From NCBI GenBank assembly GCA_022574555.1, contig JACZRV010000002.1, positions 21,995 to 85,994 of the forward strand: a DNA stretch of 64,000 bases, read 5' to 3'. Positions 1 to 64,000 of this stretch are shown one piece after another. The notes under the pieces were generated by a model. It was not told the DNA's origin. It saw only the letters and a list, made by a program, of their open reading frames with translations, and ran no database searches. The position numbers were made by a program, and so were the translations under genes. How positions within the stretch are numbered: the stretch's first letter is position 1; every line of letters starts with the position of its first letter. The DNA comes from SAR324 cluster bacterium. Lineage in GTDB: Bacteria > SAR324 > JACQKK01.

Positions 1-266
1 ACGCCGGTTGTGATCCTTTCCTCGAGCATATCGAGGATATCCCGGGTGATTGCGCTCGACCGGCGGATACCTTCAATTTGTTCGGGAGTCTTGATCGACG
101 CCGTCGCACGCCGCCGAGGGCCGGCCTCCCGGATGGCCGGCCTCGATCGCGTTTCGGGCTGGGCATTGCCGTCTTGCGCCAGATGGCATTTTTTGTATTT
201 TTGGCCAGATCCACACCAACACGGATCGTTTCGGCCGGGTCTCTTTTGGTCTGGGGCGTCTCGCAT
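1..266 (-). CDS. map: Methionine aminopeptidase type I with an N-terminal SEC-C zinc-finger extension. Partial: the C-terminus runs off the window.
   Basis: Minus-strand translation from the ATG at 266-264 gives MRDAPDQKRPGRNDPCWCGSGQKYKKCHL, a SEC-C motif, followed by ASIKTPEQIEGIRRSSAITRDILDMLEERITTG. The second segment matches the Map N-terminus of E. coli (ISIKTPEDIEKMRVAGRLAAEVLEMIEP). The ORF is open to position 1. Confidence 0.55.
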   Translation of the reverse strand, partial: MRDAPDQKRPGRNDPCWCGSGQKYKKCHLAQDGNAQPETRSRPAIREAGPRRRATASIKTPEQIEGIRRSSAITRDILDMLEERITTG

Positions 267-547
267 GGGGAAGCCTGGTGGGGAGAATGAACTCAAGATT
301 ATTTCCGAGCCGTCTTGCGGCAGCGGGTTCGTATCGCGCAACCGGAATATTGAGCCGGTGAAAACGCGGGAACGTGGAAGATGCTACTGATCTAAACGCT
401 ATCAGAGGATTTCCGACATTTCAATCGTCGTTAGATTCGCTACCACCTGCGGGTGATCCAGGCCAATTTTCCAGAGGCGCGGGCAGAAAAGGGATCAGCC
501 CACCCCATATGGTATTTCGGCAGGGAAACTGAAAACTTAAAAAGATA

Positions 548-1129
548 TTGACGGCGAATATTCACAGGCGGACGGTCCTACTGGCTTGGGTGTGCTATGT
601 CCCGATGATCGCTTCGGTCTTCCTGGTTCGTGAACCGGGCGGTCTGCGCATTTCCGACTGGGCATTGCTGACCGAGGGATTTGGAGCCGCGGCATTGGTG
701 GCCACAGGGGTGATGGCCTTTTCCCGCTGGAGCTCGCGCCGCACGGAATGGGGCCGGGACCTATCCCGGGAATTCCATGATTTCCTCGGTGGCTTGAGCT
801 CCCGGCAAATCCTCGTTTTGTCGCTGCTGTCGGCATTTGGCGAAGAGATCCTGTTCCGCGGCGTGATGCAACCCCGTCTCGGATTTTGGCCCACCGCCGC
901 GCTTTTCGCCGGGTTTCATTTTCCGTTTCGCCGGCGGATGGTGCCATGGACGGTATTCGCCGGGGTATTGGGTATCGTTTTGGGCGGTCTCACCGAATGG
1001 TGCGCTTCGTTGTGGCCGCCGATCGCGTTACATTTCGCGATCAATTATTTCAACATCCATGATCTGGCGGGATACCCCCCGCGGGAGGAGACGATCTCCG
1101 GGGAAGCGCAACCGCCTTCAACGCCCTGA
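548..1129 (+). CDS. CPBP-family intramembrane metalloprotease (CAAX protease / Abi domain).
   Basis: Multi-pass hydrophobic protein. It carries the EEILFRG motif and the later FHxxxN and HFAIN motifs typical of CPBP/Abi proteases. Confidence 0.7.
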   Translation: MTANIHRRTVLLAWVCYVPMIASVFLVREPGGLRISDWALLTEGFGAAALVATGVMAFSRWSSRRTEWGRDLSREFHDFLGGLSSRQILVLSLLSAFGEEILFRGVMQPRLGFWPTAALFAGFHFPFRRRMVPWTVFAGVLGIVLGGLTEWCASLWPPIALHFAINYFNIHDLAGYPPREETISGEAQPPSTP

Positions 1130-1436
1130 CGACGCAGGAATCTCCGCTGGCGACCGATGATTGGGTGCCCAACCCGGTCCCGATTTGGCAGGCGCCAGCT
1201 CCCGCTACGCCATCCAGGCCGCCATCGTCCTAGGCGAGCGCCTGGGGATTGCCCCGGACGAGATTCAGGATTTCCTGGGCCGGGAAACGGGGCTGAAATC
1301 CTATGCGGTACTGGGCCGAATCAATCGCTGTAGTGGAACCTACGGATTTCGCGACGATAACCCGCATAAATGGCACAATGATATAAACCTGAATAGGCCA
1401 CGGCCCATTAGACCCTAACTAGGTTGTAGAGGAATT

Positions 1437-1967
1437 ATGAAGCGTCTTCGGCTTTCCATTGCGTTATCCTTTCTTGCAGCGATCACTGCGGTTTCGGCCC
1501 TCGGCGCCGCCGAGACGGTCAAGCCTTTCCGATTGGCGGATCAAGCGGGCCATCCGACCGTCATCGATCGGTCCGATAGATATACGCTGATTACTTTCTA
1601 TCGGGGTGACTGGTGACCCCCTTGCATCGAGCAATTGGTGCAATTGCAAAAATGGCAGTCAGAGTTCAGCGGATTATCGACCCGAGTGGTTGCGATCACC
1701 ACCGACTCTGTCGCCAAGAATGAGCGCATCGCGCAGAGGATTCACATCACCTTTCCCATACTTTCAGATCCGGATGGTTCGACCTTGATGGATCTGGGGA
1801 TGTGGGACGACCGGTGGAAGATTGCATCCTATGGCTATTACCTGCTAGATGAAAATCTCAACGTAGTGAACCATCGGCGTGGTTCCTGGAAACCGACGGA
1901 CCGTGTCAAGGCATTTTTTATGAAAACCATCGCCGATGCCATGGTGAAATCCGCTACCGGCGGGTAG
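1437..1967 (+). CDS. Periplasmic thioredoxin-fold redoxin, peroxiredoxin/AhpC-TSA-like, with an in-frame TGA at 1614-1616 read as selenocysteine in a W-U-P-P-C motif.
   Basis: ATG at 1437 with a signal peptide (MKRLRLSIALSFLAAITAVSALGAAE). The region ITFYRGDW-TGA-PPCIEQLVQLQKW places the TGA exactly where the first Cys of a CxxC redox motif should be. The frame stays open and redoxin-like to 1967 (VVAITTDSV...FPILSDPDGS). Hairpin GCAAT-TGGTGCA-ATTGC at 1631-1647, 15 nt after the TGA. Confidence 0.7.
1631..1647 (+). promoter_or_regulatory. Candidate bacterial SECIS-like hairpin downstream of the UGA at 1614.
   Basis: gcaattggtgcaattgc forms a 5-bp stem with a G/U-containing loop, 15 nt 3' of the in-frame TGA. 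Confidence 0.45.
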
Positions 1968-2049
1968 TTGGATTGACCGCACATTGTGCGGAGCCGCGGA
2001 AATCAAAGGGGCTCATCCCCCGGCTGGCAGCCATCATTGACCATCGCCG

Positions 2050-2673
2050 TTGGATTGCCGGGAAGAGGTCTGCATGTCATTGAGAAAAGTGATCAAGTCC
2101 GGCTTTATCGCCGGTATCCTGGCGGCGCTGGTGTTGCTTGCGTTTCAGCCGCAGCCAGGGTGGGGCATCAAGATTCTCCCGCCAATCAAGATGGCACGCA
2201 GGCCCATGCCGGAGTTCACCAATCAGCATCCGGATGCCTGGGTCAATTCCCGTCCTCTCCAAGTGGCGGACCTCAGGGGAAAGGTAATCCTCATCAAGGT
2301 CTGGACCACCTCGTGAATTAACTGCATTCGCAGCATCCCGTGGGTCCATGGGCTAGAGGAAAAATACGGCGGGCAGGGCCTAATCGTCATTGGGATTCAT
2401 AGCCCCGAGTTTGAGTTCGAAAAGGATCGGGGCCGTGTGGAGCGGTTTGCCCGGAAGTTCAAGATGTCCAATCCCGTCTATATCGACAACGACTTCGCCT
2501 ACTGGAAGGCCCTGAAGAACGAGTACTGGCCGGAATTCTATCTGGTGGACCGCCAGGGCATGATCCGCGGTAAGATCCTCGGCGAAATGCGCGACGAAAC
2601 CGAACGGGCGAAGCGATTCGAATTCGTCCTGAAGGAACTCCTGAAAGAAGAATACCCTGCGGCCACGAAGTAG
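2050..2673 (+). CDS. Membrane-anchored TlpA/DipZ-like thiol:disulfide oxidoreductase with an in-frame TGA at 2314-2316 read as selenocysteine (S-U-I-N-C). The start may be 2074.
   Basis: ORFs 2050-2316 and 2437-2673 are in the same frame and are joined by a single TGA. The sequence KVILIKVWTTS-TGA-INCIRSIPWVHGLEEKYGGQGLIVIGIHSPEF...WPEFYLVDRQG matches the FWTYSCINC motif of DipZ C-terminal / redoxin domains, with Sec replacing the first Cys. There is an N-terminal TM anchor. Confidence 0.7.
2322..2352 (+). promoter_or_regulatory. Candidate SECIS-like hairpins downstream of the UGA at 2314.
   Basis: ctgcattcgcag (2322-2333) is a 4-bp stem. cccgtgggtccatggg (2337-2352) is a 6-bp stem with a G·U pair and a GGUC loop. 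They lie 6 and 21 nt after the TGA. Confidence 0.35.
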
Positions 2674-2840
2674 CGCGCTCCATCTCCTTCCAGCGTCCCG
2701 CCCATCACGCCGGGAACCCCACCTATCCAGCCTATCGCGGCAGCCTTGCAAGAAGCAGCCGTTCACATCCGGCACCACCGTTCACATCTGGAACCACCAT
2801 TCATCGTCCGCGGCCGCACCCCCCGGCGATCGGCCCGCGG

Positions 2841-3728
2841 TCACGACGCCGGCGGCCGGTAGCGGTAAAAACTTTCCAGGATCGCCTGGAGCTGGCCACG
2901 GTCGCCGGCCGGGGCGCATCCTTGGGGGTGGGTGGCGATGCGGCAGAGATCGGCGAACCACTTGTCCTGCCGGGAGATGTTGAATCCGATGGTATTGACG
3001 GTCACCAGGGGAAATTTTTCCTTGGCCTTTAGCACCGAGTCCAGGGTGTAGCGGCTCTTGCCCCAATCCTCGCCGTCGGAGATCACCACGAGCACGGGGA
3101 ACCGCTCACCCGAGCGGTAAGCGGCCTGGTCGCGGCGTTCCGCGAAGATTTCCAAGGATCTGATGATCGCCTGGTAGAGATTGGTGCCGCCCGCGGTTTT
3201 TAACTTGTCTATGGCCTGAATGAGCCGCTCGCGGGTGCGGGAGCCCGGCCGGCCCACGCGGACGAAACCGCTGCGGGTCTCCCCAGGCATCTTCAGCTTG
3301 TGCAAGCGGGTGTTGAACGCCCAGATTTGCGCCCTCGTCTGATCCGACATGCCCTCCACGACCTGTTTCAAGGCGCTCTTGGCCGCCAGCAGCAGGGTGC
3401 CGCTCCCGCCGGGAGCGCGATTGAGCATGGAGTCGGACGTATCGAGCAGAATCACCACGGCCGGATAGCGCGGCCGCTTGGCGGGTTCAGACGGCGGGGC
3501 GCGACGGGCAGCGGGGGGAGGGGGAGGGGCCGGTTGCGGCTGGAGCACCGGTTCCTCGACCGCCGGCGGGGGTGGCGGCTCCGGCTCCGTCACGAACTGG
3601 GTGCCTTCCTCGGAGATGATGTCCTGTTCCAACCCCTGGGCCTGAACCTGCCCGGCGGTCAGCCAACAGACCGAGACGAGACCCGCGAAGGCGCTTGCGA
3701 CAAGTCTAACCGTCATCACCATTCTCAA
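2841..3728 (-). CDS. Secreted von Willebrand factor A (VWA) domain protein with a proline-rich linker.
   Basis: Signal peptide, PPPPP-rich segment, MIDAS motif DTSDSM, and a VWA-like core (LVVISDGEDWG). Confidence 0.75.
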   Translation of the reverse strand: MRMVMTVRLVASAFAGLVSVCWLTAGQVQAQGLEQDIISEEGTQFVTEPEPPPPPAVEEPVLQPQPAPPPPPAARRAPPSEPAKRPRYPAVVILLDTSDSMLNRAPGGSGTLLLAAKSALKQVVEGMSDQTRAQIWAFNTRLHKLKMPGETRSGFVRVGRPGSRTRERLIQAIDKLKTAGGTNLYQAIIRSLEIFAERRDQAAYRSGERFPVLVVISDGEDWGKSRYTLDSVLKAKEKFPLVTVNTIGFNISRQDKWFADLCRIATHPQGCAPAGDRGQLQAILESFYRYRPPAS

Positions 3729-4276
3729 TTCCAGTACCCCGTGTCATGGCACCCCCGACCTTCAGACCGGCCTCCGCGATCATCACAAGCGGCCCTGGGA
3801 AATGCAAGATCGGCCGCGAAAGCCATGAGTCTCGCCCGCCGCAAAGCCCCTGGCCGCGATTAGCCGCAAATGGCCGAAACCACGGAAGCAACGCCGCCCG
3901 CTGATCTCCGAGCGGGGGCCGCCAAGCCCTATAATTTACGATGTACCCGACGGTTATATTGTGGGAAACGCCTCCCGATTGGCCAGTCGTGCGGGTCGAA
4001 GAGTCGCAGCCCTTTCCCCCGCCGATGGTTCGATTTGATTCTGAAACCCGTATTTTTCACACTTCGGGGCACCGTGGAGATGCGAGCGTCTGCGATATCC
4101 CCGAACCCGCCAGTAACCCGCCCGAGTGCAATGCCGCCTAAATGGTGATCCGGAGCGTCCGGAATTACGCCAGTGCGAAAAACATTGCGTGATTTTCAGG
4201 GATGCTCTAGATTTATGGAAACTGATGACCGCCATGGTTGCGCGATTGACCGTGGCTTGAGAGACGGGAATCCGCA

Positions 4277-4663
4277 TTGAAACTGAAAAAACATTACTTC
4301 GCCTTATTGGCTTTGGGCACTGTTTGCATCGTGCTGTGGTGTCAGAGCCTGAGCGCCGCAGCTCATCATATCCCGGCCCACGCGGCCGCCGCACCGCACC
4401 ATGAATCCCACCCCACCCCGGTGGCGCCAACCCCGGAGGAAGGCGATTGCCCGATGCCAGATTGCGGCCGAACGTTCACCATCTCGGCCCATTCTGTGAC
4501 GCTGCCCGCCCCGGTGGAGTTAAACAGCAGCGTCAATTTGGAGCTTCGGGCCACGGCGCGCTATTACAGTATTTCACATCACGTCGTTCACAAATTCGCC
4601 CTCCACGAGAACGAACCCCCTAATAGTTCCCTGGTGCAGCAGGCGGTTCTGATCCGCATTTAG
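4277..4663 (+). CDS. Small secreted His-rich protein of unknown function, possibly copper-related.
   Basis: TTG start with a signal peptide. HHIPAHAAAAPHHESHP and a CPMPDC motif. It lies immediately upstream of the multicopper oxidase. Confidence 0.4.
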   Translation: MKLKKHYFALLALGTVCIVLWCQSLSAAAHHIPAHAAAAPHHESHPTPVAPTPEEGDCPMPDCGRTFTISAHSVTLPAPVELNSSVNLELRATARYYSISHHVVHKFALHENEPPNSSLVQQAVLIRI

Positions 4664-4827
4664 CCCCACCAATCTGATCGCGACCAGACCGAGCCCCGGC
4701 CGTCGCACGACCTCGCCTTGCCCCCAAGGTGCGTCTCTGCGGCGCTTCCCGGCGGATTTTCGCGGATCGTGCGCTTGGCCGCTGGTTTCGTTCTGCCGAC
4801 AAAGCCCATTCAATCCGGAGTTAATCG

Positions 4828-6141
4828 ATGAATTGGAATCGACGAGATTTTTTCAAGAAGGCAGCGGCCTTTGCCGGCGTCGCCGCCGCGGGCGCGGCTT
4901 CGCTGAGTAGGCAGGCCCGTGGGCAAGAGCAACACGACGGTGACCACGTTATGCCGGAAATGGAACAGCCCGAAATGGAACACGACGGCATGGCCGGCGC
5001 CGCGATGGCTGGCGGAGAAGATTACCTGGGAGGGCAGGGGAGCATGATGTTCATGCGCGGACACAACATGATCGGGGCGTTCACCGAGCCCCCCGGTGCG
5101 CCTGCCGACGACGAGGTGGACTACCGCACATTCCGCCTCAACTTCGAGATCGCCGAGCACGAATTGTTGCCCGGAATCACGTTCAAGGCGTTCGCGTTCA
5201 ACGGCCAGATCCCAGGGCCGGAGTTCCGGGTGCAGGAAGGCGAGTGGATCAAGGTGGAAGCCACGAATCGCACCGAGGAGATGCATACCATCCACTGGCA
5301 TGGGGTCGATGTGCCCTACACCATGGACGGCGTGCCCATGATTACTCAGGACCCCATCCATCCGGGCGAAACCTTCGTCTATCGTTTCCAGGCCCGGCCG
5401 GCGGGTACCCGGTTCTATCATTGCCATTGGGGCACGCCCCTGCACATGAGCAGCGCCCTTCACGGCGCATTCATCATCGAATCGGACGACGACCCCATCC
5501 GCCGGGACTATCCCTACAAGCGGGATTACACCCTGGTGCTGGAATCGTGGGATATCGATTTCACTCGCCGGGAAATCAACGCCCTGCTGAAAGGGATGAA
5601 ACAAGTGAACCGGCTGATGGCACAGGGCCGGCTCTCTCCGGCGACCCACGGGTTCTTCCGCAACTTTGCGGAATTCAAAAAGGTCGTGGATTCCGGCGAT
5701 TACATCCCACCTTACGTTCGGGGCGCGGCGCCTTTCCGGCGCTGGCAGCCCAACTTCTTCGGCATCAACGGCAAGTGCTATCCGGCAGTGGATCCACGGT
5801 CGCTCTTGAAGATCAAAGAGGGGGAATGGATCCGCGTGCGGATCATCAACGGGGGCATGGGGCTGCATCATCTTCATTTGCACGGCCACCAATTCGTCCA
5901 CGTCGCCCAAGACGGCAATCCCCTGGAACATCCGCTACGCCTCAACACGATCTCGATCTTTCCGGGCACGACCGCGGACATCATGATCTACGGCGACAAT
6001 CCGGGGTTTTGGACCTTCCACGATCACAATACGCTGCACGCACAGAACAACGGCATCTATCCCGGCGGAATGATCACCCTGCTGATTTACGAGGGCATGG
6101 AGTCCCCGCCCTACGTGCCATCTGTCTCGCTGATCCAATAA
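4828..6141 (+). CDS. Tat-secreted multicopper oxidase, probably of the two-domain type.
   Basis: Twin-arginine signal (RRDFFKKAAAFAG). Copper-ligand motifs HWHG, HCHWGTPLHM, HHLHLHGHQF and FHDHNTLH. Met/His-rich N-terminal segment. Confidence 0.85.
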   Translation: MNWNRRDFFKKAAAFAGVAAAGAASLSRQARGQEQHDGDHVMPEMEQPEMEHDGMAGAAMAGGEDYLGGQGSMMFMRGHNMIGAFTEPPGAPADDEVDYRTFRLNFEIAEHELLPGITFKAFAFNGQIPGPEFRVQEGEWIKVEATNRTEEMHTIHWHGVDVPYTMDGVPMITQDPIHPGETFVYRFQARPAGTRFYHCHWGTPLHMSSALHGAFIIESDDDPIRRDYPYKRDYTLVLESWDIDFTRREINALLKGMKQVNRLMAQGRLSPATHGFFRNFAEFKKVVDSGDYIPPYVRGAAPFRRWQPNFFGINGKCYPAVDPRSLLKIKEGEWIRVRIINGGMGLHHLHLHGHQFVHVAQDGNPLEHPLRLNTISIFPGTTADIMIYGDNPGFWTFHDHNTLHAQNNGIYPGGMITLLIYEGMESPPYVPSVSLIQ

Positions 6142-6168
6142 TCAATTCCCGCCCGCCGGAGGACGACG

Positions 6169-7383
6169 ATGAAACGGAAGTTCTTATTTTTACTCGCCGG
6201 GCTCGCTTTACTGGCGTTTCCGGCCCAAGCACTCGAAGTCGACGAGGTCTCCCTGCCGCGCATTCAATTCGAGGGAGAATTCATCAGCACGATCGACTAT
6301 TTCGAACAGCCCGGCGCCAAGACCGGACCCCGGCTCGCTCCGAACACCAATGACAACAACGTTATTTTCGCATTCGACAAACACCTCTGGAACAGTTCAA
6401 TCGTCGCAGGCATCGTCACGCGAATTCGCCTCGAGGACAACGAAGCGCAGCCCAGGCTGTTCGGGTTCCTGGGCGCCCCGCGATATCGCATCAGCGCGGG
6501 AACGATGCGCCTCCGCAACAACCTGGTGCGCTTCCCCACGGCCCGCGAAGAAGATTTGCTGACTTATACGAACGTCCTGAACGGCTCCCTGGGATTCGAG
6601 ATCGAGGACGATCCAGAGCATCTGTTCGGAGACAACATCGTTTTCGAGTGGTTCTTCCGCCCGTCCTTTTGGCGCGCCGCGGTGTTCTCGGAGAATCGGA
6701 CGCAGACTAAAGTGGAAGACTTCGCGTTGAGAAAGGATGCCCCACCCAACACCCTGGGCTTCTCCATTTCCTACGAAGTCCCGGACGCGGTGAAGTACGA
6801 CTATGTGTTGCGCCGCTTGGGATTCATCTATGACGCCCAAGCGTTGGATCGGCGATCCGGCGACGCGGCGCAATTGTCCAGTCTGCTTCTGGGAGGCGTC
6901 CTGGCCCTCAACGACAATCCAGAGTTCCCCTGGGAGGGCGCGTTCCAGGTCATCACGACCGCGGGCCTCGACGACAGAGATAGCAGCGGTAACGAGGTCG
7001 GCGCGCAGGCCGAAGGTGAACTGAGCCGGGAGGCGGCTACCGCCACGGTATTGTCAGTATTTTACGCCAACCGCAAATACCTCCGCACGCGCTGGGATGT
7101 GGCGCTCACTCTCGCGCGGAAATCCTACCCGGATATCTCCGGCGGAGCTCAATGGACGGCCGCGCCCACGTATCGCTATGCCTTGAGTTCGGGCGTGCAC
7201 CTTATCGCGCAGGTGATCTATACCGATTACGGCGATGGCCTCGCCGAAATCATCGGGCGCGACCGCGACTACCGGATTCAGGTGGGCGTCACGATGTTCG
7301 TCGAGCAGGCGGTGAACGACGAGGTGGTCGACTACGACAGCATCCTCGAGATGGAGCAGGGCAGCCTGTTCCGGGGGTATTAG
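6169..7383 (+). CDS. Secreted protein, possibly an outer-membrane beta-barrel, of unknown function within the copper cluster.
   Basis: Signal peptide. Alternating hydrophobic pattern and a C-terminal aromatic residue (…LFRGY). Lies 27 nt downstream of the MCO. Confidence 0.5.
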   Translation: MKRKFLFLLAGLALLAFPAQALEVDEVSLPRIQFEGEFISTIDYFEQPGAKTGPRLAPNTNDNNVIFAFDKHLWNSSIVAGIVTRIRLEDNEAQPRLFGFLGAPRYRISAGTMRLRNNLVRFPTAREEDLLTYTNVLNGSLGFEIEDDPEHLFGDNIVFEWFFRPSFWRAAVFSENRTQTKVEDFALRKDAPPNTLGFSISYEVPDAVKYDYVLRRLGFIYDAQALDRRSGDAAQLSSLLLGGVLALNDNPEFPWEGAFQVITTAGLDDRDSSGNEVGAQAEGELSREAATATVLSVFYANRKYLRTRWDVALTLARKSYPDISGGAQWTAAPTYRYALSSGVHLIAQVIYTDYGDGLAEIIGRDRDYRIQVGVTMFVEQAVNDEVVDYDSILEMEQGSLFRGY

Positions 7384-7479
7384 GGCTTCGATCCCAAGGC
7401 GTTACCGGAAACACAATCGTGGCGGCGGACCGGGGTTTGCGCCCGCCGCCCTCGATCAACCCAATGGAGGATCACGACG

Positions 7480-8292
7480 ATGATTCCGCACATGATAATT
7501 CCGTTACTTGGGGCTTCCCTGGCCCTGGGATTATGGCTGAACCCAATTTCCGTGCAAGCCGAGGAGGGACACGAGCATGAGGCCTCCGCCGCTGCCGAAG
7601 AACACGAGGAGCAGATGGGTGCCGAAGAAGGCGGGCACGGGCACGAGATGAAAGCCGAGGACAGGAAGCACGAGATGCACGAGAAGGAAGCCGGAGGGCA
7701 CGAGCACGAGATGGAAGCCGAGGCCGAGGGGCATGGGCACGATGAAATGCCCGGTCACGACGCCATGGGTGGCGAAGCCCACATGGACGATGATCGCCTG
7801 GAAATAGACGATGGCCTTGTCCGCGCCAAGTGGTGCCGCGAAACGCTGCTCGAAGGAAAGCTGATGCTGGACGAGACGCAAACTCGGCACTGTATGGCCC
7901 TTGTCTCGCGCCACGAGGGCGCCGGAGGGAATGTGATCGTCGTGCGCATGACCGCCAGCGCGGACAACACGGTCAACCGCTTCGATCCGGCACGGGTGGA
8001 GATCCGGCGTGGCGATACCGTGCGCTGGGTAATGGACTCGGGACCCGTTCACAACGCGGTGGCCTACCCCAACCGCATTCCGTACACGTCCCTCCCTTTC
8101 GAGGGTCCGCTGCTGACCAAGGTGGGGGACGCCTGGAGCCAGACCTTCTTCTTTCCAGGAACTTACGAATACCATTGCCACCCCCACGAGGCCCTGGGAA
8201 TGCGCGGCGTCGTGATCGTGGAGCGGGAATCCCGTCCCGACGAGTTCCGCAAGATACGGGGCGGCGGCGAGGCCGCGCATGCGCACCATTGA
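7480..8292 (+). CDS. Blue-copper cupredoxin (plastocyanin/pseudoazurin-like) with a His/Glu/Met-rich N-terminal extension.
   Basis: Signal peptide. Repeated GHEHE/HEM motifs. Type-1 Cu site YEYHCHPHEALGMRGVV. Confidence 0.8.
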   Translation: MIPHMIIPLLGASLALGLWLNPISVQAEEGHEHEASAAAEEHEEQMGAEEGGHGHEMKAEDRKHEMHEKEAGGHEHEMEAEAEGHGHDEMPGHDAMGGEAHMDDDRLEIDDGLVRAKWCRETLLEGKLMLDETQTRHCMALVSRHEGAGGNVIVVRMTASADNTVNRFDPARVEIRRGDTVRWVMDSGPVHNAVAYPNRIPYTSLPFEGPLLTKVGDAWSQTFFFPGTYEYHCHPHEALGMRGVVIVERESRPDEFRKIRGGGEAAHAHH

Positions 8293-8791
8293 TGGATCAT
8301 TCGCCGCTTCGGTCCATTGGCGCAGGGCAACCGCAAAGTCCCCAACCGCCCATCCCCCGGTTTGATTATAAGCGGTGCGAAGAGCCTGGAGCGTCGCTTC
8401 CCTGGCCTGTCCCGGCTATTCCCGGACATTTTCGGCCTGGGTCTGGGCAGCGGCCGGAACTTCGGTTACAATGGAGAACGAATGGAGGGTTGCTCCTCCG
8501 CCTGAACCATCCTTCGACAGGCTCTGGACAAACTTAGGGCAGGCGTTGGACGGATAGGGCCACACCGCCGCCGAATTTTACAAAACGAAGCCAATTTGAT
8601 TTATAATATCAGTGCATAACATTTCATCCCGGCGCGTCGGCGGGCGCGGGCGTCCCCGCCCCGCCTCCGGCCAGGCGCGGTTGATGTAACGGTTTGCGAG
8701 GGCTTGATCCAGTAGAATTTTGCGCATGGGATTTCCTGCAATTGTCGCCAATCGGTTGGTGGAAGCTCGAATTGAAATATTCGGGTCTTGT

Positions 8792-9931
8792 TCAATCCAC
8801 GGCCAAAGCCCGTTCGAAAACTTCCAGATGTGCCGCCAGGAACCCTTCCCTGGAGAATCGGCGCCGTACCTGATTTCGGCCCTCGGCGCCCAGCCGACGG
8901 CGCAGGCCGGGGTGCGAGGCAAGGGTCGCCAGTTCCTCAGCCAATGCGGCGGCGTCGGGTGAAGCGGCGATGAGCCCGCTGACGCCGTGCCCGATCACTT
9001 CCGGCAGCGCGCCGGTGGGCAACGCCACGACAGGAGTTCCGGCCGACAGGAACTCTACCGCCACACGGCAGATCATCTCGGAGGCGATCGAGGGGATCAC
9101 TCCCATGTCCACGCCGCTCATTATTTGACCCACGTCCTTCCGGTAGCCGAGCCAGGTGACCCTGTCGCCGAGCTGCATCTCGGCGATCCGCCGTTCCAGA
9201 AGCGCGCGATGAGGGGCCTCGCTGGCATAGGCCTTGTTCAAGATGAGAAGATGGGGCTTGGGCAGGGACGGCGGAAGCATTCGCAGGGCTTCGAGAAGGG
9301 TGCCGTGGCCTTTTTCGGGCGCGATCCGGCCCACGACGCCCAGGAGCAGCGCCTCCTCGGGCAGACTCAGTTCTGCGAGCAGAGACTGGCGGGCCGATTG
9401 CCCCACCACCTCGGCAGGCATCGGGGAGGGTGCAGCCGGATAGTAGATGGTGCGGATGCGCTCGGGCGGGACCATGAGGCGGCTTTCCAGCCGCTGCCGG
9501 ATCACGTCGGCGCAAGCGATGACACCTTGGCACCCGCGGCCGTAAAGCCGTCGATTGAGCCAGCCCCTGCGCTCGGCCTGGGCGCCGCCGCGGGTACGAA
9601 CGACCTTCGGCCCGCCCCACCACCTGGCGGCGAACAGGTGCAGTGGAAATTCGGCGGAGCGGAAGACATTTACGACGTCGATCCGCTGCCGCTGCTGGAA
9701 CTCGGTCAGCCGCCTGATAGCGGAACGCCAGCGCCATGGGCTGGCGCCGTCAGGTAGCAATCCGGTGAGGGGAGCAAGGCCGCGCCGATGCAATTCTTGT
9801 GCGTTGCGGGTGCCGGGATGGACCAGCATCCAGACCCCGTGGCCCGCTTCCCGCAACAATTCGGCCAATATCGCCGCGTATTCCGCCTCGGCGTTCCAGT
9901 AGGGAAAGCCGGAACTGATCAGGACATTCAC
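8792..9931 (-). CDS. Glycosyltransferase family 4 (GT-B, RfaG-like).
   Basis: GT4 architecture (…GVVGRIAPEKG…, EFLSAGTPVVA). Its start overlaps the stop of the upstream giant ORF by 4 nt. Confidence 0.8.
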   Translation of the reverse strand: MNVLISSGFPYWNAEAEYAAILAELLREAGHGVWMLVHPGTRNAQELHRRGLAPLTGLLPDGASPWRWRSAIRRLTEFQQRQRIDVVNVFRSAEFPLHLFAARWWGGPKVVRTRGGAQAERRGWLNRRLYGRGCQGVIACADVIRQRLESRLMVPPERIRTIYYPAAPSPMPAEVVGQSARQSLLAELSLPEEALLLGVVGRIAPEKGHGTLLEALRMLPPSLPKPHLLILNKAYASEAPHRALLERRIAEMQLGDRVTWLGYRKDVGQIMSGVDMGVIPSIASEMICRVAVEFLSAGTPVVALPTGALPEVIGHGVSGLIAASPDAAALAEELATLASHPGLRRRLGAEGRNQVRRRFSREGFLAAHLEVFERALAVD

Positions 9932-12900
9932 GCCTCGGACGGCAACTTGGCCGAATCCGATTCCGGTGCGGTCTCCAATCGGTCCAGATCGATGGAGCGG
10001 CCCAAGGTTTCCTGCACCAGGCGGCTGGCGATGGAACCCGGATTGTCCACCATACCCGGGCTGTCGAGGTTGATGATGATGTTGTGCTTTACCGCCTCGA
10101 AATATCGCCCCCGCAGCGCGGCGTCGTCCCGAATGTTGCCCTCGTCAAATTTGCTGATGAAGATCAGGATTAACTGGGGAATGCCATTGAAAAGCGATTC
10201 CTTGGCCTGGATAATATCCAGCGCCTCGTGAAGGCTCAACGTTCCCGGCAGCACCAGGTAGGTGTGGCGGCGCTGCCCCCCTTCCCGCAGCAAATCATCG
10301 CATAATCGCAAGATGCCCTCCGGGTTCGCGGCGGCCAGTTTGTGGAGCGAGATGCTGCTTTCCTCGAATCCTCCCTGCTGCAGGTTGAACCGCACCTGGC
10401 GGTAAAACGCATAGATGGCGGGCAGTACGTTGCCCAGGTGGGCGAACAGGGGATGATCCGGATTCTGACCATAAAAGGCCCCGGAGCGAAATTGGGCCAG
10501 TTGAAACCGGCGGTTGACGGCCCGCTCCAGAAAGTCCCGCTGTATGTTTTCGAAGGAGAGGTTGCCGGCGTTGCGTATAAACGCCAGAGCCCGATTGGTG
10601 GAGGCGATGCGTTCATGAATATTGGGGATCAGATACTTTTTCGCAATGATGCGGTAGGAGGGCAGAAATCGCTCCTCGATCACCCGGGGCAAATCCTCAG
10701 CTTCCCGGGTCAGCTGCTCCACCCGGGCGGAAATGGATTCCACACTCTTTTGCTTGGCCCGCTTTTCCCTCACCGCCTTGCGGAAAGCGCCATAGGCCTT
10801 CTGCATATTCTGGAAATGGGAGACGGGCGTCTGAACATCCTGGAGGTAGCCCTCCAGCGCGCTCATCGCGGTGAGCTGCTCGCCCACGCGCTCCCATTCG
10901 GTTCGTCCCTTGCGATATCCCGCTTCCAGTTGGTTCTCTTCGCCGAGGCTGGCTGGCGGGATATAGGACACCAAAGGCTCCGTGATCTTCTTGCCCATCA
11001 TCCGCTGCAGCCTGGATTGCGCGCCGCGCATTTCCAGCAAAGCCACCTCGTTTTCAGAGGCGTAAAGCTCACCGGCAATCTCCAGCCGGCGTGTATACAA
11101 ACGCGACATGGACGCAGTACGAGAATCTTCGGTTTCCCTCGCCCCGCGAATGATTCCGGCCAGCTCATCGCGGGCCTGTAACAAACGCTCCTCGATCCCG
11201 GCAAGTACGCGAACCGAGGAGCTATCACCCATCTCCTTGCGGTCAGGAAAGGTGATGGAGGAAAGTATGCGGCTGAGATTTTCCCGCACCTCCCCGACTT
11301 GCCTCTGGCTCTGGGAACTGAGCGATTGCAGCTCATCGTCGGTCTGGCCCAGTTCTTCTTTCAGCACGCCCCTGCGTGCGTGCAGATTTTCGATGGCCTG
11401 TGTTGCGTCATCGTCGGATACCTTCGCCAGATCGTTCAGGCGTTCGATCAGCGGGATGAGGCCGGCCTCGGCGCGGACGATCGCCTGCCGCCGGTGGCGA
11501 GCTGCAAGCAGCGGAATATAGGCCCGATGCATGCGCTGGAAGACTTGCAGGTAGGTCTTCAGTTTCTCACGCCGCTGATGCAGATCACGGTTGACCAGAA
11601 GCACCATTTTTTGGATGGCACCCTTGAGTTCCGTGAGAATCTCCACGGAACGCTTGGCCAGCATGCGATCCATCGTCTCGACGTAATCCTCGCCGCCCAA
11701 CAAGGCTTCCGCCGGCATCTCCCGCTCGCCCAAGGCATCGTTGACCACACCCAGAGCTTCGAAATACTTTTGTTCGGCACCGGCCAGAATGAGGGCCTGT
11801 GCATCCAGCTCATGGCGAAATTGGGCGATGTCGTCGTGGTGCTCCTCTTTCAGGCGCCTGTGGACTTCCTGGTAGGCCGGTGAGTTTTTTGCCTCCTCAG
11901 GGTCGCCGATGCGCCGCAGATCTTCCAACTCATGCTTGGCTTCGCCGATGCGATCTTCGAAATAGCGTTCGTAATACGCCATGCCCGGCTGTTCGTCGTA
12001 TTCCTGGCGCCAAAGGTAATTGACGATGGAGAACTGTTCTGCAAGGAATACGCTGAATGCAAAATCGCCATCGGGCGAAGGGGTCTCCGCTTCCGAATGG
12101 GGCAAAACCTCCGACCACGCCATTCCGGGAAGGTGAAATTCCGCCCTGTTCCGTTCGAAATCCGATTCATTGGCGAAAAAGACAAAATCCGGCGACTCGT
12201 CCTGCGCAAAAAACTGGCCGTAAGCGCCGCTTTTCAGATTGGCGATCTGCTTGGCCAACATCGCCGCCTCATTGCACTGGAACAGCTTGACGAAATAGGC
12301 GTCGTGGTCGAAGCTCGTTTGGTCCATGCGGTGGAATTCCGACTCGGAAAATTTGATGAAGACACGGAGCTCGTTGTAGACCGTTTCCAGGTGCTCGGCA
12401 CGCAATTGGTCGTAGGGCGGCGGCTCGCCGCGGGCCCATTCAAGCACAAACGGCAGGCGATGGTTGATCTGGTCCGGGTCGAACGCGCCTGCTCCTTCCC
12501 CGGAAAAGAGTTCCCGCAGAACCGTGGTCAGCAGCTCATAGCGCTCCGCCAACCGGTTTGCTTGGTCGTGGTAGTCCGGGAGTTGATCGATGGAGTCACA
12601 CAGGTAATAGGACTTGTCGCTGGGAATGAATCGGCTGAGACCGAACGGCTTGAGCAGAATTAGCGTTTGCGCGGCCATCGCGCCCAGGCACGCAATTTTG
12701 AGTTGGCCGGCATGTCCTTTGAGCTTCGCCTGTTTGGCCAGGATCTTTTCGTAAACCCGGGACAGGAATAGGCGGCGGATTCCTGCGCGAACGTCCCCGA
12801 ACCGCGGGCGGCCTACTTCGGTCACCACCACCGCGTCAAACGCCAGCGGGTGCCGTTCCTCCCGCTCCGCGCCTGAAGCGGCGGGGGCGCCATTCCCGTG

Positions 12901-14070
12901 GATTTTAAGTGAAGTGACTTCATACAGCGGCATGAAGTCGCGGGAGGGTTTCCACAGAAAGCTGATATGTCCTTCGAAGCAGTTGATGCGGATTGCCCGC
13001 ACCCGCTCCATGAGAATCTCTTCTTCCTCCCGTCCGGGCAGTTTTCGGTAGAACGCCTGAATTTGCGTCGTTGGAATCTCCCGGCCGAGTAGGCCTTTTT
13101 CCTTGAATTGTTCGGAGTAGACCTTTTCCTCGTCCACCCGCACGGCATGAAACGATTCGCCCCGCTCGCTGCCGAAGCGGATGGATTCGATGATGGATAA
13201 AGGCAGATCGACGGTAATCAGCCGATTCTTGAGCTTGGCGGAGACGTCCAGCTCGTCGATGTTGCCCACGCCAAATTGGTGGTACAGCCGTTTCAAGCTG
13301 GCAGGTGTAAAGCATTCGCTGCGGTTCTTGCCCAGGCGTATGCGCAATTGATCGAAGAAGAGTTCGGGGAAGGTAGGATATTTTGGAAGTTCCACCATCA
13401 CCCGGCTCAAATCATCCTGCGAGCGCAACGTGACGGTATCCCCGGATGCGTGAAAGCCCAGTTCGCAAGTCGTGCCTTCCTCGTCGAGCAGATCACCCAA
13501 CAGGGCACGCATCCTGGGAAGCTCTCCGTGCAACAACAATGGGCAGTCCGGATAGCGCCGTTTGATCTCCGGCAACCGGGTGACGACGGCGTGCACGAAT
13601 TGAAAATCTGAATGGAGCTCGATAAGCACGCCGTGCAGGGTTTCCTCGGAGCCCTCCAGCACGCGCTCGATCACCAGATCTGGTGCAAGCTGCCGCGAAC
13701 CCTCCATGATGGGCACGAACATGCGGCGCAGGGGCCGGCGCAGGTCGTCCGGGATGTGGTGGATGGAATACCCGCGGTTGGGATTGACTACGGCCAGCCG
13801 GCCAAAGTCGTACTTGGAAATCGGGGGCACCTTTCCCCGCCGGGCCAACACTTGGGCGTCACGGGCGATTTTCTCGTGCTGGGCCGATTCCAGAGGAATG
13901 AGATCGTAATCGATTTCCATTACCGATCCATTGACGGCGGGCCTGCCGCCTGTGCTCACGTGACCGGGGCGCCGGGGCGCCGATTTCCAAGTACGACTTT
14001 GGCCGCCGCCCGTGGGGATGGTGGCCGGGCCATCGGATTCAGGGACGGGTTTGGCCGCTCCCCCTGACAA
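9928..14070 (-). CDS. Very large (about 1330-1380 aa) uncharacterised cytoplasmic protein with no recognisable catalytic or NTPase motifs. The start is more likely the internal Met at 13920.
   Basis: Continuous 4.1 kb ORF between proA and GT4 with 4-nt and 32-nt overlaps. No Walker A and no TM segments. Charged, coiled-coil-like middle region. Codon usage matches its neighbours. Confidence 0.6.
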   Translation of the reverse strand: MSGGAAKPVPESDGPATIPTGGGQSRTWKSAPRRPGHVSTGGRPAVNGSVMEIDYDLIPLESAQHEKIARDAQVLARRGKVPPISKYDFGRLAVVNPNRGYSIHHIPDDLRRPLRRMFVPIMEGSRQLAPDLVIERVLEGSEETLHGVLIELHSDFQFVHAVVTRLPEIKRRYPDCPLLLHGELPRMRALLGDLLDEEGTTCELGFHASGDTVTLRSQDDLSRVMVELPKYPTFPELFFDQLRIRLGKNRSECFTPASLKRLYHQFGVGNIDELDVSAKLKNRLITVDLPLSIIESIRFGSERGESFHAVRVDEEKVYSEQFKEKGLLGREIPTTQIQAFYRKLPGREEEEILMERVRAIRINCFEGHISFLWKPSRDFMPLYEVTSLKIHGNGAPAASGAEREERHPLAFDAVVVTEVGRPRFGDVRAGIRRLFLSRVYEKILAKQAKLKGHAGQLKIACLGAMAAQTLILLKPFGLSRFIPSDKSYYLCDSIDQLPDYHDQANRLAERYELLTTVLRELFSGEGAGAFDPDQINHRLPFVLEWARGEPPPYDQLRAEHLETVYNELRVFIKFSESEFHRMDQTSFDHDAYFVKLFQCNEAAMLAKQIANLKSGAYGQFFAQDESPDFVFFANESDFERNRAEFHLPGMAWSEVLPHSEAETPSPDGDFAFSVFLAEQFSIVNYLWRQEYDEQPGMAYYERYFEDRIGEAKHELEDLRRIGDPEEAKNSPAYQEVHRRLKEEHHDDIAQFRHELDAQALILAGAEQKYFEALGVVNDALGEREMPAEALLGGEDYVETMDRMLAKRSVEILTELKGAIQKMVLLVNRDLHQRREKLKTYLQVFQRMHRAYIPLLAARHRRQAIVRAEAGLIPLIERLNDLAKVSDDDATQAIENLHARRGVLKEELGQTDDELQSLSSQSQRQVGEVRENLSRILSSITFPDRKEMGDSSSVRVLAGIEERLLQARDELAGIIRGARETEDSRTASMSRLYTRRLEIAGELYASENEVALLEMRGAQSRLQRMMGKKITEPLVSYIPPASLGEENQLEAGYRKGRTEWERVGEQLTAMSALEGYLQDVQTPVSHFQNMQKAYGAFRKAVREKRAKQKSVESISARVEQLTREAEDLPRVIEERFLPSYRIIAKKYLIPNIHERIASTNRALAFIRNAGNLSFENIQRDFLERAVNRRFQLAQFRSGAFYGQNPDHPLFAHLGNVLPAIYAFYRQVRFNLQQGGFEESSISLHKLAAANPEGILRLCDDLLREGGQRRHTYLVLPGTLSLHEALDIIQAKESLFNGIPQLILIFISKFDEGNIRDDAALRGRYFEAVKHNIIINLDSPGMVDNPGSIASRLVQETLGRSIDLDRLETAPESDSAKLPSEA

Positions 14071-15355
14071 TCCATTTCATCGAGGTAAGCCCTTCCAGGG
14101 CGAATGGTCCGCGGACGTGGAGGCGCTGGGTGCTGATTCCGATCTCCGCTCCCAGGCCGAATTGGTTGCCATCGGTGAATTGGGTCGACGCGTTGTGCAT
14201 CACCGCGGCTGCGTCCACTTCGCGCAAGAAACGGCTGGCCACCTCGGCGTCTCGAGTGAAAACGGCCTCGGTGTGTTGCAGCGAATGTCGCCGGATATGA
14301 TCGATCGCCTCGTCGAGGGAATCCACCGTGCGCACCGCCAGAATGTAATCGAGGAATTCCGTATCGTAGTCCTGGGTTGGATCGACCGCTTTCACGAGCC
14401 CCTCGGGCATCGCGCCGCCGAACACGGGCAATGACCGCTGATCCGCCCGCACCTCCACCGGGGGATCGGTTTCCGCCAGCCGCCGGGCCAGGGGTTCTCC
14501 CACCGGAAGCAGGGCCTCCTTGTGCAGCAAAAGCGTGTCCAGGGCGTTGCAGATGGAGACACGGCGGGTCTTGGAATTCATTACCAGTTCGACGGCCTGG
14601 GCCGCGTCCACATCCGCGTCGACATACGCGTGTACCACCGAGGCGCCCGTTTCGATCACGGGAACGAGCGCATTTTCGATGGCGAAGCGGATCAGGGATT
14701 GACCCCCTCGGGGGATGATGACGTCGATCAGACCTCGCATGCGCAGAAAGGCTCCGGTAACCGCCCGGTCCGGCGAATCGAGCAACTGCACGGCCTCCGG
14801 AGACCGGCCGTCCTGCTCCAGGGCCTTCCGCATGGTGGCCACGATGGCGCGATTGGAGTGAAGGGCGTCCGATCCGCCTTTGAGAACGACCGCATTACCG
14901 GCTTTGAGGCAGAGCACCGTGGCGTCGACGGTTACGTTGGGCCGGGATTCGTAGATCAGGCCCACCACGCCCAAGGATGTGCGCACCCGCTCGATTTGCA
15001 GGCCTGTGGGGCGATCACGCCGGTCGATCACCTGACCGACCGGGTCCTGCAGAGCGATCACCTCGCCGATTTCGCCGCAAATGGCATCGATGCGGCGTTC
15101 CGTGAGGAGCAGCCGGTCCAGCTTATTTCCCAGTCCGGCCCGCTCGCCGGCTTGCATGTCCTTGGCATTGGCCGCGAGGATATGCGGTGTCGCCCGCCTC
15201 AGTGAATCCGCGATGCGGCCCAGCAAACCGTTCTTGGCCTCGGTACCCAGGGTGGATAGCGCGATAGCGGCCTGTTTGGCCGCCTGAGCCCTTTCCCGGA
15301 CATAGGCGAACTGCTCCGACTCGGTTTCCGGGCGTACGTTTCTCTCCACCTTCAC
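14039..15355 (-). CDS. proA: Gamma-glutamyl phosphate reductase (glutamate-5-semialdehyde dehydrogenase).
   Basis: Full-length ProA-like sequence (VIPRGG, aldehyde-dehydrogenase fold motifs, about 438 aa). Confidence 0.9.
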   Translation of the reverse strand: MKVERNVRPETESEQFAYVRERAQAAKQAAIALSTLGTEAKNGLLGRIADSLRRATPHILAANAKDMQAGERAGLGNKLDRLLLTERRIDAICGEIGEVIALQDPVGQVIDRRDRPTGLQIERVRTSLGVVGLIYESRPNVTVDATVLCLKAGNAVVLKGGSDALHSNRAIVATMRKALEQDGRSPEAVQLLDSPDRAVTGAFLRMRGLIDVIIPRGGQSLIRFAIENALVPVIETGASVVHAYVDADVDAAQAVELVMNSKTRRVSICNALDTLLLHKEALLPVGEPLARRLAETDPPVEVRADQRSLPVFGGAMPEGLVKAVDPTQDYDTEFLDYILAVRTVDSLDEAIDHIRRHSLQHTEAVFTRDAEVASRFLREVDAAAVMHNASTQFTDGNQFGLGAEIGISTQRLHVRGPFALEGLTSMKWIVRGSGQTRP

Positions 15356-15403
15356 GGCCGCCTCCGTCGCTCAGTCCGATCATCCATGTCAATTATAACG
15401 ACA

Positions 15404-16435
15404 TCAAGCATCAGTGAGTTCCCGGCGCACGATGCGCGCCCCTTCCACCATCGCGTGCAGCTTGCGTTTGCACACCCAACGGGGCGTATCCCAAAATCCG
15501 CAGTCCGGATTGACGACCAGCTTTTCCGCCGGCACGTGCTCCAGGGCCTTGCGGATGCGTACGGCCACGTCCTCCGCCGTTTCGGCCCGGAACGCCTTGA
15601 CGTCGATGGCCCCGAACCCCAGTTCCATCCCGTCGGGGAGATGCTTACAAAGCTCGATTTCCGCCATTTCCCGATTGGCGAACTCCAGCACCAGCTGCCT
15701 CGCGTTGGCTTTCCACACGTGTGGAAAAAGGTGGCGGTAGGTGCGCGGCGCTGCGAAGGTCTTGTTGTTCAGGTTGCCGAAGCAGACGTGCAGCGCGATC
15801 TTGGCTTCGACCCCCTCAACGGTTGCGTTGAAAAGTTCGATCCAGGGCTCGGCCTCGCCTTTGCGCATGGCGAAGATGGGCTCGTCGATCTGAATGAAGT
15901 CCGCGCCGATGGCCACCAACCGCTTCAACTCCGTATTGACGATACCCCGCAGGTCGTCCAGCAACGCCTCTTTGGATCGATACACCTCTCCCCGGCGCAA
16001 CGGAATGGCCAGGGTCATCGGGCCGGGGCAGGTGGCTTTCATGGGCCGATCCGTCGCCCGCCGCGCGAGCTCGAAATCCTCCACGATCCCCAGTCCGTTG
16101 GGCGCGGTGATGCGCTCGACAGCTACATACGGCGCTTCGGAATCCCAATGGGGCGCCCCCAGCTTGCGGGTGGGTTCCAGCCGCTCCAGACCGGCCAACC
16201 TATCGAAGAAGCCGAGAATGAAGTTCACCCTGCGCATCTCGCCGTCGCTGATGATGTCGACGCCGGCCTCGATCTGGTCCCGGATCGCCATCATGGTGGC
16301 GTCCTGGAGAGTCTCCTCGACATCGGTGACACCGAACCGGCCCTGGGCCATGCCCTCCCGGGCGTGCCAAAGCCAACTCGGCAGGCCGTGGCTGCCGATG
16401 ACGGACGTGGGCAGGAGGTGGTTGGGTTGCTTCAT
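15404..16435 (-). CDS. Cobalamin-independent methionine synthase (MetE) C-terminal catalytic-domain family protein.
   Basis: About 343 aa. Motifs of MetE-like / UroD-fold catalytic domains (IQIDEPIF, NPDCGF, zinc-ligand His/Cys/Glu pattern). Confidence 0.7.
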   Translation of the reverse strand: MKQPNHLLPTSVIGSHGLPSWLWHAREGMAQGRFGVTDVEETLQDATMMAIRDQIEAGVDIISDGEMRRVNFILGFFDRLAGLERLEPTRKLGAPHWDSEAPYVAVERITAPNGLGIVEDFELARRATDRPMKATCPGPMTLAIPLRRGEVYRSKEALLDDLRGIVNTELKRLVAIGADFIQIDEPIFAMRKGEAEPWIELFNATVEGVEAKIALHVCFGNLNNKTFAAPRTYRHLFPHVWKANARQLVLEFANREMAEIELCKHLPDGMELGFGAIDVKAFRAETAEDVAVRIRKALEHVPAEKLVVNPDCGFWDTPRWVCKRKLHAMVEGARIVRRELTDA

Positions 16436-16627
16436 CGGGTCACTCGGCTGAACGGCATTCCAACGGAGCTGAGTCTCGTCTCAATTTCAGATTTCCCGGG
16501 TTTGATCATTTGCCCCCGACTCGTTTCACCGTCGTGGGCCCACACGATTACGGTGTCCGGGCCGCGGTCGAACCCGGCGCGGCCGCCGTCAATCGTATTC
16601 CACGGCGATGGCCTCCATCCGGCGGCA

Positions 16628-17395
16628 TCAACTCGGCGACATGCGCAGCGCACCATCGAGACGGATGGTTTCCCCATTCAGCATAGGTGAGTTGAGGATG
16701 TACTTCACCATGGCCGCGTATTCGGGCGGCTGGCCCAGCCGTGGGGGAAACGGCACCTGGGCCGAAAGTGATGCTTTGGCCTCCTCCGACAGTCCTCCCA
16801 ACAAGGGCGTCTCGAATAGACCCGGGGCGATGCACACGGCCCGGATGCCGCGTGCGGCCAGATCCCGGGCGATGGGAAGGGTCATGCCGGCGATGGCGGC
16901 CTTGGATGCGCTGTAGGCGACCTGACCGATCTGTCCGTCAAAGGCGGCGATCGAAGCGGTGGTGACGATCACACCCCGTTCCCCGTCGGCGTTAGGCTCG
17001 TTTTGCATCATGGCTTCGGCAGCCAGACGCAGCGTGTTGAACGTGCCCACCAGATTGACGTCGATGATCCGGGTGAATTCCGCCAAGGGCATGGCCCCGT
17101 CGCGGCCGACCACCCGCTTTGCGGCGCCGATACCGGCGCAACAGATCCCGAAGTGGAGCGCGCCGAAATGATCGAGAGCATCCTTTACGGCCGCCCGGAT
17201 GCCCGCCTCGTCGGTGACGTCGGCCCGGCAAAATCGCGCCGCGGCGCCCAACTCGGCAGCCAGCGCCTGGCCCTTGGCTTCGTCGCGATCCAAAATGACG
17301 ACCCGCCCGCCGTCCGCGGCGATGGTGCGGGCCGTCGCTTCTCCCAATCCCGATGCGCCGCCTGAAATCAGGGCGACATGGTCCTCGATTTCCAT
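16628..17395 (-). CDS. Short-chain dehydrogenase/reductase (3-hydroxyacyl-CoA dehydrogenase type-2-like).
   Basis: TGxxxGxG motif (ISGGASGLG) and the YxxxK catalytic motif (YSASK). Confidence 0.85.
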
Positions 17396-17742
17396 TCTTG
17401 GGCTCGATACCTCCGATCGTGAAGGCACGACTAGGGATTCATCGAATTGCGTGCTATATGAACCGCCTGGAATTATTCAGTATTCCCTTCGGGAAGTAAA
17501 CGCATATTCCGCTTTCCGGCGATTTCGGCGCGGGCAGAATCGGTCGAGATGATGGCCGGAAAACCCACGCTGCGAACCCCGCGCTGCCGGCACCGCGTTT
17601 TGCGGATAAGGGTGATATATTAGCCGGTATCAGCGTGTAAACGCGACAGGGGCGGAGACCCGCCGCGGCATGGCGGAACGGTGGGCGAATTGGCCGCGAT
17701 CGTCGCGGCGAGCGCCAATATCATCAGCGAGGTCAACCGGCG

Positions 17743-19746
17743 GTGCAAAAACTGGAACAATTGATTTGGTCCGTCGCACTGCTGTCGTCCGTGGGCCTAC
17801 TGATGGTCTATGCCTATGTGCCGCAATGGCTTCCATGGGACACCAGCGCATTCGATATTTCCATGGACGGTGCGGTCTCCGACTGGCCCTTTTACGGGCG
17901 CGATGCGGGCGGCACCCGCTACTCGCCCCTGGATCAAATCAACCGCGAAAACGTCCTCTTCTTGGAGGAGGCTTGGACCTATCGCACGGGAGACTACGCC
18001 GACGGATCGGACGGCCGGCAAAAAACCACCTTCCAGGCCACACCGATCCTGGTCGACGGCACGCTTTATTTCAGCACTGTTTACGGACGAGTGATCGCGC
18101 TGGATCCGGAAAGCGGCGAAGCGCGTTGGACGTACGATCCGGGGATGGATCGTGACGTGAGCTTTTCCGACCTCGCGTCGCGGGGGGTTGCCACTTGGGT
18201 CGATGACCGGCGCCGCACCGGGGAGCCGTGCCGACGCAGAATATTCGTGGGCACCTACGATGCGCGGCTGATCGCTCTCGACGCGGCGGCGGGCGAGCCT
18301 TGCACCGACTTCGGCGTGGGGGGGCAGGTCGACTTGACCGTGGGCATTCGCAACGTAAGGCCAGGACACTACGGCGTTACTTCTCCGCCGGCCGTTATCG
18401 GCGATCTGGTCGTGGTGGGCTCGGCCATCGGTGACAATGGGGCGGTGGAGATGGCAGACGGCTCCGTCCGAGCCTACGACGCCCGCGATGGCACCCTGCG
18501 ATGGCGCTGGGAACCGGTGCCCCGGCACCCGGCCGACCCGGCCCGCGATACCTGGAAAGGAGATGCCGCTGACAAGACCGGGGCGGCCAACGCCTGGTCC
18601 ATCCTTTCCGTAGATGCCGCCCGGGACCTGGTTTTCGTGCCCACCAGTAGCGCCAGCCCCGATTTCTACGGCGGCGAGCGGTTGGGCAGCAACTCTTACG
18701 CGAATTCGGTGGTGGCGTTGCGCGGATCGACGGGCGAGGTCGTGTGGCACTACCAACTCGTGCACCACGATCTGTGGGATTACGACCTGCCCGCACAGCC
18801 GGTGTTGCTCGATGTCAAGAAGGACGGTGTGGAAATACCGGCGGTGGCCCAGGCCACCAAGATGGGATTTCTCTTCCTGCTCCACCGGGAGACGGGCCAG
18901 CCGATCTTTCCCGTCGAGGAGCGCCCGGTGCCCCAATCCACGGTGCCGGGGGAAGAGACTTGGCCCACCCAACCTTTTCCCACCCACCCTCCGCCGTTGG
19001 CACCCACCAGGCTGACCCCCGACGATGCGTGGGGGCTCACACCGTGGGACCGCGGGTGGTGCCGGGATAAATTGGAGCGGCACCGCAACGAGGGTATCTT
19101 CACGCCGCCGAGCCTGGGGGGCAGCATCCAGTCACCCGGCATTGCCGGTGGGTCCAATTGGGGCGGACTGGCCTTCGAACCCAACCGAGGCGTGGTCGTG
19201 CTCAACATGACTCACATGCCCTATGTGGTGCAATTGATTCCCATCGAGGACTTCGAGGCCGAGCGGGCCCAGGCGCCCAAGGACACCGAATTCGCTCCGC
19301 AAGCGGGCACGCCCTACGGCATGAGCCGCGCGCCTCTGCTTTCGCCCCTGGGTCTGCCTTGCATCCAGCCGCCGTGGGGTACCCTGGCCGCGGTGGATTT
19401 GGGGAGTGGAGAAGTGAAATGGGAGGTGCCCCTGGGCACGATACGGGATATCGCCCCGGTGCCGCTGCCCATCGAATGGGGAACACCGAGTTTGGGCGGC
19501 CCCATCGTGACCGCGGGGGGGCTGATCTTCATCGGCGCAGCCATGGACGACTACCTGCGGGCCTTCGATATCGAAACGGGGGAGGAGCTATGGAAAGCCC
19601 GCCTCCCGGCCGGCGGTCAGGCCACACCGATGACCTACCGGCTCACGCCTTCCAGCCGCCAATTCGTGGTGATCGCTGCCGGCGGGCACGGCAGGCTGGG
19701 CACCACCATCGGCGATCATCTCGTGGCCTTCGCCCTGCCGGAGTGA
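17743..19746 (+). CDS. Membrane-anchored PQQ-dependent dehydrogenase (glucose/quinate dehydrogenase family).
   Basis: N-terminal TM helix. PQQ beta-propeller repeats (W-motifs). Similar to the periplasmic domain of quinoprotein glucose dehydrogenase. Confidence 0.8.
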   Translation: MQKLEQLIWSVALLSSVGLLMVYAYVPQWLPWDTSAFDISMDGAVSDWPFYGRDAGGTRYSPLDQINRENVLFLEEAWTYRTGDYADGSDGRQKTTFQATPILVDGTLYFSTVYGRVIALDPESGEARWTYDPGMDRDVSFSDLASRGVATWVDDRRRTGEPCRRRIFVGTYDARLIALDAAAGEPCTDFGVGGQVDLTVGIRNVRPGHYGVTSPPAVIGDLVVVGSAIGDNGAVEMADGSVRAYDARDGTLRWRWEPVPRHPADPARDTWKGDAADKTGAANAWSILSVDAARDLVFVPTSSASPDFYGGERLGSNSYANSVVALRGSTGEVVWHYQLVHHDLWDYDLPAQPVLLDVKKDGVEIPAVAQATKMGFLFLLHRETGQPIFPVEERPVPQSTVPGEETWPTQPFPTHPPPLAPTRLTPDDAWGLTPWDRGWCRDKLERHRNEGIFTPPSLGGSIQSPGIAGGSNWGGLAFEPNRGVVVLNMTHMPYVVQLIPIEDFEAERAQAPKDTEFAPQAGTPYGMSRAPLLSPLGLPCIQPPWGTLAAVDLGSGEVKWEVPLGTIRDIAPVPLPIEWGTPSLGGPIVTAGGLIFIGAAMDDYLRAFDIETGEELWKARLPAGGQATPMTYRLTPSSRQFVVIAAGGHGRLGTTIGDHLVAFALPE

Positions 19747-19768
19747 GCCATCGGCGGGGCACCCCGCA

Positions 19769-19838
19769 CCGTGCCGACAGTACCGTGCCGACAGTACCGT
19801 GCGAATAGTACCGTGCGAATAGTACCGTGCGGCCATGC
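19769..19838. repeat. Tandem 14-bp repeat, about 5 units of (ccgtgccgacagta)/(ccgtgcgaatagta), between the PQQ-dehydrogenase gene and glyA.
   Basis: Direct inspection: ccgtgccgacagta x2, ccgtgcgaatagta x2, then a partial unit. Confidence 0.8.
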
Positions 19839-20027
19839 CCTGCGGCCAATACCATGCGAACTGAGCCGGTGCCCGTCGTGCGGTTACGCCGCCGCCCGCG
19901 CCCAATGATTCTTGCATTCGGACGAATATGCGCCATGATGGACGGGCCGCCGCGCGGGCGCACGTGGAGAGGCGCCCCAGGCAGCCGCCCTATCGATTGC
20001 AACCGCCGCCTACGGAGAATTCCAAAT

Positions 20028-21332
20028 ATGAAATACGACGCCCTGCCGGCTACCGATCCGGAAGTCTTCGATATCCTGTCGGGAGAGGCCACCCGTGAAT
20101 CCGAAGGATTGGAGTTGATCCCCTCGGAAAACTACGCTTCCCAGGCCGTGTTGGAGGCGTTGGGCACGCTGATGACCAACAAGTACTCCGAGGGAACTCC
20201 CGGCAGGCGCTATTACGGGGGTCAGACCTACACCGACCAGATCGAATCGTTGGCCATCGAACGGGCCAAGGCACTTTTCGGCTGCGATCACGCAAATGTC
20301 CAGCCCCTTTCCGGCGCGGCGGCCAACCTGGTGGTCTTCTCGTCGTGGCTGGAAATCGGCGATACGGTGCTGGCCATGGATCTATCGCACGGAGGCCATC
20401 TGACCCACGGCGCACCCGTGACCTTCGCCGCCAAGGCCTACAATTTCATCCGTTATAAGATGAAGGATGTGGCCACGGGCGCCATCGACTACGATGATCT
20501 GGAAGCGCTGGCCCTGGAGCACCGGCCCAAGATCATCCTGGCCGGCTTCTCCGCCTATCCGCGGGAGCTGGACTATGGCCGTTTCGCCCGCATCGCGGAA
20601 AAGGTGGGCGCGATGGCCATGGCCGACATGGCCCACATCGCCGGGCTGATCGCCGGTAAGGTGCTGGCCAACCCGTTCGACCACGGCTTTCACGTGATGA
20701 CCACCACCACCCACAAAAGTCTGCGCGGCCCGCGGGGGGCCATGGTGCTCAGCCAGGGCAAGGTGGGCAACCCCTTGCGGGCTCCCGGGAAAACCCTGGA
20801 GAACCTGCCCACCCTCATCGACCGGGCCGTCTTTCCGGGGCTGCAAGGCGGGCCACACATGAACAAGATCATGGCCATCGCCGTCGCGCTGCGCGAGGCG
20901 GCCACGCCGCAGTTCGCCGATTATTCCCGCCAAATTCTGCGCAACGCCAAGGTGTTGGCGGAAACCCTCATGGAGCGGGGCTGCCAACTGATCACCAACG
21001 GCACGGACAATCACCTGATGCTGATCGATACGATGGGTTCTTTCGGCAAGACCGGCAAGGAGATGCAGGAACGGTTGGAAGCGGTGGGCATCACCCTCAA
21101 CAAGAACGCCATACCCGACGATCCCCTGCCTCCCTTCAAAGCCTCCGGCGTTCGCCTGGGTACACCTGCCCTCACCTCGCGCGGACTGTTGGAGCCGCAC
21201 ATGGAGCGCATCGCTGCGTGGATCGCCCAGGTGGGCAAGGGGGAAGGCGACCCCGACGCCATCCGCCGTGAAGTGCGCGATCTGTGCCTGGCCCACCCCA
21301 TCCCCAGCGGGCCGGTGGAGCGGGGTAATTGA
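20028..21332 (+). CDS. glyA: Serine hydroxymethyltransferase.
   Basis: MKYDALPATDPEVFD…LIPSENY…; the PLP-lysine region TTTHKSLRGPRG; about 434 aa. The upstream GTG at 19827 is probably not the true start. Confidence 0.95.
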   Translation: MKYDALPATDPEVFDILSGEATRESEGLELIPSENYASQAVLEALGTLMTNKYSEGTPGRRYYGGQTYTDQIESLAIERAKALFGCDHANVQPLSGAAANLVVFSSWLEIGDTVLAMDLSHGGHLTHGAPVTFAAKAYNFIRYKMKDVATGAIDYDDLEALALEHRPKIILAGFSAYPRELDYGRFARIAEKVGAMAMADMAHIAGLIAGKVLANPFDHGFHVMTTTTHKSLRGPRGAMVLSQGKVGNPLRAPGKTLENLPTLIDRAVFPGLQGGPHMNKIMAIAVALREAATPQFADYSRQILRNAKVLAETLMERGCQLITNGTDNHLMLIDTMGSFGKTGKEMQERLEAVGITLNKNAIPDDPLPPFKASGVRLGTPALTSRGLLEPHMERIAAWIAQVGKGEGDPDAIRREVRDLCLAHPIPSGPVERGN

Positions 21333-21419
21333 ATTTTGGCAGCGAACGTAGGGGCGCACGGCGGTGCGCCCGGTGGTGGGGGATGTCTCGAATGACGGGC
21401 GCACCGCCGTGCGCCCCTA

Positions 21420-23063
21420 CTAATCCCGGCCGCTGCGCCGTACACGCAGCAGGTAGTGGAAGTCCAGGTATCCGCCGGCATCCCAATTCAAATAGCCGTG
21501 CCGGTCCGCGACTTCCAGATAGAACGCGTCGCCGGTCAGGCTGTGGGTAAATTTCTTCGCGTTGCCGAGGTGGATCGTCTTCTTCAGGAACCCCCCTTGG
21601 TCGTAGATGCGTATCACTGGCTGCAGGTTGGTGCGGCCCAGCCGGTACCATTCGATTTCGATCTCCTCACCGGGTTGCAACACATCGCCGAGAAAGATAT
21701 CCGCGTCGCCCCGGGAATCGACGTGACCGTAGATCATCGCGCCGAAACCGATGGGATTGGCCCGGTCGAACCTGCCGTTGTCTTCCAGTTCGGCGAAGGT
21801 GGGGCCCCAATCCTCCAGTTCTGGGTGGGCGGCGATCAAATCCTCGAACAGCCCCGCCACCATCGGTGTGCGCAGGGGCGGCGGGAAGGGCACCATCTCA
21901 TGGTTTTCCAGGTTGGGTCGCCGATGAACGCGCATCTCGAGCGTATCGTTGTGCCAATAGACCCGGCGCACCTGAAATGCGCCGAACTCCCTCCCGCTCA
22001 ATTCCGCTTCCAGTGATGCGCGATCTCCCGGGTAGACACCTTCGTAGGTGACCCATTTATCGGCGAGGCGGGAGAGCACGAATCCCTCGAACAGGCTGTT
22101 CGGGCGAAAGAAGTCGCGTTCGAACGTCTCCTCATCGTAGAGCGAGTGCAACCCCAGCACCCGCAGACGCAAGATTTCGCCCCCGGCGCTCCAGGCCTCG
22201 GGTTCCCCGATGCGGCCCGGTTGCATCTGCGCCAGGGCGGGTTCGATCACGCTCCGCATCACCGCTTCCACCAGCGCGGAAGTGACGGGCGACAGGGGCG
22301 GCAGGGGATCGCGTGCGGGTTGTTCGATAGAAGCCAGCAGCGCCCCTGTGCGCACCAGATAAAAAGCAGCGCTCAGGACCGTCCGTGACTCCTGATCGTC
22401 GTCCGTGGGCGTTCGGGTCGCCAAAACCAACACCGCCGGCGCGCCGGGGGCGATCCGCGCCAGCAACGCTCGCCGGGCCATGCGGCCGGTGAAGGGGCTG
22501 GCCAAAAGCGAAACGTCGCGCGCCTCGATCGCAGATTGCGCCGCCACGTCGAAATTCAAAAGTGCCAGCCTTTCCGTCAAGGCGGCAAACGCCGCCTCGC
22601 GCACGGAAGCCGAGGCCAGCAGCGGGTCGTTGCGGGGATACAGAATAGCCAGCCGCCGTTTGCGATCCCCCAGGATAGGCAGGGAGAGTTCCCTCAGATC
22701 GGCCACGAGCGCGGGCCGATCGACCTGGGCTTCCAATGCGGCGTAGTATTGCGTGCGGTCCAGGGATGTTTCGAGCTTGCGAATCCGGTAGGAACTGATG
22801 TACCGGTCCAGCCGGGAGAGGATGCGCCGTTTGAGATCGCCCCGATATAGTTGGAGCCATTCGGCAGCGACCAGCGACCGGAGCGCTTCGCGTACGACGG
22901 CCTCCTGGGCCAGCCGCACGGCGCGCAGCCGGGCGTCGTCGAGATCGTCCTCGAAGATGGGAACCCGTGCCTCTCCGTTGCGCGTGATCAGCCGTTCCTG
23001 GGCCGTGAGGGCGCCCCCCAGGAGCAAAACGGCCAACGACAGTATCAGTACGGGTTTCCTCAT
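21420..23063 (-). CDS. Secreted hypothetical protein, 547 aa.
   Basis: Signal peptide MRKPVLILSLAVLLLGGALTAQE. No recognisable domain. Last gene of a three-gene secreted-protein cluster. Confidence 0.6.
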   Translation of the reverse strand: MRKPVLILSLAVLLLGGALTAQERLITRNGEARVPIFEDDLDDARLRAVRLAQEAVVREALRSLVAAEWLQLYRGDLKRRILSRLDRYISSYRIRKLETSLDRTQYYAALEAQVDRPALVADLRELSLPILGDRKRRLAILYPRNDPLLASASVREAAFAALTERLALLNFDVAAQSAIEARDVSLLASPFTGRMARRALLARIAPGAPAVLVLATRTPTDDDQESRTVLSAAFYLVRTGALLASIEQPARDPLPPLSPVTSALVEAVMRSVIEPALAQMQPGRIGEPEAWSAGGEILRLRVLGLHSLYDEETFERDFFRPNSLFEGFVLSRLADKWVTYEGVYPGDRASLEAELSGREFGAFQVRRVYWHNDTLEMRVHRRPNLENHEMVPFPPPLRTPMVAGLFEDLIAAHPELEDWGPTFAELEDNGRFDRANPIGFGAMIYGHVDSRGDADIFLGDVLQPGEEIEIEWYRLGRTNLQPVIRIYDQGGFLKKTIHLGNAKKFTHSLTGDAFYLEVADRHGYLNWDAGGYLDFHYLLRVRRSGRD

Positions 23064-23093
23064 GACGCCGTCAGATAGACCTCAACTATGAGA

Positions 23094-24344
23094 CTATGAG
23101 CGCAAGTAACTCCGCAGTTCGTCCCGCAGCAGCCGGATCACGAGCAGGGCCTCGGCACCGGTCAAGGGGTCGAGGGGCTTGAACAGGCCGCGGATACCCT
23201 CTTTGGGTTTCATCAGGTTGCGGGTCACGACCGTCTGGACGGCGTTGAAATAGGGCAGGTCGTTGCGCACGTCGGGATAGGGGGAGACCTGTCCGATGAA
23301 CTTGGTGCGCACGCCGGTCTCGCCCGTGACTTTGACCAGGATGTCCTCCACCATCATGGCGAACTCCGCCCTCGTAATGTCGGCGTCGGGATTGAAGCGA
23401 TGGGCCGGGTCCGGCTCCAAACCCACCACACCGAGCCTCAATATTTCCTCGATATCACTGCGGAGAGGATGATCGGCAATATCGGTCGCCTGGGGCGCTC
23501 GTTGAATGGAGTCGGCCTCGAAATCGGTTTGGTCCGATGGTTGGAAACTCGTATCCACCTGCGCCCCGCCGCGAGTGTACAAGCGTTCCAAAAGCAGCTC
23601 TTCGACGAACAGCGCGGCGATATCGGCCCGTTTCATCGCTTCCAGAAATGCCACGGCTTGGCCGTGCCGTGTGCCCGGGCGGGCACGCTGCACCATTTGC
23701 ACCACGGCCAGCTCTTCATCGGCTTCCTTGGTTTTGCCCGCGTCCAGTTCCAGTACCCGCTCGTACAGATCACTGGCCTGATCGAGCTGAAAAGCCGTGC
23801 GATAGGCGCGTGCCATATAGTAATAGGGATGCGGGTCGCGAATCCCGCCTTCGGTGTCGATGGCGTCCTCGAAGTGGTCTTCGGCCTCTTCCAGCCAATC
23901 GTCGGGGGTGCCAGTCAACGTGTACATGCGGACGGCGGCCACGTGAACGCCCCGTTCTTCCTCGGGTGTATCGGCGTTGCCGCGGGCTTGGTCAATCAGA
24001 TCGTCGGCCTGCTCAGCAATGGCTTCCCGCTGCTCGGCGCTGATGCCAAATTCCGTGGCGCCGTGAGCGACCACGACGGCCTTGCCGGCTTGGGCCAGGG
24101 CGAATTCCCGATCCAGGCTGAGAGCCAGATCGAACTCCCGCTGGGCCTGCTCCCATTTGCGTGCGTCAATGGCGTCGTTGCCGCGCAGGGTATGATGCTC
24201 CGGGGTGTCCAACGCTCCCCGGGCGGAACGCGGGGCGGGTGCGCAGCCCGCCGCGACCAGGCACGATCCGATGGCCAAGCCAAGGACTGCCCGCCAGATT
24301 GATTCGCTGGAAATTCGGGTGATGCGATGGGATTTCGGGTTCAT
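23094..24344 (-). CDS. Lipoprotein with an N-terminal TPR-like helical region and a C-terminal SLH-like domain.
   Basis: Signal peptide with lipobox-like …AIGSC. The C-terminal segment …ITRAEFAMMVEDIL… fits the SLH consensus. Confidence 0.55.
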   Translation of the reverse strand: MNPKSHRITRISSESIWRAVLGLAIGSCLVAAGCAPAPRSARGALDTPEHHTLRGNDAIDARKWEQAQREFDLALSLDREFALAQAGKAVVVAHGATEFGISAEQREAIAEQADDLIDQARGNADTPEEERGVHVAAVRMYTLTGTPDDWLEEAEDHFEDAIDTEGGIRDPHPYYYMARAYRTAFQLDQASDLYERVLELDAGKTKEADEELAVVQMVQRARPGTRHGQAVAFLEAMKRADIAALFVEELLLERLYTRGGAQVDTSFQPSDQTDFEADSIQRAPQATDIADHPLRSDIEEILRLGVVGLEPDPAHRFNPDADITRAEFAMMVEDILVKVTGETGVRTKFIGQVSPYPDVRNDLPYFNAVQTVVTRNLMKPKEGIRGLFKPLDPLTGAEALLVIRLLRDELRSYLRS

Positions 24345-24387
24345 TGGGCGCCTCCATTGAAAAGGCCGATTCGGGTGTCCGTGTGGA

Positions 24388-25266
24388 TCAATCCAAGACG
24401 ATCAACACCCGCGATTCCCGCATGAAATTTTGGCCCTGAGCGATCTGACGCAGCGCATCGGCATCGGCCTGATCGATCACCAGGTCGGCCATGTTCGCTC
24501 CTTTGGCTTCCAGAGCCTTGATCAGCAAAGGATTGCCCTTCACCCGGTCATTCGTGGTCGCGGCCTCGATGTCCTTGGCGTAACCCACGATGCCTTGTGA
24601 TACGGCATATTCACGGCTTACATAAGCCGAGCCATACACTTCCCTGCCTTCCGGGTCCAGCACCTTGGGCGACATGGCCGGCAGTACGCCGGTGCCTTTC
24701 GCGTCGATGATCAGGCCCGTGTACATACGCTGGGTATTGATCTTGACCGCGGCGGCTCTGGCATCATTGGGAGGCCTGAGTTGCTGTGGCGGCCCCGAGA
24801 TATAGAGTTCCACCGGCACCACTTCCCTTAAATTGGCGGTCATCGTCAACGATATGCTGCCGTCGGAAAAATACTTCGGTTGCCCGACAAGCCGCAAGCT
24901 GGCCAGTTTGCCCTGTACGCGGGAGATGACCTTGTCGTCCAGTAACATGGCCTGCTGCATGGTCGTTTCCCCCGTGATGCTGACGCCTTTGATCAGTTCC
25001 AAGAGGTTGCGCGCCGCGTCGACCTTGGCTGCCCGCTGGGCGCTGATATTTTTTTGCGCCTCGGATTTGGCCCATTGGGCGGGGGCACCCAACCCCAGCG
25101 CAAAAGCGATTCCTGCATCCCAGTCGATACAGTCGACGTCGGTATTCTCGTCGCAGGGTAGATCTCCACCGCCCTGAGCCCAAAGGGCGGGCGGGGCCGG
25201 CGAAACCAGCGCCATAGCGAACAGGGGAATAACGATCAGGCATATAAGGAAGGCCTTGATGTTCAT
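24388..25266 (-). CDS. Secreted hypothetical protein, 292 aa.
   Basis: Signal peptide. No recognisable domain. Shares an identical 17-nt leader with the downstream SLH gene. Confidence 0.55.
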   Translation of the reverse strand: MNIKAFLICLIVIPLFAMALVSPAPPALWAQGGGDLPCDENTDVDCIDWDAGIAFALGLGAPAQWAKSEAQKNISAQRAAKVDAARNLLELIKGVSITGETTMQQAMLLDDKVISRVQGKLASLRLVGQPKYFSDGSISLTMTANLREVVPVELYISGPPQQLRPPNDARAAAVKINTQRMYTGLIIDAKGTGVLPAMSPKVLDPEGREVYGSAYVSREYAVSQGIVGYAKDIEAATTNDRVKGNPLLIKALEAKGANMADLVIDQADADALRQIAQGQNFMRESRVLIVLD

Positions 25267-25883
25267 CTGCCGCCTCCATTGAAAAGGAACTTCTAGCGGT
25301 CACAACTGCTGAAAAGTGCGCTCGCGCGACGAGTAACAGCGTTCCGGTGTGCGGTTATGCAATGCAGGGGAAGGATTCATCGGCACGGAGCCACGATACA
25401 ATGCTGACGCCAAGATACTGTGCAACGCGCGCCCTGTCAATCCGAATTATCGCAACCAATTGTAAACACAGCGTATAATCTTACAGAATATCTTCCCCGG
25501 CCTAATATTACCTGGTTTTTACCCACATCGAATCCGCAATACCCGCTGGCGCGACGTTTCCTCGTGCTCCGTGTCGATCGTGAGAGAAGCCCCGGCATCG
25601 CTTCACAGATTCCAAATTACGATCGTTCGCCCCCTATGAATGGCGGATGCCGTCTCCACGGAATAGATCCAGACAGCGCTGGAATAGGGCGTTGCATCCA
25701 GTCTGTCCGTTGACATCGAGCCACCTGACCGTTAAGTTGACCCACCTGGAAATCCCTGTCCGTCGGCGATTTCCGGCTATTCCATCCCCCACGGTCTCCC
25801 CCAGGCAAGGGGAAATCCCGCCGCCCAGGCATCGTTAGGTAGTTGCTGAAACCCAGGTAGTCGCTGAACAGAGGTCACGAGCT

Positions 25884-27596
25884 ATGGAAGACAAACTCCT
25901 CCGGGTCGACATGACGAATCTTTCCGTTGTGGAAGAGCCCTTCCCGGATGATTGGCGCTACCTGGGGGGCAGAGCCCTTTCGGCCAGGATTCTCCTGGAA
26001 GGCCAGGATCCGGCATGCGATCCCCTGGGTGCCGAAGCCTTGCTGGTGTTGGCGCCGGGGATCCTCAGCGGTTCGATGGCGCCCACCTCGGGCCGCATAT
26101 CCATCGGCGCGAAGAGCCCTCTTACGGGCCGCATCAAGGAAGCCAATTCCGGAGGTCAAGCGGGTCAGCACCTGATGCGGCTGGGCTATCGGGCCCTGAT
26201 TGTCCGAGGTAAGCCAACCGACCCGGACCAGCGCTGGGTATTGGAGATCGGCGAAGAAGGTGTGCACCTTATCGAAAAATCGGAGCTCAAGGGCATGCGC
26301 AATTATCCAGCGGCCGAGGCGTTGCTGCAAGGCAAGGACAAGCGCGCCTCAACGGTGATCTGCGGGCCCGCGGGCGAGATGGGTCTGACCGGGGCCACGA
26401 TCGCGCTGACCGATATGGATCATCGCTATCCCACCCGCCACGCGGCCCGCGGGGGGCTCGGTGCGGTGATGGGATCCAAGGGACTCAAGGCCATCACCAT
26501 CGATCCGGGCCGCGCCAAGTTTCGCCGGCCGGCCCGCGAACAGGCGTTCAAGACGCTCTTTCAGACCTTCGCCAAGGAATACCGGGCCGGCAAGCAGCCC
26601 CTGAAAAACGGCACCGCGACGGTCGTGCCCGTGGCCAATATGCTTTCCACCCTGCCCACCCGCAACCGCCGGGCCATGCAGTACGATAAACACGAGGGGC
26701 TGGACGGGGCCAAGATCCTGGCGAACTACGAGACCCGGGGGGGCAAGCAGCACGGATGCATGTCGGGCTGCATCGTCCAATGCTCCAACATTATCAACGA
26801 CCCGGATGGCCACTACATCACGTCGGCCCTGGAATTCGAGACCCTGGGCATGCTGGGCTCCAATTGCGATATCGGCGATCTGGATGTCGTGGCCCGCTTG
26901 GACCGGCTGTGCGACGATCTGGGTCTGGACACAATCGAAACCGGTGGCGCCATTGCCGTGGCCATGGAAGCCGGGGCGCTTTCCTTCGGTGACGCTGGCG
27001 CCATGATCGAATTGCTCGACAAAGAAATCGAAGCGGCCACGCCCTTGGGCCAAGCTGTGGGCAACGGCGTGGTCGCCACCTGCGAAGCCTACGGCGCCAT
27101 GAATCGGGTGCCCGCGATCGGCGGGCAGGGTATCCCGGCGTGGGAACCGCGGACGCTGCCGGTGACGGCCATCACGTATGCGACCAGCGCGATGGGTGCG
27201 GACCACACCGCCGGGCTGGTGACCCGCACCAAAAATCCCGACGCCGCCCAGGCTTCGCAGTTCGCCCAGGTGGTGAACATGGTTTGCGATTCATCGGGGT
27301 TCTGCCAGTTTCAAATTCTGCGTTTGGAAGACCTGCGCCAGTTTTACAACGCCATCTTCGGCGTTGATTGGGACGGCGCGGAGATCTATCATCACGGATT
27401 CGCCGCACTGCAGGACGAATGGGAATTCAACCGGCGCGCCGGCTTCACCCTCGACGATAGCGACCTCCCCGACTGGATGAGGGAGGAAAAAGTACCCAGT
27501 AACGACGCGGTGTATCAAGCCACCCGCGACGTATTGGAGCGCGTCTTTACGGAAAACTACGACGATTCAGCCCTCAAGATCCGCGCCAGCGGCTGA
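25884..27596 (+). CDS. Aldehyde:ferredoxin oxidoreductase family protein (tungsten/molybdopterin, AOR).
   Basis: AOR N-terminal domain (…LTGRIKEANSGGQAG…) and the C-terminal AFOR domain. About 570 aa. Confidence 0.8.
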   Translation: MEDKLLRVDMTNLSVVEEPFPDDWRYLGGRALSARILLEGQDPACDPLGAEALLVLAPGILSGSMAPTSGRISIGAKSPLTGRIKEANSGGQAGQHLMRLGYRALIVRGKPTDPDQRWVLEIGEEGVHLIEKSELKGMRNYPAAEALLQGKDKRASTVICGPAGEMGLTGATIALTDMDHRYPTRHAARGGLGAVMGSKGLKAITIDPGRAKFRRPAREQAFKTLFQTFAKEYRAGKQPLKNGTATVVPVANMLSTLPTRNRRAMQYDKHEGLDGAKILANYETRGGKQHGCMSGCIVQCSNIINDPDGHYITSALEFETLGMLGSNCDIGDLDVVARLDRLCDDLGLDTIETGGAIAVAMEAGALSFGDAGAMIELLDKEIEAATPLGQAVGNGVVATCEAYGAMNRVPAIGGQGIPAWEPRTLPVTAITYATSAMGADHTAGLVTRTKNPDAAQASQFAQVVNMVCDSSGFCQFQILRLEDLRQFYNAIFGVDWDGAEIYHHGFAALQDEWEFNRRAGFTLDDSDLPDWMREEKVPSNDAVYQATRDVLERVFTENYDDSALKIRASG

Positions 27597-27681
27597 GAAA
27601 TTCGATCCGTTCCATCAGCCTCTGGGGCTCGCCGTGCCCCGCAGCGGACGGTTTCCATCGATCCACATCCCACGGGAATTG

Positions 27682-28884
27682 ATGACCACTCCCGAAACCC
27701 GCCGAATCTATCGCCAACAATTCACGCTCAAATACGGGTGCAACCCCCATCAGTCCCCCGCGTCGGTGCACAGCGTCGACGGCGCATCGCTCCCGTTCCG
27801 GGTGCTCAATGGAGCGCCAGGATATATCAATCTGCTGGACGCTCTGAACGCCTGGCAACTCGTTGTCGAACTCCGGGAATCCCTGCACCTGCCGGCGGCG
27901 GCCTCGTTCAAGCATGTGAGCCCTGCGGGGGCGGCGGTGGCCGTGCCCCTTTCGGAAACCCTGGAGGCCGCCTACGAAGTGGGCGGCAAGGATCTCACGC
28001 CCCAGGCCCTGGCCTATTTAAGGGCCAGGCAGGCCGATCCCAAATCCTCCTTCGGCGACTTCGCCGCATTGAGCGACACGGTGGATGAAGCCACCGCCCT
28101 CGTGCTCAAGACCGAGGTCAGCGACGGATTGATCGCGCCCGGTTACGACTCCAAAGCCCTCGAAATCCTGAAAGCCAAGAAGGGGGGAAAGTACATCGTT
28201 TTGGAGGGCGATCCCGCCTACCGGGCACCCGAAGTGGAATACAAGGAAGTATTCGGCGTCGCGCTCTCCCAGAAACGAAACACGGCCCGCATCACCAGGG
28301 AGGGTCTCGGCCAACCGGTTACCGACGCCCAGCAGCTCAGCGACGATGCCGTTCGCGATTTGATACTGGCCGCCATCACTCTGAAATACACCCAATCCAA
28401 CTCGGTCGGCTTCGCCCTGGACGGGCAGATGATCGGCGTGGGCGCCGGTCAGCAAAGCCGGGTCGACTGCACGCGGCTGGCCGGCAGCAAGGCCGGCGTC
28501 TGGTTCCTGCGCCAACACCCCAAGGTGCTCGCATTGGCTTTCAAACCAGGAACCAAGCGTGCCGACCGCACCAACGGCCGCGTGCGCTACATCGAAGGAG
28601 ATATTACGCCCAGGGAACGTGCGGTCTGGGAAGGATTGTTCGCGCGGCCGGCTCCGCAATGGGGCCAGGGGGAGAGAGAAACTTGGCTTACCGGACTGAA
28701 AGACGTGTCCCTGGCTTCAGATGCCTTTTTCCCCTTTCCCGATAGTATTGACCAAGCCGCGAAGCGGGGCGTAAGGTATATCTGGCAGCCGGGTGGGAGC
28801 GTAGCCGACCCGCAGGTGATCGAAGCCTGCAATGAGTACGGCATGGCAATGGTATTCTCCGGTACTCGGCTTTTCCATCACTGA
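27682..28884 (+). CDS. purH: Stand-alone AICAR formyltransferase: the PurH transformylase domain without the IMP cyclohydrolase domain.
   Basis: KYGCNPHQ (compare PurH RYGENPHQ), FKHVSPAGAA (compare FKHTNPCG), and the C-terminus SDAFFPFPDSIDQAAKRGVRYIWQPGGSVAD…MVFSGTRLFHH, which closely matches the PurH C-terminus. Confidence 0.8.
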   Translation: MTTPETRRIYRQQFTLKYGCNPHQSPASVHSVDGASLPFRVLNGAPGYINLLDALNAWQLVVELRESLHLPAAASFKHVSPAGAAVAVPLSETLEAAYEVGGKDLTPQALAYLRARQADPKSSFGDFAALSDTVDEATALVLKTEVSDGLIAPGYDSKALEILKAKKGGKYIVLEGDPAYRAPEVEYKEVFGVALSQKRNTARITREGLGQPVTDAQQLSDDAVRDLILAAITLKYTQSNSVGFALDGQMIGVGAGQQSRVDCTRLAGSKAGVWFLRQHPKVLALAFKPGTKRADRTNGRVRYIEGDITPRERAVWEGLFARPAPQWGQGERETWLTGLKDVSLASDAFFPFPDSIDQAAKRGVRYIWQPGGSVADPQVIEACNEYGMAMVFSGTRLFHH

Positions 28885-28951
28885 GGGGATTCCGCCGCCA
28901 TTTATTGACGGTACAACAATCCTGCAAGGGACCAGACAGACTGGCAGACCG

Positions 28952-29308
28952 ATGGAAGCCACGGAAAAACCGACGCAACAGACGGCTCCCCGAGATATTG
29001 TCATTACCAATGTATCGCTGGAGTATGGCAACATCGAGGCCTGGACCAACGTCATCGCCAGCTATACTCAGAAACACCCCGATCACGAGGTGCTGATTTT
29101 CTACGAGGGGGTGCGGGTGATGAGTATGGTGTCGCTATTCAAGAGGGAATCAGATTTGAGCCGGCACGCATTCAAAATGGCGGTATCGGCTTCCGACGGG
29201 AACTGGCGTGACGTTCCCAAGCTCTATCGCTACCTCGTAGAAGGGGCCGGCCCGAACTTTCAGCAATTCATCGAAAAGGAAATCCACCAGGTGCTGAAGC
29301 TATTTTGA
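28952..29308 (+). CDS. Hypothetical protein, about 118 aa.
   Basis: ORF with a start at MEATEKPTQQ. No recognisable motif. Confidence 0.35.
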   Translation: MEATEKPTQQTAPRDIVITNVSLEYGNIEAWTNVIASYTQKHPDHEVLIFYEGVRVMSMVSLFKRESDLSRHAFKMAVSASDGNWRDVPKLYRYLVEGAGPNFQQFIEKEIHQVLKLF

Positions 29309-29501
29309 TCGACGCCTCGACTCGGGCCACACGAAATTTCCTGGGGCCGCAGCAACCGTGTCGACAGATGGCTTCTCGCTTGAAGGTGCGCTCCGCATCG
29401 CATAGCCGGTGGTGATGAAATTTCCTTTTCGGCCGATCCGCATCGCCGAGTCGACCCGCCAGTCGACGCAGATCGTTCCGCCACGCCGTTCGCGCCAGGC
29501 C

Positions 29502-30236
29502 ATGCCCTACCAGCTCCCCCCCGATCCGGCGAAATCCGCCTACGTACGGACGCGCTTTGACGCGATTGCTCACCGTTACGATCTGTTCAACGACCTCATT
29601 ACACAAGGGCAGCACCGGCGGTGGAAACGGGTGCTGATCCAACGGCTGAAATTGCAAAAAGGTGCACGGGTGCTGGACCTGTGTTGCGGCACCGGCGACA
29701 TTGCTCTGCGTTGCGCGACCCGGCTTGGCGGCCAGGGCCAAGTGGTGGGACTCGATTTTTCTCCGAACATGCTTCGTATCGCCGCTACGCGGAGGGCCAG
29801 CAGCGGCGTGGAGGAATCAATCGGCTTTATCAGCGGAGACGCGATGGCGCTACCCTTCCGCGCCAACGAGTTCGACGCCGTAACGATTGGCTACGGACTG
29901 CGCAACGTGGCGGATATCGGGGTGTGCCTTGCGGAAGTCGTGCGCGTGCTCAAACCCGGCGGCATGCTGGCGTCGTTGGACGTGGGCAAGACGCGGCCCA
30001 TATTGCTGCGGCCGTTGGTGGCGTTCTATTTTTTTCGCATCGTACCCCTGATCGGGCGCTTGTTACTGCCGGGAGAGGAGATGTTCAGCTACCTCCCCCA
30101 CTCCTCGGTGGGCTACCCACATCAGGACCGGCTTGTGGAAATCCTTGCTGCCCACGGATTTACCCATGTCGAACTGGTTGAATTTCTCGGTGGGGCATCT
30201 GTGATCCACATTGCCCGCAAAGCGGGGCCTCTTTAA
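29502..30236 (+). CDS. ubiE: Ubiquinone/menaquinone biosynthesis C-methyltransferase.
   Basis: Class I SAM-MTase motif VLDLCCGTGD and UbiE-like N- and C-terminal regions. About 244 aa. Confidence 0.85.
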   Translation: MPYQLPPDPAKSAYVRTRFDAIAHRYDLFNDLITQGQHRRWKRVLIQRLKLQKGARVLDLCCGTGDIALRCATRLGGQGQVVGLDFSPNMLRIAATRRASSGVEESIGFISGDAMALPFRANEFDAVTIGYGLRNVADIGVCLAEVVRVLKPGGMLASLDVGKTRPILLRPLVAFYFFRIVPLIGRLLLPGEEMFSYLPHSSVGYPHQDRLVEILAAHGFTHVELVEFLGGASVIHIARKAGPL

Positions 30237-32230
30237 CCGGCCTGACCCGTGCTGGGCACCGGTTCACGATCCTGCAGATCGGAAATTTCCACGATCAGCG
30301 GCAGATAGACATGCTCGCCGGCTTTCAGCTGTCTCCCGATCAGTTCGGGGTTCTGTTGGTAGAACAACCACATGGGGACATTGTTGGATTGTGCGATGAG
30401 CCACACCGTATCACCGCGCCGTACGCGAATTTTGGTCATTTCCGTTACCGCGTATGTGGAGAAAAAGTCTTCCTCGCGGCTGCGGTGAAATTCCATCCTC
30501 CGGCGGAGGAAGCTGTCGTTGGTTTCGGGGGTGATGGGTACTCTGATCCGGTCGCCGGGCCGTAATGCGCGCCCGACCGTGTAATCGTTGAATCCGCGAA
30601 TGGCGCGGGTCGGTACCCCAGCCCAATCCGCGTAATGGCCCAATGTCTCCCCATAGGCGGAGACGATTTCACCCTGATTGGAGGGCACGTTGTCGAAATG
30701 AAGATCGAGATCCTGGAACAGCGAAGCCCCTTCCGCTATCTGGAAGGCAATACCGCTCGGTATCGTTTCGCTCCAGGCCGAGCGGGCGGCAGCCGGGAGG
30801 GGGCGCCTCGCTGTGGCGCTGGGAACGGCCACGGTGGTACTCGCAACGGCGGCGGTGCGTTGCTTGGCCGAAGCCGCCGCCGATCCCTTTCCGGGGATGA
30901 GCAGCCGCTGTCCCGGCCGGATGCGGCGATAGGCCGATATATTGTTCGCTCGAGCGATTAGCTGCCACGACACGTTGAAGCGCCGGCCGATATCGTAGAG
31001 GGTGTCGCCCCGCGCCACGATAACTTCCGTGGTGCGCCTCTGCCGGCGGTGCTGCTCTGATTTGGGGACGGTGGCCAAAAAGGTCTCCGGATCGCGATCA
31101 TGCGGAATGCGCAACGTGTAGCCCTTGGGCATGTACTTGGTACTTTGCAGAACCGGGGGGCGTAGGCTCAGATTCAACGCCGCCAGTTGGTCCCGGCTCA
31201 CGTTCAGTAACCGGGCGGCCAACTGAAAGTCCATGTAGAACTGAAGTTTCACCGACCGGCTTTTCACCGGAGGATCGATCGTGAGCGGACCGAAGTACCT
31301 CGTGGGGTTTTTGGCGACTTCCCGGGCCGCAAGAAATTCCGCGTAGAAATTCTTACTCGCAAATTTGAATAATCGGCAGCCGCATCGGATGATGAGAGGA
31401 GTCAATTCTGAGGTGCCCATTTTCTTGACGATCCGCACCAGATTCTGCCGGCCGTGGTTATATGCGGTAATGGCCACAGGCCAGTTGCTGAAATAGCTAT
31501 AGTTGCTCTTGAGGAATTTCGCGGCGGCACGTGTGGATATGAAGGGGTCCAGCCGCTCGTCCACCTCGTAGCCGATATTCATGTACATCTTGCCGGTGCC
31601 CCGAGTGAACTGCCAGATTCCAGCAGCGCCCGCCTTGGAATACGTGTGATAATTGAATGACGACTCGACATGGGGCAGGTAGGCCAGATCTTCCGGCACG
31701 CCGTGTTCCTGCAAGATGGCCTTGATGCGACCGAGGTAGGCTCCCGAGACGATGAGACCCTTCTCGAACCGGTCCGCCAGACCTCTTTGGAACCGGACAC
31801 TGCCGGCCGCTTCGCGTAATCTGTCCGAGTCGACGTCATTGGGAAAACGGGCCAGCAGGTCGCGCTGGGGCCTGTCTAAAGGACGGTGTTGATCGAGCGC
31901 GTCGGCCAGACCTCGCAGAGCGATGCTCACCTCTTTTTTTCCTTTGCGGATTATTCTGTGCTGTTGGCGCCTCGTGAGGTCGCCGAACAGGAGTTTGTCG
32001 TAAACCGGTTGGGTGAGCGCTCCATCGTGCAGGAGGCCCCCGTTGGAGTGCACCTCGGTGAAGATTCGAATCCAAAACGCTTTTTGGCGGTCGATCAGGG
32101 GGGACGACGGAAAGTCCTGCCGCAGCGAGGAGTCGGCCAGGGCCTGCCGCAGCGAAGGGCCGCCCAAGGCAAATGCCAAACCCGGAATGGTCCACAATAC
32201 CGCGAGCAGCATTATCCAACGGAGTAACAT
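30233..32230 (-). CDS. mltD: Membrane-bound lytic murein transglycosylase D-like (SLT domain plus two LysM domains).
   Basis: SLT catalytic region (…AGAAGIWQFTRGTGKMY…) and two LysM repeats (RGDTLYDIGRRFNVS…, RRGDTVWLIAQSNNV…). Confidence 0.8.
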   Translation of the reverse strand: MLLRWIMLLAVLWTIPGLAFALGGPSLRQALADSSLRQDFPSSPLIDRQKAFWIRIFTEVHSNGGLLHDGALTQPVYDKLLFGDLTRRQQHRIIRKGKKEVSIALRGLADALDQHRPLDRPQRDLLARFPNDVDSDRLREAAGSVRFQRGLADRFEKGLIVSGAYLGRIKAILQEHGVPEDLAYLPHVESSFNYHTYSKAGAAGIWQFTRGTGKMYMNIGYEVDERLDPFISTRAAAKFLKSNYSYFSNWPVAITAYNHGRQNLVRIVKKMGTSELTPLIIRCGCRLFKFASKNFYAEFLAAREVAKNPTRYFGPLTIDPPVKSRSVKLQFYMDFQLAARLLNVSRDQLAALNLSLRPPVLQSTKYMPKGYTLRIPHDRDPETFLATVPKSEQHRRQRRTTEVIVARGDTLYDIGRRFNVSWQLIARANNISAYRRIRPGQRLLIPGKGSAAASAKQRTAAVASTTVAVPSATARRPLPAAARSAWSETIPSGIAFQIAEGASLFQDLDLHFDNVPSNQGEIVSAYGETLGHYADWAGVPTRAIRGFNDYTVGRALRPGDRIRVPITPETNDSFLRRRMEFHRSREEDFFSTYAVTEMTKIRVRRGDTVWLIAQSNNVPMWLFYQQNPELIGRQLKAGEHVYLPLIVEISDLQDREPVPSTGQAG

Positions 32231-32395
32231 GCAAATCCTCCATTTTTCATGCGGCGTCAGGTCACACGACGCGCATTGGTAACCGATCCCTAAATCGGAT
32301 TTCCTTCACCGGCAAATCCTCGACGGTAAAACAGTACCTCTGATATCGCGGAATAGCCGCGCCACCTTGAGCGCAGGTTTCTGCCGATCGCGATC

Positions 32396-33424
32396 TCACT
32401 TCTCTGCTGCTTGTTTCGCAATTTTCCTTCCTCCTGTAATGACCTTTTTAGCCTGGCGGGGACTGATCTTCACCAGGAAGCGGGTGTGGGAGGAGAGAGC
32501 CTGCCACTGCGAGGCCCCCCCGCGATACAGTTTGATCCACGACCGGGGTTCCTCCTCGTCACCGAATATACGCGCTTCCAAGTCAGGCGTGCGGCTTTCA
32601 TCCTCTTCGGCGAGGGATTCGTCCAGGTAGTCCACAACCCGCAGCTTGGCTAACTCGGCGATCCACTCGGCGATCTGCTCGTCGCCTTCCGAGCCGTCCG
32701 GATCGATGCCCCATTCGCTTGGTCCATCCTGCGATTCAGGCAATTTCCAAAGGTTAACAGTGTCTTGGCCCATCTGCAAATCGATCCTGCGCGCGGTGCC
32801 GATTGGTTCGGCCAAGATGCGCCCATCGAGCAGGCGTTGCTTGCCGCGCATCAGGCTGTTGAGCAAAGACGCACGGAGGAGATAGACCGTGCCGCTCGCC
32901 GGGTGGTGGACATAACGATAGATTTTTCCATAGGTCAGGGCACCCAACTCCAATCGCAAGGCCTCACCGCCATCCGTCGTCTCAATCTGGAGGAAATGTT
33001 CGTCGTTGGGGAAACCGAATGCTTCGCCGTCGAGGCCGGTCAGCTTACCGATGCGTCGATGGGCGACGAGAGCGGTCAAATTCTCCACGGCCTTCTCCAC
33101 GGAAGCACCGCCTTTGAACCGTCGCGCCGCCGGCTTTTTTTCCTCGTCTTCCGATTTCCCACCGGGTGTGGATCTGTCGGGCTTATGGTGAGTGACCCAT
33201 ACGAAGGGTGATTCACCTTCCTCGTGGGATTGGGGTTCCAGTACCACCTCGCCCTTTTCCGTGCGAAAGGTGATGGTGCGCACGGCGGAGGTATTTACGC
33301 GCCACACTTCGATTGATTGGTCGGCCGATGAGGGCAACTCCTTGGGAGGGTGCGCCAGGTAGTAGGCCCATGCCAGCGAACCCACGATGAGCAACGCCAG
33401 GATCGCAACTGATCTAGGCATCAC
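32396..33424 (-). CDS. DUF4340-like protein (GldG-associated accessory protein).
   Basis: N-terminal TM anchor. Sits at the typical position immediately downstream of a GldG-like gene, with an 11-nt overlap. Confidence 0.5.
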   Translation of the reverse strand: MMPRSVAILALLIVGSLAWAYYLAHPPKELPSSADQSIEVWRVNTSAVRTITFRTEKGEVVLEPQSHEEGESPFVWVTHHKPDRSTPGGKSEDEEKKPAARRFKGGASVEKAVENLTALVAHRRIGKLTGLDGEAFGFPNDEHFLQIETTDGGEALRLELGALTYGKIYRYVHHPASGTVYLLRASLLNSLMRGKQRLLDGRILAEPIGTARRIDLQMGQDTVNLWKLPESQDGPSEWGIDPDGSEGDEQIAEWIAELAKLRVVDYLDESLAEEDESRTPDLEARIFGDEEEPRSWIKLYRGGASQWQALSSHTRFLVKISPRQAKKVITGGRKIAKQAAEK

Positions 33425-35309
33425 CGCTCCTTCGCGGTGCTTGCCCGCGAAGCCGGGTCAGCACGCCGCCCGCCAGCAGGATCAGCAAGGGTACGGCGAA
33501 CACGGGAAGATAGAACCAGACCAGCTCGTCGCCTTTTACGTGCTGCATCTTCAGATCCTCACCCTTTTCGGGCAGTCCCGCGGGTTGCTCCTCGACGGCC
33601 AACCAGGAGATGCCCTCGATCAATGCCAATTGGTTCGCGCGATTTTGGATGAACAAATCGGAAGCGACATCGGCATCGGCGAAAGCCAGGATGCGCATTT
33701 CCGGGTTATCTTCTTCACCATCGTCCGCGTCTCCGCTGGATTTCGGGGCTATCGCCGCCACGAGAATCGGTTCGATGCGCTGCTCCGAGTCCCTATCGAA
33801 TTCGAAGTTTCCGTTCTTGTCGCTCCACGACCCGGGCATGCCTTTGATGGTCTCCCGGACTCGCACATTGGGTTGGGGCCGGCTTTTGCTCCAAGCTCCC
33901 GAAACGAGGAAGAGCAACGGAAGTTGGTTTGCAGTGCGCCGCAGCTTGGCAACGGAGGGGTGGGACATGTATCTCGCCGTCGCCAATAGCGCGTGATCGG
34001 CCTTTGTGTGGGTGCGCCGGCCGAATATGCGGTCGTTGGCGTGAACCACGGGCGAATATATTAGACCATAGCCCGCCAGCAACGCTTGCAAGCGGGGGGA
34101 TCGCTCCTGGTCCGAATCGGGTACGCGGCCTTGTCCCGCCGGACGTGGTTCGAGGAAGATCATCAACCGGCCGCCACGATCCAAATAGCGCTGCAGCGCA
34201 TCGATTTCCACCTGCTGAAACGGCGCTTCGGGGCCGATCACCAGAACCAATCCGGCGTCGTCGGGGACGTCGCTCCCCAATCCCTGGGAAAGTCCTAGGG
34301 ATTTAACCTTGTAGTTGAGCGCCTTCAGCAGTTTTTCCAGTCCCTTCACTCGGCTGGATTTTGGGATCTCCGTATCGGTTTCGTTGCGCTCCCCATGCCC
34401 CACCGTCAGATAGGCGGTGCGTTTTTCGCGGGTGACTTTGAGTAATTTCGTGAAAAAGGTGTGGTCGAACTGGGCCAAGTCCGAGCGCGCCTTTTGCAGA
34501 TCCAACCCCATGTTGATGGTCTCTACGGAATCATCCCGCTTGAAGGAAATGATCCCGTTTTTGCGCCCCTTGAACTCTCGTGCTTCGCGGGGATGAAGTT
34601 CCGCATCGTAGTACGCGATTTCCAGGTATGGGGATTGGCCCTGCAAGAGCAAAAAGTAGTCGTGCAGGACGCTTTGCACAGCATTGTCATTGGGAAAAAA
34701 GAGGGCCAGCGCGACCGGGGCGTCCAGATTAGCCACCAATTGCCGCGTCGCCTCGCTGGGCTGGGTCGTCTTGAAATACCCCAGGTCCCACTGCCAGGGA
34801 AGGCGGGCGCCGACGAAGTTCAGGGTGACGATCAGCACCAGTAGGAGACCCAGACTCAGACCAGCGTTGCGGGCCATGCGCAGCCGGCGGGATTCCCACC
34901 GCGCGGCGTTTGACTGAGACAAGAGCGCGGCCTCGATGAACACGTACAAGACGGCGCCCATAACCAGGGCCAGGGCCCAGCCCCAACTGAGGATCGCCGT
35001 CCAGTCCGGCCCATCCCGCCCGGCAGTGGCGGGCAGGGCCAGGCCGCCGAAATAGAGCATCGCCGCAACGCCGAACAGCGCCGCCGGCCACACCGGGCTG
35101 AGCGCCGAGGTGCGATGGGATGCGGATGCCTTCTCCATCCGCAGGGAGGCCAACACGTTCCAGACGAGCGCTGCGCACAGCAGCAGTACGGCGATTCCGG
35201 AAAGATAGGGCCGCGCCGGCTCGGCGCGCCAAATGTGTTCCCCGAACACGATGAAGACGCCCGCCAATAGAGGGATGATGGGGCGTAACCCACGAAGCCA
35301 GTTTCTCAT
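33414..35309 (-). CDS. GldG-like ABC-transporter auxiliary component with several N-terminal TM helices and a C-terminal TM helix.
   Basis: Large periplasmic domain between TM segments. ATGA overlap with the upstream ABC-2 permease. Operon order is ATPase, permease, GldG-like, DUF4340. Confidence 0.6.
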   Translation of the reverse strand: MRNWLRGLRPIIPLLAGVFIVFGEHIWRAEPARPYLSGIAVLLLCAALVWNVLASLRMEKASASHRTSALSPVWPAALFGVAAMLYFGGLALPATAGRDGPDWTAILSWGWALALVMGAVLYVFIEAALLSQSNAARWESRRLRMARNAGLSLGLLLVLIVTLNFVGARLPWQWDLGYFKTTQPSEATRQLVANLDAPVALALFFPNDNAVQSVLHDYFLLLQGQSPYLEIAYYDAELHPREAREFKGRKNGIISFKRDDSVETINMGLDLQKARSDLAQFDHTFFTKLLKVTREKRTAYLTVGHGERNETDTEIPKSSRVKGLEKLLKALNYKVKSLGLSQGLGSDVPDDAGLVLVIGPEAPFQQVEIDALQRYLDRGGRLMIFLEPRPAGQGRVPDSDQERSPRLQALLAGYGLIYSPVVHANDRIFGRRTHTKADHALLATARYMSHPSVAKLRRTANQLPLLFLVSGAWSKSRPQPNVRVRETIKGMPGSWSDKNGNFEFDRDSEQRIEPILVAAIAPKSSGDADDGEEDNPEMRILAFADADVASDLFIQNRANQLALIEGISWLAVEEQPAGLPEKGEDLKMQHVKGDELVWFYLPVFAVPLLILLAGGVLTRLRGQAPRRSGDA

Positions 35310-36034
35310 TCCCGCCATACCCGCGACTCGAGGGAGCGCACCGCGCACTCCAAAAAGAAGATCGTTACGCCGCAATAGTAGATGACGTCCCGAAAGTGAA
35401 GCGTGCCTCGGGAGAAGGTGCGGAAGTGCAAATTGTGCAAAGCCAGATAATACATCAATCCCTTCAGCGGCTCATCGGTAATGCGGGCGATCATCCAGGT
35501 GATCAGCAAAAGCACCACCATCAACGCCCCAATGGTGCCCGCCATGAGCTGGGACTGACTCCAAGACGAAGCCAGCAGCGCGATGGCGATGCAGGCGGAC
35601 CCCAGAAGAAGCAGGCCCAGGTAGCCGGTCATGATTTGCAGCACCGAAATCTTGCCGTTGATGAAGACCAGCGCCGGAAGATACAGCGAAACCAGCAGCA
35701 AGACGCCGAAAAAGGCCAAGGCCGATAGAAACTTACCCCAAACCACCTCTCGTTCCGTTACGGGCGCGGTTTGCAGGAGCACCAGGGTATGGGTCTGCCG
35801 TTCTTCCGCGATCAGCCTCATCGCCAGGATGACCGCGGCCACCATGACCATGCCACTGGAGTAATAGAAGTAATCGGCGAGCACGTCCTGCGAAAATTTG
35901 GCCTCTCTGCCCAGGGCGTAAATATTAAAAAGCAGCCCGCTGATGAGCAGATAGGCCGCGAGAATGAGATAACCGGAAAAGGTCGCGAAGTATGCACCGA
36001 ATTCCCGCCGGGCGATCAGCAAAATCTTGCTCAT
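35306..36034 (-). CDS. ABC-2 family permease (GldF-like).
   Basis: Six-TM hydrophobic protein. ATGA overlap with the upstream ATPase gene. Confidence 0.7.
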   Translation of the reverse strand: MSKILLIARREFGAYFATFSGYLILAAYLLISGLLFNIYALGREAKFSQDVLADYFYYSSGMVMVAAVILAMRLIAEERQTHTLVLLQTAPVTEREVVWGKFLSALAFFGVLLLVSLYLPALVFINGKISVLQIMTGYLGLLLLGSACIAIALLASSWSQSQLMAGTIGALMVVLLLITWMIARITDEPLKGLMYYLALHNLHFRTFSRGTLHFRDVIYYCGVTIFFLECAVRSLESRVWRE

Positions 36035-36981
36035 GACGGCTCCGATCCCCCTCCTTCCAGCAATTGGAGCATGAGATGCTCCAGCCCGTGGCGCTCCTCG
36101 CGCAACTCCAAGAGGCCCAAGCCACCCTCGACACACATGCGGCCCACTTGTTCACGTATGTCCTGCTCGGTAGTGATGCTGGCGGATATGAGTTCGCTCC
36201 CCTTCCGGCCATCGAAGGGCTCGATGACCATCTCGATGTTCCCCAGGGGCGCCAGCACCTCTTTGAGCCGATCGCTCGTGCCCCTGATCAGCAGGCTCAG
36301 CCGGCGCCGGTGCAGCAGTTCGCTGCGGATCTCGTCTTCCCGGCCTTGGGCCTTGATGGTGCCCTCATCCAACAGAATCACCCGTTCGCAGATCTGAGTC
36401 ACCTCGGACAGGATATGGCTGGAGAAAAGCACGGTGTGCTGGTTTTTCAAGGAGAGGATCAGATCCCGGATCTGGACGATTTGTATGGGGTCCAGACTGG
36501 CCATCGGTTCATCCAGCAAAACCACTGGCGGCGAGTGGATGATGGCCTGAGCGATTCCGACCCGTTGCTGATAACCCTTGGCCAACGTCCCCAGCCGCTG
36601 GGTGGCCACCTCTTTCAAGCCGGTATAATACACCGCTTTGATTACTCGATTCTCGGTTTGCTCACTCGGCACACCCCTCAGACGACACGCAAAGCGCAGA
36701 TAATTCGAGACAGTCATCTCACCGTATAAGGGTGGAATCTCCGGCAAATAACCGATTTTGGCGCGCGCGGCGATGCTGTTGTCCTCGACCGATTGCCCGT
36801 CGATCATGGCTTGCCCTTCGGTCGGGAGCAGCTGCCCGCTAAGGATTTTGAGAATCGTCGTCTTGCCGGCGCCATTTTTGCCGACCAATCCCACGATCTC
36901 TCCCTGGCCGATCCGGAACGAGCAGCGATCCAGCGCGCGTCGCGCGCCGTAGTACTTGGTCAATTCGGTGACTTCGATCAT
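36031..36981 (-). CDS. ABC transporter ATP-binding protein (GldA-like).
   Basis: Walker A GKNGAGKTT, the LSGGQ-like signature, and Walker B VVLLDEP. Confidence 0.85.
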   Translation of the reverse strand: MIEVTELTKYYGARRALDRCSFRIGQGEIVGLVGKNGAGKTTILKILSGQLLPTEGQAMIDGQSVEDNSIAARAKIGYLPEIPPLYGEMTVSNYLRFACRLRGVPSEQTENRVIKAVYYTGLKEVATQRLGTLAKGYQQRVGIAQAIIHSPPVVLLDEPMASLDPIQIVQIRDLILSLKNQHTVLFSSHILSEVTQICERVILLDEGTIKAQGREDEIRSELLHRRRLSLLIRGTSDRLKEVLAPLGNIEMVIEPFDGRKGSELISASITTEQDIREQVGRMCVEGGLGLLELREERHGLEHLMLQLLEGGGSEPS

Positions 36982-37261
36982 CCTGGACAAATCCGTGATT
37001 GCGGAGCCGGCTTCCCGACAGAGCTTCCCGATAGAGGGAAAACCGGTTACCCGGATATCATTGGCACTGGATTTTGCACGGCAATGGATTCTGCGGGCCA
37101 AATCCGGCGGTGTCAATAGATCGCATTAACAAGATCGCATTAACAGCCGGCTGTCCCTCGGCGGGGTTCAGCATGCCCGTGGCCGCCAATCCGAACCGCG
37201 GTGGAACGGGACGTTGAGGGGAAACGCGACACGCTCGCCGGGTTCATCCGCCGGTGCAATG

Positions 37262-37552
37262 TTAATTTTTGTTGAGGGATTTTACGATTTCCTGCCGCCA
37301 GACGTTGGAAGGATAGAACGTCACCACTCGGCGCGGCGAAATCTCGTATTCTTCCTTCGTCTTCGGATTGCGGCCGATACGGGATTTTTTTTCTCGCACC
37401 TTCCATTGACCGAATCCACTGATCAGAACGGGTTCGCCTTCCGTCAGGGTGCTTTTGACGAGATGGAGTATCCCCTCCACTTGGTCGCTGGCATCCGTGT
37501 GAGAAAGGCCCAACTTGAGTTCGATGGCACGTACGATGTCGGCCTTGACCAT
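37262..37552 (-). CDS. HU/IHF-family DNA-binding protein (integration host factor subunit-like).
   Basis: GFGQWKVREKKSRIGRNPKTKEEYEISPRRVVTFYPS matches the IHF/HU arm motif GRNPKTGE…ARRVVTF. Confidence 0.8.
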   Translation of the reverse strand: MVKADIVRAIELKLGLSHTDASDQVEGILHLVKSTLTEGEPVLISGFGQWKVREKKSRIGRNPKTKEEYEISPRRVVTFYPSNVWRQEIVKSLNKN

Positions 37553-37759
37553 CCCCGGTTTCCTCTCCAATCAATATTTTCCATTTGTGATTTCAAGCAA
37601 ATAGTAGAATGCCGGGCCGGATGTCAAGGGTTCAGATTCGCTAAGGGAGGTTTGCCGGTGTGCGCCGGCCCCTAACTGGCTCCATTAGGGGAGAAGCGCA
37701 ATATGCAATCTCGCCGATAATATGCGATTGGGTTGGGTTGGCGCGCCCTTGGTGGCCGA

Positions 37760-38269
37760 TTAATAGCTTCTGCGGAAACCGGTATTGTGGCACTTCGGGC
37801 AAGGAGGAATGCGGGTGGCCGCGTCGAAGACCAGTTGCTGGGAACACTGGGTACAGGTAAGGGTGCCCGGCCCGGCCACCTCTCCTGTTTTATACGCGAG
37901 CCGCTCATCAAGCTTGCTGGCGAACGAGTCGAGTTGGCTCCCTGCTTTTTGCGCCATGCGCTGCACCAATCCCATGACACCGGCTCCAATGCGATTCAGA
38001 TCCAGACTGCGCCGCGTCTGGTCTCCTGCCTGTCGCACGGCCTCCTGGAAATCTCGGCGGAGAAATTCGGTTACTTTGGGAATGTCCTCGGCGTAATGGT
38101 CCTTAAGTTGCCGAGCCCATTCGCGGGATTCCTTCAACGCCTTCTCGAAACTTTCCTCGGTCAAGGCACCCGCTTTTTCCAGGTTGCGGCGGAAGACCCG
38201 GTTCATTTTTTCATATAGGGTCTCCAGGGTATCCCTGCTCGGGTCATCGTTTTTTTGATTTTCACTCAT
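37760..38269 (-). CDS. Zinc-ribbon-containing hypothetical protein.
   Basis: C-terminal CTQCSQQ…CPKCHN. Confidence 0.45.
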   Translation of the reverse strand: MSENQKNDDPSRDTLETLYEKMNRVFRRNLEKAGALTEESFEKALKESREWARQLKDHYAEDIPKVTEFLRRDFQEAVRQAGDQTRRSLDLNRIGAGVMGLVQRMAQKAGSQLDSFASKLDERLAYKTGEVAGPGTLTCTQCSQQLVFDAATRIPPCPKCHNTGFRRSY

Positions 38270-38929
38270 CCTTGCCTCGTCGGGGACAAATCGCATCATC
38301 AGTGGCGATTTACCAGGGAGCCAAGCGTTCAGGGGCCGCGGTGGCATGTGTGCCGAGGTAAATCGCCGCATTGTTCCTCAGTATATCACTCCATCCGTGC
38401 CTAATGCACCCGGTGCGCACCTCGTATATTAAGATCGCCTCAACCCGGAAAATCTGCCCATGCTGTCGCGTGCGGCCACCAGGATCTGGTTATAGTCCAA
38501 GGGAGACAATATGCACAGAGCGCGCAGCGGAATGCCCCGCTGAAGGGCCGTGGCAGCCCATGATCCTTGACATGAGACACGGATAATTCTAAGAATTCTA
38601 GAATCGGTCTTGAATTTAATTTACGGCCAGGATTGTTGTGCCGCGCGCAGCGAAGAATTCCGATGAGAACGTCCGTATATTGTGCGGCTGGACGCCACAC
38701 CCGAAATTCTTCCCGGCGCCCATGATGAAATACGAGAGGGCCGGGAATTTTTAAGACCGCTGTAGTACTGTTGGAGTGAAGGGGGACGGGAAACCATGCG
38801 GCCGGCACCGCAGACCGGTTCCGGACGCAGCCGCTATCGAGGGTTGGGCGTTCCTTCCGCACGCTCGCCACGTGCGGCGGCCATCTGCGATAGTGGCGTC
38901 GACCCTCCCAAATTTCGCCGGCGAGATTC

Positions 38930-40147
38930 ATGAGTGAGCCCAGCACACCGGTCCGATTGGCGGAGCGGATGTCCCAACTCCCCGATTATTTGTTCGGTCA
39001 GATCAATGCCTTGCGTCAGAAGAAGCGGCGTGAGGGGATGGACCTGATCGATATGTCGATGGGCAATCCCATCGATCCCACGCCCCAACCGATCGTGGAT
39101 AAGTTGGTGGAGGTGGTGCAGGACCGGCGCAATCACCGATACTCCGTATCCGAAGGGATCTTCAACCTGCGTAACGAATTGGCCAAGTATTATCTCGCCC
39201 GATTCGATGTGGTGCTGAATCCCGACGAGGAGATTATTTTCACCATCGGCTCCAAGGAGGGATTTTCTCATCTCTGCCTGGCGCTGATCGGTCCGGGTGA
39301 CACAGCCATCGTTCCGGCGCCTGCGTACCCGATCCACTCCTACAGCGTCATCCTGGCCGGAGGCAATATCGTCAGGCTGCGTATCGAAGACGACGAGGCG
39401 TTTTGCCGCGACGTCGCGCGGGTCTGCTCCAACCACACCCCGGCGCCCAAGGTGGTGTTTCTCAACTACCCCCATAATCCCACGGGTAAGTGTGTGGAAC
39501 TGGAATTTTTTCGCGAGATGGTGCGCCTGGCCAAACGCTACGATTTCATCATTGTACACGATTTCGCTTACAGCCGTATCACCTACGACGGATATCAGGC
39601 ACCGTCCTTCCTGGAGGTGGAAGGCGCGAAGGAAGTGGGCTGCGAATTCGGCACCATGTCCAAGGCATTCAACATGGCGGGATGGCGAATCGGCTATGCC
39701 ATGGGCAACCGGCACATCATCCAGGCCCTGGGACGGATCAAGGGCTACTACGACTATGGTATTTTCCAGGCGATCCAGATCGCCTCGATCATCGCCCTAC
39801 GCGATTGCCAGGAATATGTGGAGCAGCAGGTAGAAGTGTATCGCCGCCGGCGAGCCGTCATCCTGGACGGGCTCGAGCAGTCCGGCTGGGAGGTCGAATC
39901 GCCCCGTGGCGGCATGTTCGTCTGGGTCAAGATCCCAGAGCGTTGGTGCGATGAGGGCAGTTTCGCCTTTACACTGCGGTTGATGGACGAGGCCCACGTG
40001 GTGGTTTCGCCCGGAGCGGGGTTCGGCCCGGAAGGGGAGGGCTACTTGCGGATGGCCTTGGTGGAGAACGAGAAGCGGCTGCGTCAGGGCATGCGCAGCC
40101 TTCGTGCGGCTTTCTCCATCCAGCTTCCAGTGAAGAAAGCCCTCTAG
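38930..40147 (+). CDS. alaC: PLP-dependent aminotransferase class I, AlaC/YfdZ-like alanine transaminase.
   Basis: High similarity along its length to E. coli AlaC, including SKAFNMAGWRIGY (the PLP-Lys region). Confidence 0.85.
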   Translation: MSEPSTPVRLAERMSQLPDYLFGQINALRQKKRREGMDLIDMSMGNPIDPTPQPIVDKLVEVVQDRRNHRYSVSEGIFNLRNELAKYYLARFDVVLNPDEEIIFTIGSKEGFSHLCLALIGPGDTAIVPAPAYPIHSYSVILAGGNIVRLRIEDDEAFCRDVARVCSNHTPAPKVVFLNYPHNPTGKCVELEFFREMVRLAKRYDFIIVHDFAYSRITYDGYQAPSFLEVEGAKEVGCEFGTMSKAFNMAGWRIGYAMGNRHIIQALGRIKGYYDYGIFQAIQIASIIALRDCQEYVEQQVEVYRRRRAVILDGLEQSGWEVESPRGGMFVWVKIPERWCDEGSFAFTLRLMDEAHVVVSPGAGFGPEGEGYLRMALVENEKRLRQGMRSLRAAFSIQLPVKKAL

Positions 40148-40290
40148 AAAGCATGCCCGCGTCCCGGAGCCCTCTCATGGCGACCGCTGGGCCGCTCTAA
40201 GCTATCATTGGCCCTGTAGAGATATTATCGGCACAAATTCTACTGGCATAGATCTTACCTACGCATAATTTAATCTCTTTGGGTCTAATT

Positions 40291-40357
40291 CCCCGCCGCT
40301 TGCGGCGTAAGGGAAGTAGAAATTTCGATACCGGATACCCCGCCGCTTGCGGCGGGG
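40291..40357. repeat. Two copies of the hairpin-forming element CCCCGCCGCTTGCGGCG(GGG) in the alaC-ppdK intergenic region.
   Basis: ccccgccgcttgcggcg at 40291-40307 and ccccgccgcttgcggcgggg at 40338-40357. Each contains the palindrome cgccgc-tt-gcggcg. Confidence 0.7.
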
Positions 40358-40457
40358 TCATTCATTCGAGCGCCATGCGAAGCCCGGCATTCCAATGCCA
40401 ATCCGTTTGAGCATCCGGGTTGATGTTCCCAGGCCATAAGGCCGCTTCGCAAAGGAT

Positions 40458-43118
40458 GTGCAGGGCATGGAAAACGCGAGCACCGAACCGATGATCGTCA
40501 CTTTCGGTCTGGGGGAATCCTCAACCGCCGTGGGGCGGAAAACGGACCTGGGGGAGAAGGCTTGGGCCATGATGGAGTTGGCCGCTTTGGGCGCGCCTAT
40601 TCCCCCCGGTATCATTCTCACCGCGCCCCTCTGCGGCATTTATCTCTCCAACGGCAATACCCTGCCCGAGGGATTCGAAAGTTCCCTGGCGCGCGAGTTG
40701 GAGAGGTTGACCGGGAAAAACGGCCGGCGGTTCGGCGACGAAAAAAATCCAATGCTGGTCTCGCTTCGCTCCAGCCCCTATGTGCCGATGCGCTACGCCT
40801 TGAAAACGGTGGTCAACATCGGCATCAACGAGGAGATCGTCCGTGGCTGGGCCGATGGTTCTGTGGAGGCCCGCTTCGCCTGGGACGCCTATCGCCGGTT
40901 TCTCCGCTCCTACGGCGAGCAGGTCACGGGGCTCCAGCCGGAGGCTTTTGATGAGGCAGCGGAAGACCTTTTCAGCCGCGATGGCGTGGAAGACGATACC
41001 GGTTTGGACGCCGAGGCCATGGAGGAGATGGCCCAGGCCTTTCTGGCGGTATATTCCCGCGGCGGCGCCGAGCCTCCGCCCAGCGATCCCATGACCCAGC
41101 TCGTCCGCGCCATCGAGACTGGCTTTCGCGAGTGGGATAAGCCCGCGACAGAGGAATACCGGCTTTCCTTGGGTTTGGAGGGGCTGCCGGGAAACGCGCT
41201 TCTCATACAATCCATGGTATTCGGCACCGCGCCGGGTATTTCGGGAGCAGGCCGGTTTCTTTCCCGTCATCCCGTCACCGGCGAAAAGACGCTCAACGGA
41301 AAGTATCTCTCGGCCGCAATGGGCACGGACCTCACCGCCGGGACGCGGATGGCCGAACCCCTGGAATCGCTTTTCAAGGAGGCACCCCAACTGCGGGAGC
41401 AGATCGTCGACTGGCAGGGAAAGATCGAACGCCACTTCCATGATGCCCGGGAAGTGCACTTCGCCGTAGAGGATGGTCGGCTGGCATTTTTGCTGACGCT
41501 GCCCGCCCCACGGTCCGGCAAGGCGGGCCTGAAAATCGCTCTGGACATGGTCGATGAAGGGTTGGCCACCGAGCGGCAGGCGCTGAAGCATCTCGATCCT
41601 TTGTTGCTCAACGAGTTCCTTCATCCCATTCTCGATCCGCAGGCGGCGAAGAATCCCCTCACGCGGGGCTTGCCCGCCTCGCCCGGTTCGGCAGTGGGAC
41701 AGGTGGTCTTCTTTGCCGAACAGGTCGAGGACCTGGCCGCCCAAGGGGTGAAGACGATCCTGGTTCGTCACGAGACCACGCCGGAAGACATCGGCGGACT
41801 GAACCTGGCGCAAGGTATCCTCACGGTGACCGGCGGGCTCACCTCCCACGCGGCGGTGGTGGCGCGGGGGATGGGCAAATGCTGCATCGTGGGCGTGTCC
41901 GGGATCGAGCTGAATTATCATTTGCAGGAAATGACCATCGGTGAAACCACGGTGCGCCGCCTGGATTGGATCAGCCTGGACGGCAGCACCGGCCAAGTGT
42001 ACCTGGGGCAACTGCCCCAGATTCAGACTGGCCTGGAAGGCGCTCCGGCCCGCCTGTTGGAGTGGGCCGACCGGCATCGAACGCTCGGAGTCCGGGCCAA
42101 CGCCGATAATGCCAAGGATGCCGCGCACGCTCTCGAACTCGGCGCGGAGGGCATCGGGTTGTGCCGCACCGAGCACATGTTCTTCGAGATCGATCGCATT
42201 CCCCTGTTCCGCAAGATGATCCTGGCGATGGATCACGTGGGCCGCTCCGCCGCCCTGGCCGATCTGATGCCCCTGCAACGCAAGGACTTCATGGATCTGT
42301 TCCGGGTGATGGACGGCCGCCCGGTGACCATCCGCCTGCTCGACCCGCCGCTTCACGAGTTTCTGCCCCGAGGCATCCGTTCCCAGAACAGGATAGCCAA
42401 AGCGATGGGCATCACGGTGGACCTGATCCAAAAGCGGATCGAGATGCTGATGGAGACCAACCCCATGTTGGGTCATCGGGGGTGCCGGCTGGCCATCACC
42501 TATCCCGAAATTTACCAGATGCAAGTGCGCGCCATCGTGGAGGCGGCCTGCATTGTCACCAAGGAGGGGGTCGCCGTCGAACCGGAGATCATGGTGCCGC
42601 TCGTCTCCACCGCCCGTGAACTGGACGCCATCCGCAGACAAATCGATCCCCTCGTGCAGCAGGTCATGGCGGAGATGGACGAATCCTTTCCCATCGCCGT
42701 GGGCACCATGCTGGAAACCCCCCGTGCGGCGGTCTGCGCCCGGACCATTGCCCGCCGGGCGGATTTTTTCTCCTTCGGTACGAACGACCTGACTCAAATG
42801 AGCTTCGGGTTTTCCCGCGACGATGCCGGTATCTTTCTGCCGACCTACATCGAGCAGGGCATCCTGGATAAAGACCCCTTCGTCGAGCTCGATTACGCTG
42901 GCGTGGGCGGGTTGATGCGCATGGCGATCGAGATGGGCCGCGAAGGCAATCCCGACATCAAGTTCGGCATCTGCGGCGAACACGGAGGCGACCCCGCCTC
43001 GGTGCGCTTTTCGCACCGCATGGGACTCGACTATGTGAGCTGCTCACCCTACCGGATTCCCATCGCGCGCCTCGCCGCGGCCCAGGCCGCCGTTTTGGCG
43101 GAAGAAGATCCTCCGTGA
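40458..43118 (+). CDS. ppdK: Pyruvate, phosphate dikinase.
   Basis: About 886 aa. Catalytic His motif GGLTSHAAVVARGMGKCCIVG and the C-terminal PEP-utilising TIM-barrel domain. Confidence 0.9.
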   Translation: MQGMENASTEPMIVTFGLGESSTAVGRKTDLGEKAWAMMELAALGAPIPPGIILTAPLCGIYLSNGNTLPEGFESSLARELERLTGKNGRRFGDEKNPMLVSLRSSPYVPMRYALKTVVNIGINEEIVRGWADGSVEARFAWDAYRRFLRSYGEQVTGLQPEAFDEAAEDLFSRDGVEDDTGLDAEAMEEMAQAFLAVYSRGGAEPPPSDPMTQLVRAIETGFREWDKPATEEYRLSLGLEGLPGNALLIQSMVFGTAPGISGAGRFLSRHPVTGEKTLNGKYLSAAMGTDLTAGTRMAEPLESLFKEAPQLREQIVDWQGKIERHFHDAREVHFAVEDGRLAFLLTLPAPRSGKAGLKIALDMVDEGLATERQALKHLDPLLLNEFLHPILDPQAAKNPLTRGLPASPGSAVGQVVFFAEQVEDLAAQGVKTILVRHETTPEDIGGLNLAQGILTVTGGLTSHAAVVARGMGKCCIVGVSGIELNYHLQEMTIGETTVRRLDWISLDGSTGQVYLGQLPQIQTGLEGAPARLLEWADRHRTLGVRANADNAKDAAHALELGAEGIGLCRTEHMFFEIDRIPLFRKMILAMDHVGRSAALADLMPLQRKDFMDLFRVMDGRPVTIRLLDPPLHEFLPRGIRSQNRIAKAMGITVDLIQKRIEMLMETNPMLGHRGCRLAITYPEIYQMQVRAIVEAACIVTKEGVAVEPEIMVPLVSTARELDAIRRQIDPLVQQVMAEMDESFPIAVGTMLETPRAAVCARTIARRADFFSFGTNDLTQMSFGFSRDDAGIFLPTYIEQGILDKDPFVELDYAGVGGLMRMAIEMGREGNPDIKFGICGEHGGDPASVRFSHRMGLDYVSCSPYRIPIARLAAAQAAVLAEEDPP

Positions 43119-44329
43119 ACACGATTCCCCTGCTGTGGCAGCTCTACAAGTACATGCCGCCCGAGCACTACGGGGCCCTGGCGGAGTGGCATCTGTGGGG
43201 CGTGTTGGGGTTATTGGGCGTGCTGGCGGCGGTGGGTCTGCATTACCTGATCGGTCACGTTTTCCGATTTTACCGCATCGCCGGCAGGCCCTCATCCTGG
43301 CTGGCTGCGCCCACGTTTCCCGTACTGCTCATCGGTCTGTTCTCATTGCTGGGCACCTATTTGCTCGGCATGGGCGCCCAGGAGCTGGCGTGGCGGGCGC
43401 TCGAGACCGCCGAGTCGATCCCGCAACCTTCGGCTGGGGAGAATGCCCTCGGTCAAGTCTTGCCCGAGAGCACACCCAATCCCCGCATTCCGCATTCCCC
43501 GTTGGAGCCGCTTCCGCCGGCTGAGAGGGTTCCGGCTCCGGCCCCTGGTCCGTCCACTCCTGGTGCCACGCAGCAGCCGCCTGCTGCGGAATTGGCCCCT
43601 TTTAACCCCATCGCGAAGAGCCCTCCCGCACCGCTCACGGCTCAGATAGGCCGCCTGCTGCTCGCGCCCGCATTCGACGCCGCTCATGACGCTGAAGGGG
43701 AGGAGCCCACGCGAGCCCAGATCGCCGCGGCGATCCAAGCCATCGCCTCGGAAGATCTGCGGCTGGCCTACCAGGCCCCATCCCCAGAGCCGGTGCCAGG
43801 GATAGCGCCGGCGGGAGCTGGGCCACCCGAAGCGATACCGGCGGGAGCTAGGCCACCCGCAGCGAACCCGGCCGAGGAGCGGGTCGGATCCCTGCTGTTG
43901 GCCATGGTGCGTCTGTGGCTGACCGACACCGGTCAATCGTGGCCCACCGGTCTGGCGATCGCTGAATCGCGGGGTGCTGCGGATTCCGACGGCCAGGCCC
44001 CTTTCCTGCTGGGCGAATTCGTGCCCGCCCTGATCGGCGAGATCGGCGAGGACGATGCCCTGCCCCGAATCGGCTGGGAGCACGTGGCCGGCACGCGCTT
44101 CGTGGAATACGTGCTGCAGCCCCTGCTGACGGAATACTTCGTCTACTCCGCGGTGACCGCCGCTGCTTTGGTGCTGCTGATCATGGTGGCTTATCTCGCC
44201 GGGTTGATGCGCCTGCGCCGCTGGGCCGACCGCCGCGCCATGACAAAATCAAGGGCCAAATCCAAGGCCACCCTGCCCGCCATACGCACCGAGCCCGCGC
44301 CCCCCGCACAACCACTCAGCGCACCCTGA
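43115..44329 (+). CDS. Proline-rich membrane protein of unknown function.
   Basis: 4-nt overlap with the ppdK stop. Two N-terminal TM helices, a long Pro/Ala-rich segment and a C-terminal TM helix. Confidence 0.5.
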   Translation: MNTIPLLWQLYKYMPPEHYGALAEWHLWGVLGLLGVLAAVGLHYLIGHVFRFYRIAGRPSSWLAAPTFPVLLIGLFSLLGTYLLGMGAQELAWRALETAESIPQPSAGENALGQVLPESTPNPRIPHSPLEPLPPAERVPAPAPGPSTPGATQQPPAAELAPFNPIAKSPPAPLTAQIGRLLLAPAFDAAHDAEGEEPTRAQIAAAIQAIASEDLRLAYQAPSPEPVPGIAPAGAGPPEAIPAGARPPAANPAEERVGSLLLAMVRLWLTDTGQSWPTGLAIAESRGAADSDGQAPFLLGEFVPALIGEIGEDDALPRIGWEHVAGTRFVEYVLQPLLTEYFVYSAVTAAALVLLIMVAYLAGLMRLRRWADRRAMTKSRAKSKATLPAIRTEPAPPAQPLSAP

Positions 44330-44419
44330 CCTGCCCCATGCCCTGCCTTATGTTACACGGAAGGCGGCCCATCCACATAAGGCGCGAGCTCCCAACCTCA
44401 CGAATAACCAGACAAGTTC

Positions 44420-47107
44420 TCAGAACTGATCCATAACCTCATGTAATTTCTCGGACAATGTGGCCGAAACGAAAGGCTTCTGGATGAAGGCGTTGCAACC
44501 GCGATCCATGATTAGCTGTGCCGGTCCATCGAGGCTGTAGCCACTTGAGAGGAGCACCTTTACGTCCGAATTGAGAGCCTTCAGTTTGTCAAATACGTCG
44601 CCACCGCCCATTCCCGGCATAATCACGTCCAGAATAACCAGGTCCACCTTGTCCATGTATTTCTCATAGATTTCAAGGGCATCGTCGCCGGAATTTGCAC
44701 TCAATACGTTGTATCCAAGCTTTTCGAGAGTTCGTCTCATCCCGATAGCTATATCCTCCTCATCATCCACGAAGAGAATTGTGCCCGTACCTTTTCGCTC
44801 CCTAGGCTTTGGCACCTCTTTAACCTGCACGACTTCGCCTTCCGTTGCCGGCAGGTGAATTTCGAATATCGATCCTTCGCCGACATGGCTTTCAACGTTA
44901 ACGATACCTCGGTGATTCTCTATAATTCCGTACGCGGATGCCAGACCCAACCCAGAGTGGCTGGCCATCCCCTTTGTTGTGAAAAACGGCTCGAAAATCC
45001 TGCCTAGGGTATCCTGGTCCATTCCCGCGCCGGTGTCTGTGATTGATAATTTGACGTATTGGCCAGGTGCCAGCTCGAATAAGCTTGCAAAATGATCGTC
45101 AACTATCAAATTCTCAGTTTTAACAGTAAGTTCCCCACCATCCGGCATGGCCTCCGATGCGTTTAAAAGAATGTTCAGTAAAACTTGCTCGATTTGATTT
45201 TGATCGCCCCGAATTTCTCGAAGATGACTTTCAATATTATAAGTTGCCCGAATATTCTTATGCGTCCCCAATACCAAAGTAACCATTGTTTCGACGAGTT
45301 GATTTAGATCAATCGATTTGACCACATATTTACCACCACTTGCGAAACCGAGAAGTTGACCAGTCAGGGCAGCACCTCTCTCGATGCTTTGCTGGACAGC
45401 AATGAGGATTTCATAATTCGGATGGCTGGCATCCATATCGGCCCCGAGAATCGATATACTACCCGAGATGATCTGGAGCAAATTATTGAAGTTGTGGGCA
45501 ATGCCTCCTGCCAGGGTGCCGACAGCTTCCATCTTCTGAGATTGCCGGAGCCGAGCTTCCAATAATTTCATTTCCGTAATATTTATGATTGTTGCCTGAT
45601 CTGCCAGTTGACCATCCCAAAGAATTTTTTGAGAGAATATGCGTATGGTAATTTCATTGCCAAGCCGAGTAAAAGCGTTAACCTCATATTGGCTTGGCGC
45701 CTCCCGCCCTTCTGCCCGGTCTTTCCTGATTTTTAGGAACCTGTCCCGATCGATATCGGCCACATGGTCTAAAACTGACTTTCCAATCATATCTTCAATC
45801 TTTTCATATTCGTACATCATTGCGACGGCGCGATTTGCGAAAATAATACGTCCGTTAATATGCACAATGATTCCTTGCACTGAACCCTCCACCAAATTGC
45901 GGAATCTCCGTTCACTCTCCTGTAGTGCCACTTCTGCCGTTTTGCGCTCCGTGATATCGGAAAAAATGACTTGGACCAATTTTTCGCCGTTCCAGTTGAC
46001 GACGCTAGCCCTTGTTTCCGCCCAAAACTCCTTTCCATCTTTTCTGAGCCAACGAGATTCGTGTTTGGAGGGTGCAATATTATTCTCGATGCGGGCTTTC
46101 CCATATTTTTTTAGCCGATCGATCTCCTCCGGATGAAAGCACGGCGCTATATCACCTTGTGTAATTATTTCTTCAGATGACTCAAAGCCGAACATGGTGG
46201 CCATAGCCTGATTCGCAAAAACAACATGAGTGATGTCGCGCATGATGGCCATTCCTTGGGCCATCTCACCCACCAAACCTCTGAACATCAGCTCGCTGTC
46301 GATGAGTTTTTCTTCGGCAGCTTCTAACCGGGTCACGATCTCGGCGATTCCTATGATTCGATAGGGCACCATGGGCTCCGCCTGGCCCTTCATCTCTACC
46401 GGAGTCAGGGCCTCGGTATCGATGTAGGGGGCGATCAGCCGGTTGGTGTCCGGGCTGACCAAAACGGTGTCGGCCTCGGCATGGCTCGCCAGCCGGGCGC
46501 CGGTGTTGACCGTATCGCCGGTGATGCCGAAGGTGCCGTCGCGGCGGTCCTCGGTGCCGGTGACGATCAGCCCGGTGGCGATGCCGGAATGGAGCCGCAG
46601 TGGCGCGCCGATCTTTTCTTCCACCTCGGGGCTCATGGCCCGCACCATCTCGTGCAGGTCGCGGGCGGCCCGCACGGCGCGCACGGGGTCGTCCTCGTGG
46701 GCGGTGGGGATGCCGAACAGGGCCAGCACCTCGTCTCCCACGAATTGGTTGACGATGCCCCCGTGCCCCTCCACGATGCGCACCGCCTCGGCCTTGATCC
46801 GCCCCACGATGCCCCGCACCTCCTCGGGATCGAGGCGTTCGTTCATGGCCGTGTAGCCGGAGAGGTCGGAAAACAGGACCGTAGCCTGGCGGCGTTCGCC
46901 TTCGGGCGGGTGGGTCGCCTCGGCTGGTGGCGGTTTTGTGATGGTTTCGGCGGACTGGGAGAGATCGTGACCGCACCCGTCGCAGAATGCCGCGTTGGAG
47001 CGGAGAGGGCGCTGACAGTTGGGGCAGGCCAGCACAAGACGGACACCGCATTTGTAGCAGAAGGCGGCATCACCAGCGTTGTCTGATCCGCAGACGGAAC
47101 AATCCAT
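44420..47107 (-). CDS. Multidomain signalling protein: double zinc-ribbon, class III adenylate/guanylate cyclase, PAS x2, histidine kinase (HisKA + HATPase), and receiver domain.
   Basis: CxxC x4 N-terminus; cyclase core (ATVLFSDLSGYT…FVGDEVLALFG); PAS cores; H-box GIAHNFNNLL; the G-box-like segment LGLASAYGIIENHRG; REC domain (ILFVDDEED…VILDVIMPG). Confidence 0.8.
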   Translation of the reverse strand: MDCSVCGSDNAGDAAFCYKCGVRLVLACPNCQRPLRSNAAFCDGCGHDLSQSAETITKPPPAEATHPPEGERRQATVLFSDLSGYTAMNERLDPEEVRGIVGRIKAEAVRIVEGHGGIVNQFVGDEVLALFGIPTAHEDDPVRAVRAARDLHEMVRAMSPEVEEKIGAPLRLHSGIATGLIVTGTEDRRDGTFGITGDTVNTGARLASHAEADTVLVSPDTNRLIAPYIDTEALTPVEMKGQAEPMVPYRIIGIAEIVTRLEAAEEKLIDSELMFRGLVGEMAQGMAIMRDITHVVFANQAMATMFGFESSEEIITQGDIAPCFHPEEIDRLKKYGKARIENNIAPSKHESRWLRKDGKEFWAETRASVVNWNGEKLVQVIFSDITERKTAEVALQESERRFRNLVEGSVQGIIVHINGRIIFANRAVAMMYEYEKIEDMIGKSVLDHVADIDRDRFLKIRKDRAEGREAPSQYEVNAFTRLGNEITIRIFSQKILWDGQLADQATIINITEMKLLEARLRQSQKMEAVGTLAGGIAHNFNNLLQIISGSISILGADMDASHPNYEILIAVQQSIERGAALTGQLLGFASGGKYVVKSIDLNQLVETMVTLVLGTHKNIRATYNIESHLREIRGDQNQIEQVLLNILLNASEAMPDGGELTVKTENLIVDDHFASLFELAPGQYVKLSITDTGAGMDQDTLGRIFEPFFTTKGMASHSGLGLASAYGIIENHRGIVNVESHVGEGSIFEIHLPATEGEVVQVKEVPKPRERKGTGTILFVDDEEDIAIGMRRTLEKLGYNVLSANSGDDALEIYEKYMDKVDLVILDVIMPGMGGGDVFDKLKALNSDVKVLLSSGYSLDGPAQLIMDRGCNAFIQKPFVSATLSEKLHEVMDQF

Positions 47108-47280
47108 GGCGCGGTCCCGGCTATATGTAACGTCAATTTGGCCGCTCGGACCAGCGGGCGAAGTTTAACGAGTTCCGTCCAAGGCGTTGTGGCGAGACCC
47201 TAGCCCGAACATATCACGAAAAGACGGGGCGAAATCAAGGAAACCATTCCCACCGTCCGAGATGGTGTCTTAGCCGCTGC

Positions 47281-48084
47281 TCAGAATTTGATCCTGCCCT
47301 CGGTGGGACTGGAGGCGGCGGCGTAGGATTTACGGGGGATGCGGCCGGCCAGATGGGCCTTGCGGCCGGCCTCGCAGGCCTGGCGCATGGCCTGGGCCAT
47401 CAATACGGGATCGCGGGCGCTGGCCACGGCGGTATTGAGCAGCACGCCGTCGCACCCCAGTTCCATGGCCACCGCCACGTCGGAGGCGGTGCCCACGCCG
47501 GCATCGACGATGACCGGTACGCGCACCAGATCGCGGATGAGGGAGATGTTATAGGGGTTGAGGATGCCCATGCCCGATCCGATGGGAGAACCCAGGGGCA
47601 TCACCGCAATACAGCCCAGGTCCGCCAGCTTTTTACAGATGATGGGATCGTCCGTGCAATAGGGCATCACATGGAAGCCCTTCTCCACCAGGATGCGGGC
47701 GCCCTCCAGCACTTTCTCCGCGTCGGGGTAGAGCGTGTCTTCGTCGGCGATAATCTCCAGTTTGATGAAATCGGTGCCCAGGGCCTCCCGTGCCAGCTCG
47801 GCGGTGAGCAAGGCGTCGCGCACCGTGTGGCAACCGGCGGTGTTGGGGAGGAGCTGGTAGCCCTCCTTGCGCAGCAGGCTGATCAGGTTTCCGCCCGTGG
47901 GGTCGTCCAGGTTCACGCGCCGGATGGCCACCGTCACCATTTGCGCCCCGCCGGCCCGCAGAGCCTTGAGCAGCACATCGTGGTTGGGATAGCGGGCGGT
48001 GCCCATGATCAACCGGGAATCGTAGGTTGTCCCGGCCAGGATCAAGTGATCGCCCGTGGCTTCCGATATGGGTAATTCCATCAT
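47281..48084 (-). CDS. thiG: Thiazole synthase.
   Basis: Strong similarity to ThiG (…LPNTAGCHT…KLEII…[10 protein letters not shown]…). The start at MMELP overlaps the thiS stop (ATGA). Confidence 0.9.
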
Positions 48085-48287
48085 CCCCCTTGAGTGGCCT
48101 GCACGATTTCCAGGGCATCGCCGGGTGCCACCTGCTTGCCGCCCCATTGCTCCCGCCGCACCAGCTCACCATTGAGCGCCACGGCGATCCCGCCTGCGGC
48201 ATCGGGCAACGCGAGTTGCCTCAGCAAGGCCTCCAGGGAAAGCGGCTCGCTAATTTCGTGGGCTTTTCCGTTTACTGTGATTTCCAT
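48081..48287 (-). CDS. thiS: Sulfur-carrier protein ThiS.
   Basis: 68 aa ending in …ATQGG with a C-terminal Gly-Gly. Immediately upstream of thiG. Confidence 0.8.
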
Positions 48288-48359
48288 CGGGGGAGAAGCC
48301 GGCTACGGACTCCGAGCCGGATAATCTTTTCTCGCGAATGACGCCCCGGCGGCGGGGTT

Positions 48360-48387
48360 GTAGGGACACGGCATGCCGTGTCCCTAC
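48360..48387. repeat. Perfect 28-nt palindrome GTAGGGACACGGCATGCCGTGTCCCTAC, copy 1 of a repeated element.
   Basis: Exact inverted repeat with a GCATGC core, 70-100 nt upstream of the thiS start. A near-identical half-palindrome occurs at 59124-59142. Confidence 0.8.
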
Positions 48388-48669
48388 GTACGCCCAATTT
48401 ATACAGGCATTGCATCCGGTCGCATAAAAACGAACCCTTGACCCGCTGTACCGCCTGCCCAATCGAGGAGGCGGGAGGACGAGTCCTCCCGCAATATGCC
48501 TTTTGTGACGAGCCTTTACAAATCCAGCATACATGGAAAGTCCGGGATACGGAACGCGGCAACGGCAGAAATTGGCAAGTCCACGAGGAGATGGTAATTT
48601 TGAGGTAAAATGACTCGAATCGGTACGCCTCCTCCTGGGGCGACCCAGACGAGATGGCCGAAGTTGCCT

Positions 48670-48729
48670 GACGCCACGATGTCTGACGCGACGGTGTCTG
48701 ACGCCACGGTGTCTAACGCAACGCTATCT
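48670..48729. repeat. Four tandem 15-bp direct repeats (gacgccacgRtgtct) about 55 nt upstream of the ior start codon.
   Basis: gacgccacgatgtct / gacgcgacggtgtct / gacgccacggtgtct / aacgcaacgctatct. Confidence 0.8.
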
Positions 48730-48784
48730 GCCCGCAACATAGAGACCGGCGATCGAAGTCGAACGACCGGAACTGGAGACAGGG

Positions 48785-51700
48785 ATGAATGAACGCGCTT
48801 TTTCACTCGAGGACAAGTATCGGGTAACCGAGGGACGGATCGCCATCACCGGCGTTCAGGCACTGGTACGAATTCCCATGGATCAGCGCCGCCGCGACGT
48901 GGCGGCGGGATTGAACACGGCCACCTACATCAGCGGATACCAGGGATCGCCCTTGGGCGAATTCGACAAGCAGATTCAGGCTGCCCGCGCTCTGCTCAAA
49001 GAACACCACGTGGTTTGGCAGCCGGGGATCAACGAGGAGATCGCGGCCACGTCGGTATACGGGACGCAGCTGCTGGATAGCTTCCCGGAGCCCAAGTACG
49101 ATGGCGTGCTGGGGATGTGGTACGGCAAGTCCCCGGGTGTGGACCGGACGATGGATGCGTTCAAGCACGGCAATTTCCTGGGCACGTCCAAGTACGGCGG
49201 GGCATTGGCCCTGGGTGGCGATGACCATGCCTGCAAGAGCTCCACGCTCCCCAACTCCAGCGATGTGGCGTTCTATGACGCCAATTTCCCGACGCTTTAT
49301 CCCGGCAATCCCCAGGAGGTATTGGAGTATGGGCTGCACGGGTTCGCCATGTCCCGTTACTCGGGACTGTGGGTAGCGATCAAGGTGGTGACCAACGTCG
49401 CCGACGGCGGCGGGATTATCGATGTCTATCCCGAGATGGCCCTCAGCGTGATACCCGAGCTTGAGATCAACGGCTGGCCGTTCGAGAAATCCCAGGACAT
49501 AGCCCTCATCCCCCCCAACAGCATCGAAACCGAGCGCCAGATACACTACGAGCGCATGCTGGCCGCCACGGCCTATGCCCGTATCAACGGCTTGAATCGC
49601 ATCGTCGTGCAGAGCGGCAGCGACCGCATCGGATTGATTTCCGCCGGAAAGGCCTATTACGACCTGGTGCAGGCTCTGGAAATGCTGGGGCTGGGCGAAG
49701 AGGACCTGCGGCAGGCCGGGATCCGGCTGTTCAAGATGGGAATGATCAGCCCCATCGAGACCGGCACCCTGGTGGAATTTGCCGACGGGCTGGAGGAAAT
49801 CATCGTGGTGGAGGAAAAGCGCGGCTTCATGGAGACCCTGATTCGCAGCGCGCTCTACAATCATCCCCGGCGGCCCTCGGTCTATGGCAAGTTCGACAAG
49901 CATGATCGAACCCTGTTCCCCATCCATAGCGAGCTCCAGGTGGACCAGATCGCCCGCATCCTGGCCCATTACTTCGCCGAAAAGCTGGGGCGCGTGGACC
50001 TGGTGGAACGGGCCAAGTGGCTCTTCGACATCGATGAGCGCAAATACGAGGAAGTAGAAGGACGCACGCCTTATTTTTGCAGCGGCTGTCCTCACAATAC
50101 CTCCACCAATCTGCCCGAAGGCGCCATAGCCGGAGGCGGCATCGGATGCCATGCCATGGCCATCTGGATGGATCGCGGGATCGCCTACTTTACGCAGATG
50201 GGCGGGGAGGGGGCGCCCTGGATGGGGCTCTTCCCGTTTACCCAAAAAGACCATTTCTTCCAGAACATCGGCGACGGCACCTATAGTCATTCCGGCAGTA
50301 AATCCCTCGAAGCCTGCATCGCCTCGGGGGTCAATATGACCTTCAAGATCCTATACAACTCGTCGTCGGCTATGACCGGCGGTCAAGCGGTGGTGGGCCA
50401 GCTTTCCACGACCGATCTGGCCCACAAGCTGGTGCGTGAAGGGGTCACCGAGGTGGTGATCGTGCCGGAGGACATGGGCCGCTATTCCCGAAAAAAGATC
50501 GGCGAAAAGATTCGGGTGGCGCCCAAGAGCGGCTACAACAAGGTCATGCTGGAAATGCAGAAGGTCAAGGGAGTCAGCATCATCATCTTCGATCAGCAAT
50601 GCGCGGCGGAAAAACGCCGGCAGCGCAAGCGGGGAATCCTGGAGACCCCGCCCCAACGGGTCTATATCAATGAAGCCGTCTGCGAGGGGTGTGGCGATTG
50701 CGGCGTTAAATCCAATTGCCTGTCGGTCATGCCCTTCGAAACCGGGTACGGCCGTAAGACCCGCATCCACCAAAGCTCGTGCAACATGGACTACTCGTGC
50801 CTGAAGGGCGACTGTCCCGCCTTCATGACGGTCGAGTTGGGCCATGGAACGCGCATAGGGACGAAGGAGGGGTTTGCCTCGCCCCTGGGGGCCGACCTGC
50901 CCGAGCCGGCAACGAAAGCCGATTGCAAGGTGCCCTACACGATCATGCTGGTGGGCATCGGCGGCACGGGGGTGCTGACCGTCGATGCGCTGCTGGTCAC
51001 CGCCGCGCTGATCGATGGAAAGTATGCGCTGCATCTGGACCAAACCGGCCTGGCGCAAAAGGGCGGCCCGGTGCTTTCCAATTTCATCATCAGCGATGAA
51101 CCTCTGAACCGTGCCAACAAGATTGCGGCTGGAGAGACCGACACCCTGCTGGCCTTCGATTTTCTCGCGGCGGTATCCCAGGACAACCTGAACCGGTACC
51201 ATCCCGACCGCACGCGGGCCGTGATCAATTCGGCGACCAGCCCCACGGGGAACACGGTGCGGAATATTCATGCCCAACTGCCCGCCTTGGAGTTTATGCA
51301 GAAGAGGATCGGTGCCTATCTGCGGCCCGATGGGAACACGACGGTGCCGGTGGAAAGGATCGTTGACGGGCTGTTCGGCAACAGTCTGTCCGGCAACGTC
51401 TTCATGGTGGGTCTGGCCTACCAGTCCGGCTTGATTCCCCTCGCCGCCCAATCCATTGAAGCTGCCATCGAGGCCAACGGCGTGGCCGTCAACCAGAACA
51501 TCCAGGCGTTTCGCTGGGGCCGCAAGTATCAGTTCGACCCACGGGCCGTGGATTCGTTGTCGAGTGGCGACTCGAAATCCGCCGATCCCCGCGCCGAGGC
51601 CCTGGCCAGACTGCGCGAATTCGCGCCGAACCGCGTTTCCGATTTTGAGAAACTCGCGGCCAAGATTCCAGGCGCGGAGGCCCTGGCGCAACTGCTCTAC

Positions 51701-52324
51701 CCACGGCTGGCCGATCTCATCCTCTACCAGAATCCGCAATATGCGGCGAAATACCTGGATTACGTGCTGGCCGTGGCCAGCGAGGAACGGCGCAACACAG
51801 CCGGCCGGACGGGACTGGCCGAAGCGGTGGCCCGCTGGTATTTCAAGCTGCTCGCTTACAAGGACGAATACGAGGTGGCCCGGCTTTGGGTTCAGCACGC
51901 CGCGTGGCGCGACGCCAAGGCTGCCTACGAGGGTCCCCTCAAACGGTATTACCAGCTTCATCCACCCATCCTGCGGGCTATGGGAATGAACCGGAAAATC
52001 AAGCTGGGCGAATGGTTCACGCCTGTGCTGAAGGGTCTGGCGAGCCTGAAATTTCTCCGGGGCACGGCACTGGACCCGTTCGGCTACGCCAAAGCCCGGC
52101 GCGAAGAGCGCAGACTCATCGGCTGGTACCGCGACATGGTCGATTCGCTGCTGCCGGCGTTGAACCACGAAAATCACGCTCTTGCCGTCGAGATCGCCTC
52201 CCTGCCGGACAACATCCGCGGCTATGAGTCGGTCAAGGAACGAATGATCGCGGAGACGGAAGAAGAGGCGGAACGGTTGCAAGAGGCCTATCGCAATCCG
52301 CAACAGACTCGCATGGCGATCTGA
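48785..52324 (+). CDS. Indolepyruvate:ferredoxin oxidoreductase, fused alpha-beta form (2-oxoacid:ferredoxin oxidoreductase family).
   Basis: 1179 aa. N-terminal …GVQALVRIP…GYQGSPLG, TPP-binding GDGTYSHSG, and ferredoxin-like CEGCGDCGVKSNC…C…C motifs. Confidence 0.9.
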   Translation: MNERAFSLEDKYRVTEGRIAITGVQALVRIPMDQRRRDVAAGLNTATYISGYQGSPLGEFDKQIQAARALLKEHHVVWQPGINEEIAATSVYGTQLLDSFPEPKYDGVLGMWYGKSPGVDRTMDAFKHGNFLGTSKYGGALALGGDDHACKSSTLPNSSDVAFYDANFPTLYPGNPQEVLEYGLHGFAMSRYSGLWVAIKVVTNVADGGGIIDVYPEMALSVIPELEINGWPFEKSQDIALIPPNSIETERQIHYERMLAATAYARINGLNRIVVQSGSDRIGLISAGKAYYDLVQALEMLGLGEEDLRQAGIRLFKMGMISPIETGTLVEFADGLEEIIVVEEKRGFMETLIRSALYNHPRRPSVYGKFDKHDRTLFPIHSELQVDQIARILAHYFAEKLGRVDLVERAKWLFDIDERKYEEVEGRTPYFCSGCPHNTSTNLPEGAIAGGGIGCHAMAIWMDRGIAYFTQMGGEGAPWMGLFPFTQKDHFFQNIGDGTYSHSGSKSLEACIASGVNMTFKILYNSSSAMTGGQAVVGQLSTTDLAHKLVREGVTEVVIVPEDMGRYSRKKIGEKIRVAPKSGYNKVMLEMQKVKGVSIIIFDQQCAAEKRRQRKRGILETPPQRVYINEAVCEGCGDCGVKSNCLSVMPFETGYGRKTRIHQSSCNMDYSCLKGDCPAFMTVELGHGTRIGTKEGFASPLGADLPEPATKADCKVPYTIMLVGIGGTGVLTVDALLVTAALIDGKYALHLDQTGLAQKGGPVLSNFIISDEPLNRANKIAAGETDTLLAFDFLAAVSQDNLNRYHPDRTRAVINSATSPTGNTVRNIHAQLPALEFMQKRIGAYLRPDGNTTVPVERIVDGLFGNSLSGNVFMVGLAYQSGLIPLAAQSIEAAIEANGVAVNQNIQAFRWGRKYQFDPRAVDSLSSGDSKSADPRAEALARLREFAPNRVSDFEKLAAKIPGAEALAQLLYPRLADLILYQNPQYAAKYLDYVLAVASEERRNTAGRTGLAEAVARWYFKLLAYKDEYEVARLWVQHAAWRDAKAAYEGPLKRYYQLHPPILRAMGMNRKIKLGEWFTPVLKGLASLKFLRGTALDPFGYAKARREERRLIGWYRDMVDSLLPALNHENHALAVEIASLPDNIRGYESVKERMIAETEEEAERLQEAYRNPQQTRMAI

Positions 52325-52416
52325 AATCCCTGCCGGGCGACGCGCGCACCCGGTACGCAAATCGAAGCGGTGCGGGCTCTCGACGCGACCGGCACATCTT
52401 TCATCGGCGGAACGAC

Positions 52417-53466
52417 ATGATTCCGAAAAGTTTACCCGTGGCGATCGGCCCATTCGCCTTGGCCCTGATCCTGTTTGCGGCCCTCGTCTGGATCACCGCG
52501 GGCGCTCCGCTCGCCGTTGGCGCCGAGAGCCCGGCCAACACTTTGGTAGGGCGGGTCGACGGCGATCCGATCTACCGGGAGGACCTGCACGACAAGGAAA
52601 TCGCCGAGACGAGACAGAAACTATACGATCTGGAGCGGTCTTCGTTACGGGAAAAAAGTCTGGCGCTGCTCCGCGAAAAACATCCCGGCGAGTTTCCCGT
52701 GCCCAAGGTCACCATCCGTGAGGATGACATTCGTAATTTCTACAAATCGGCCGACCTCGGCCGGCAAGGAACCCTGGAAGAACTCGAGGATCGCATCCGG
52801 GATTATCTGGAAATCCGTAAGCTCGCCGATATCGACGAATTGCAGTACCAGACGGCGTTCGCGCAGGGTTACATCGAATCCTTCCTGAAACCGCCCCAGG
52901 TTTATCTGGTCGAGTTGGCTAACGTCGATCGGGCCGCGGTGAAGGGTAATGAAACAGCGCTGGTACGGATCGTCGAGTTCTCGGATTTCCAGTGCCCTTT
53001 CTGCAACCGGGCGCGGCCCGTGGTGCAACAGGTGCTGGAGAAGTATGCGGGACGCGTGCATTTGACCTATCGCCACCTGCCATTGGATCGCATCCATCCC
53101 CGCGCGCGGGAATTGGCCGAGGCCGCGGAATGTGCCGCCGATCAAGGCAGATTCTGGCCTTTCCACGATACCATATTCGACAATTTGGATTCGTTGGCCA
53201 CGGCGGATCTGACGGAATTCGCCGGCAAGGCACAGGTGGAGGATCTGAAAGCGTTCGATGCCTGCGTGCGATCGCACCGGTTCGCCGACCGTGTGGAGGA
53301 AGACCTGCGAGCCGCCGATCGATTGGGCATTGGAGGCACGCCCACCTTTTTTATTGGGCGCCGAGGCGAAAATGGTATGCTGCAAGGCGTGCTTCTGGAA
53401 GGAGCGCAACCCTTTAAGGCATTCCAGGATTCCATCGACCGTATTCTGGCGGGAGAATCAAACTGA
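52417..53466 (+). CDS. DsbA-family thiol:disulfide oxidoreductase with an N-terminal membrane anchor and a helical domain.
   Basis: CPFC active site in FSDFQCPFCNR. DsbA fold (…GIGGTPTFFIG…). Confidence 0.75.
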   Translation: MIPKSLPVAIGPFALALILFAALVWITAGAPLAVGAESPANTLVGRVDGDPIYREDLHDKEIAETRQKLYDLERSSLREKSLALLREKHPGEFPVPKVTIREDDIRNFYKSADLGRQGTLEELEDRIRDYLEIRKLADIDELQYQTAFAQGYIESFLKPPQVYLVELANVDRAAVKGNETALVRIVEFSDFQCPFCNRARPVVQQVLEKYAGRVHLTYRHLPLDRIHPRARELAEAAECAADQGRFWPFHDTIFDNLDSLATADLTEFAGKAQVEDLKAFDACVRSHRFADRVEEDLRAADRLGIGGTPTFFIGRRGENGMLQGVLLEGAQPFKAFQDSIDRILAGESN

Positions 53467-53814
53467 CGCAGCGAGTCGGACCGGCATCACGAATCATCAC
53501 CAAGCCACCCCCGGACGGGAAAAACCCCTGGCCGGTTCCAACGCTCAGCCAACGTTGTCATCCTTTTCTGGGACAGTACACCCTGGCGCCGTCATTTCCG
53601 GCGGGATATCCGCCGCAATCCGCGATTCGTCGAATATTTTGCCCGGCTCAATTTCCCCGCGAAACCAACAGCCGTCCGATGGGTCCAGTGGCGCCGATCG
53701 GGTGACGTGGTAAGCGATATTCGTAGCCCGATTTCCAATGACCGAATCAGCCATTGCGATGATGTCCGCCAATACAGACCGCGCAACCAAATCCGAAAAA
53801 GTGTGCAGACGGCA

Positions 53815-55125
53815 ATGAAATATCGCACGGTCGGAATCCTGGGGTTTATTTACCTGGCGATATTGTTCCTGCTGTCTGTGGGCTGGGAATACCTCTTCGA
53901 GGACATCGTCAATCCGCACCTCATAGCGGATTACCAACCCGAAGATGCCCTGGAACGATGGGAATTCATCATTACCGCAACGATACTCTCGGCCGTCGCG
54001 ATGATCCTCCCTGGAATCTTACTGGTCAAAAACATCGCCGCCCGCAGGCGGACAGAAGAATACTATGAGCGCTTGAATTCAATTCTGCAGGCCACGCCGG
54101 ACATAATCATTATCTCGAGACGCTCCGGCGTCCCCATCTTCATGAACCGTGCGGCCCGGACTACGTTTGGGATCACCAACGAGGAAGACATACCGAAATT
54201 CCGTTTCATCGATTCCCATTCTGCCCAGTCCCGCAAGACAGTGCTCGACGTGGGAATCCCTACCGCTCTGGAAAAAGGACTGTGGGTAGGCGAGAGCGAA
54301 CTGATCGACGGCCAGGGACGATGTATCCCGGTTTCCGAGGTAATCCTCGCCTCCCGGGGAGCGGACGGCAAGATCGAGTATCTGTCGGGCATTTGCCGGG
54401 ACATCACGCCCCACAAGGAAGTCGAACGCCTCAAAAGCGATCTGATCGGCATCGTATCCCACGAGCTGCGGACGCCACTGACCTCCATACAAAGCGCGAT
54501 CAGCATGCTCGGAAGGGAGATTGCACCCGATTTGCCCTCCGACGCGGCCGAGATGCTGCAAATAGCCGAATCCAATACTCGACGCCTCGTGCGGCTTGTG
54601 AACGATATCCTCGATCTGGAAAAAATCGATAACGACAGACTGGAGCTGATCACCGAACGAATCGATTTCCGCACCCTTGTGACGGAGACGCTCCTCGATA
54701 TGACCCCGATGGCGAGCGAGTCCGAGGTGAGATTGATTCACGAAATCGATGAGCAGTTGGTGGTAGAGGGCGACAAAGATCGGCTGGCCCAGGTGATCAC
54801 CAATCTGGTGGGCAACGCGATCAAATTCTCCCGGCGTGGCGGCACGATCACCGTGCGGGCCAAGAACGAAGCCGATGGGCAGGTGCGCCTATCCGTCGAG
54901 GATCAAGGCCCGGGAATTGATGAGCGAAACATTTCCAGGCTGTTCGATAAATTCCAACAGTTCGGCGACCCACCCAAAGGAGGCAAGCAGGGCAGTGGAC
55001 TGGGATTGGCCATTTCCAAGGCCATCATCGATCAGCACGGCGGTAAAATCGGTGTGGATACCGAAATGGGGCGGGGAAGTACTTTCTATTTTATCTTGCC
55101 CCGGTTCCCCGAACAGCCTTCGTAA
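53815..55125 (+). CDS. Membrane sensor histidine kinase with a PAS domain.
   Basis: Two TM helices. H-box SHELRTPLTSI. N/G-boxes (LVGNAIKFS, GSGLGLAISK). Confidence 0.8.
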   Translation: MKYRTVGILGFIYLAILFLLSVGWEYLFEDIVNPHLIADYQPEDALERWEFIITATILSAVAMILPGILLVKNIAARRRTEEYYERLNSILQATPDIIIISRRSGVPIFMNRAARTTFGITNEEDIPKFRFIDSHSAQSRKTVLDVGIPTALEKGLWVGESELIDGQGRCIPVSEVILASRGADGKIEYLSGICRDITPHKEVERLKSDLIGIVSHELRTPLTSIQSAISMLGREIAPDLPSDAAEMLQIAESNTRRLVRLVNDILDLEKIDNDRLELITERIDFRTLVTETLLDMTPMASESEVRLIHEIDEQLVVEGDKDRLAQVITNLVGNAIKFSRRGGTITVRAKNEADGQVRLSVEDQGPGIDERNISRLFDKFQQFGDPPKGGKQGSGLGLAISKAIIDQHGGKIGVDTEMGRGSTFYFILPRFPEQPS

Positions 55126-55290
55126 CCGAGCAACCGAGCAACCGATCGTTCATCCGCGCGAGGCGCCCAGACAAACGAGATCCCGTGGTACGAGAACAAC
55201 CGGCAGGGTGGATGCAAAACCAGTTTGGAAGGGTCTGGAACGGAAGGTCCGCCACCGCCTGCGAAGGCTAGGGCGTGTGCCGGAATAAAG

Positions 55291-55515
55291 CTAAATCAAA
55301 CCCTGGGCTTTCAACACGCGGTACGCGCCCTTGCGGTCCAGGATTTTCAGCCCCTTGGCGCTCATCTTGACCTTGACATAGCGCTTGAGTTCCGGCAGGT
55401 AGATCCGTTTTTTGACGATGTTCACCTTTTGGACGTGACGGCTTTTGTTATTGGCGTGGGATACGCGATTGCCGCTCAGCCCTGTCTTATTGGTGATCTG
55501 ACACTTTCTCGACAT
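55291..55515 (-). CDS. rpmB: 50S ribosomal protein L28.
   Basis: MSRKCQITNKTGLSGNRVSHANNKSRHVQKVNIVKKRIYLPELKRYVKVKMSAKGLKILDRKG matches the L28 consensus. Confidence 0.9.
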   Translation of the reverse strand: MSRKCQITNKTGLSGNRVSHANNKSRHVQKVNIVKKRIYLPELKRYVKVKMSAKGLKILDRKGAYRVLKAQGLI

Positions 55516-55600
55516 CGGCTTCCTGTCTGCTGGGGTAACGGGCTTTAACCTTTCTTTATTAGCTCGATACCTGCTTATTGTCAAATTATGCGGCACGCTC

Positions 55601-56701
55601 ATGAACCGCCGGCAGCAGTTTGAGCGTGCAATCGGCCGGCAATCGCCCGCGGTGAGACAATTTCTAAAAAGAGCGCCAATGCCTGAACGGCTCCTGCTGA
55701 TCCAATTGCGGCGCATCGGCGACGTCCTGATGACCACGCCGGCCGTGCGGGCGTTGGGACAGGCGTTTCCGGAGGCCCGGCTGGTCTATATTACCGAACC
55801 CTCCGGGGCTGAGGTATTGAGAAACAATCCGCACATCGACGAAATCTGGCCGGTCAGCCCCAAGCCGGGATGGAGCGAGATTCTGCGGTTGGTGAGGCGC
55901 ATGCGCCGCCGCCGGTTCGATATCGCGATCGATTTCTATTCTCAGCCCAAGAGCGCCGTGCTGACCCGATTGAGCGGCGCGCCCCGGCGCATCGGATTCG
56001 ATTTGCGGGGCCGCCGCTGGGCTTATACCGAGCCCGTCGAGAAACCACCGGGCCGGCGTTATTCCGCCTTCCACAAGGAAGCCCTGCTGGCACCCTTGGG
56101 GGTAGCGCTGGATGGGCCGTTGCCGGAAATATATCCCGGCGCCGAGCAGCGGGCCTGGGCCGATGCGCTGCTCGCAAGCCTGGGAGTCTCGCATGGGGAT
56201 TTCCTGGTGGCGCTGCTGCCGGTTTCGCGCCAGCCCTACAAGGTGTGGCCGTTGGATCGCTGGGCCCGGCTGGCGGATTGGCTGATCGAAACCACCGGCG
56301 CGAAGGTGCTTCCCTTGTGGGGGCCGGGAGAGGAATCGTTCGTCGTAGGCGTGCGCGGGGCGATGCACGCGTCGATGCTGCCTGATTACCCCATCCCCGA
56401 CCTGCTGCAGATGGCCGCCCTGCTCGATCGGGCCGGCCTGTACGTGGGCAACGACGCCGGACCCCGTCATATCGCCATCGCCGTGGGCACGCCCACCGTG
56501 GGTGTTTTCGGCAGGCCGTGGCCTGAAAACTGGACGCCGCCCGGGGATAGCCGCCATCGTGTCGTGGCCCACGATCCGGGCTGCAAATCGAACTGCACTT
56601 ACCCGCGCTGCGGCCATTTGAATTGTATCAACGGTGTGACGTATGATGACGTTCTTCGAGAAACCCAACTTGCAGTGGAGGACTTGGCTCATGGCCATTA
56701 A
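55601..56701 (+). CDS. Glycosyltransferase family 9 (ADP-heptose:LPS heptosyltransferase-like). The start may be 55679.
   Basis: LLIQLRRIGDVLMTTPAVRAL N-terminal signature of the heptosyltransferase family. Confidence 0.8.
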   Translation: MNRRQQFERAIGRQSPAVRQFLKRAPMPERLLLIQLRRIGDVLMTTPAVRALGQAFPEARLVYITEPSGAEVLRNNPHIDEIWPVSPKPGWSEILRLVRRMRRRRFDIAIDFYSQPKSAVLTRLSGAPRRIGFDLRGRRWAYTEPVEKPPGRRYSAFHKEALLAPLGVALDGPLPEIYPGAEQRAWADALLASLGVSHGDFLVALLPVSRQPYKVWPLDRWARLADWLIETTGAKVLPLWGPGEESFVVGVRGAMHASMLPDYPIPDLLQMAALLDRAGLYVGNDAGPRHIAIAVGTPTVGVFGRPWPENWTPPGDSRHRVVAHDPGCKSNCTYPRCGHLNCINGVTYDDVLRETQLAVEDLAHGH

Positions 56702-57308
56702 GTTCGATTCCGATCGTCTCATCCGCCTGCTCGAGCAATCCGTCGAGCGATGGCACGCCGCGCCTCTGGTGCACGACGCCCGCGAGCCGTTTCTCCAACA
56801 GGTGAGCATACTTCACGGATACAATTTCCAGATATGGCACGAGGAGGACCAAGCCCGCAAAACCGGGGCCGGCGACGATGAAATCGGCCGCGTCAAGCGC
56901 CGTATCGACCCGCTCAATCAATACCGCAACGACGCCATGGAAGCACTGGACGAGCACGTCTTGTCCCAGTTGCAGAACGACGGCGTGGAAGCACCTGAGG
57001 CTGCACCCCTTCACTCCGAGGCGGTGGGCAATATCGTCGATCGCCTCTCCATACTCTCCCTGAAGGCCTACCACATGGCGGAGGAAACGCGGCGCGAGGA
57101 TGCCGGTGGAGCCCATTGCCGCGAGTGCGAAACAAAACTGAGGGTGTTGCAGGAACAACGCGCCGATCTGGCCAAGGCGTTGGAGGATTTGGGAGCGGAC
57201 CTGTCCCAGGGACGCAAGCGGTTCAAGGTCTATCGCCAGATGAAGATGTACAACGACCCCAATCTCAATCCCGTGCTTTATGGGGCTGTACCAGAGGATT
57301 CGGTCTGA
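56691..57308 (+). CDS. DUF4254-like protein commonly paired with GT9 heptosyltransferases.
   Basis: Overlaps the GT9 3' end by 11 nt. Helical protein containing CRECETKLRVL. Confidence 0.45.
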   Translation: MAIKFDSDRLIRLLEQSVERWHAAPLVHDAREPFLQQVSILHGYNFQIWHEEDQARKTGAGDDEIGRVKRRIDPLNQYRNDAMEALDEHVLSQLQNDGVEAPEAAPLHSEAVGNIVDRLSILSLKAYHMAEETRREDAGGAHCRECETKLRVLQEQRADLAKALEDLGADLSQGRKRFKVYRQMKMYNDPNLNPVLYGAVPEDSV

Positions 57309-57450
57309 TGAGCAGACTTGGCGCTACGTGCGGAATTTTGACGTAGTTTCCTCCAGCCGGTAGCCTCATACACAAGACAAATTATTCGCATGTGCGAACC
57401 CAGTCCACCCGAGTGTACCCATTCTTCCCGAATTTCTCCCGGCAATCGTC

Positions 57451-57885
57451 ATGAGTGAAGTCACCACCACAGATGGCAGCCGTGCCCTGCGCCGGCTGGC
57501 CCAGAGAGTGGAGACCGTCGCCACCGGCGGTTTCAAGATCACCTATCTCCCCATGAAACTGACCGTCGAGGCCGGACCGCCCGACCTCGACGCTCACCAC
57601 GAAGGGCAGCCCGGATCCCTGCTCGACATTGCGCTGAAAAACGATATCGAGATCGATCACTCCTGCGGGGGCTTCACGGCCTGTTCCACCTGCCACGTTA
57701 TCGTGCGGGAAGGACTGGAATCTTGCAACGAGACTACGGAGGATGAGGACGACATGCTCGACGAGGCGCCGGGATTGACTCTCAATTCCCGCCTGGCCTG
57801 CCAATGCGTCCCCGATGGCTCGGTCGACATCGTGGTGGAAATCCCCGCCTGGAATCGCAACCTGGCCAAGGAAAGCTCCCACTGA
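57451..57885 (+). CDS. fdx: [2Fe-2S] ferredoxin (adrenodoxin/ISC Fdx-like).
   Basis: Cys ligands in HSCGGFTACSTCHV … LACQC. Confidence 0.8.
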   Translation: MSEVTTTDGSRALRRLAQRVETVATGGFKITYLPMKLTVEAGPPDLDAHHEGQPGSLLDIALKNDIEIDHSCGGFTACSTCHVIVREGLESCNETTEDEDDMLDEAPGLTLNSRLACQCVPDGSVDIVVEIPAWNRNLAKESSH

Positions 57886-58110
57886 ACGCACGAAGGCCAT
57901 TCGCTTGCGCCCAACACGCGGGCGCAATCCGGATTCAGTTTGAGCGAATGTGGGCGGACGTTCAGGGCCACAGCATGTGGGAATCGCCTTGGCCCTGGCT
58001 AATCTCGCCAGGCCGGCATGCCAGTCGGCATGACCCCGTCATCTGCGATTGCCAGCGCGCCAATGCGCGCGATGACGAGGCCCCCTCGCATCGGAGAGGG
58101 ATCAGTCCGC

Positions 58111-58923
58111 TTACGGCTTCCGCGCAGTAAAGTTGATCCCCACGGTGCCGAAAGCCTCCGCGTTCGAGCTTTGGGGCGCCCCGGCGAACACCTCGGCTTT
58201 CCAGGTAATCGCGAAATCCTCGAACCCAGCGGCTTTGACCACGGCTGCAAGCTCTGCTTCCAGCAGAGCGCCCGCGATTCACCCGGTCCAGAGATCGATC
58301 TTTTGCTTGGCCGATTCGGGAACCTGCCTGTTCACCATGATGTCGGCCATCTGAAAACGGCCCCCCGGCTTGAGCATGCGAAATATTTCTTTGTAGGCGC
58401 CCAGCTTGTTGGGGCAAAGGTTGACCACGCCATTGGAAATAACCACATCGGCCCAGCCGTCGCCGACGGGTGTTTCCTCCAGGTAGCCCATCTTGAATTC
58501 CAAATGCGGAATTTGCATCTTCCCTTGCCACATGCGGGCTTTATCCAGCATTTCATCGGTCATGTCGATTCCGATCACGGCGCCCGCTGGGCCGACCTGA
58601 TGGGCCGCGATGAAACTATCGATACCGGCACCGCAGCCCAGGTCGACAACCCTTTCCCCCGGTTGCAGCAACCCGATGCTGAACGGATTGCCCGTGCCCG
58701 CGAACGACTCCACGACGCCCTCGGGGATGCCTTCCAGCCACTCGTCCTGATATTCGACGATCTTCGCCAAAGCCCGGCCGGTGTGGAAGTGAAAACCCTT
58801 GTTGGGATTCGCTGCGACTTCCCGATACTCCTTCTTGATCGCGGATCTCAGAGTTTCCTGGTCCAACCCTTCGGGAACTTTTACCGCTTCCATGATTTGC
58901 CTCCTCACCGATGGTGATCTCAC
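58111..58923 (-). CDS. ArsM-like SAM-dependent methyltransferase (arsenite methyltransferase family) with an in-frame TGA at 58279-58281 read as selenocysteine.
   Basis: Class I MTase motif VVDLGCGAGID. The sequence …QKIDLWTG-TGA-IAGALLEAELAAVVKAAGFEDFAITWK… aligns with the ArsM/AS3MT LWGEC(L/I)GGAL motif, with Sec in place of the conserved catalytic Cys. The frame continues 55 codons to TAA at 58111. Hairpin GCTCTGC-TGGAA-GCAGAGC starts 9 nt after the UGA. Confidence 0.7.
58251..58269 (-). promoter_or_regulatory. Candidate SECIS-like hairpin for the ArsM-like selenoprotein.
   Basis: Minus strand gcucugc-uggaa-gcagagc: a 7-bp perfect stem with a UGGAA loop, 9 nt after the UGA. Confidence 0.5.
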
Positions 58924-59123
58924 GTCTTATGCGCGGCCCAGGGGCCGGACGCACAGCACATAATATACCTGCATTTTATTCAATCTGCCACGGATGGATG
59001 GCATTGGGCGGCAGGATCAGTTTTTCCGGTCCTGCACTCGAAAAACGAAACGCAAACCGGACCAAACTTCACTCACCGCGCAGACCTTGTTGTCCACCAG
59101 CCCCTCCGCCAGTCCGATGGCCC

Positions 59124-59142
59124 GGACACGGCATGCCTGTCC
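59124..59142. repeat. Copy 2 of the GGACACGGCATGCC(G)TGTCC palindromic element, followed by a …CGTCCCTACGCCC… motif also present in copy 1.
   Basis: ggacacggcatgcctgtcc at 59124-59142, located between gnd and the ArsM-like gene. It shares 19 of 20 nt with the core at 48364-48383. Confidence 0.7.
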
Positions 59143-59194
59143 TGAGCCTGCCGAATGGGCCGCGTCCCTACGCCCGGACCTCAGCTTCGGTGGC

Positions 59195-60601
59195 TCAATC
59201 CCACTGGGTGTGGAACGTGCCGTCCTTGTCGATGCGCTGGTAGGTGTGGGCGCCGAAGAGATCCCGTTGGGCCTGCACCAGGTTGGCCGGCAGCCGCTCG
59301 GAGCGGTAGGCGTCGTAGTAGGCCAGGGAACCGCTGGTGGCCGGCATGGGCACCCCCGCCTTGATGACCGCCGTGACGACACGGCGCCAGGTATCCAGCC
59401 GCTGGGCGATGGCCTCCTTGAAGAAGGGGTCGACCAGCAAGTTGGGCAAGTCGGGATCGCGGCGGAACGCCTCCTGGATCGAGCCCAGGAACCGCGCCCG
59501 GATGATGCACCCGCCCTTCCAGATGCGCGCGATCTCGCCGAAGGGCAGGTTCCAGTCGCGTTCCCGGGAAGCCGTGCGCAACATGACCATGCCCTGGGCA
59601 TAGCTGCATGTCTTGGCGCAGTAAAGCGCGGCTCGCACCGCGTCGATCAGTTCCCGTTTGGACATGCCGATATCGGCCGATTCGCCGCCGGCCAGCACCT
59701 TGGCCGCGGCCAGCCGCTCGTCGCGATAAGCGGAGACGATGCGTGCATCGACGGCCGAGGAGATGGTGGGAATGGCGACGCCGATTTCGGCGGCGTCCTG
59801 CACCGTCCATTTGCCGGTGCCCTTCATGGAGGCGGAGTCCATGATCTTGTCCACCACGTAGCCGCCGTCATCGTCCTTTTTGCGGAAGATGCGGGCGGTG
59901 ATCTCGATCAGATACGATTCCAGTTCGCCCGAGTTCCACTCGTCGAAGACGTCGGCCAATTCCTCGTTGGAGAGCCCCCCCAGCCGCCGCAGCACGTCAT
60001 AGGCCTCGGCGATGAGTTGCATGTCGCCGTACTCGATGCCGTTGTGCACCATTTTTACATAATGGCCCGCGCCGCCCGGGCCGATATGGGTCACGCAGGG
60101 GCCGTCGTCCACCTGGGCAGCGATCTTCTCCAGGGATGGGGCCAGGTTCTTGTAGGCATCGGCCGATCCGCCGGGCATCAGGCTGGGTCCCCAGAGCGCG
60201 CCTTCCTCGCCGCCGCTGACGCCCATGCCGGTGAAGTGAAAGCCCTTGGCGGAAATCTCGGCCTCGCGCCGGTCGGTATCGCCGTAATAGGAGTTTCCGC
60301 ATTCGATGATGATGTCCCCCGGCTCCATCACCGCGCACAGCTGTTCCAGCACGGAATCGACCGGTTTGCCGGCCGGCACGAGAATGAAGGTCTTGCGCGG
60401 CCGCTCCAGCTTATCCGCCACCTCCCGCCAATTGGCGGCGCCGACGATGTTCTTGCCCTTACCCGGGCCATCGAGGAACCGCCGCACGGCATCCTGATTG
60501 ATGTCGAACCCCACCCCGGAAAATCCGTTTCGCTCCAGGTTCATCATTAGGTTGGCGCCCATCACACCCAACCCGATCATGGCTATTTTCTGCTTTTCCA
60601 T
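59195..60601 (-). CDS. gnd: 6-phosphogluconate dehydrogenase (decarboxylating).
   Basis: N-terminal NAD(P) fold IGLGVMGANL. 468 aa. High similarity throughout. Confidence 0.95.
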   Translation of the reverse strand: MEKQKIAMIGLGVMGANLMMNLERNGFSGVGFDINQDAVRRFLDGPGKGKNIVGAANWREVADKLERPRKTFILVPAGKPVDSVLEQLCAVMEPGDIIIECGNSYYGDTDRREAEISAKGFHFTGMGVSGGEEGALWGPSLMPGGSADAYKNLAPSLEKIAAQVDDGPCVTHIGPGGAGHYVKMVHNGIEYGDMQLIAEAYDVLRRLGGLSNEELADVFDEWNSGELESYLIEITARIFRKKDDDGGYVVDKIMDSASMKGTGKWTVQDAAEIGVAIPTISSAVDARIVSAYRDERLAAAKVLAGGESADIGMSKRELIDAVRAALYCAKTCSYAQGMVMLRTASRERDWNLPFGEIARIWKGGCIIRARFLGSIQEAFRRDPDLPNLLVDPFFKEAIAQRLDTWRRVVTAVIKAGVPMPATSGSLAYYDAYRSERLPANLVQAQRDLFGAHTYQRIDKDGTFHTQWD

Positions 60602-60744
60602 CGTTCGCTCCTTCTCGTGGGGTTATTTTATCCGTTTGAGTAACTTGAAATTTCTTTGTCGTTGGTAACCGCCCATAAGCGCAGATGAACACAGTTACTG
60701 AGGTTAGTAGAGTACCCTTGCCCGAGTGGTTAATCGCATCTGGA

Positions 60745-61485
60745 TTATTCGGTGGATTTCAGTTGCCGTACAGCAGCCCGGTCGCAGAAAAGATGGCATT
60801 CCAGGGCGTCGTCGCGCAGCAGGGTCTGCGAGGGCAGCCGCTTCGGCTGCAGGGGGCCTTCCAGAATCTCTTGCAGAATCGCCGCCTTGCCTTCGCCCAC
60901 CGCCAAAAACATCAGCCGCCGGGCCCGCCGCAATTCGGGGAAGGTGAGCGTGAGCCGGTCGCTGCCGTCGGGGGCCCGATTGGCCACGCAGCGGCGCTCG
61001 GCTTCGTCCAGGGCGGCCTTGTTCAGTGCGATACCGTCGGGAAAGAGAGACGCAGTATGACCGTCTCCCCCAATGCCCAGCAAGGCCACGTCGATCCTTC
61101 CGTCGTCTCCCAAAACGTCCCGCACCACCTGCTCATAGTCCCGGGCCGCGGCGGTGGGATCGGGGTTTTCCCCCGCCATCGGAAACACCCGGGGTTGTGC
61201 CTTCAGCCGCTCCAGCAGCGCCGCGCGCACCATGCCGTGGTTCGAATCGGCATGATCCGGCGGCACGCAGCGCTCATCGCCGTAGAGGAAATCCACCCGC
61301 GGCCAATCGAGTTGCGAAGTTTCGGCCCACAGGCGGTAGATCTCCGGCGGCGTGGAGCCCCCGGCCAGGGAGACCACGAATCGCTCCCGCGCGGCAAGTG
61401 CGTCGCGGCCCCACGAATCGAGCTGTTCCGTGACCGCCCGCGCGTTGGATGCGGGGTCATCATGGATCGCGAGATGCAGGGCCAT
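60745..61485 (-). CDS. pgl: 6-phosphogluconolactonase (DevB type).
   Basis: GGSTP…LLGIGGDGHTASLFP motif. Confidence 0.85.
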   Translation of the reverse strand: MALHLAIHDDPASNARAVTEQLDSWGRDALAARERFVVSLAGGSTPPEIYRLWAETSQLDWPRVDFLYGDERCVPPDHADSNHGMVRAALLERLKAQPRVFPMAGENPDPTAAARDYEQVVRDVLGDDGRIDVALLGIGGDGHTASLFPDGIALNKAALDEAERRCVANRAPDGSDRLTLTFPELRRARRLMFLAVGEGKAAILQEILEGPLQPKRLPSQTLLRDDALECHLFCDRAAVRQLKSTE

Positions 61486-61494
61486 TCGCGCTCC

Positions 61495-62670
61495 TCACCG
61501 ATTCCAGGCTTGCGCCTCGACCAGGCGGGCCGCGGATTGCAGGGCCTCGGCGTAGAGGGGGTCGGTTCCCGGGCCACTCAGGCCCGCCACCAACAGCTCG
61601 GGATCGCTCCAGCCATAGAGCGGCAGTCGTTGCTCGTTGCGGAGGGGGCTTTCCAGGGCCACGTGCAGCGCATCCACCTGGTACAGCGCGAACAGTTTGC
61701 CGCCGGCGCGGATTTCCACGGCCAACAGACCGTCGTGGCCGCCTTCACCCTCACGCACGGAAAACTCGACCGCATATCCACCATTATTTCCGCTGGCGCC
61801 CGGCTTGGCATTCCAACGCCAATCGTCGCTCCCGCCGCCGGTTTCGGCCACCTTCACTGAAGGCGCGCCCAGGCGGGAAAGCAGCCAGCCCAGCATGAGC
61901 AAGCCAGTATTCCGGCCTGCGGGCGCCGCCTCGACGCGCAGGCTTTCCACCTTCTGCAACAACTCGGCTTGTCCGGGAGGATCGAAAAGTCCGGCCAGCA
62001 GGTATCGCACGGGATTGAGCCGCATCCAGCCCAAGTCGATGAAATAGGCTTGCGTTTCCTCGACCAGGGCTTTCATGTCGGTCAGGGCATTTTCGCCGCC
62101 GCCGGTCTGGGTATCCACCAGGATGCGGTCGCTCAAATTCAGCAGTTGCCCCAGCAGGCGGCCTCTGTGCGGAAGTGCGCCCAGCCAGACCAGGGCCACG
62201 GGCAGGTCCGGGACCAGTAGCGCCCGTACCAGCGCGGGGAAGTGTTTGCCGCCGGCATCGCCGTATCCGGTGAGGCGGATCTCCTCCGTGCTGACCTGCC
62301 TTTTGCCCCCCGATGCCACGTGGCACAGGGTCGATACCCAGCACTGCACGTCACCGGCGCCGGCGGGTTTTTCCCCGGCCGGCCGGGTGGTCAGGCGGAT
62401 GGTGCGCGATGGCACTCCGGGCGCGGCCTCGGCGAGCATTCCGTCCACCTTCTTCACCCGCGTTTCGCCGGATTCGGACGGCTGGTAGACCACCAGGTTC
62501 CAGAGGCAGGCGCGGGTGAGCCCGCCGGACCCGTCCGCCGCAGCGTCCTCGCCGGCTTGGCGCCAGAGAGCCGCCAACGCTTTTTCCGCCTGATCCAGGG
62601 CCACCGGCTGGCCCTGGGAATAGGAGACCGGAGCACTATGCTGCGGAGGATTGGGCGCCGGGGCGCTCAC
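61495..62670 (-). CDS. opcA: Probable glucose-6-phosphate dehydrogenase assembly protein OpcA.
   Basis: About 390-aa ORF between zwf and pgl with 4-nt and 9-nt spacing. The identification rests mainly on gene context and size. Confidence 0.5.
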   Translation of the reverse strand: MSAPAPNPPQHSAPVSYSQGQPVALDQAEKALAALWRQAGEDAAADGSGGLTRACLWNLVVYQPSESGETRVKKVDGMLAEAAPGVPSRTIRLTTRPAGEKPAGAGDVQCWVSTLCHVASGGKRQVSTEEIRLTGYGDAGGKHFPALVRALLVPDLPVALVWLGALPHRGRLLGQLLNLSDRILVDTQTGGGENALTDMKALVEETQAYFIDLGWMRLNPVRYLLAGLFDPPGQAELLQKVESLRVEAAPAGRNTGLLMLGWLLSRLGAPSVKVAETGGGSDDWRWNAKPGASGNNGGYAVEFSVREGEGGHDGLLAVEIRAGGKLFALYQVDALHVALESPLRNEQRLPLYGWSDPELLVAGLSGPGTDPLYAEALQSAARLVEAQAWNR

Positions 62671-64000
62671 GGAGTTCTCCAGCTTATGCCTTCCCCGAGC
62701 AGCTCATCGGCTTCCACCGGCCCCCAACTGCCTGCCTCGAAGAGGGGAATCTGCTTTTTTTTCTGCTGGCGCCAGGCCTCGTGGATACGGCTGATGAAGC
62801 TCCAGGAGGCTTCCACCTCGTCGTCGCGCGTGAACAGGGTGCTGTCGCCCAGCATGGCGTCCAGGATCAGCCGCTCATAGGCCTCCGGCGGCTCGGCGCC
62901 GAAGGAGGTGCCATAGCGGAATTCCATGTTGACCGGGGCGATATCGGTGGTGGGGCCGGGCACCTTGGAACCGAAGTGCAACGAAATGCCCTCGTCGGGC
63001 TGAATGCGGATGGAAAGCACATTGCGCACCGGCCCCCGCCCGCCATCGGAGCCGAAGACCTGGTGGGGCGCATGACGATAGTGGATGGCGATCTCGGTGA
63101 CCCGCTTGGGCATCCGTTTGGCCGAGCGGAGATAGATGGGCACATTGGCCCAGCGCCAATTGTCCACGTACAGCTTCAGCGCCACGTAGGTTTCCGTAGT
63201 CGAGCCGGGATCGACACCGGGCTCCTGACGGTAACCCGCGACAGACTCGCCCAAAACGTGACCCGACGTGTACTGGGCGCGCACGACGAACTCGTCCATT
63301 TTATCGAGCGGAATGGTACGCAGGGAGCGGAGGAATTTCACCTTCTCGTCACGCACGGCATCGGAATCCATCGAAACGGGCGGCTCCATGCCCATCAGGC
63401 TCATCACCTGGAACAGGTGATTCTGCACCATATCCCGCAGGATGCCCGCCTCCTCGTAGTAGGCCCCGCGGCCCTCCATTCCAATCGATTCGGCTCCGGT
63501 GATCTGGATGTGGTCCACGTAGCGGTTGTTCCACAACGGTTCGAAGATGCCGTTGCCGAACCGGAAGACGAGCATGTTCTGCACCGTCTCCTTGCCCAGA
63601 TAATGGTCGATGCGGAAGATCTGCACCTCGCGGAAGACCTGCTTGAGCTGACGGTTCAGGGTCCGGGCCGTCTCCAAATCGCGGCCGAAAGGCTTTTCCA
63701 CGATGATGCGCGCAAAGGGGCTGTAAGACCGGGTCACCAGACCCGCCTCGCCCAGGTTCTTGATGATCTCCGGGTAGGCCGAGGGGGGCGTGGAGAGGTA
63801 GAAAAGCCGATTGGCCGGGACGCCGAGCGAGGTGTCGATCTCTTCCAGCCGCGCCTTGAGGGTGGTGTAGGCGGCCGGGTCGTCGAAGGAGCCCTGGTGA
63901 TAGTAGATGGCGTCGGCCAACGTGGCCCAAAGGGTGTCGTCGACGGGCCGCAGCCGGGTAAACTGGTCGCAGCCCTCCCGCATCTTCTGCCGGAAACCCT
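62667..64000 (-). CDS. zwf: Glucose-6-phosphate 1-dehydrogenase. Partial: the N-terminus lies beyond the window edge.
   Basis: EKPFGRDL, RIDHYLGKE and the conserved C-terminal domain. Confidence 0.9.
   Translation of the reverse strand, partial: GFRQKMREGCDQFTRLRPVDDTLWATLADAIYYHQGSFDDPAAYTTLKARLEEIDTSLGVPANRLFYLSTPPSAYPEIIKNLGEAGLVTRSYSPFARIIVEKPFGRDLETARTLNRQLKQVFREVQIFRIDHYLGKETVQNMLVFRFGNGIFEPLWNNRYVDHIQITGAESIGMEGRGAYYEEAGILRDMVQNHLFQVMSLMGMEPPVSMDSDAVRDEKVKFLRSLRTIPLDKMDEFVVRAQYTSGHVLGESVAGYRQEPGVDPGSTTETYVALKLYVDNWRWANVPIYLRSAKRMPKRVTEIAIHYRHAPHQVFGSDGGRGPVRNVLSIRIQPDEGISLHFGSKVPGPTTDIAPVNMEFRYGTSFGAEPPEAYERLILDAMLGDSTLFTRDDEVEASWSFISRIHEAWRQQKKKQIPLFEAGSWGPVEADELLGEGISWRTP

What the first reader, a model, noticed from the sequence alone, without database searches (positions are those of the whole stretch)
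1437..2673. Tandem pair of secreted thioredoxin-fold oxidoreductases with in-frame UGA at the CxxC position
Two adjacent plus-strand genes each have one in-frame TGA exactly where the N-terminal cysteine of a thioredoxin-fold redox motif belongs. Gene 1 (1437-1967) has TFYRGDW-U-PPC and continues as a peroxiredoxin-like redoxin. Gene 2 (2050-2673) has KVWTTS-U-INCIRS, which matches the FWTYSCINC motif of DipZ / TlpA-like periplasmic reductases. In both cases the frame stays open and the downstream sequence is clearly a continuation of the same fold. Each TGA is followed within 6-21 nt by a small hairpin with G/U in the loop, as expected for bacterial SECIS elements. UxxC redoxins are known in prokaryotes. 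A tandem, exported pair next to a CPBP protease and a VWA protein is less usual. It implies a complete Sec machinery elsewhere in the genome.
Basis: partly seen in the sequence, partly recalled or inferred. Interest (0 to 1): 0.8.

Follow-up and report, generated by a model that had tools for sequence, protein, structure and literature searches.

The report
Two adjacent exported selenocysteine redox proteins
Two neighbouring genes for exported thioredoxin-fold redox proteins each use an in-frame UGA to place selenocysteine where relatives have the first active-site cysteine; the case is sound, but both belong to selenoprotein types already described, and public annotation splits them into fragments.

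Summary
Gene 1 (1437-1967) has one in-frame TGA at 1614-1616 (FYRGDW-U-PPC). Gene 2 (best start ATG 2074, ends 2673) has one at 2314-2316 (VWTTS-U-INC). Both TGAs fall on the first Cys column of the CxxC motif in Cys homologues.

The TGAs are not errors or pseudogene lesions:
- They recur in at least 11 independent assemblies and in relatives down to 41% identity.
- dN/dS is 0.14-0.34 on both sides of each TGA.
- TGA is the normal stop codon of this genome.

Each TGA is followed by a hairpin that largely fits the published bacterial SECIS model. The gene 1 hairpin shows compensatory base changes and an invariant G-U in its loop.

Gene 1 belongs to the known "Prx-like UxxC" selenoprotein type. 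Gene 2 is a stand-alone relative of the DipZ C-terminal / TlpA-type redoxin domain, and UxxC forms of such redoxins are already listed in reviews.

New here:
- The gene 1 then gene 2 order, with both TGAs, is shown in one 52%-identical relative; two more show a gene-2-like start downstream.
- The closest relatives of both genes appear to form clades in which almost all members are TGA-interrupted.
- GenBank annotates the pair as three fragments.

The Sec machinery could not be checked because the window has no sel genes or tRNA-Sec. Verdict: real, new members of a known kind, modest interest.

The parts
1437..1967 (+). Gene 1: exported Prx-like (AhpC/TSA-fold) UxxC selenoprotein, 176 aa including Sec60. 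The only Cys/Sec residues are U60 and C63.
   Evidence: (PF00578 71.2 bits, cut-off 26). GenBank annotates only the C-terminal piece as MCH8841431.1.
1437..1511 (+). Gene 1 N-terminal signal peptide (MKRLRLSIALSFLAAITAVSALGAA). It has a basic n-region and a hydrophobic core; the cleavage site is judged by eye only.
   Evidence: KD(15) 2.27 at residue 8; 3 K/R in the first 8 residues. An equivalent N-terminus is present in the L175 and L094 relatives.
1614..1616 (+). In-frame TGA read as Sec60 of gene 1. It is the first position of U-P-P-C.
   Evidence: (35 TGA against 13 Cys at this column in relatives).
1631..1647 (+). Gene 1 bSECIS upper stem-loop GCAAUUG-GUG-CAAUUGC, with 21 nt between the UGA and the loop. 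A weaker lower stem lies around 1623-1626 / 1654-1657.
   Evidence: 95% of cells paired, 3 pairs with compensatory changes, G25-U26 invariant.
2074..2673 (+). Gene 2: stand-alone DipZ-C/TlpA-like redoxin with UxxC, 199 aa including Sec81. The only Cys/Sec residues are U81 and C84.
   Evidence: PF08534 40.3 bits, cut-off 26.6; C81 and C84 invariant in Cys homologues; DipZ 2HYX, E=1.7e-29. GenBank splits it into MCH8841432.1 and MCH8841433.1.
2074..2148 (+). Gene 2 N-terminal signal peptide or signal-anchor helix (MSLRKVIKSGFIAGILAALVLLAF).
   Evidence: KD(15) 2.69 at residue 10. Cys homologues have N-terminal signal-like segments in the same place.
2314..2316 (+). In-frame TGA read as Sec81 of gene 2. 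It is the first position of U-I-N-C.
2337..2352 (+). Gene 2 bSECIS candidate CCCGUG-GGUC-CAUGGG, with 26 nt between the UGA and the loop.
   Evidence: In L016 the G-U pair becomes G-C through a synonymous CAT>CAC change.

Best explanation
Genes 1 and 2 are a probably co-transcribed pair of exported selenoproteins.

How they are made (inferred mechanism). During translation, a SelB-type factor carrying Sec-tRNA(Sec) binds the stem-loop that lies 21 nt (gene 1) or 26 nt (gene 2) downstream of each UGA. The UGA is then read as selenocysteine instead of stop. The full-length products are exported through N-terminal signal sequences. Gene 2 may stay membrane-anchored.

What they do (inferred by analogy). 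In the cell envelope each acts as a selenol/thiol (U-x-x-C) oxidoreductase on a thioredoxin fold. Sec is the exposed attacking residue and the downstream Cys resolves the selenosulfide.
- Gene 1 is a Prx-like CxxC-type reductase, not a canonical peroxidase.
- Gene 2 is a DipZ-C/TlpA-type reductase. It would be recharged by a CcdA/DsbD/ScsB-type membrane electron transporter encoded elsewhere.
- The conserved tandem suggests the two act in one reductive pathway. The precedent is ScsB->TlpA->PprX in Caulobacter.

Shown here: the TGAs, their Cys alignment, their conservation under purifying selection, the hairpins and their covariation, the fold assignments and the N-terminal export-type sequences.
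Inferred: Sec insertion itself, the electron donor, the order of electron flow and the substrates.
For: 1. Position of the TGAs.
- Each gene has one in-frame TGA.
- In gene 2 it falls on invariant Cys81 of 8 Cys homologues and on the first Cys of DipZ's SCINC motif.
- In gene 1 it falls on the first Cys of FYRGDWCxYC in relatives.

2. Not an error or a decaying gene.
- The TGA is present in 11 independent assemblies.
- It is present in relatives L016, L092, L093, L094 and L175 at 41-56% identity.
- All 35 stops at that column in a JGI metagenome scan are TGA.
- dN/dS is 0.14-0.34 both upstream and downstream of the TGAs, with synonymous sites near saturation, pS 0.66-0.70.

3. TGA is otherwise a stop codon. 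28 of 52 selected ORFs end in TGA, including Pfam-complete genes.

4. SECIS.
- Both hairpins fit the loop, stem and spacing criteria of the published bSECIS model (PMC13188914: 3-9 nt loop, 4-16 bp stem, G in the first two loop positions, 16-37 nt spacing).
- For gene 1: 95% of cells are paired, 3 pairs and 6 cells show two-sided changes, 0/500 shuffles reach the covariation score, and G-U in the loop is invariant.
- Synonymous divergence drops in the 14 codons after each TGA: pS 0.32 against 0.74, and 0.45 against 0.69.

5. Whole clades look truncated.
- The closest relatives of gene 1 among 1.84 billion representatives are about 100-117-aa C-terminal fragments.
- The closest relatives of gene 2's C-terminal part are about 13 clusters of 78-110-aa fragments.

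6. The tandem with both TGAs is kept in L016. Gene-2-like N-termini follow gene 1 in L092 and L093. No + strand terminator lies between the two genes.

7. Both proteins have export-type N-termini and only the U and C residues as redox centres.
Against: - No selA, selB, selD or tRNA-Sec is in the 64-kb window. The rest of the MAG could not be examined, so the Sec-decoding trait of this organism is inferred only.
- Hairpin energies are unremarkable. Fold z-scores are about 0. Among in-frame positions in other genes of the window, 18.5% have a model-fitting hairpin as good as gene 1's and 7.6% have one as good as gene 2's.
- Gene 1's upper hairpin alone is -5.1 kcal/mol, weaker than the -7.5 of the model. 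It passes only when its lower stem is included.
- The gene 1 hairpin overlaps a conserved peptide (QLVxLQ) and gene 2's overlaps IPWVHG. Cys homologues L015 and L039 carry similar hairpins at the same place. Part of the RNA conservation is therefore protein-driven or a fossil.
- For gene 2 only two distinct Sec-type DNA sequences were available, so there is no real covariation test.
- The redox-relay idea rests on gene order and on analogy only. L094 and L175 have gene 1 without gene 2 beside it.
Confidence: 0.88

Rival explanations
1. The TGAs are sequencing or assembly errors, or recent nonsense mutations, and both genes are dead or dying pseudogenes.
For: GenBank and the gene callers treat them as fragments. 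A single MAG contig could carry errors.
Against: The same TGAs occur in 11 independent assemblies from different studies and in relatives at 41-56% identity. dN/dS is 0.14-0.34 downstream of the stops despite near-saturated synonymous sites. Both stops sit exactly on the catalytic Cys column.
Confidence: 0.01
2. The UGAs are read through, but not as selenocysteine. A near-cognate or suppressor tRNA inserts Cys or Trp, or SelB delivers Cys-tRNA(Sec) when selenium is scarce. The products would then be ordinary CxxC (or WxxC) proteins made at low yield.
For: Sec insertion was not shown and the Sec machinery was not seen. Hairpins could also stimulate generic read-through.
Against: The stop at the Cys column is always TGA, never TAA or TAG, in 35/35 relatives. 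The hairpins have the G-U loop and the spacing specific to bSECIS (PMC13188914). The same protein type is a recognised selenoprotein family in which Sec forms outnumber Cys forms in metagenomes (PMC1088965). Keeping a leaky stop at the catalytic residue across clades is hard to explain if Cys were the intended residue.
Confidence: 0.06
3. UGA is reassigned genome-wide (translation table 4 or 25), so these are plain sense codons.
For: None beyond the two in-frame TGAs.
Against: 28 of 52 selected ORFs end in TGA. These include genes whose Pfam matches are complete before that stop, such as the PQQ dehydrogenase, SHMT, AFOR, PPDK, ThiG and G6PD. A scan of all in-frame TGAs found no other convincing read-through candidate. 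G+C is about 60%.
Confidence: 0.005
4. Each gene is truly split: the N-terminal and C-terminal pieces are made separately and assemble into one fold.
For: Gene callers find start codons downstream of each TGA.
Against: The downstream start positions are not conserved: GTG 2437 in the window against 'MIGIHSPEF' starts in relatives. The conserved residues between the TGA and those starts (xxC, IRSIPW, GIHSPEFEFE) would be lost. The break would cut the CxxC motif itself.
Confidence: 0.005

Closest known systems
Prx-like protein / 'Prx-like thiol:disulfide oxidoreductase' selenoprotein family (UxxC; PF00578). Listed in the review PMC13188914 Table 1 (its ref. 12) and in the Sargasso Sea survey PMC1088965.
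   Same: Gene 1 has the AhpC/TSA fold and distant homology to peroxiredoxins. Its thioredoxin-like UxxC replaces the TxxC/TxxU of true Prx: U aligns with the Prx Thr and C63 with the peroxidatic Cys. Sec forms outnumber Cys forms among relatives, 35 against 13, as reported for this family.
   Different: Gene 1's own subfamily (U-P-P-C, QLVQLQKW) is only 30-43% identical to the common FYRGDW-U-PYCNGQL group. It has a signal peptide. It was not found in 185,579 GTDB species representatives and sits in a conserved tandem with a second selenoprotein. Identity with the family's reference sequence WP_010940744.1 was not tested.
[quoted passage not shown]
   Same: Gene 2's best Pfam match is PF08534. 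It is a TlpA/ResA-like thioredoxin fold with UxxC.
   Different: It was not possible to test whether gene 2 is the same subfamily as the listed representatives (HEU0032618.1, MGB1650493.1). No NCBIfam selenoprotein-specific model claims it: WAxxUGC_long scores 17 bits against a cut-off of 300.
C-terminal periplasmic domain of Mycobacterium tuberculosis DipZ (PDB 2HYX, 5CYY).
   Same: This is the closest solved structure, E=1.7e-29 over residues 59-171. The motif (W)xxS-C-I-N-C aligns with S-U-I-N-C.
   Different: DipZ is a fusion with a CcdA-like membrane domain and a further C-terminal domain (PF17991 in many homologues). Many genome homologues are 570-650 aa. Gene 2 is a 199-aa stand-alone domain with its own signal or anchor sequence, and it has Sec instead of Cys.
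ScsB -> TlpA -> PprX envelope peroxide-reduction pathway of Caulobacter crescentus (PMC3322552).
   Same: An exported TlpA-type thioredoxin-like protein is paired with an exported peroxiredoxin-fold protein in a reducing pathway of the cell envelope. That paper also describes PrxL, a Prx-like protein with two Cys and no detectable peroxidase activity.
   Different: This is an analogy only. Gene 1 lacks the PxxxTxxC signature that PprX has. No ScsB, DsbD or CcdA gene is in the window. Both partners here carry Sec. No biochemical data exist.
Bacillus subtilis StoA (PDB 3ERW), an extracytoplasmic CPPC thiol-disulfide reductase.
   Same: Gene 1 shares the W-C-P-P-C active-site motif and an extracytoplasmic location (NCBIfam StoA_CxxC 32 bits).
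   Different: The score is far below the family cut-off of 210 bits. Gene 1 scores better as AhpC/TSA.

Membership tests
Bacterial selenoprotein (SelB/bSECIS-dependent UGA recoding) | In-frame UGA aligned with a conserved (catalytic) Cys in homologues | tested here: met
   Gene 1: (13 Cys homologues with TGC/TGT; 35 with TGA). Gene 2: (C81 invariant; 80/80 genome homologues have Cys; first Cys of DipZ).
Bacterial selenoprotein (SelB/bSECIS-dependent UGA recoding) | TGA-containing orthologues in other organisms, with coding constraint continuing past the TGA | tested here: met
   dN/dS is 0.14-0.34 on both sides of the TGAs.
Bacterial selenoprotein (SelB/bSECIS-dependent UGA recoding) | bSECIS stem-loop by the consensus model: 3-9 nt loop, 4-16 bp stem, G in the first two loop positions, 16-37 nt from the UGA, MFE <= -7.5 kcal/mol (PMC13188914) | tested here: inconclusive
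   Both genes meet the loop, stem and spacing criteria; the energy criterion is marginal for both.
- Gene 1: 7 bp, loop GUG, spacing 21 nt. The upper stem alone is -5.1 kcal/mol; the whole element is about -13. Covariation supports it.
- Gene 2: 6 bp, loop GGUC, spacing 26 nt, -7.4 kcal/mol for the stem-loop alone and -7.9 with a few flanking bases, so the energy is borderline.
- Similar hairpins occur by chance at 8-19% of in-frame positions.
Bacterial selenoprotein (SelB/bSECIS-dependent UGA recoding) | selA, selB, selC (tRNA-Sec) and selD present in the same genome | not testable with these tools
   None are in the 64-kb window or in any fetched locus (SelD probe). The rest of the MAG (GenBank proteins MCH88414xx, locus-tag prefix IID61) could not be retrieved.
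Prx-like UxxC selenoprotein family | AhpC/TSA fold with a thioredoxin-like UxxC in place of the Prx TxxC/TxxU | tested here: met
   PF00578 scores 71.2 bits against a cut-off of 26. FYRGDW-U-PPC aligns with FYPAAM-T-PGC of peroxiredoxin 5EPF.
Canonical peroxiredoxin (BCP/PrxQ type) | PxxxTxxC active-site signature (conserved Pro, Thr and peroxidatic Cys) | tested here: not met
   In the aligned motif Pro is replaced by Arg and Thr by Sec; only the Cys is kept. NCBIfam BCP/PrxQ/PrxU equivalogs score 25-39 bits against cut-offs of 140-270.
SelL-related redox protein (NF040769) | Score above the curated NCBIfam cut-off | tested here: not met
   37.9 bits against a cut-off of 120.
TlpA/ResA/DsbE-type extracytoplasmic thiol-disulfide reductases | Thioredoxin/Redoxin fold with CxxC and an N-terminal signal or membrane anchor | tested here: met
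   PF08534 scores 40.3 bits against a cut-off of 26.6. The U81-x-x-C84 motif is seen. The N-terminal hydrophobic segment has KD 2.69.
TlpA/ResA/DsbE-type extracytoplasmic thiol-disulfide reductases | Orthology to ResA, TlpA or DsbE (curated equivalog or subfamily cut-offs) | tested here: not met
   ResA scores 53.8 against 170, TlpA 36.7 against 230 and DsbE 23.5 against 123. The relationship is at family level only.
DipZ | CcdA-like membrane domain fused to the thioredoxin-like domain, plus the C-terminal PF17991 domain | tested here: not met
   Gene 2 is 199 aa and carries only the redoxin domain. Homologues of 320-350 aa carry PF17991 and many genome homologues are 570-650 aa.

The most novel reading that the evidence does not exclude
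The two genes form a lineage-restricted, all-selenium redox relay in the cell envelope. A membrane-anchored DipZ/TlpA-like U-x-x-C reductase (gene 2) takes electrons from a CcdA/DsbD/ScsB-type transporter. It passes them through selenosulfide exchange to a secreted Prx-like U-x-x-C protein (gene 1), which reduces an envelope substrate. Candidate substrates are peroxide or sulfenic-acid damage, or cysteines of the copper proteins encoded just downstream. On this reading both partners switched from Cys to Sec together and are inherited as a module.
Probability: 0.3. Interest if true: 0.5.

Novelty: new member of a known kind. Interest (0 to 1): 0.3.

Why it matters
- It adds two well-supported, currently mis-annotated selenoproteins to a poorly studied uncultured lineage labelled 'SAR324 cluster bacterium' in GenBank. 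There they appear as one truncated 'redoxin domain-containing protein' and two 'hypothetical proteins'.
- It indicates that the closest relatives of both genes are very likely clades made almost entirely of TGA-interrupted genes, which standard gene callers systematically cut into fragments.
- The conserved tandem offers a concrete, testable pair for asking why selenium is used in the oxidising cell envelope, and whether Sec-Sec partner proteins exchange electrons faster than Cys-Cys ones.
- It does not change what is known about Sec decoding or about thioredoxin-fold enzymes.

Tried and rejected
- **Rfam.** A scan of the whole window at gathering thresholds and a permissive scan of 1400-2700 found no SECIS family match. 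This is expected because bSECIS elements are diverse.
- **Fold energies.** Single-sequence folds against shuffles gave z-scores of about 0, so hairpin energy alone is not evidence. I replaced this test with covariation and a background rate.
- **GTDB scan for gene 1's subfamily.** Nothing was found in the genome representatives, so no named organism and no taxonomy came from it.
- **Neighbours of stand-alone Cys homologues of gene 2.** No recurrent family was found, and no CcdA/DsbD, so gene context gave no clue to function. Gene 1-like neighbours are absent from those 80 loci.
- **SelD probe.** A SelD sequence recalled from memory for E. coli was run against all 175 fetched loci and the window, with no hit.
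- **Walking beyond the window.** Exact-protein look-ups failed.
- **Other read-through candidates.** A scan of all in-frame TGAs in the window found no other credible selenoprotein candidate.
- **L012 set aside.** It is 57% identical and keeps TGA-CCT-ACC-TGT, but its upstream sequence reads as an unrelated protein in another frame and coverage is 3x. It is probably a chimera or a remnant. I used it only in the RNA alignment.
- **JGI metagenome scan.** It returned only distant members at or below 43% identity. These were useful for the Sec/Cys census but not for the close subfamily.
Full report
**1. What is in the sequence**

Reading 1437-1967 and 2050-2673 in frame gives two plus-strand ORFs, each broken by exactly one stop codon.
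- Gene 1: TGA at 1614-1616, context TFYRGDW-*-PPCIEQL.
- Gene 2: TGA at 2314-2316, context KVWTTS-*-INCIRSIPW.

With Cys placed at the stop, both products pass Pfam's curated cut-offs.
- Gene 1: AhpC-TSA 71.2 bits and Redoxin 56.2 bits.
- Gene 2: Redoxin 40.3 bits and AhpC-TSA 31.8 bits.

Gene 1 starts at ATG 1437, preceded by AGAGGA at 1428-1433. The exact 59-aa and 80-aa N-terminal fragments from those starts are on record in public gene calls.

Each protein has a basic and then strongly hydrophobic N-terminus, with KD(15) of 2.27 and 2.69. Neither has any Cys or Sec other than the U-x-x-C pair.

No + strand terminator or promoter-like site lies in the 106-nt gap between the genes, so one transcript is likely.

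**2. Is it real, or an error or pseudogene?**

The window is part of an 87,382-bp contig of a GenBank MAG labelled 'SAR324 cluster bacterium' (proteins MCH88414xx).

The same two TGAs are present in ten other independently assembled ENA and Logan contigs of the same species-level group. The gene 1 TGA is also in a 91%-identical relative, L011.

More distant relatives keep the TGA as well:

| Locus | Identity to gene 1 | Context at the TGA |
|---|---|---|
| L016 | 52-56% | FYRGDW-TGA-PPC |
| L092 | about 50% | FYRGDW-TGA-PPC |
| L093 | about 50% | RGDW-TGA-NPC |
| L094 | 43% | RGDW-TGA-TTC |
| L175 | 41% | RGDW-TGA-NSC |

L016 also carries gene 2 immediately downstream, with WTTT-TGA-INC.

Between the window and L016, synonymous sites are nearly saturated (pS 0.66-0.70). 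Even so, dN/dS is 0.22 downstream of gene 1's TGA, and 0.27 upstream and 0.14 downstream of gene 2's TGA. Against L011, dN/dS is 0.34 upstream and 0.23 downstream. The sequence after each TGA is therefore being translated in that frame.

TGA is otherwise a normal stop codon here. 28 of 52 selected ORFs end with it, including the PQQ dehydrogenase, SHMT, AFOR, PPDK, ThiG and G6PD, whose Pfam matches are complete. No other in-frame TGA in the window looks like read-through.

**3. The TGAs sit on the catalytic Cys column**

Gene 2:
- In an alignment with eight full-length Cys homologues plus L016, both Cys of the CxxC are invariant and the TGA is the first of them.
- The best Cys homologue, P0005 at 58% identity, reads WTTSCINCIRSIPW.
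- All 120 best database homologues and all 80 best GTDB genome homologues have Cys there, mostly as WTYSCINC or WTFxCWNC. One search pattern for the genome scan required Cys, so that census is biased.
- The closest solved structure is the C-terminal domain of M. tuberculosis DipZ (2HYX/5CYY, E=1.7e-29). Its S-C-I-N-C aligns with S-U-I-N-C.

Gene 1:
- A JGI metagenome scan returned 75 distant relatives. At the aligned column 35 have a stop, all of them TGA, and 13 have a Cys followed by xxC, encoded by TGC or TGT.
- Against peroxiredoxin 5EPF, FYRGDW-U-PPC aligns with FYPAAM-T-PGC. Sec therefore takes the place of the Prx threonine, and Cys63 that of the peroxidatic cysteine. The conserved Pro is Arg.
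- This is the published description of the 'Prx-like' selenoprotein family: a thioredoxin-like UXXC instead of TXXU (PMC1088965). Gene 1 is therefore not a canonical peroxidase.

**4. SECIS elements**

The published consensus for bacterial SECIS has four criteria: a 3-9 nt apical loop, a 4-16 bp upper stem, a G in the first two loop positions (usually followed by G or U), and 16-37 nt between the UGA and the loop, with MFE <= -7.5 kcal/mol (PMC13188914).

Gene 1 has GCAAUUG-GUG-CAAUUGC at 1631-1647.
- It has a 7-bp stem, a GUG loop and 21-nt spacing.
- A weaker lower stem brings the whole element to about -13 kcal/mol; the upper stem alone is -5.1.
- Across nine sequences of the subfamily the helix is paired in 95% of cells.
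- Three pairs show two-sided compensatory changes, for example CAA/UUG to CAG/CUC...GAG/CUG in L093.
- G25 and U26 of the loop are invariant.
- 0 of 500 shuffles reach the covariation score, and sliding the partners by 1-3 columns drops pairing to 10-40%.
- The wider FYRGDW-U-PYC group has its own consistent hairpin, ACGGCC-AGUU-GGCCGU, 16 nt after the UGA. Most Cys homologues lack one in that place.

Gene 2 has CCCGUG-GGUC-CAUGGG at 2337-2352.
- It has a 6-bp stem, a GGUC loop, 26-nt spacing and -7.4 kcal/mol.
- In L016 a synonymous CAT>CAC change turns its G-U pair into G-C.

Synonymous divergence is lower in the 14 codons after each TGA than in the rest of the gene: pS 0.32 against 0.74, and 0.45 against 0.69.

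Caveats:
- Fold energies are not unusual (z about 0).
- Hairpins of this quality occur at 18.5% (gene 1) and 7.6% (gene 2) of in-frame positions in other genes of the window.
- The hairpins overlap conserved peptides.
- Cys homologues L015 and L039 have similar hairpins. These could be fossils, or by-products of the protein sequence.
- For gene 2 only two distinct Sec-type DNA sequences were available.
- Rfam has no matching family.

**5. Both genes appear to belong to clades that are mostly or entirely Sec-type**

A full HMMER search of 1.84 billion representative proteins with gene 1's post-TGA part found 49 hits. The six closest (41-55% identity) are about 100-117-aa proteins, and five of the six begin just after the UxxC. 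That is how gene callers truncate selenoprotein genes. I checked five of them in DNA (P0125, P0126, P0127, P0128, P0130) and all have the TGA.

The subfamily was not found in 185,579 GTDB species representatives.

A word-indexed search with gene 2's post-TGA part found about 13 clusters of 78-110-aa fragments at 55-88% identity. Most start at MIGIHSPEFEFEKDR and share the clade signature YWPEFYLVD. They rank ahead of the full-length Cys homologues.

GenBank annotates the window's pair as three pieces: MCH8841431.1 'redoxin domain-containing protein' (113 aa), and two 'hypothetical proteins', MCH8841432.1 and MCH8841433.1.

**6. The tandem**

The order gene 1 then gene 2 is kept in L016 with both TGAs. 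Gene-2-like N-termini, a signal sequence followed by PLPEF, follow gene 1 in L092 and probably in L093.

L094 and L175 have gene 1 without gene 2. L175 has an MsrA gene and a trypsin-like protease beside it.

Cys-type gene 2 homologues in genomes do not have a gene 1-like neighbour, nor any recurrent neighbour family. The pairing is therefore a feature of the Sec clade.

The CPBP (Rce1-like) gene upstream and the VWA gene downstream are present in close relatives. I found nothing that links them functionally to the pair.

**7. How it most likely works**

Shown:
- two exported thioredoxin-fold proteins whose only redox-active residues are U-x-x-C;
- the UGA and a SECIS-like hairpin under selection.

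Inferred from established knowledge of bacterial Sec decoding: SelB with Sec-tRNA(Sec) binds each hairpin and recodes the UGA.

Inferred from the families:
- Sec is the exposed nucleophile of a CxxC-type reductase.
- Gene 2, like TlpA, ResA and DipZ-C, is kept reduced by a CcdA/DsbD/ScsB-type transporter.
- The two proteins may form a relay like ScsB -> TlpA -> PprX in Caulobacter (PMC3322552). That paper also describes a Prx-like two-Cys protein, PrxL, with no detectable peroxidase activity.
- The substrate is unknown. The copper-protein cluster just downstream is a possible but untested link. It comprises a His-rich secreted ORF at 4277-4663, a multicopper oxidase at 4828-6141 and a cupredoxin at 7480-8292.

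**8. What could not be settled**

The window has no tRNA gene and no selA, selB or selD gene. A SelD probe found nothing in any fetched locus. Attempts to reach the rest of the contig failed. The Sec trait of this organism is therefore inferred from the two genes themselves.

The only literature link between SAR324 and selenium in the library lists two SAR324 single-cell genomes as carrying an 'orphan SelD' (PMC5029168). That says little either way.

**9. Comparison with what is known, and verdict**

UxxC Prx-like proteins, UxxC redoxin-family and thiol-disulfide-isomerase-like proteins, and clustering of selenoprotein genes are all on record (PMC1088965; PMC13188914). The pair is thus a new member of known kinds.

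It has some added value: a mostly Sec-type subfamily absent from reference genomes, a Sec clade of the DipZ-like redoxin, a conserved two-selenoprotein tandem, and a clear annotation error in the public record.

Confidence that these are real selenoprotein genes is about 0.88. Confidence in the relay function is much lower, about 0.3. Interest is 0.3.

Noticed in passing
window 2759-2796: A 19-nt unit (CCGTTCACATCCGGCACCA) is repeated twice in tandem, with a partial third copy after it, in the gap between the convergent gene 2 and VWA genes. Its function is unknown.
   Followed up: partly
window 4277-8292: A copper-related cluster lies just downstream of the pair: a small secreted His-rich ORF (4277-4663..AAAHHIPAHAAAAPHHESHP..CPMPDC..), a multicopper oxidase (4828-6141), an unknown 404-aa ORF (6169-7383) and a plastocyanin/azurin-like protein (7480-8292). 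TlpA-type reductases are known to serve copper-protein maturation; this is a possible but untested link.
   Followed up: partly
window 44001-46000: G+C drops to 0.507 against about 0.60 elsewhere, with GC skew of -0.13. The dip lies inside the 895-aa zinc-ribbon / cyclase / PAS / histidine-kinase / receiver gene at 44420-47107. It may be a foreign or fast-evolving gene.
   Followed up: no
window 17743-19746: A full-length PQQ-dependent alcohol/methanol dehydrogenase (PF01011, 814 bits) sits next to SHMT. An aldehyde:ferredoxin oxidoreductase (25884-27596) and an indolepyruvate-type oxidoreductase (48785-52324) are also in the window. This is an unusual mix for a genome labelled SAR324, and with G+C near 60% the taxonomic label may deserve checking.
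   Followed up: no
L012 1-280: An 833-bp, 3x-coverage contig keeps TGA-CCT-ACC-TGT (U-P-T-C) and the downstream gene 1 homologue at 57% identity. Upstream of the TGA the frame reads as an unrelated repeat-like protein in another frame. It is a chimeric assembly or a rearranged remnant.
   Followed up: partly
L076, L079, L084, L087, L091 (FPKAFTGG*T) and L056, L089 (TPG*): Unrelated metagenome loci caught by the scan carry an in-frame stop at the peroxidatic Cys position of true peroxiredoxins. This matches the known TxxU Sec-peroxiredoxin type. The stop codon identity was not checked for these loci.
   Followed up: no
L175 9-485 and 1579-2235: In the 41% relative from GCA_044232495.1, the gene 1 homologue is flanked by a methionine sulfoxide reductase A gene and a trypsin-like protease gene rather than by gene 2. 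This hints at an oxidative-damage-repair context.
   Followed up: no
P0129 (117 aa): A database protein joins a gene 1-like N-terminus (..HTLISFY) directly to the C-terminal part (NLTFPILSD..). It skips the UxxC and about 45 residues. It is either a deletion variant or an assembly artefact.
   Followed up: no
window 1161-1418: An 85-aa ORF between the CPBP gene and gene 1 is called in several assemblies and in GenBank (MCH8841430.1, hypothetical protein). It has no Pfam match.
   Followed up: partly
L015 and L039: Cys-containing homologues (gene 2-like P0005 and a gene 1-like WCPYCKSQLVEL protein) carry hairpins at the same place as the Sec forms: CCGUG-GCUC-CGCGG, and a CCAGCU/AGCUGG stem seen by eye in the L039 sequence. 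These may be fossil SECIS elements left by Sec-to-Cys conversion.
   Followed up: partly

What the first reader, a model, noticed from the sequence alone, without database searches (positions are those of the whole stretch)
4277..8292. Copper-handling cluster: His-rich protein, Tat-secreted multicopper oxidase, putative outer-membrane protein and Met/His-rich cupredoxin
Four co-directional genes separated by 27-170 nt. The MCO N-terminus carries a Met/His-rich tract (HVMPEMEQPEMEHDGMAGAAMAGG…MMFMRGHNM) like CueO/PcoA. The cupredoxin carries about 100 aa of repeated GHEHEM/HEM units before a plastocyanin-type T1 site. This resembles periplasmic copper oxidation and detoxification systems. The associated 404-aa secreted protein and the small His-rich protein are uncharacterised. 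The T1 motif HCHWG…H…M sits mid-protein, which points to a two-domain MCO, a rarer class.
Basis: partly seen in the sequence, partly recalled or inferred. Interest (0 to 1): 0.5.

Follow-up and report, generated by a model that had tools for sequence, protein, structure and literature searches.

The report
Two-domain copper oxidase–porin gene cluster
This is a real four-gene operon in a SAR324 bacterium: a small secreted His-rich protein, a two-domain copper oxidase, a dedicated outer-membrane porin and a metal-binding blue-copper protein. The oxidase–porin core recurs in hundreds of bacterial species beside copper-export genes, so it is most likely an undescribed variant of the periplasmic copper-detoxification systems.

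Summary
Four co-directional ORFs lie at 4277-8292, with gaps of 164, 27 and 96 nt and opposite-strand flanks.

- **Gene 2** is a Tat-signal, type C two-domain multicopper oxidase. Its best solved relatives are 2ZWN and 3G5W, and it is not NirK.
- **Gene 3** has no family hit. It models with high confidence as a 16-strand trimeric-porin fold with a conserved acidic L3 loop.
- **Gene 4** combines a signal peptide, an 85-aa His/Met/Glu tract, a two-Cys motif and a plastocyanin-type cupredoxin.
- **Gene 1** sits where relatives carry a CutF/CopL-like (DUF2946) copper-sensing leader ORF. It is too divergent to be assigned to that family.

Comparative evidence:
- The oxidase subfamily is found in 447 species genomes.
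- In 73 of the 80 best loci the porin gene directly follows the oxidase.
- About 47 loci have the leader ORF followed by a structured RNA.
- 19 of 53 long loci carry Cus or P1B-ATPase efflux genes.

The best reading is a copper-oxidation and homeostasis module analogous to copLAB/pcoAB but built from different parts. Function is inferred, not shown. It is a new variant of a known kind and of moderate interest.

The parts
4277..4663 (+). Gene 1: a 128-aa secreted His-rich protein (12 His; Cys at 17, 22, 58 and 63; PP at 114-115; C-terminal VLIRI). It occupies the position of the CutF/CopL-like leader ORF seen in related loci.
   Evidence: ORF. No Pfam or NCBIfam hit. Only 3 homologs, all SAR324-like. 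Alignment A6. hhalign against 50 leader ORFs gave Prob 17%, E 1.4e-3, colinear.
4664..4827 (+). 164-nt spacer between gene 1 and the MCO. The GGAG Shine-Dalgarno is at 4817-4820.
   Evidence: Sequence. RNA fold of 4630-4850 gave z = 0.05. The 90 nt around the gene 1 stop gave z = -1.4. A CutF-type stem-loop is therefore inconclusive here.
4828..6141 (+). Gene 2: a 437-aa Tat-signal, type C two-domain multicopper oxidase.
   Evidence: Pfam Cu-oxidase_3 (aa 119-220) and Cu-oxidase_2 (aa 309-407). PDB 2ZWN 3e-54 and 3G5W 2.4e-51. Ligand columns are invariant in the 26-sequence alignment A5.
4924..5073 (+). MCO N-terminal His/Met-rich tract (aa 33-82). It ends in the subfamily-conserved motif SMMFMxGHxM (aa 72-81) and includes a 15-nt x2 tandem repeat at 4953-4982.
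   Evidence: The region is absent from the 2ZWN/3G5W chains, whose alignments start at query aa 100.
5554..5718 (+). Conserved inter-domain insert of about 55 aa (aa 243-297) containing M257, M264 and H274. It is absent from solved type C MCOs.
   Evidence: Gap in the PDB alignments between query aa 242 and aa 298. Conservation in A5.
6169..7383 (+). Gene 3: a 404-aa outer-membrane porin with a 16-strand barrel. It belongs to a family with no Pfam or NCBIfam model that is strictly linked to this MCO subfamily.
6511..6624 (+). Porin L3-like loop (aa 115-152) between strands 5 and 6. It carries the family's most conserved motif, FPTxR(D/E)(D/E)DLLxYT, with 8 acidic and 3 basic residues.
   Evidence: Secondary structure of the model. 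Conservation in A1/A3/A4. Composition.
7480..8292 (+). Gene 4: a 270-aa secreted multi-module protein (signal peptide, His/Met/Glu tract, two-Cys motif, cupredoxin, His tail).
7561..7815 (+). His/Met/Glu-rich, probably disordered tract (aa 28-112; 13 His, 7 Met, 31 Asp/Glu). It includes a 36-nt x2 tandem repeat at 7641-7713.
7834..7893 (+). Two-Cys motif CRETLLEGKLMLDETQTRHC (aa 119-138). It matches C-x6-8-[LIVM]3-D-x6-C, the signature of the protein family that follows the porin in other lineages.
   Evidence: It is the only one of 350 window ORFs with the motif. The motif occurs in 42 of 3348 locus ORFs, almost all in the post-porin position. The profile HMM is not significant.
7948..8223 (+). 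Plastocyanin-family cupredoxin domain (aa 157-248). T1 ligands are H191, C233, H236 and M241. It is followed by the tail GGGEAAHAHH.
   Evidence: Pfam PF00127 at 52.9 bits (cut-off 21.2). PDB plastocyanin 1BXU 1.3e-13. Positions.

Best explanation
The region is a four-gene operon for handling copper in the cell envelope. It is functionally analogous to copLAB/pcoAB and cutFOG but built from different protein families.

Shown by sequence, homology or modelling:
- Gene 2 is a Tat-signal type C two-domain multicopper oxidase with a complete T1 site and trinuclear cluster.
- Gene 3 is a 16-strand porin of the classical trimeric-porin fold with an acidic constriction loop.
- Gene 4 carries a His/Met/Glu-rich tract and a T1 cupredoxin.
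- The oxidase-porin pair is a conserved module across many phyla.

Inferred:
1. The oxidase is exported and works as a homotrimer, like 2ZWN and 3G5W. It binds Cu(I) through its conserved Met/His elements (SMMFMxGHxM and the Met/His-containing inter-domain insert). It oxidises Cu(I) to the less toxic Cu(II) while reducing O2 to water.
2. The porin gives Cu(II) a dedicated cation-selective route across the outer membrane. This is the role proposed for PcoB/CopB. The direction of flux is unknown.
3. The gene 4 protein buffers copper on its disordered His/Met/Glu tract. Its cupredoxin acts as a one-electron relay, oxidising bound Cu(I) and/or exchanging electrons with the oxidase T1 site, much as proposed for CopI. 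In other lineages the same position holds a His/Met-rich protein plus a cytochrome c, sometimes fused.
4. Gene 1 is the lineage-specific counterpart of the CutF/CopL-like leader ORF. In relatives, that ORF together with a structured RNA probably couples periplasmic copper sensing to translation of the oxidase.
For: - Two-domain type C MCO.
- Porin fold. Weak Porin_4 hits in 7 of 51 relatives.
- Module conservation: 447 species genomes carry the MCO subfamily. The porin lies immediately downstream in 73/80 loci. Five of the 7 exceptions are contig ends. The pair also holds in metagenome contigs down to 31% porin identity.
- Copper link 1: 50 loci have an upstream ORF ending in PP[RQKIC] (47 after I removed 3 as spurious on inspecting the listing). 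These ORFs are 105-150 aa with a signal peptide, a His/Met-rich middle, and in most loci Cys motifs such as C..C.HC. They match DUF2946, with L046 at 24.8 bits above the cut-off of 23.7 and four others sub-threshold. There is a weak CopL-family hit. CutF and CopL are experimentally copper-dependent regulators of downstream MCO genes (PMC9973294).
- Copper link 2: the 90 nt around the leader stop codon are strongly structured in the 47 retained loci (mean z -2.09, 29/47 below -1.5, p = 9e-12). Coding controls give z of about 0.
- Copper link 3: 19 of 53 loci of at least 9 kb carry CusA, CusB or a P1B ATPase with YHS/HMBD domains.
- Copper link 4: the Met/His motif SMMFMxGHxM is conserved across the subfamily, with M73 and H79 invariant.
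- Copper link 5: a His/Met-rich secreted protein directly follows the porin in at least 38 loci. It is fused to cytochrome c in L023, L047 and L067, and apparently to the cupredoxin in SAR324.
Against: - No experiment exists on any member, so substrate, regulation and flux direction are all inferred.
- In this window there are no other copper genes.
- Gene 1 has no DUF2946 or CopL HMM hit. Its Cys pair is not conserved. Its link to the leaders rests on position, rule-based criteria and a weak hhalign match (Prob 17%).
- There is no significant stem-loop in the window's spacer.
- The homology of gene 4's N-terminal half to the post-porin family is at motif level only. The profile HMM is not significant.
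- The cupredoxin is not hit by NCBIfam's CopI models.
- No homolog of the porin occurs on PLSDB plasmids, unlike classical mobile copper-resistance determinants.
- The presence of cytochrome c or cupredoxin genes is also what an electron-transfer (respiratory) role would predict.
Confidence: 0.6

Rival explanations
1. The module is for copper acquisition or cuproenzyme maturation rather than detoxification. The porin imports copper, the oxidase and the His/Met-rich cupredoxin control its redox state and hand it to periplasmic or inner-membrane cuproenzymes, and the leader ORF shuts the system off when copper is plentiful.
For: - PcoB, the analogous barrel, was reported to permit copper import (PMC9210255).
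- DUF2946-type leaders can repress copper uptake genes, as CruR does in Bordetella (PMC9973294, PMC9426467).
- The SAR324 window has no efflux genes nearby.
- The carriers are environmental chemolithotrophs with high copper demand.
- There is no plasmid-borne copy.
Against: In other genomes the neighbours are efflux systems (CusA, CusB, P1B ATPase), not PCuAC/Sco chaperones or TonB receptors. Oxidising Cu(I) to Cu(II) is the classical detoxifying step. Met-rich oxidase motifs are typical of cuprous oxidases in resistance systems.
Confidence: 0.18
2. The module is a metal-oxidising or electron-transfer module. The porin admits Fe(II) or Mn(II), or positions the oxidase at the outer membrane. 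The two-domain MCO oxidises the metal. The cupredoxin or cytochrome c links it to the respiratory chain or serves as the electron donor for O2 reduction.
For: - A porin plus periplasmic MCO was proposed as an Fe(II)-oxidation candidate in iron oxidisers (PcoAB; PMC5566968).
- Some homologs are labelled 'manganese oxidase' by JGI.
- A close SAR324 relative (L004, MAG KW1-S11_24) carries the MAG-naming prefix (KW1-S11_) used in the ferromanganese-nodule sediment study (PMC10367259).
- One-electron carriers and a DUF2231 membrane protein recur downstream.
- The carriers are mostly lithotrophs.
Against: - An MCO delivers substrate electrons to O2 at its own trinuclear cluster, so there is no evident route to energy conservation (a point also made in PMC9040806).
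- There are no multihaem cytochromes.
- The leader ORFs, His/Met-rich proteins and Cus/CopA neighbours point specifically to copper.
- The JGI label is an automatic orthology assignment. MoxA itself is a CueO-sized MCO, and its assignment as a Mn oxidase has been questioned.
Confidence: 0.12
3. The oxidase acts on nitrogen oxides or hydroxylamine, as NirK-like or archaeal two-domain MCO chemistry, and the neighbours are its redox partners.
For: Type C two-domain MCOs sit next to cytochromes c and NirK in Nitrosomonas (own knowledge). An archaeal two-domain MCO was linked to hydroxylamine and nitroxyl chemistry (PMC11761707, listed). The NirK HMM gives a partial hit of 88 bits.
Against: All eight trinuclear-cluster His are present, so this is an oxidase and not a T2-only NirK. 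The NirK model is far below its cut-off of 296 bits. No nitrogen-cycle genes are in the window or among the recurrent neighbour families found by clustering. The copper-specific context argues against it.
Confidence: 0.03

Closest known systems
copLAB (Xanthomonas, Stenotrophomonas) and pcoAB (E. coli plasmid, Caulobacter) copper-resistance modules
   Same: The gene logic is the same: a small regulatory leader ORF (CopL), then a Tat-exported periplasmic multicopper oxidase with Met/His-rich elements, then a dedicated outer-membrane beta-barrel. These modules often sit beside Cus or CopA efflux genes (PMC9973294, PMC5566968, PMC12509749).
cutFOG operon of Rhodobacter capsulatus (CutF leader, CutO oxidase, CutG chaperone)
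   Same: Both have a small Sec-exported metal-binding ORF immediately upstream of a Tat-exported MCO. In relatives of this module the leader is DUF2946-like, ends in RPPR-type proline motifs and is followed by a structured RNA. A copper-binding accessory protein lies downstream.
   Different: CutO is a three-domain CueO-like oxidase and cutFOG has no porin. The window's own gene 1 lacks a conserved CxxxC and any DUF2946 HMM hit, and ends in VLIRI about 13 residues after its PP. No SD-shielding stem-loop could be shown.
Type C two-domain multicopper oxidases with solved structures: mgLAC (2ZWN) and the Nitrosomonas europaea blue copper oxidase (3G5W)
   Same: They share the domain architecture and copper-ligand pattern (HTIHWHG, YHCH, HxHxHGH, FHDH). 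The E-values are 3e-54 and 2.4e-51.
   Different: This subfamily has three differences. It adds an N-terminal extension of about 70 aa with the conserved SMMFMxGHxM motif. It adds a conserved inter-domain insert of about 55 aa. It has Leu or Met at the axial position followed by an invariant His. It is also genetically locked to a porin.
CopI, the periplasmic copper-tolerance cupredoxin of Rubrivivax gelatinosus, Vibrio and Pseudomonas
   Same: Both are single cupredoxin domains with His-Cys-His-Met ligands plus a His-rich disordered N-terminal region that binds copper. CopI is implicated in Cu(I) capture and oxidation (PMC13308877).
   Different: NCBIfam CopI models do not hit the window protein at E <= 0.01. 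CopI's conserved internal His/Met-rich motif between the ligands is not present here. Here the metal-rich tract is much longer (85 aa), is Glu-rich, and is followed by a two-Cys motif.
Classical 16-strand trimeric porins (Omp32, PorB, OprP, DcaP, OmpU; Pfam Porin_4 clan)
   Different: Sequence identity is 9-13%. The window protein has no Pfam hit. It carries a family-specific acidic L3 motif and a conserved C-terminal extension (SILxxE(H/Q)G). It occurs only next to this MCO subfamily. Only 111 50%-identity clusters were found among 1.84 billion representatives.

Membership tests
Type C two-domain multicopper oxidase | Exactly two cupredoxin domains | tested here: met
   Pfam finds only Cu-oxidase_3 (aa 119-220) and Cu-oxidase_2/Cu-oxidase (aa 307-408) in 437 aa. 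The PDB alignments cover two domains.
Type C two-domain multicopper oxidase | T1 (Cys) site in the N-terminal domain only, and four HxH motifs supplying eight His to the trinuclear cluster | tested here: met
   H153, C199 and H206 are in domain 1. The cluster His are H156/H158, H198/H200, H350/H352 and H398/H400. Domain 2 has HDH instead of HCH. All are invariant in 26 sequences.
Type C two-domain multicopper oxidase | Homotrimer with the trinuclear cluster at subunit interfaces | not testable with these tools
   Inferred from homology to 2ZWN and 3G5W.
Copper nitrite reductase NirK | Match to the NirK equivalog model; a T2 site only, without a full trinuclear cluster | tested here: not met
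   TIGR02376 scores 88 bits against a cut-off of 296.3. All eight cluster His are present. PDB NirK hits are 1e-18 against 3e-54 for type C MCOs.
CueO/PcoA/CopA three-domain cuprous oxidases | Three cupredoxin domains; match to the copper_res_A or CueO models | tested here: not met
   TIGR01480 scores 138.8 against 478.95. NF008205 (CueO) scores 69.7 against 525. The protein has two domains only.
PcoB/CopB outer-membrane copper-resistance protein | CopB family sequence signature and the PcoB barrel | tested here: not met
Classical trimeric 16-strand porins (Porin_4 clan) | 16-strand barrel with an inward L3 loop | tested here: met
Classical trimeric 16-strand porins (Porin_4 clan) | Sequence match to a porin Pfam model | tested here: inconclusive
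   The window protein has 0 families. 7 of 51 relatives hit Porin_4 weakly, best E 7.6e-6.
CutF/CopL-like leader (DUF2946) | Rule-based criteria of PMC9973294: under 150 aa, N-terminal signal peptide, PP within the last 15 residues, same-strand gene within 1000 nt | tested here: met
   128 aa. Hydrophobic N-terminus MKLKKHYFALLALGTVCIVLWCQSLSAAA (judged by eye; no signal-peptide predictor was available). PP at 114-115 of 128. The MCO follows 164 nt downstream. PP is not conserved in P0243.
CutF/CopL-like leader (DUF2946) | Family HMM match and a conserved Cys metal-binding motif (CxxxC or similar) | tested here: not met
   No DUF2946 or CopL hit at E <= 0.01. Only C63 is conserved outside the signal peptide. 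hhalign to the leader profile gave Prob 17%.
CutF/CopL-like leader (DUF2946) | Stem-loop downstream of the leader that shields the oxidase Shine-Dalgarno sequence | tested here: inconclusive
   In the window, z = 0.05 for the whole spacer and -1.4 for the 90 nt at the stop codon. In 47 related loci the mean z is -2.09, against about 0 in coding controls.
CopI copper-tolerance cupredoxin | Match to the CopI equivalog models and the conserved internal His/Met-rich motif | tested here: not met
   NF047895 and NF051440 are absent from the window protein's hits at E <= 0.01. No His/Met-rich segment lies between H191 and C233.
Plastocyanin/azurin cupredoxin family (PF00127) | Domain match with His, Cys, His and Met T1 ligands | tested here: met
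   PF00127 scores 52.9 bits against 21.2. The ligands are H191, C233, H236 and M241. The plastocyanin equivalog TIGR02656 scores only 63 against 87.85, so this is not a photosynthetic plastocyanin.

The most novel reading that the evidence does not exclude
The trimeric two-domain oxidase docks onto the trimeric porin to form an outer-membrane-associated oxidase complex. The docking could involve the porin's conserved C-terminal extension and the oxidase's subfamily-specific insert. The complex would be wired through a cupredoxin or cytochrome c fused to a copper-capturing module. This would be a previously unrecognised, widespread envelope system (at least 447 species) that oxidises metal ions as they cross the outer membrane. 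It would be switched on by a nascent-peptide copper sensor plus an RNA hairpin.
Probability: 0.2. Interest if true: 0.7.

Novelty: new variant of a known kind. Interest (0 to 1): 0.5.

Why it matters
Periplasmic copper detoxification is understood almost entirely from three-domain oxidases (CueO, PcoA, CopA) and the PcoB/CopB barrel in enterics and pseudomonads.

This module suggests that many environmental lineages solve the same problem with a two-domain oxidase locked to a classical-fold porin. These lineages include SAR324, sulfur-oxidising Gammaproteobacteria, marine Alphaproteobacteria, Nitrospirota, Myxococcota, WOR-3 and Gemmatimonadota. Two of the module's protein families have no Pfam or NCBIfam model. 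It would also give a physiological role to type C two-domain MCOs, whose function is largely unknown.

Three further points follow.
- It offers a natural fusion series (copper-binding module plus cupredoxin or cytochrome c) for studying how bound Cu(I) is oxidised.
- It extends the CutF-type translational copper switch to a new operon class.
- For genome annotation, it would replace 'hypothetical protein' labels and automatic 'manganese oxidase' labels in hundreds of genomes.

Tried and rejected
- **NirK reading:** rejected.
- **PcoB/CopB identity of the 404-aa protein:** rejected.
- **CopI membership of the cupredoxin:** rejected at HMM level.
- **'Manganese oxidase' label:** seen on some homologs. 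I followed it to MoxA. MoxA is a CueO-sized MCO whose Mn assignment is itself doubted, so the label carries no weight.
- **Manganitrophus MCO/porin literature:** no description of this module.
- **Exact-sequence look-up of the porin:** nothing on record.
- **The search for related loci with porin alignments A3 and A4:** The MCO alignment A5 was used instead.
- **afdb50 fold search:** library unavailable.
- **First porin model from 10 sequences:** poor (pLDDT 59.8). It was replaced by a 51-sequence model.
- **Profile HMMs of the post-porin family core against the window protein:** no significant score. Only the motif-level test is positive.
- **Neighbour cluster 3 ('cytochrome c' in 49 loci):** this was probably a single-linkage merger of the His/Met-rich family with cytochrome c through fusion proteins. 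That is my inference from the lower recounts, not a direct check of the cluster's members. The recounts give 17-18 loci with separate cytochrome c, plus 3 fusions.
- **RNA fold of the window's gene 1-MCO spacer:** not different from shuffles.
- **Rfam and tRNA scans of the window:** empty.
- **Promoter and terminator consensus scans:** uninformative.
- **tblastn of the porin against PLSDB plasmids:** no match.

Full report
**1. What is in the window**

Four ORFs lie head-to-tail on the + strand at 4277-4663 (128 aa), 4828-6141 (437 aa), 6169-7383 (404 aa) and 7480-8292 (270 aa). The gaps between them are 164, 27 and 96 nt. They are bracketed by genes on the opposite strand: a VWA-domain protein at 2841-3728 and a group 1 glycosyltransferase at 8792-9931. 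This is the layout of a self-contained operon.

The contig is from a SAR324 cluster bacterium MAG. The porin and the small protein are identical to NCBI proteins IID61_00510 and IID61_00500, both annotated 'hypothetical protein'.

The rest of the 64-kb window encodes ordinary chromosomal functions. These include a PQQ dehydrogenase, SHMT, aldehyde:ferredoxin oxidoreductase, PPDK, G6PD and sensor kinases. There are no further copper genes, no tRNA and no Rfam match.

**2. The oxidase**

Pfam finds only two cupredoxin-type domains: Cu-oxidase_3 at aa 119-220 and Cu-oxidase_2 at aa 309-407. The best solved relatives are the two type C two-domain multicopper oxidases. These are the metagenomic laccase mgLAC (2ZWN, 3e-54) and the Nitrosomonas europaea blue copper oxidase (3G5W, 2.4e-51). 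NirK chains score about 1e-18. The NirK equivalog model reaches 88 bits against a cut-off of 296, and the CopA and CueO models are equally far below threshold.

A 26-sequence alignment of the subfamily shows these invariant features:
- the twin arginines of the Tat motif (RRDFF, aa 5-9);
- the T1 residues H153, C199 and H206;
- all eight trinuclear-cluster histidines (H156/158, H198/200, H350/352, H398/400);
- HDH in place of HCH in domain 2.

Three features set this subfamily apart from the solved enzymes.
- The mature N-terminus has an extension of about 70 aa. Its variable His/Met-rich part ends in a conserved SMMFMxGHxM motif (aa 72-81, with M73 and H79 invariant).
- A conserved insert of about 55 aa lies between the domains (aa 243-297). 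M257 is invariant, and M264 and H274 are nearly invariant.
- By alignment to 2ZWN and 3G5W the axial T1 position is L211. It is Met in many relatives and is followed by an invariant H212.

Conserved Met/His elements near a T1 site are what cuprous oxidases such as CueO use to bind Cu(I). That statement rests on established knowledge and is an inference here.

**3. The 404-aa protein**

It has no Pfam, NCBIfam or PDB sequence match. A word-indexed search of 5.8 billion proteins found 10 relatives. An exhaustive profile search of 1.84 billion cluster representatives found 111. This is a small, previously unmodelled family.

The most conserved segment of the family is the L3-like loop motif FPTxR(D/E)(D/E)DLLxYT, in which R126 and D129 are invariant. 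In the window protein the loop has 8 acidic and 3 basic residues. This fits a cation-selective constriction, which is an inference. A conserved C-terminal extension (SILxxE(H/Q)G) follows the last strand and is modelled with low confidence.

**4. The 270-aa protein**

The C-terminal part (aa 157-248) is a plastocyanin-family cupredoxin (PF00127, 52.9 bits; plastocyanin 1BXU 1.3e-13). Its ligands are H191, C233, H236 and M241, and it ends in a His-rich tail. It is below threshold for the plastocyanin, pseudoazurin and amicyanin equivalogs, and NCBIfam's CopI models do not hit it.

The N-terminal part consists of:
- a signal peptide;
- an 85-aa tract with 13 His, 7 Met and 31 Asp/Glu, which contains a 36-nt tandem duplication;
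- the segment CRETLLEGKLMLDETQTRHC (aa 119-138).

**5. Comparative genomics: the core result**

I scanned one genome per species (185,579 species) with two conserved peptide patterns from the oxidase alignment. This found 447 genomes encoding a relative, and the best 80 loci were fetched. They come from these groups:
- Alpha- and Gammaproteobacteria, including Thioploca, Ectothiorhodospiraceae, Thioalkalivibrio, Acidiferrobacteraceae and Aquisalimonas;
- Nitrospirota, SAR324, Myxococcota and Deferrisomatales;
- WOR-3, Cytophagia and Gemmatimonadota.

A profile of the porin family finds a member immediately downstream of the oxidase in 73 of the 80 loci. In 5 of the 7 exceptions the contig ends too soon. 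L051 and L059 are true exceptions. Three metagenome contigs reached from the porin side show the same pairing down to 31% porin identity. The two genes therefore form an obligate module.

**6. The copper connection**

Five observations link the module to copper.

(a) Leader ORFs. In 50 loci an upstream ORF ends in PP[RQKIC]. I judged three of these spurious on inspecting the listing (L003, L045 and L083), which leaves about 47. These ORFs encode proteins of 105-150 aa with a signal peptide, a His/Met-rich middle and, in most loci, Cys motifs such as C..C.HC. The C-terminus is of the form (L/F)RPP(R/Q/K)xx. They match Pfam DUF2946. L046 is above threshold and four others are sub-threshold. One has a weak CopL-family hit. 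DUF2946 is the family of CutF and CopL, which were shown experimentally to be needed in cis for copper-dependent production of the downstream multicopper oxidase. CutF acts through a Sec signal peptide, a Cys motif, a proline-rich C-terminus and a stem-loop that hides the oxidase ribosome-binding site (PMC9973294, PMC8456105).

(b) Structured RNA. In the 47 retained loci, the 90 nt around the leader's stop codon fold much more stably than dinucleotide shuffles. The mean z is -2.09, 29 of 47 are below -1.5, none is above +1.5, and p = 9e-12. Mid-gene controls from the oxidase and porin give mean z of -0.08 and -0.02.

(c) Efflux neighbours. 19 of 53 loci of at least 9 kb carry a CusA-type RND pump, a CusB with a heavy-metal-binding domain, or a P1B ATPase with YHS/HMBD domains. 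DUF302, SHOCT and DUF2231 genes also recur.

(d) Oxidase motif. The Met/His motif of the oxidase is conserved across the subfamily.

(e) A fourth family. Directly after the porin (offset -3 to +30 nt), at least 38 loci encode a secreted protein. It has MDHSxM-type His/Met repeats, a core with two Cys (C-x6-8-[LIVM]3-D-x6-C) and a His/Met tail. It has no Pfam or NCBIfam model. It is followed by, or in L023, L047 and L067 fused to, a class I cytochrome c. In some Alphaproteobacteria it is followed by a cupredoxin orthologous to the window's (L014, L025).

**7. How the window's genes 1 and 4 fit**

Gene 4. It carries the two-Cys motif at the right distance after a His/Met-rich tract, in the post-porin position. 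It is the only one of 350 window ORFs with the tight motif. The motif occurs in 42 of 3348 locus ORFs, almost all in that position. I therefore read gene 4 as a fusion of the post-porin copper-binding protein with the cupredoxin, parallel to the cytochrome c fusions elsewhere. This is a motif-level inference. Profile HMMs of the core do not score the window protein significantly. I put it at about 65%.

Gene 1. It has only three homologs, all SAR324-like. The four sequences, including one from MAG KW1-S11_24 (L004), share LLWCQ in the signal peptide, several His, a single conserved Cys (C63), P114 and an invariant C-terminal VLIRI.
- In favour of a CutF-like role: it meets the rule-based CutF-like criteria of PMC9973294 (under 150 aa, signal peptide, PP within the last 15 residues, same-strand gene within 1 kb). 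It also aligns colinearly with the leader profile.
- Against: that alignment has only 17% probability. It has no DUF2946 or CopL HMM hit. The window's spacer shows no significant structure (z 0.05 and -1.4).

It is best described as the positional counterpart of the leader, with homology unproven.

**8. Mechanism and rivals**

The best-supported model (confidence 0.6) has four steps.
1. The Tat-exported, presumably trimeric, oxidase converts periplasmic Cu(I) to Cu(II) with O2.
2. The acidic-loop porin provides a dedicated passage for copper ions across the outer membrane. This is the PcoB/CopB role, and even for PcoB the direction of flux is disputed (PMC9210255 versus PMC12509749).
3. The gene 4 protein buffers copper and relays single electrons, as proposed for CopI (PMC13308877).
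4. The leader position confers copper-dependent translation, at least in relatives.

The rivals are:
- a copper-acquisition or maturation role (0.18);
- an Fe(II)/Mn(II)-oxidising or electron-conduit role (0.12). This is suggested by the redox carriers, the lithotrophic hosts and the PcoAB hypothesis for iron oxidisers (PMC5566968). It is weakened because an MCO passes electrons to O2 and because the copper-specific context is strong;
- nitrogen-oxide chemistry (0.03).

None of these is excluded experimentally.

**9. Comparison with known systems and novelty**

The module works like copLAB/pcoAB and cutFOG, but it is not a member of those families.
- The oxidase is a two-domain type C enzyme.
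- The barrel has a classical porin fold.
- The accessory protein is neither CopI, PcoE nor CutG.

Full-text searches of the held library found no paper describing such a module. The searches combined two-domain MCO with outer membrane, gene cluster or copper resistance. They also paired multicopper oxidase with SAR324, and with Manganitrophus plus porin. DUF2946 was searched with copper. That library omits most subscription journals, so prior description cannot be ruled out.

I classify it as a new variant of a known kind. The interest is moderate (0.5). A copper-homeostasis specialist would find four things worth testing: the obligate oxidase-porin pairing, two families without a Pfam or NCBIfam model, the redox-carrier fusions, and the extension of the CutF-type switch. 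The overall biological theme, however, is the expected one.

Noticed in passing
L001:4079-4528; L022:3306-3983; L036:8369-8752; fusions at L023:5652-6659, L047:2398-3222 and L067:7327-8169: A secreted protein family with no Pfam or NCBIfam model lies directly after the porin in at least 38 loci. It has His/Met repeats, a core C-x6-8-[LIVM]3-D-x6-C and a His/Met tail. It is fused to a class I cytochrome c in three lineages.
   Followed up: partly
Related loci, 90 nt around the stop codon of the leader ORF (e.g. L044, L059, L019, L016): A strongly structured RNA element follows the DUF2946-like leader ORFs. The mean z is -2.09 over 47 loci, against about 0 in coding controls. It could be a CutF-type SD-shielding stem-loop or an attenuator. 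It was not aligned or tested for covariation.
   Followed up: partly
window 9928-14070 (- strand): A 1380-aa ORF just downstream of the glycosyltransferase has no Pfam domain at E <= 1e-4. It is a large uncharacterised protein.
   Followed up: no
window 2050-2316 and 2437-2673 (+ strand), also 1635-1967: Two short ORFs look like the N- and C-terminal parts of one exported thioredoxin/redoxin-like protein separated by about 120 nt in another frame. A third ORF at 1635-1967 matches only the C-terminal part of AhpC/TSA (profile 46-122). This could be frameshifts, assembly errors or pseudogenes.
   Followed up: no
window 44001-46000; ORF 44420-47107 (- strand): G+C drops to 0.507, against about 0.60 elsewhere, and GC skew is -0.13. 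The drop lies over a gene for an unusual multi-domain sensor: zinc ribbon, adenylate/guanylate cyclase, PAS domains, histidine kinase ATPase and receiver.
   Followed up: no
window 17743-19746 (+ strand): A full-length PQQ-dependent alcohol/methanol-type dehydrogenase (PF01011, 814 bits). It lies next to SHMT (19827-21332) and near an aldehyde:ferredoxin oxidoreductase (25884-27596). This is compatible with the C1 and alcohol metabolism reported for SAR324.
   Followed up: no
window 4953-4982 and 7641-7713: The His/Met-rich tracts of the oxidase (PEMEQ/PEMEH) and of gene 4 each contain a DNA-level tandem duplication (15 nt x2 and 36 nt x2). This suggests the tracts grow by local duplication.
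   Followed up: partly
L051 and L059 (genome loci): Two loci carry the leader ORF and the oxidase but no porin within 7 kb downstream. L059 has CusA and DUF302 nearby. These are natural 'porin-less' variants that could be compared with the rest.
   Followed up: no
L004 (SAR324 MAG KW1-S11_24): The closest genome-level relative of the window's cluster (82% oxidase identity) is MAG KW1-S11_24. It carries the MAG-naming prefix (KW1-S11_) used in a deep-sea ferromanganese-nodule sediment study (PMC10367259). I did not confirm that this particular MAG comes from that study.
   Followed up: no

What the first reader, a model, noticed from the sequence alone, without database searches (positions are those of the whole stretch)
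24340..25284. Identical 17-nt 5' leader (CCUUUUCAAUGGAGGCG) immediately upstream of two adjacent start codons
On the minus strand, the sequences preceding the AUG of the 416-aa gene (rc of 24348-24364) and of the 292-aa gene (rc of 25270-25286) are identical over 17 nt. Both include the GGAGG Shine-Dalgarno. The sequence context diverges on either side of the motif. Such conservation beyond the SD suggests a regulatory RNA or protein binding site, or a recent local duplication of the initiation region.
Basis: seen in the sequence. Interest (0 to 1): 0.5.

Follow-up and report, generated by a model that had tools for sequence, protein, structure and literature searches.

The report
Two adjacent genes share one ribosome-binding leader
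Two neighbouring envelope-protein genes in an uncultured SAR324 bacterium have the same 17-base ribosome-binding leader; it is real and not chance, but it is found only in this species and looks like an ordinary strong translation start site that became identical at both genes, not a new regulatory element.

Summary
CCTTTTCAATGGAGGCG occurs exactly twice in the window, at 25271-25287 and 24349-24365 on the minus strand. Each copy lies 4 nt before ATGAAC of adjacent genes A (292 aa, LPP20-like) and B (416 aa, TPR+SLH lipoprotein). Among 465 pairs of gene starts, the in-register run of identity is 17; the next best is 8. Eight independent assemblies of the species carry both copies. No other genome does: A/B runs are 5 or less in 12 relatives. 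Orthologs split the 17-mer into layers. GGAGGCG-CCC-ATGAA is ancestral to B, and TCAA-GGAG-CGGCA is ancestral to A. A T-run before the SD recurs in A orthologs (11/28) but not in B orthologs (1/15). AATGGAGG also precedes two unrelated exported-protein genes here. Best reading: a U-rich enhancer plus strong SD, homogenised between the two start sites by short-tract conversion or parallel selection, giving matched translation. Rfam finds nothing and predicted structure is no better than shuffles. A small fourU-like hairpin (CCUUUU:GGAGG) is possible in this species only. A trans-acting regulator is not excluded, and only 64 kb of the genome could be searched. Interest is low to moderate.

The parts
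25271..25287 (-). 17-mer copy 1 (CCUUUUCAAUGGAGGCG) in the leader of gene A. U-tract 25282-25285, SD GGAGG 25273-25277, then a 6-nt gap to the ATG at 25264-25266.
24349..24365 (-). 17-mer copy 2, in the 43-nt gap between the stop of A and the start of B. SD GGAGG 24351-24355, then a 6-nt gap to the ATG at 24342-24344.
24388..25266 (-). Gene A, 292 aa, with a signal peptide. Member of a large SAR324/Lambdaproteobacteria family; 12 of 20 members give a weak LPP20 (PF02169) hit.
23094..24344 (-). Gene B, 416 aa, a lipoprotein-like protein with TPR and SLH domains.
21420..23063 (-). Gene C, 547 aa, a secreted protein with no family match and the third gene of the conserved A-B-C cluster. Its leader does not carry the motif.
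25412..25440 (-). Promoter-like site TTGACA-17-TATCTT about 145 nt upstream of the start of A. This is a consensus match only, and the number of such sites in the region is not above the shuffle expectation.
21348..21420 (.). Perfect 25-bp inverted repeat directly after the stop of gene C. Probably a bidirectional terminator that closes the A-B-C unit (inferred).
7463..7470 (+). AATGGAGG (preceded by C, so CAATGGAGG) 9 nt before the ATG of a cupredoxin-domain exported protein. It shares the 3' half of the motif.
32237..32244 (-). AATGGAGG 6 nt before the ATG of a LysM/SLT exported protein, in the same register as A and B.

Best explanation
The two 17-mers are the translation initiation regions of two consecutive cistrons of one operon (A-B-C, all exported envelope proteins). 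Each consists of a G-free, U-rich tract (CCUUUUCAAU) joined to a strong Shine-Dalgarno sequence (GGAGG) placed 6 nt from the AUG. By analogy with E. coli, the U-rich tract would act as an S1-binding or unstructured enhancer that works cooperatively with a strong SD. The two sites already resembled each other, because each gene ancestrally had GGAG-CG and a CAA(T)-like element. They became identical in the recent ancestry of this one species. The most likely route is a very short conversion or template-switch event that copied the U-tract of A onto B. Parallel selection for the genome's preferred strong RBS context (AAUGGAGG-N6-AUG) is the alternative route. The consequence would be that A and B are initiated at the same high rate, suitable for two proteins made in fixed proportion. 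Shown: the identity, its register, its restriction to one species, the ancestral layers, the recurrence of the T-run at A orthologs and the recurrence of AATGGAGG at other starts. Inferred: S1 or enhancer action, the direction A to B, conversion versus convergence, and the stoichiometry rationale.
For: The identity is exact, in register and an outlier (17 versus 8 or less in 465 pairs). It is present in 8 assemblies of the species and in no other genome (A/B in-register runs of 5 or less in 12 genomes). B orthologs read ..ACGGAGGCGCCCG ATGAAACCC (L035)..CACGGAGATATCCG ATGAACCCG (L039) and ..CGGAGACGCCCC ATGAAT (L033, L034, L036), so the SD, CG, spacer and first codons of B are ancestral and only CCTTTTCAAT is new. 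A orthologs read ..TTCGAAGGAGCGGAACC..CAATCAAGGAGCGGCATC and ..CATTCAAGGAGCGGAATC, so TCAA-GGAG-CGGCA is ancestral to A. A T-run of 4 or more within 30 nt of the start occurs in 11 of 28 A orthologs (2.9 expected from locus background), including genomes of 67-70% GC, but in 1 of 15 B orthologs (Fisher p = 0.03). This makes A the more likely donor. AAT precedes GGAGG at 4 of about 8 genuine GGAGG-SD starts but at only 2 of about 186 other GGAGG sites. In E. coli, A/U-rich tracts upstream of the SD bind S1 and enhance initiation cooperatively with strong SDs (PMC2176067, read). No known RNA family matches and no fold is better than shuffles.
Against: Conversion tracts as short as about 10-17 nt between non-homologous genes 922 bp apart are unusual. 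No intermediate genome was found that fixes the direction or mechanism. The closest A relatives (L033, L034, L036) lack the T-run, so its ancestry at A is patchy. A itself has two small changes towards the B state (GGAG to GGAGG, CAA to CAAT), which a single A-to-B event does not explain. The background for T-runs was computed over whole loci, not over intergenic DNA only, so the enrichment is overstated. S1 enhancer behaviour is known from E. coli, not from SAR324. Only 64 kb of this genome could be searched, so further copies elsewhere cannot be excluded.
Confidence: 0.55

Rival explanations
1. The 17-mer is a compact fourU-like, SD-sequestering hairpin. CCUUUU pairs with GGAGG across a UCAAU loop, so both cistrons are translationally repressed when the hairpin is closed (low temperature) and released together when it melts or is opened.
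For: Folded alone, both 24-mers give exactly this hairpin (-4.8 and -7.4 kcal/mol). In 100-nt native context the SD pairs with the U-tract in 0.40 (A) and 0.42 (B) of the ensemble at 37 C, rising to 0.66 and 0.86 at 4 C. The hairpin lies wholly inside the identical block, which would explain why that block is what is shared. fourU thermometers are defined by four U's pairing with the SD (PMC3185406).
Against: Stability is not distinguishable from shuffles (z = -0.75 and -0.88 alone, about 0 in 60-120 nt contexts), and the MFE structures of the two longer contexts differ. The core hairpin energies differ between the two contexts (-2.9 versus -7.4 kcal/mol at 37 C). In orthologs with a T-run, the U-tract almost never pairs with the SD (0.19 or less), so pairing is not the conserved role of the T-run. 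Other GGAGG SDs in this GC-rich window are predicted to be equally paired (0.79-0.89). Known fourU elements have longer stems and control heat-shock or virulence genes.
Confidence: 0.15
2. The shared sequence is the binding site of a trans-acting post-transcriptional regulator (a CsrA/RsmA-type protein that recognises A(N)GGA at the SD, or a base-pairing small RNA) that co-regulates A and B, and perhaps the other AAUGGAGG genes.
For: AUGGA fits the minimal A(N)GGA core (my knowledge of CsrA sites). AAUGGAGG recurs in front of four exported-protein genes. An intergenic element at 8469-8502 carries two AAUGGAG(G) motifs 12 nt apart, reminiscent of a decoy RNA. Identity beyond the SD is what a sequence-specific binder would impose.
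Against: No sequence complementary to the motif exists in the window (searched both strands with up to 3 mismatches). The GGA lies in the stem, not the loop, of the only predicted local hairpin. The A leader has a single GGA within 60 nt of its start. The upstream 10 nt are not conserved in any ortholog of B and are only loosely conserved in A. No regulator gene was identified and no Rfam sRNA family matched.
Confidence: 0.1
3. Pure coincidence: two independently evolved strong RBSs happen to be identical, and nothing was copied or co-selected.
For: Both ancestors already shared GGAG-CG and a CAA(T) element. AATGGAGG is a favoured context here. The same 17-mer+N4+ATG occurs once in the metagenome collection, in front of an unrelated LexA-like (Peptidase_S24) gene in a low-GC contig, which shows that such sequences can arise as generic RBSs. 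Chance 17-mer repeats do exist in the window.
Against: After discounting the SD and CG, 10 further A/T-rich bases match in exact register in adjacent genes of a 61% GC genome (about 1.5e-6 per pair by my estimate). No other pair of starts exceeds 8, and no other genome's A/B pair exceeds 5.
Confidence: 0.05
4. The shared DNA is a transcription signal (a promoter -10 element TTCAAT or an operator) repeated before both genes, and not an RNA-level signal.
For: TTGTGA-16-TTCAAT (A) and TTGATC-24-TTCAAT (B) can be read by eye.
Against: The promoter scan found no site there. TTCAAT lacks the essential A at position 2, and the spacer before B is far too long. A transcript starting after this -10 would lose the GGAGG that sits at ideal SD distance. 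The motif is not palindromic as operators usually are.
Confidence: 0.03

Closest known systems
A/U-rich (ribosomal protein S1-dependent) translational enhancer plus Shine-Dalgarno initiation region, as characterised in E. coli (Vimberg et al. 2007, PMC2176067; Zhang & Deutscher 1992, cited there)
   Same: A G-poor, U-rich tract lies directly 5' of a strong SD (GGAGG) at optimal spacing to the AUG. T-run-plus-SD architecture recurs in orthologs of gene A. It sits at genes for exported, probably abundant, envelope proteins.
   Different: No experimental evidence exists in SAR324. The unusual point is that two non-homologous adjacent cistrons carry an identical copy. The tract is short (10 nt) and in this species can also pair with the SD.
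fourU RNA thermometer (Salmonella agsA type; PMC3185406, PMC2887971)
   Same: Four consecutive U's lie a few nt upstream of, and are complementary to, the SD. The predicted SD:U-tract pairing increases at low temperature.
   Different: The stem is only 5-6 bp with no extended hairpin. Stability is not above shuffles. The pairing is not conserved in orthologs. The genes are not heat-shock or virulence genes.
CsrA/RsmA binding sites overlapping the SD (A(N)GGA in hairpin loops)
   Same: An AUGGA core overlaps the SD, and the motif recurs at several exported-protein genes.
   Different: The GGA is predicted in a stem, not a loop. Only one site is present in the A leader. No regulator or decoy RNA was identified, and there is no conservation.
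Short-tract gene conversion or concerted evolution between nearby repeats
   Same: A sharply bounded identity block sits between sequences 922 bp apart. It is restricted to one lineage and flanked by divergent DNA, and there was pre-existing microhomology (GGAG-CG, CAA(T)).
   Different: Classical conversion acts on paralogous genes with long homology. Here the partners are non-homologous genes that share only their RBS, and the tract would be about 10-17 nt.

Membership tests
A/U-rich enhancer + SD translation initiation region | SD complementary to the 16S 3' end, 5-9 nt upstream of the start codon | tested here: met
   GGAGG lies 6 nt before the ATG in both copies. Both start codons open ORFs with signal-peptide-like N-termini that are conserved in orthologs.
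A/U-rich enhancer + SD translation initiation region | A/U-rich, G-poor tract immediately 5' of the SD | tested here: met
   CCUUUUCAAU has 0 G and 7 of 10 A/U in a 61% GC genome. T-runs occur at 11 of 28 A orthologs against 2.9 expected.
A/U-rich enhancer + SD translation initiation region | The tract binds S1 and/or raises translation | not testable with these tools
   This needs reporter fusions or S1 binding assays.
fourU RNA thermometer | Four consecutive U's base-paired with the SD in a hairpin | tested here: inconclusive
   The hairpin is the MFE of the isolated 24-mers and makes up 0.40-0.42 of the ensemble at 37 C in context. However, z-scores are -0.75 to +0.96 and the MFE structures of the longer contexts differ.
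fourU RNA thermometer | Structure maintained in related sequences | tested here: not met
   U-tract:SD pairing probability is 0.19 or less in all 11 T-run-bearing orthologs. The motif is absent from B orthologs.
fourU RNA thermometer | Temperature-dependent translation | not testable with these tools
   There is only the in-silico trend, which any hairpin would show.
CsrA/RsmA target site | A(N)GGA core presented in a hairpin loop | tested here: not met
   AUGGA is present, but the GGA lies in the stem of the predicted local hairpin.
CsrA/RsmA target site | Two or more GGA sites per leader, to fit the dimer | tested here: inconclusive
   The B leader has ACGGAC plus UGGAGG. The A leader has a single GGA within 60 nt of the start.
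CsrA/RsmA target site | The regulator is encoded in the genome | not testable with these tools
   Only 64 kb of the genome is available, and attempts to extend it failed.
Any curated cis-regulatory RNA (Rfam 15) | Covariance-model match | tested here: not met
   There were no hits at gathering threshold in the whole window. Over 24250-25900 there were only chance eukaryotic and archaeal small-RNA (snoRNA, miRNA) hits with E of 0.5 or more.
Local duplication / short-tract conversion | Identity block with sharp borders, restricted to one lineage, with each flank orthologous to its own gene | tested here: met
   Borders. Species restriction. The spacers and first codons match each gene's own orthologs.
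Local duplication / short-tract conversion | Identifiable donor and recipient | tested here: inconclusive
   The T-run is typical of A orthologs and not of B orthologs, which favours A to B. However, GGAGGCG is B-ancestral, and the A leaders of the closest relatives lack the T-run.

The most novel reading that the evidence does not exclude
The 17-mer is a self-contained, portable translational control module. It would be either a minimal anti-SD/SD (fourU-like) hairpin or the operator of a sequence-specific regulator, copied from one cistron onto the next so that two envelope proteins are switched together. The AAUGGAGG genes and the tandem AAUGGAG element at 8469-8502 would then belong to the same post-transcriptional regulon of exported proteins in SAR324.
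Probability: 0.15. Interest if true: 0.45.

Novelty: new member of a known kind. Interest (0 to 1): 0.22.

Why it matters
If the main reading is right, this is a small, clean natural example of how translation initiation regions evolve. Two non-homologous neighbouring cistrons end up with the same enhancer-plus-SD cassette, presumably to match their output. The ancestral layers are visible in relatives. This would interest people who model RBS evolution or operon stoichiometry, and it gives a ready-made pair of native strong RBSs for an uncultured lineage (SAR324). It does not open a new class of regulation. Only the minority reading (a portable hairpin or operator module) would be of wider interest.

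Tried and rejected
Approaches that led nowhere, or ideas that were tested and dropped:

1. Rfam at gathering threshold on the whole window, and at permissive E-value on 24250-25900, gave nothing meaningful.

2. Single-sequence folding of 24-, 60- and 120-nt contexts gave no structure better than shuffles.

3. A genome-wide motif search could be done only within the 64-kb window and across JGI metagenome contigs with 17-mer+N4+ATG. The latter gave one unrelated hit, a LexA-like gene in a low-GC contig.

4. Extending the genome beyond the window through edge proteins failed: neither protein is on record.

5. I tried to find the A leader of the two closest B relatives. L035 is truncated or chimeric at gene A, and L039 holds only the last 73 codons of A. 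No A-family hit belongs to those organisms.

6. The promoter or operator reading of TTCAAT was rejected (and spacing).

7. Extended pairing of CAAUGGAGGCG with a standard 16S 3' tail was considered. Only GGAGG plus two A:U pairs across a U-U mismatch would form, and the 16S gene is not in the window, so this was not pursued.

8. The upstream out-of-frame AUG inside CAAUGG was considered as a uORF start. It has no SD of its own and merely opens the usual alternative-frame ORF of a GC-rich gene, so it was rejected.
Full report
OBSERVATION. On the minus strand, CCTTTTCAATGGAGGCG occurs at 25271-25287 and 24349-24365, and nowhere else in the window even with 3 mismatches. Each copy is followed by a different 4-nt spacer (GCAG or CCCA) and then ATGAAC. 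So 24 of 27 positions are identical and the similarity collapses on both sides. In both copies GGAGG sits 6 nt from the ATG. The downstream ORFs are gene A (24388-25266, 292 aa) and gene B (23094-24344, 416 aa), and 43 nt separate the stop of A from the start of B.

IS IT MORE THAN CHANCE? A bare 17-mer repeat is not remarkable in this window, because four other dispersed GC-rich 17-mers also repeat. What is remarkable is that the two copies are in exact register with two adjacent start codons. Among 465 pairs of gene-start regions the longest in-register identity is 17 for A/B and 8 for the next pair. Ten of the shared bases form a G-free, A/T-rich stretch in a genome of 61% GC. I estimate about 1.5e-6 per pair for those ten extra matches. 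The same two leaders are present in six independent metagenome contigs with an identical A protein (L001-L006) and in a strain with 98% nucleotide identity (L038), so this is not an assembly artefact.

CONTEXT. The best protein hit names a SAR324 cluster bacterium MAG. Gene A belongs to a family of more than 700 proteins from SAR324, Lambdaproteobacteria and 'Deltaproteobacteria' MAGs. Pfam finds nothing in the window's own copy, but 12 of 20 family members give weak LPP20 hits. Gene B has TPR and SLH domains and a lipoprotein-like N-terminus. Gene C (21420-23063, 547 aa) is a secreted protein with no family. The order A-B-C is conserved in the closer relatives (L007-L014, L022, L031, L034) but not in more distant SAR324 genomes, where A stands without B and C. 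A promoter-like site lies about 145 nt upstream of A, and a perfect 25-bp inverted repeat follows C. I therefore treat A-B-C as one transcription unit, which is an inference.

COMPARATIVE ANATOMY OF THE TWO LEADERS. I read both leaders in 12 other genomes, and one or the other leader in about 20 more.

- Gene B. The nearest relatives read ..CACAAATACGGAGGCGCCCG ATGAAACCC (L035), ..CCCACAATCCACGGAGATATCCG ATGAACCCG (L039, 71% protein identity, same 43-nt spacer length) and ..CGGAGACGCCCC ATGAAT (L033; L034 and L036 are similar). So GGAGGCG, the CCC spacer and Met-Asn-Pro are ancestral to B. Only CCTTTTCAAT is new.
- Gene A. The nearest relatives read ..CTTCGAAGGAGCGGAACC ATGAAG, ..GCAATCAAGGAGCGGCATC ATGAAG and ..GCATTCAAGGAGCGGAATC ATGATG. 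So TCAA-GGAG-CGGCA is ancestral to A, and the window differs by a T and a G (CAAT, GGAGG) plus the T-run.
- T-runs. More distant A orthologs very often carry a T-run just before the SD, for example TTTTTCCGGAG, TTTTTTCGGAG, TTTTTGGGGAG, TTTTCACTTGTCCGGAG, TTTTTCCCGCAGGAGG, TTTTGTGAGGAG, TTTTCTGAGGAG and TTTTTAGTCAGGAG. This holds for 11 of 28 A orthologs against 2.9 expected from locus background, and it includes genomes of 67-70% GC. For B orthologs it is 1 of 15 (Fisher p = 0.03).
- Within-genome similarity. In none of the 12 genomes with both leaders do the A and B leaders resemble each other. In-register runs are 5 or less and any-register runs 8 or less, against 17 here.

The 17-mer is therefore a mosaic. 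Its 3' part was already similar in the two genes. Its U-rich 5' part is typical of gene A. Complete identity is a recent, species-specific event.

IS IT JUST THE PREFERRED RBS? Partly. AATGGAGG occurs six times in the window (about 1.5 expected). Four of these lie 6-9 nt before genuine start codons: A, B, a cupredoxin-domain protein (7480+, CAATGGAGG) and a LysM/SLT protein (32230-, same 6-nt register). All four products are exported. AAT precedes 4 of about 8 true GGAGG-type SDs but only 2 of about 186 other GGAGG sites. So the 3' half of the motif is a favoured strong-RBS context in this organism, while CCTTTTC is shared only by A and B. A scan of the JGI metagenome contigs for the 17-mer+N4+ATG returned a single unrelated low-GC contig, in which the sequence is the RBS of a LexA-like Peptidase_S24 gene. 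That shows such a sequence can arise as a generic RBS. The source species seems absent from that collection, so it says nothing about a regulon.

STRUCTURE. Taken alone, each copy folds into CCUUUU:GGAGG with a UCAAU loop (-4.8 and -7.4 kcal/mol). The z-scores are only -0.75 and -0.88, and in 60- and 120-nt contexts the MFE structures differ between A and B, with z near 0. In 100-nt context the SD pairs with the U-tract in 0.40 (A) and 0.42 (B) of the ensemble at 37 C, and in 0.66 (A) and 0.86 (B) at 4 C. In all T-run-bearing orthologs this pairing is 0.19 or less. Other GGAGG SDs in the window are predicted to be just as paired. The core hairpin energies differ between the two contexts (-2.9 versus -7.4 kcal/mol at 37 C). 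Rfam finds nothing. A fourU-like hairpin (defined in PMC3185406) is thus possible in this species, but it is neither supported statistically nor conserved.

MECHANISM. The most economical reading is that each 17-mer is a translation initiation region made of a U-rich, G-free enhancer plus a strong SD at optimal spacing. In E. coli such A/U-rich tracts bind ribosomal protein S1 or keep the site unstructured, and they enhance initiation cooperatively with strong SDs (PMC2176067). The recurrence of the T-run at A orthologs, including cases where it abuts the SD and cannot pair with it, fits an enhancer better than an anti-SD. The identity between A and B is best explained by a very short conversion or template-switch event anchored on pre-existing microhomology (CAA(T), GGAG-CG), most likely from A to B. 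Parallel selection towards the genome's preferred AAUGGAGG-N6-AUG context may also have contributed. The outcome would be matched, high initiation rates for two consecutive cistrons. I give this 0.55. The rivals are a fourU-like hairpin module (0.15), a trans-acting regulator site (0.10), pure coincidence (0.05) and a DNA-level promoter or operator (0.03). The remainder is unassigned.

COMPARISON WITH KNOWN SYSTEMS, AND NOVELTY. The element meets the sequence-level features of an enhancer-plus-SD initiation region. It fails the conservation test for a fourU thermometer and the loop-presentation feature of CsrA sites, and it matches no curated RNA family. It is an ordinary kind of element with one curious property: exact duplication across two non-homologous neighbouring cistrons in a single species. 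I rate it a new member of a known kind, with interest 0.22. The most novel reading not excluded is a portable hairpin or operator module that defines a small regulon of exported proteins. I give that probability 0.15 and interest 0.45 if true.

LIMITS. Only 64 kb of the genome could be searched, and attempts to extend it failed. No genome between 73% and 98% identity was found, so the direction and mechanism of homogenisation remain inferred. Start codons in orthologs were chosen by SD and signal-peptide criteria, not verified. The T-run background uses whole loci, not intergenic DNA only.

Noticed in passing
window 8469-8502 (+): In the roughly 500-nt gap after the cupredoxin gene lies CAATGGAGaacgAATGGAGGgttgctCCTCCgcc. 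This is two AAUGGAG(G) motifs 12 nt apart, the second inside a GGAGG/CCUCC hairpin, and no ORF follows. It could be a decoy-like or regulatory RNA, or nothing.
   Followed up: partly
window 19768-19826 (+): Five tandem 14-nt units (ACCGTGCCGACAGT x2, ACCGTGCGAATAGT x2, then a degenerate copy) lie directly upstream of the serine hydroxymethyltransferase gene (PF00464). They may be an array of protein-binding sites.
   Followed up: no
window 21348-21420: A perfect 25-bp inverted repeat with a 23-nt loop lies between the convergent gene C and the SHMT gene. It is probably a bidirectional terminator.
   Followed up: no
window 23094-24344 (-) and 24388-25266 (-): An SLH-domain, TPR-containing lipoprotein (B) sits next to an LPP20-like secreted protein (A) and an unknown 547-aa secreted protein (C). 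The cluster is conserved in one SAR324/Lambdaproteobacteria clade. An SLH-bearing lipoprotein in this lineage hints at an outer-membrane to cell-wall tether. None of the three proteins has a characterised relative.
   Followed up: partly
window 7463-7470 (+), 32237-32244 (-), 24351-24358 (-), 25273-25280 (-): AAUGGAGG, rather than the canonical AAGGAGG, is the recurring extended SD at four exported-protein genes. AAT precedes GGAGG at 4 of about 8 true starts but at only 2 of about 186 other sites. The reason is unknown, and the 16S 3' end is not in the window.
   Followed up: partly
L035 1-270: In this closest-relative contig the gene A homolog lacks about its first 100 codons and abuts unrelated membrane-protein-like sequence. 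This is either a chimeric assembly or a real rearrangement.
   Followed up: no
window 23064-23100 (-): The leader of gene C contains a direct repeat CTCATAGT CTCATAGT followed by TGAGG 19 nt before the ATG. Gene C therefore has no well-placed SD, unlike A and B.
   Followed up: no
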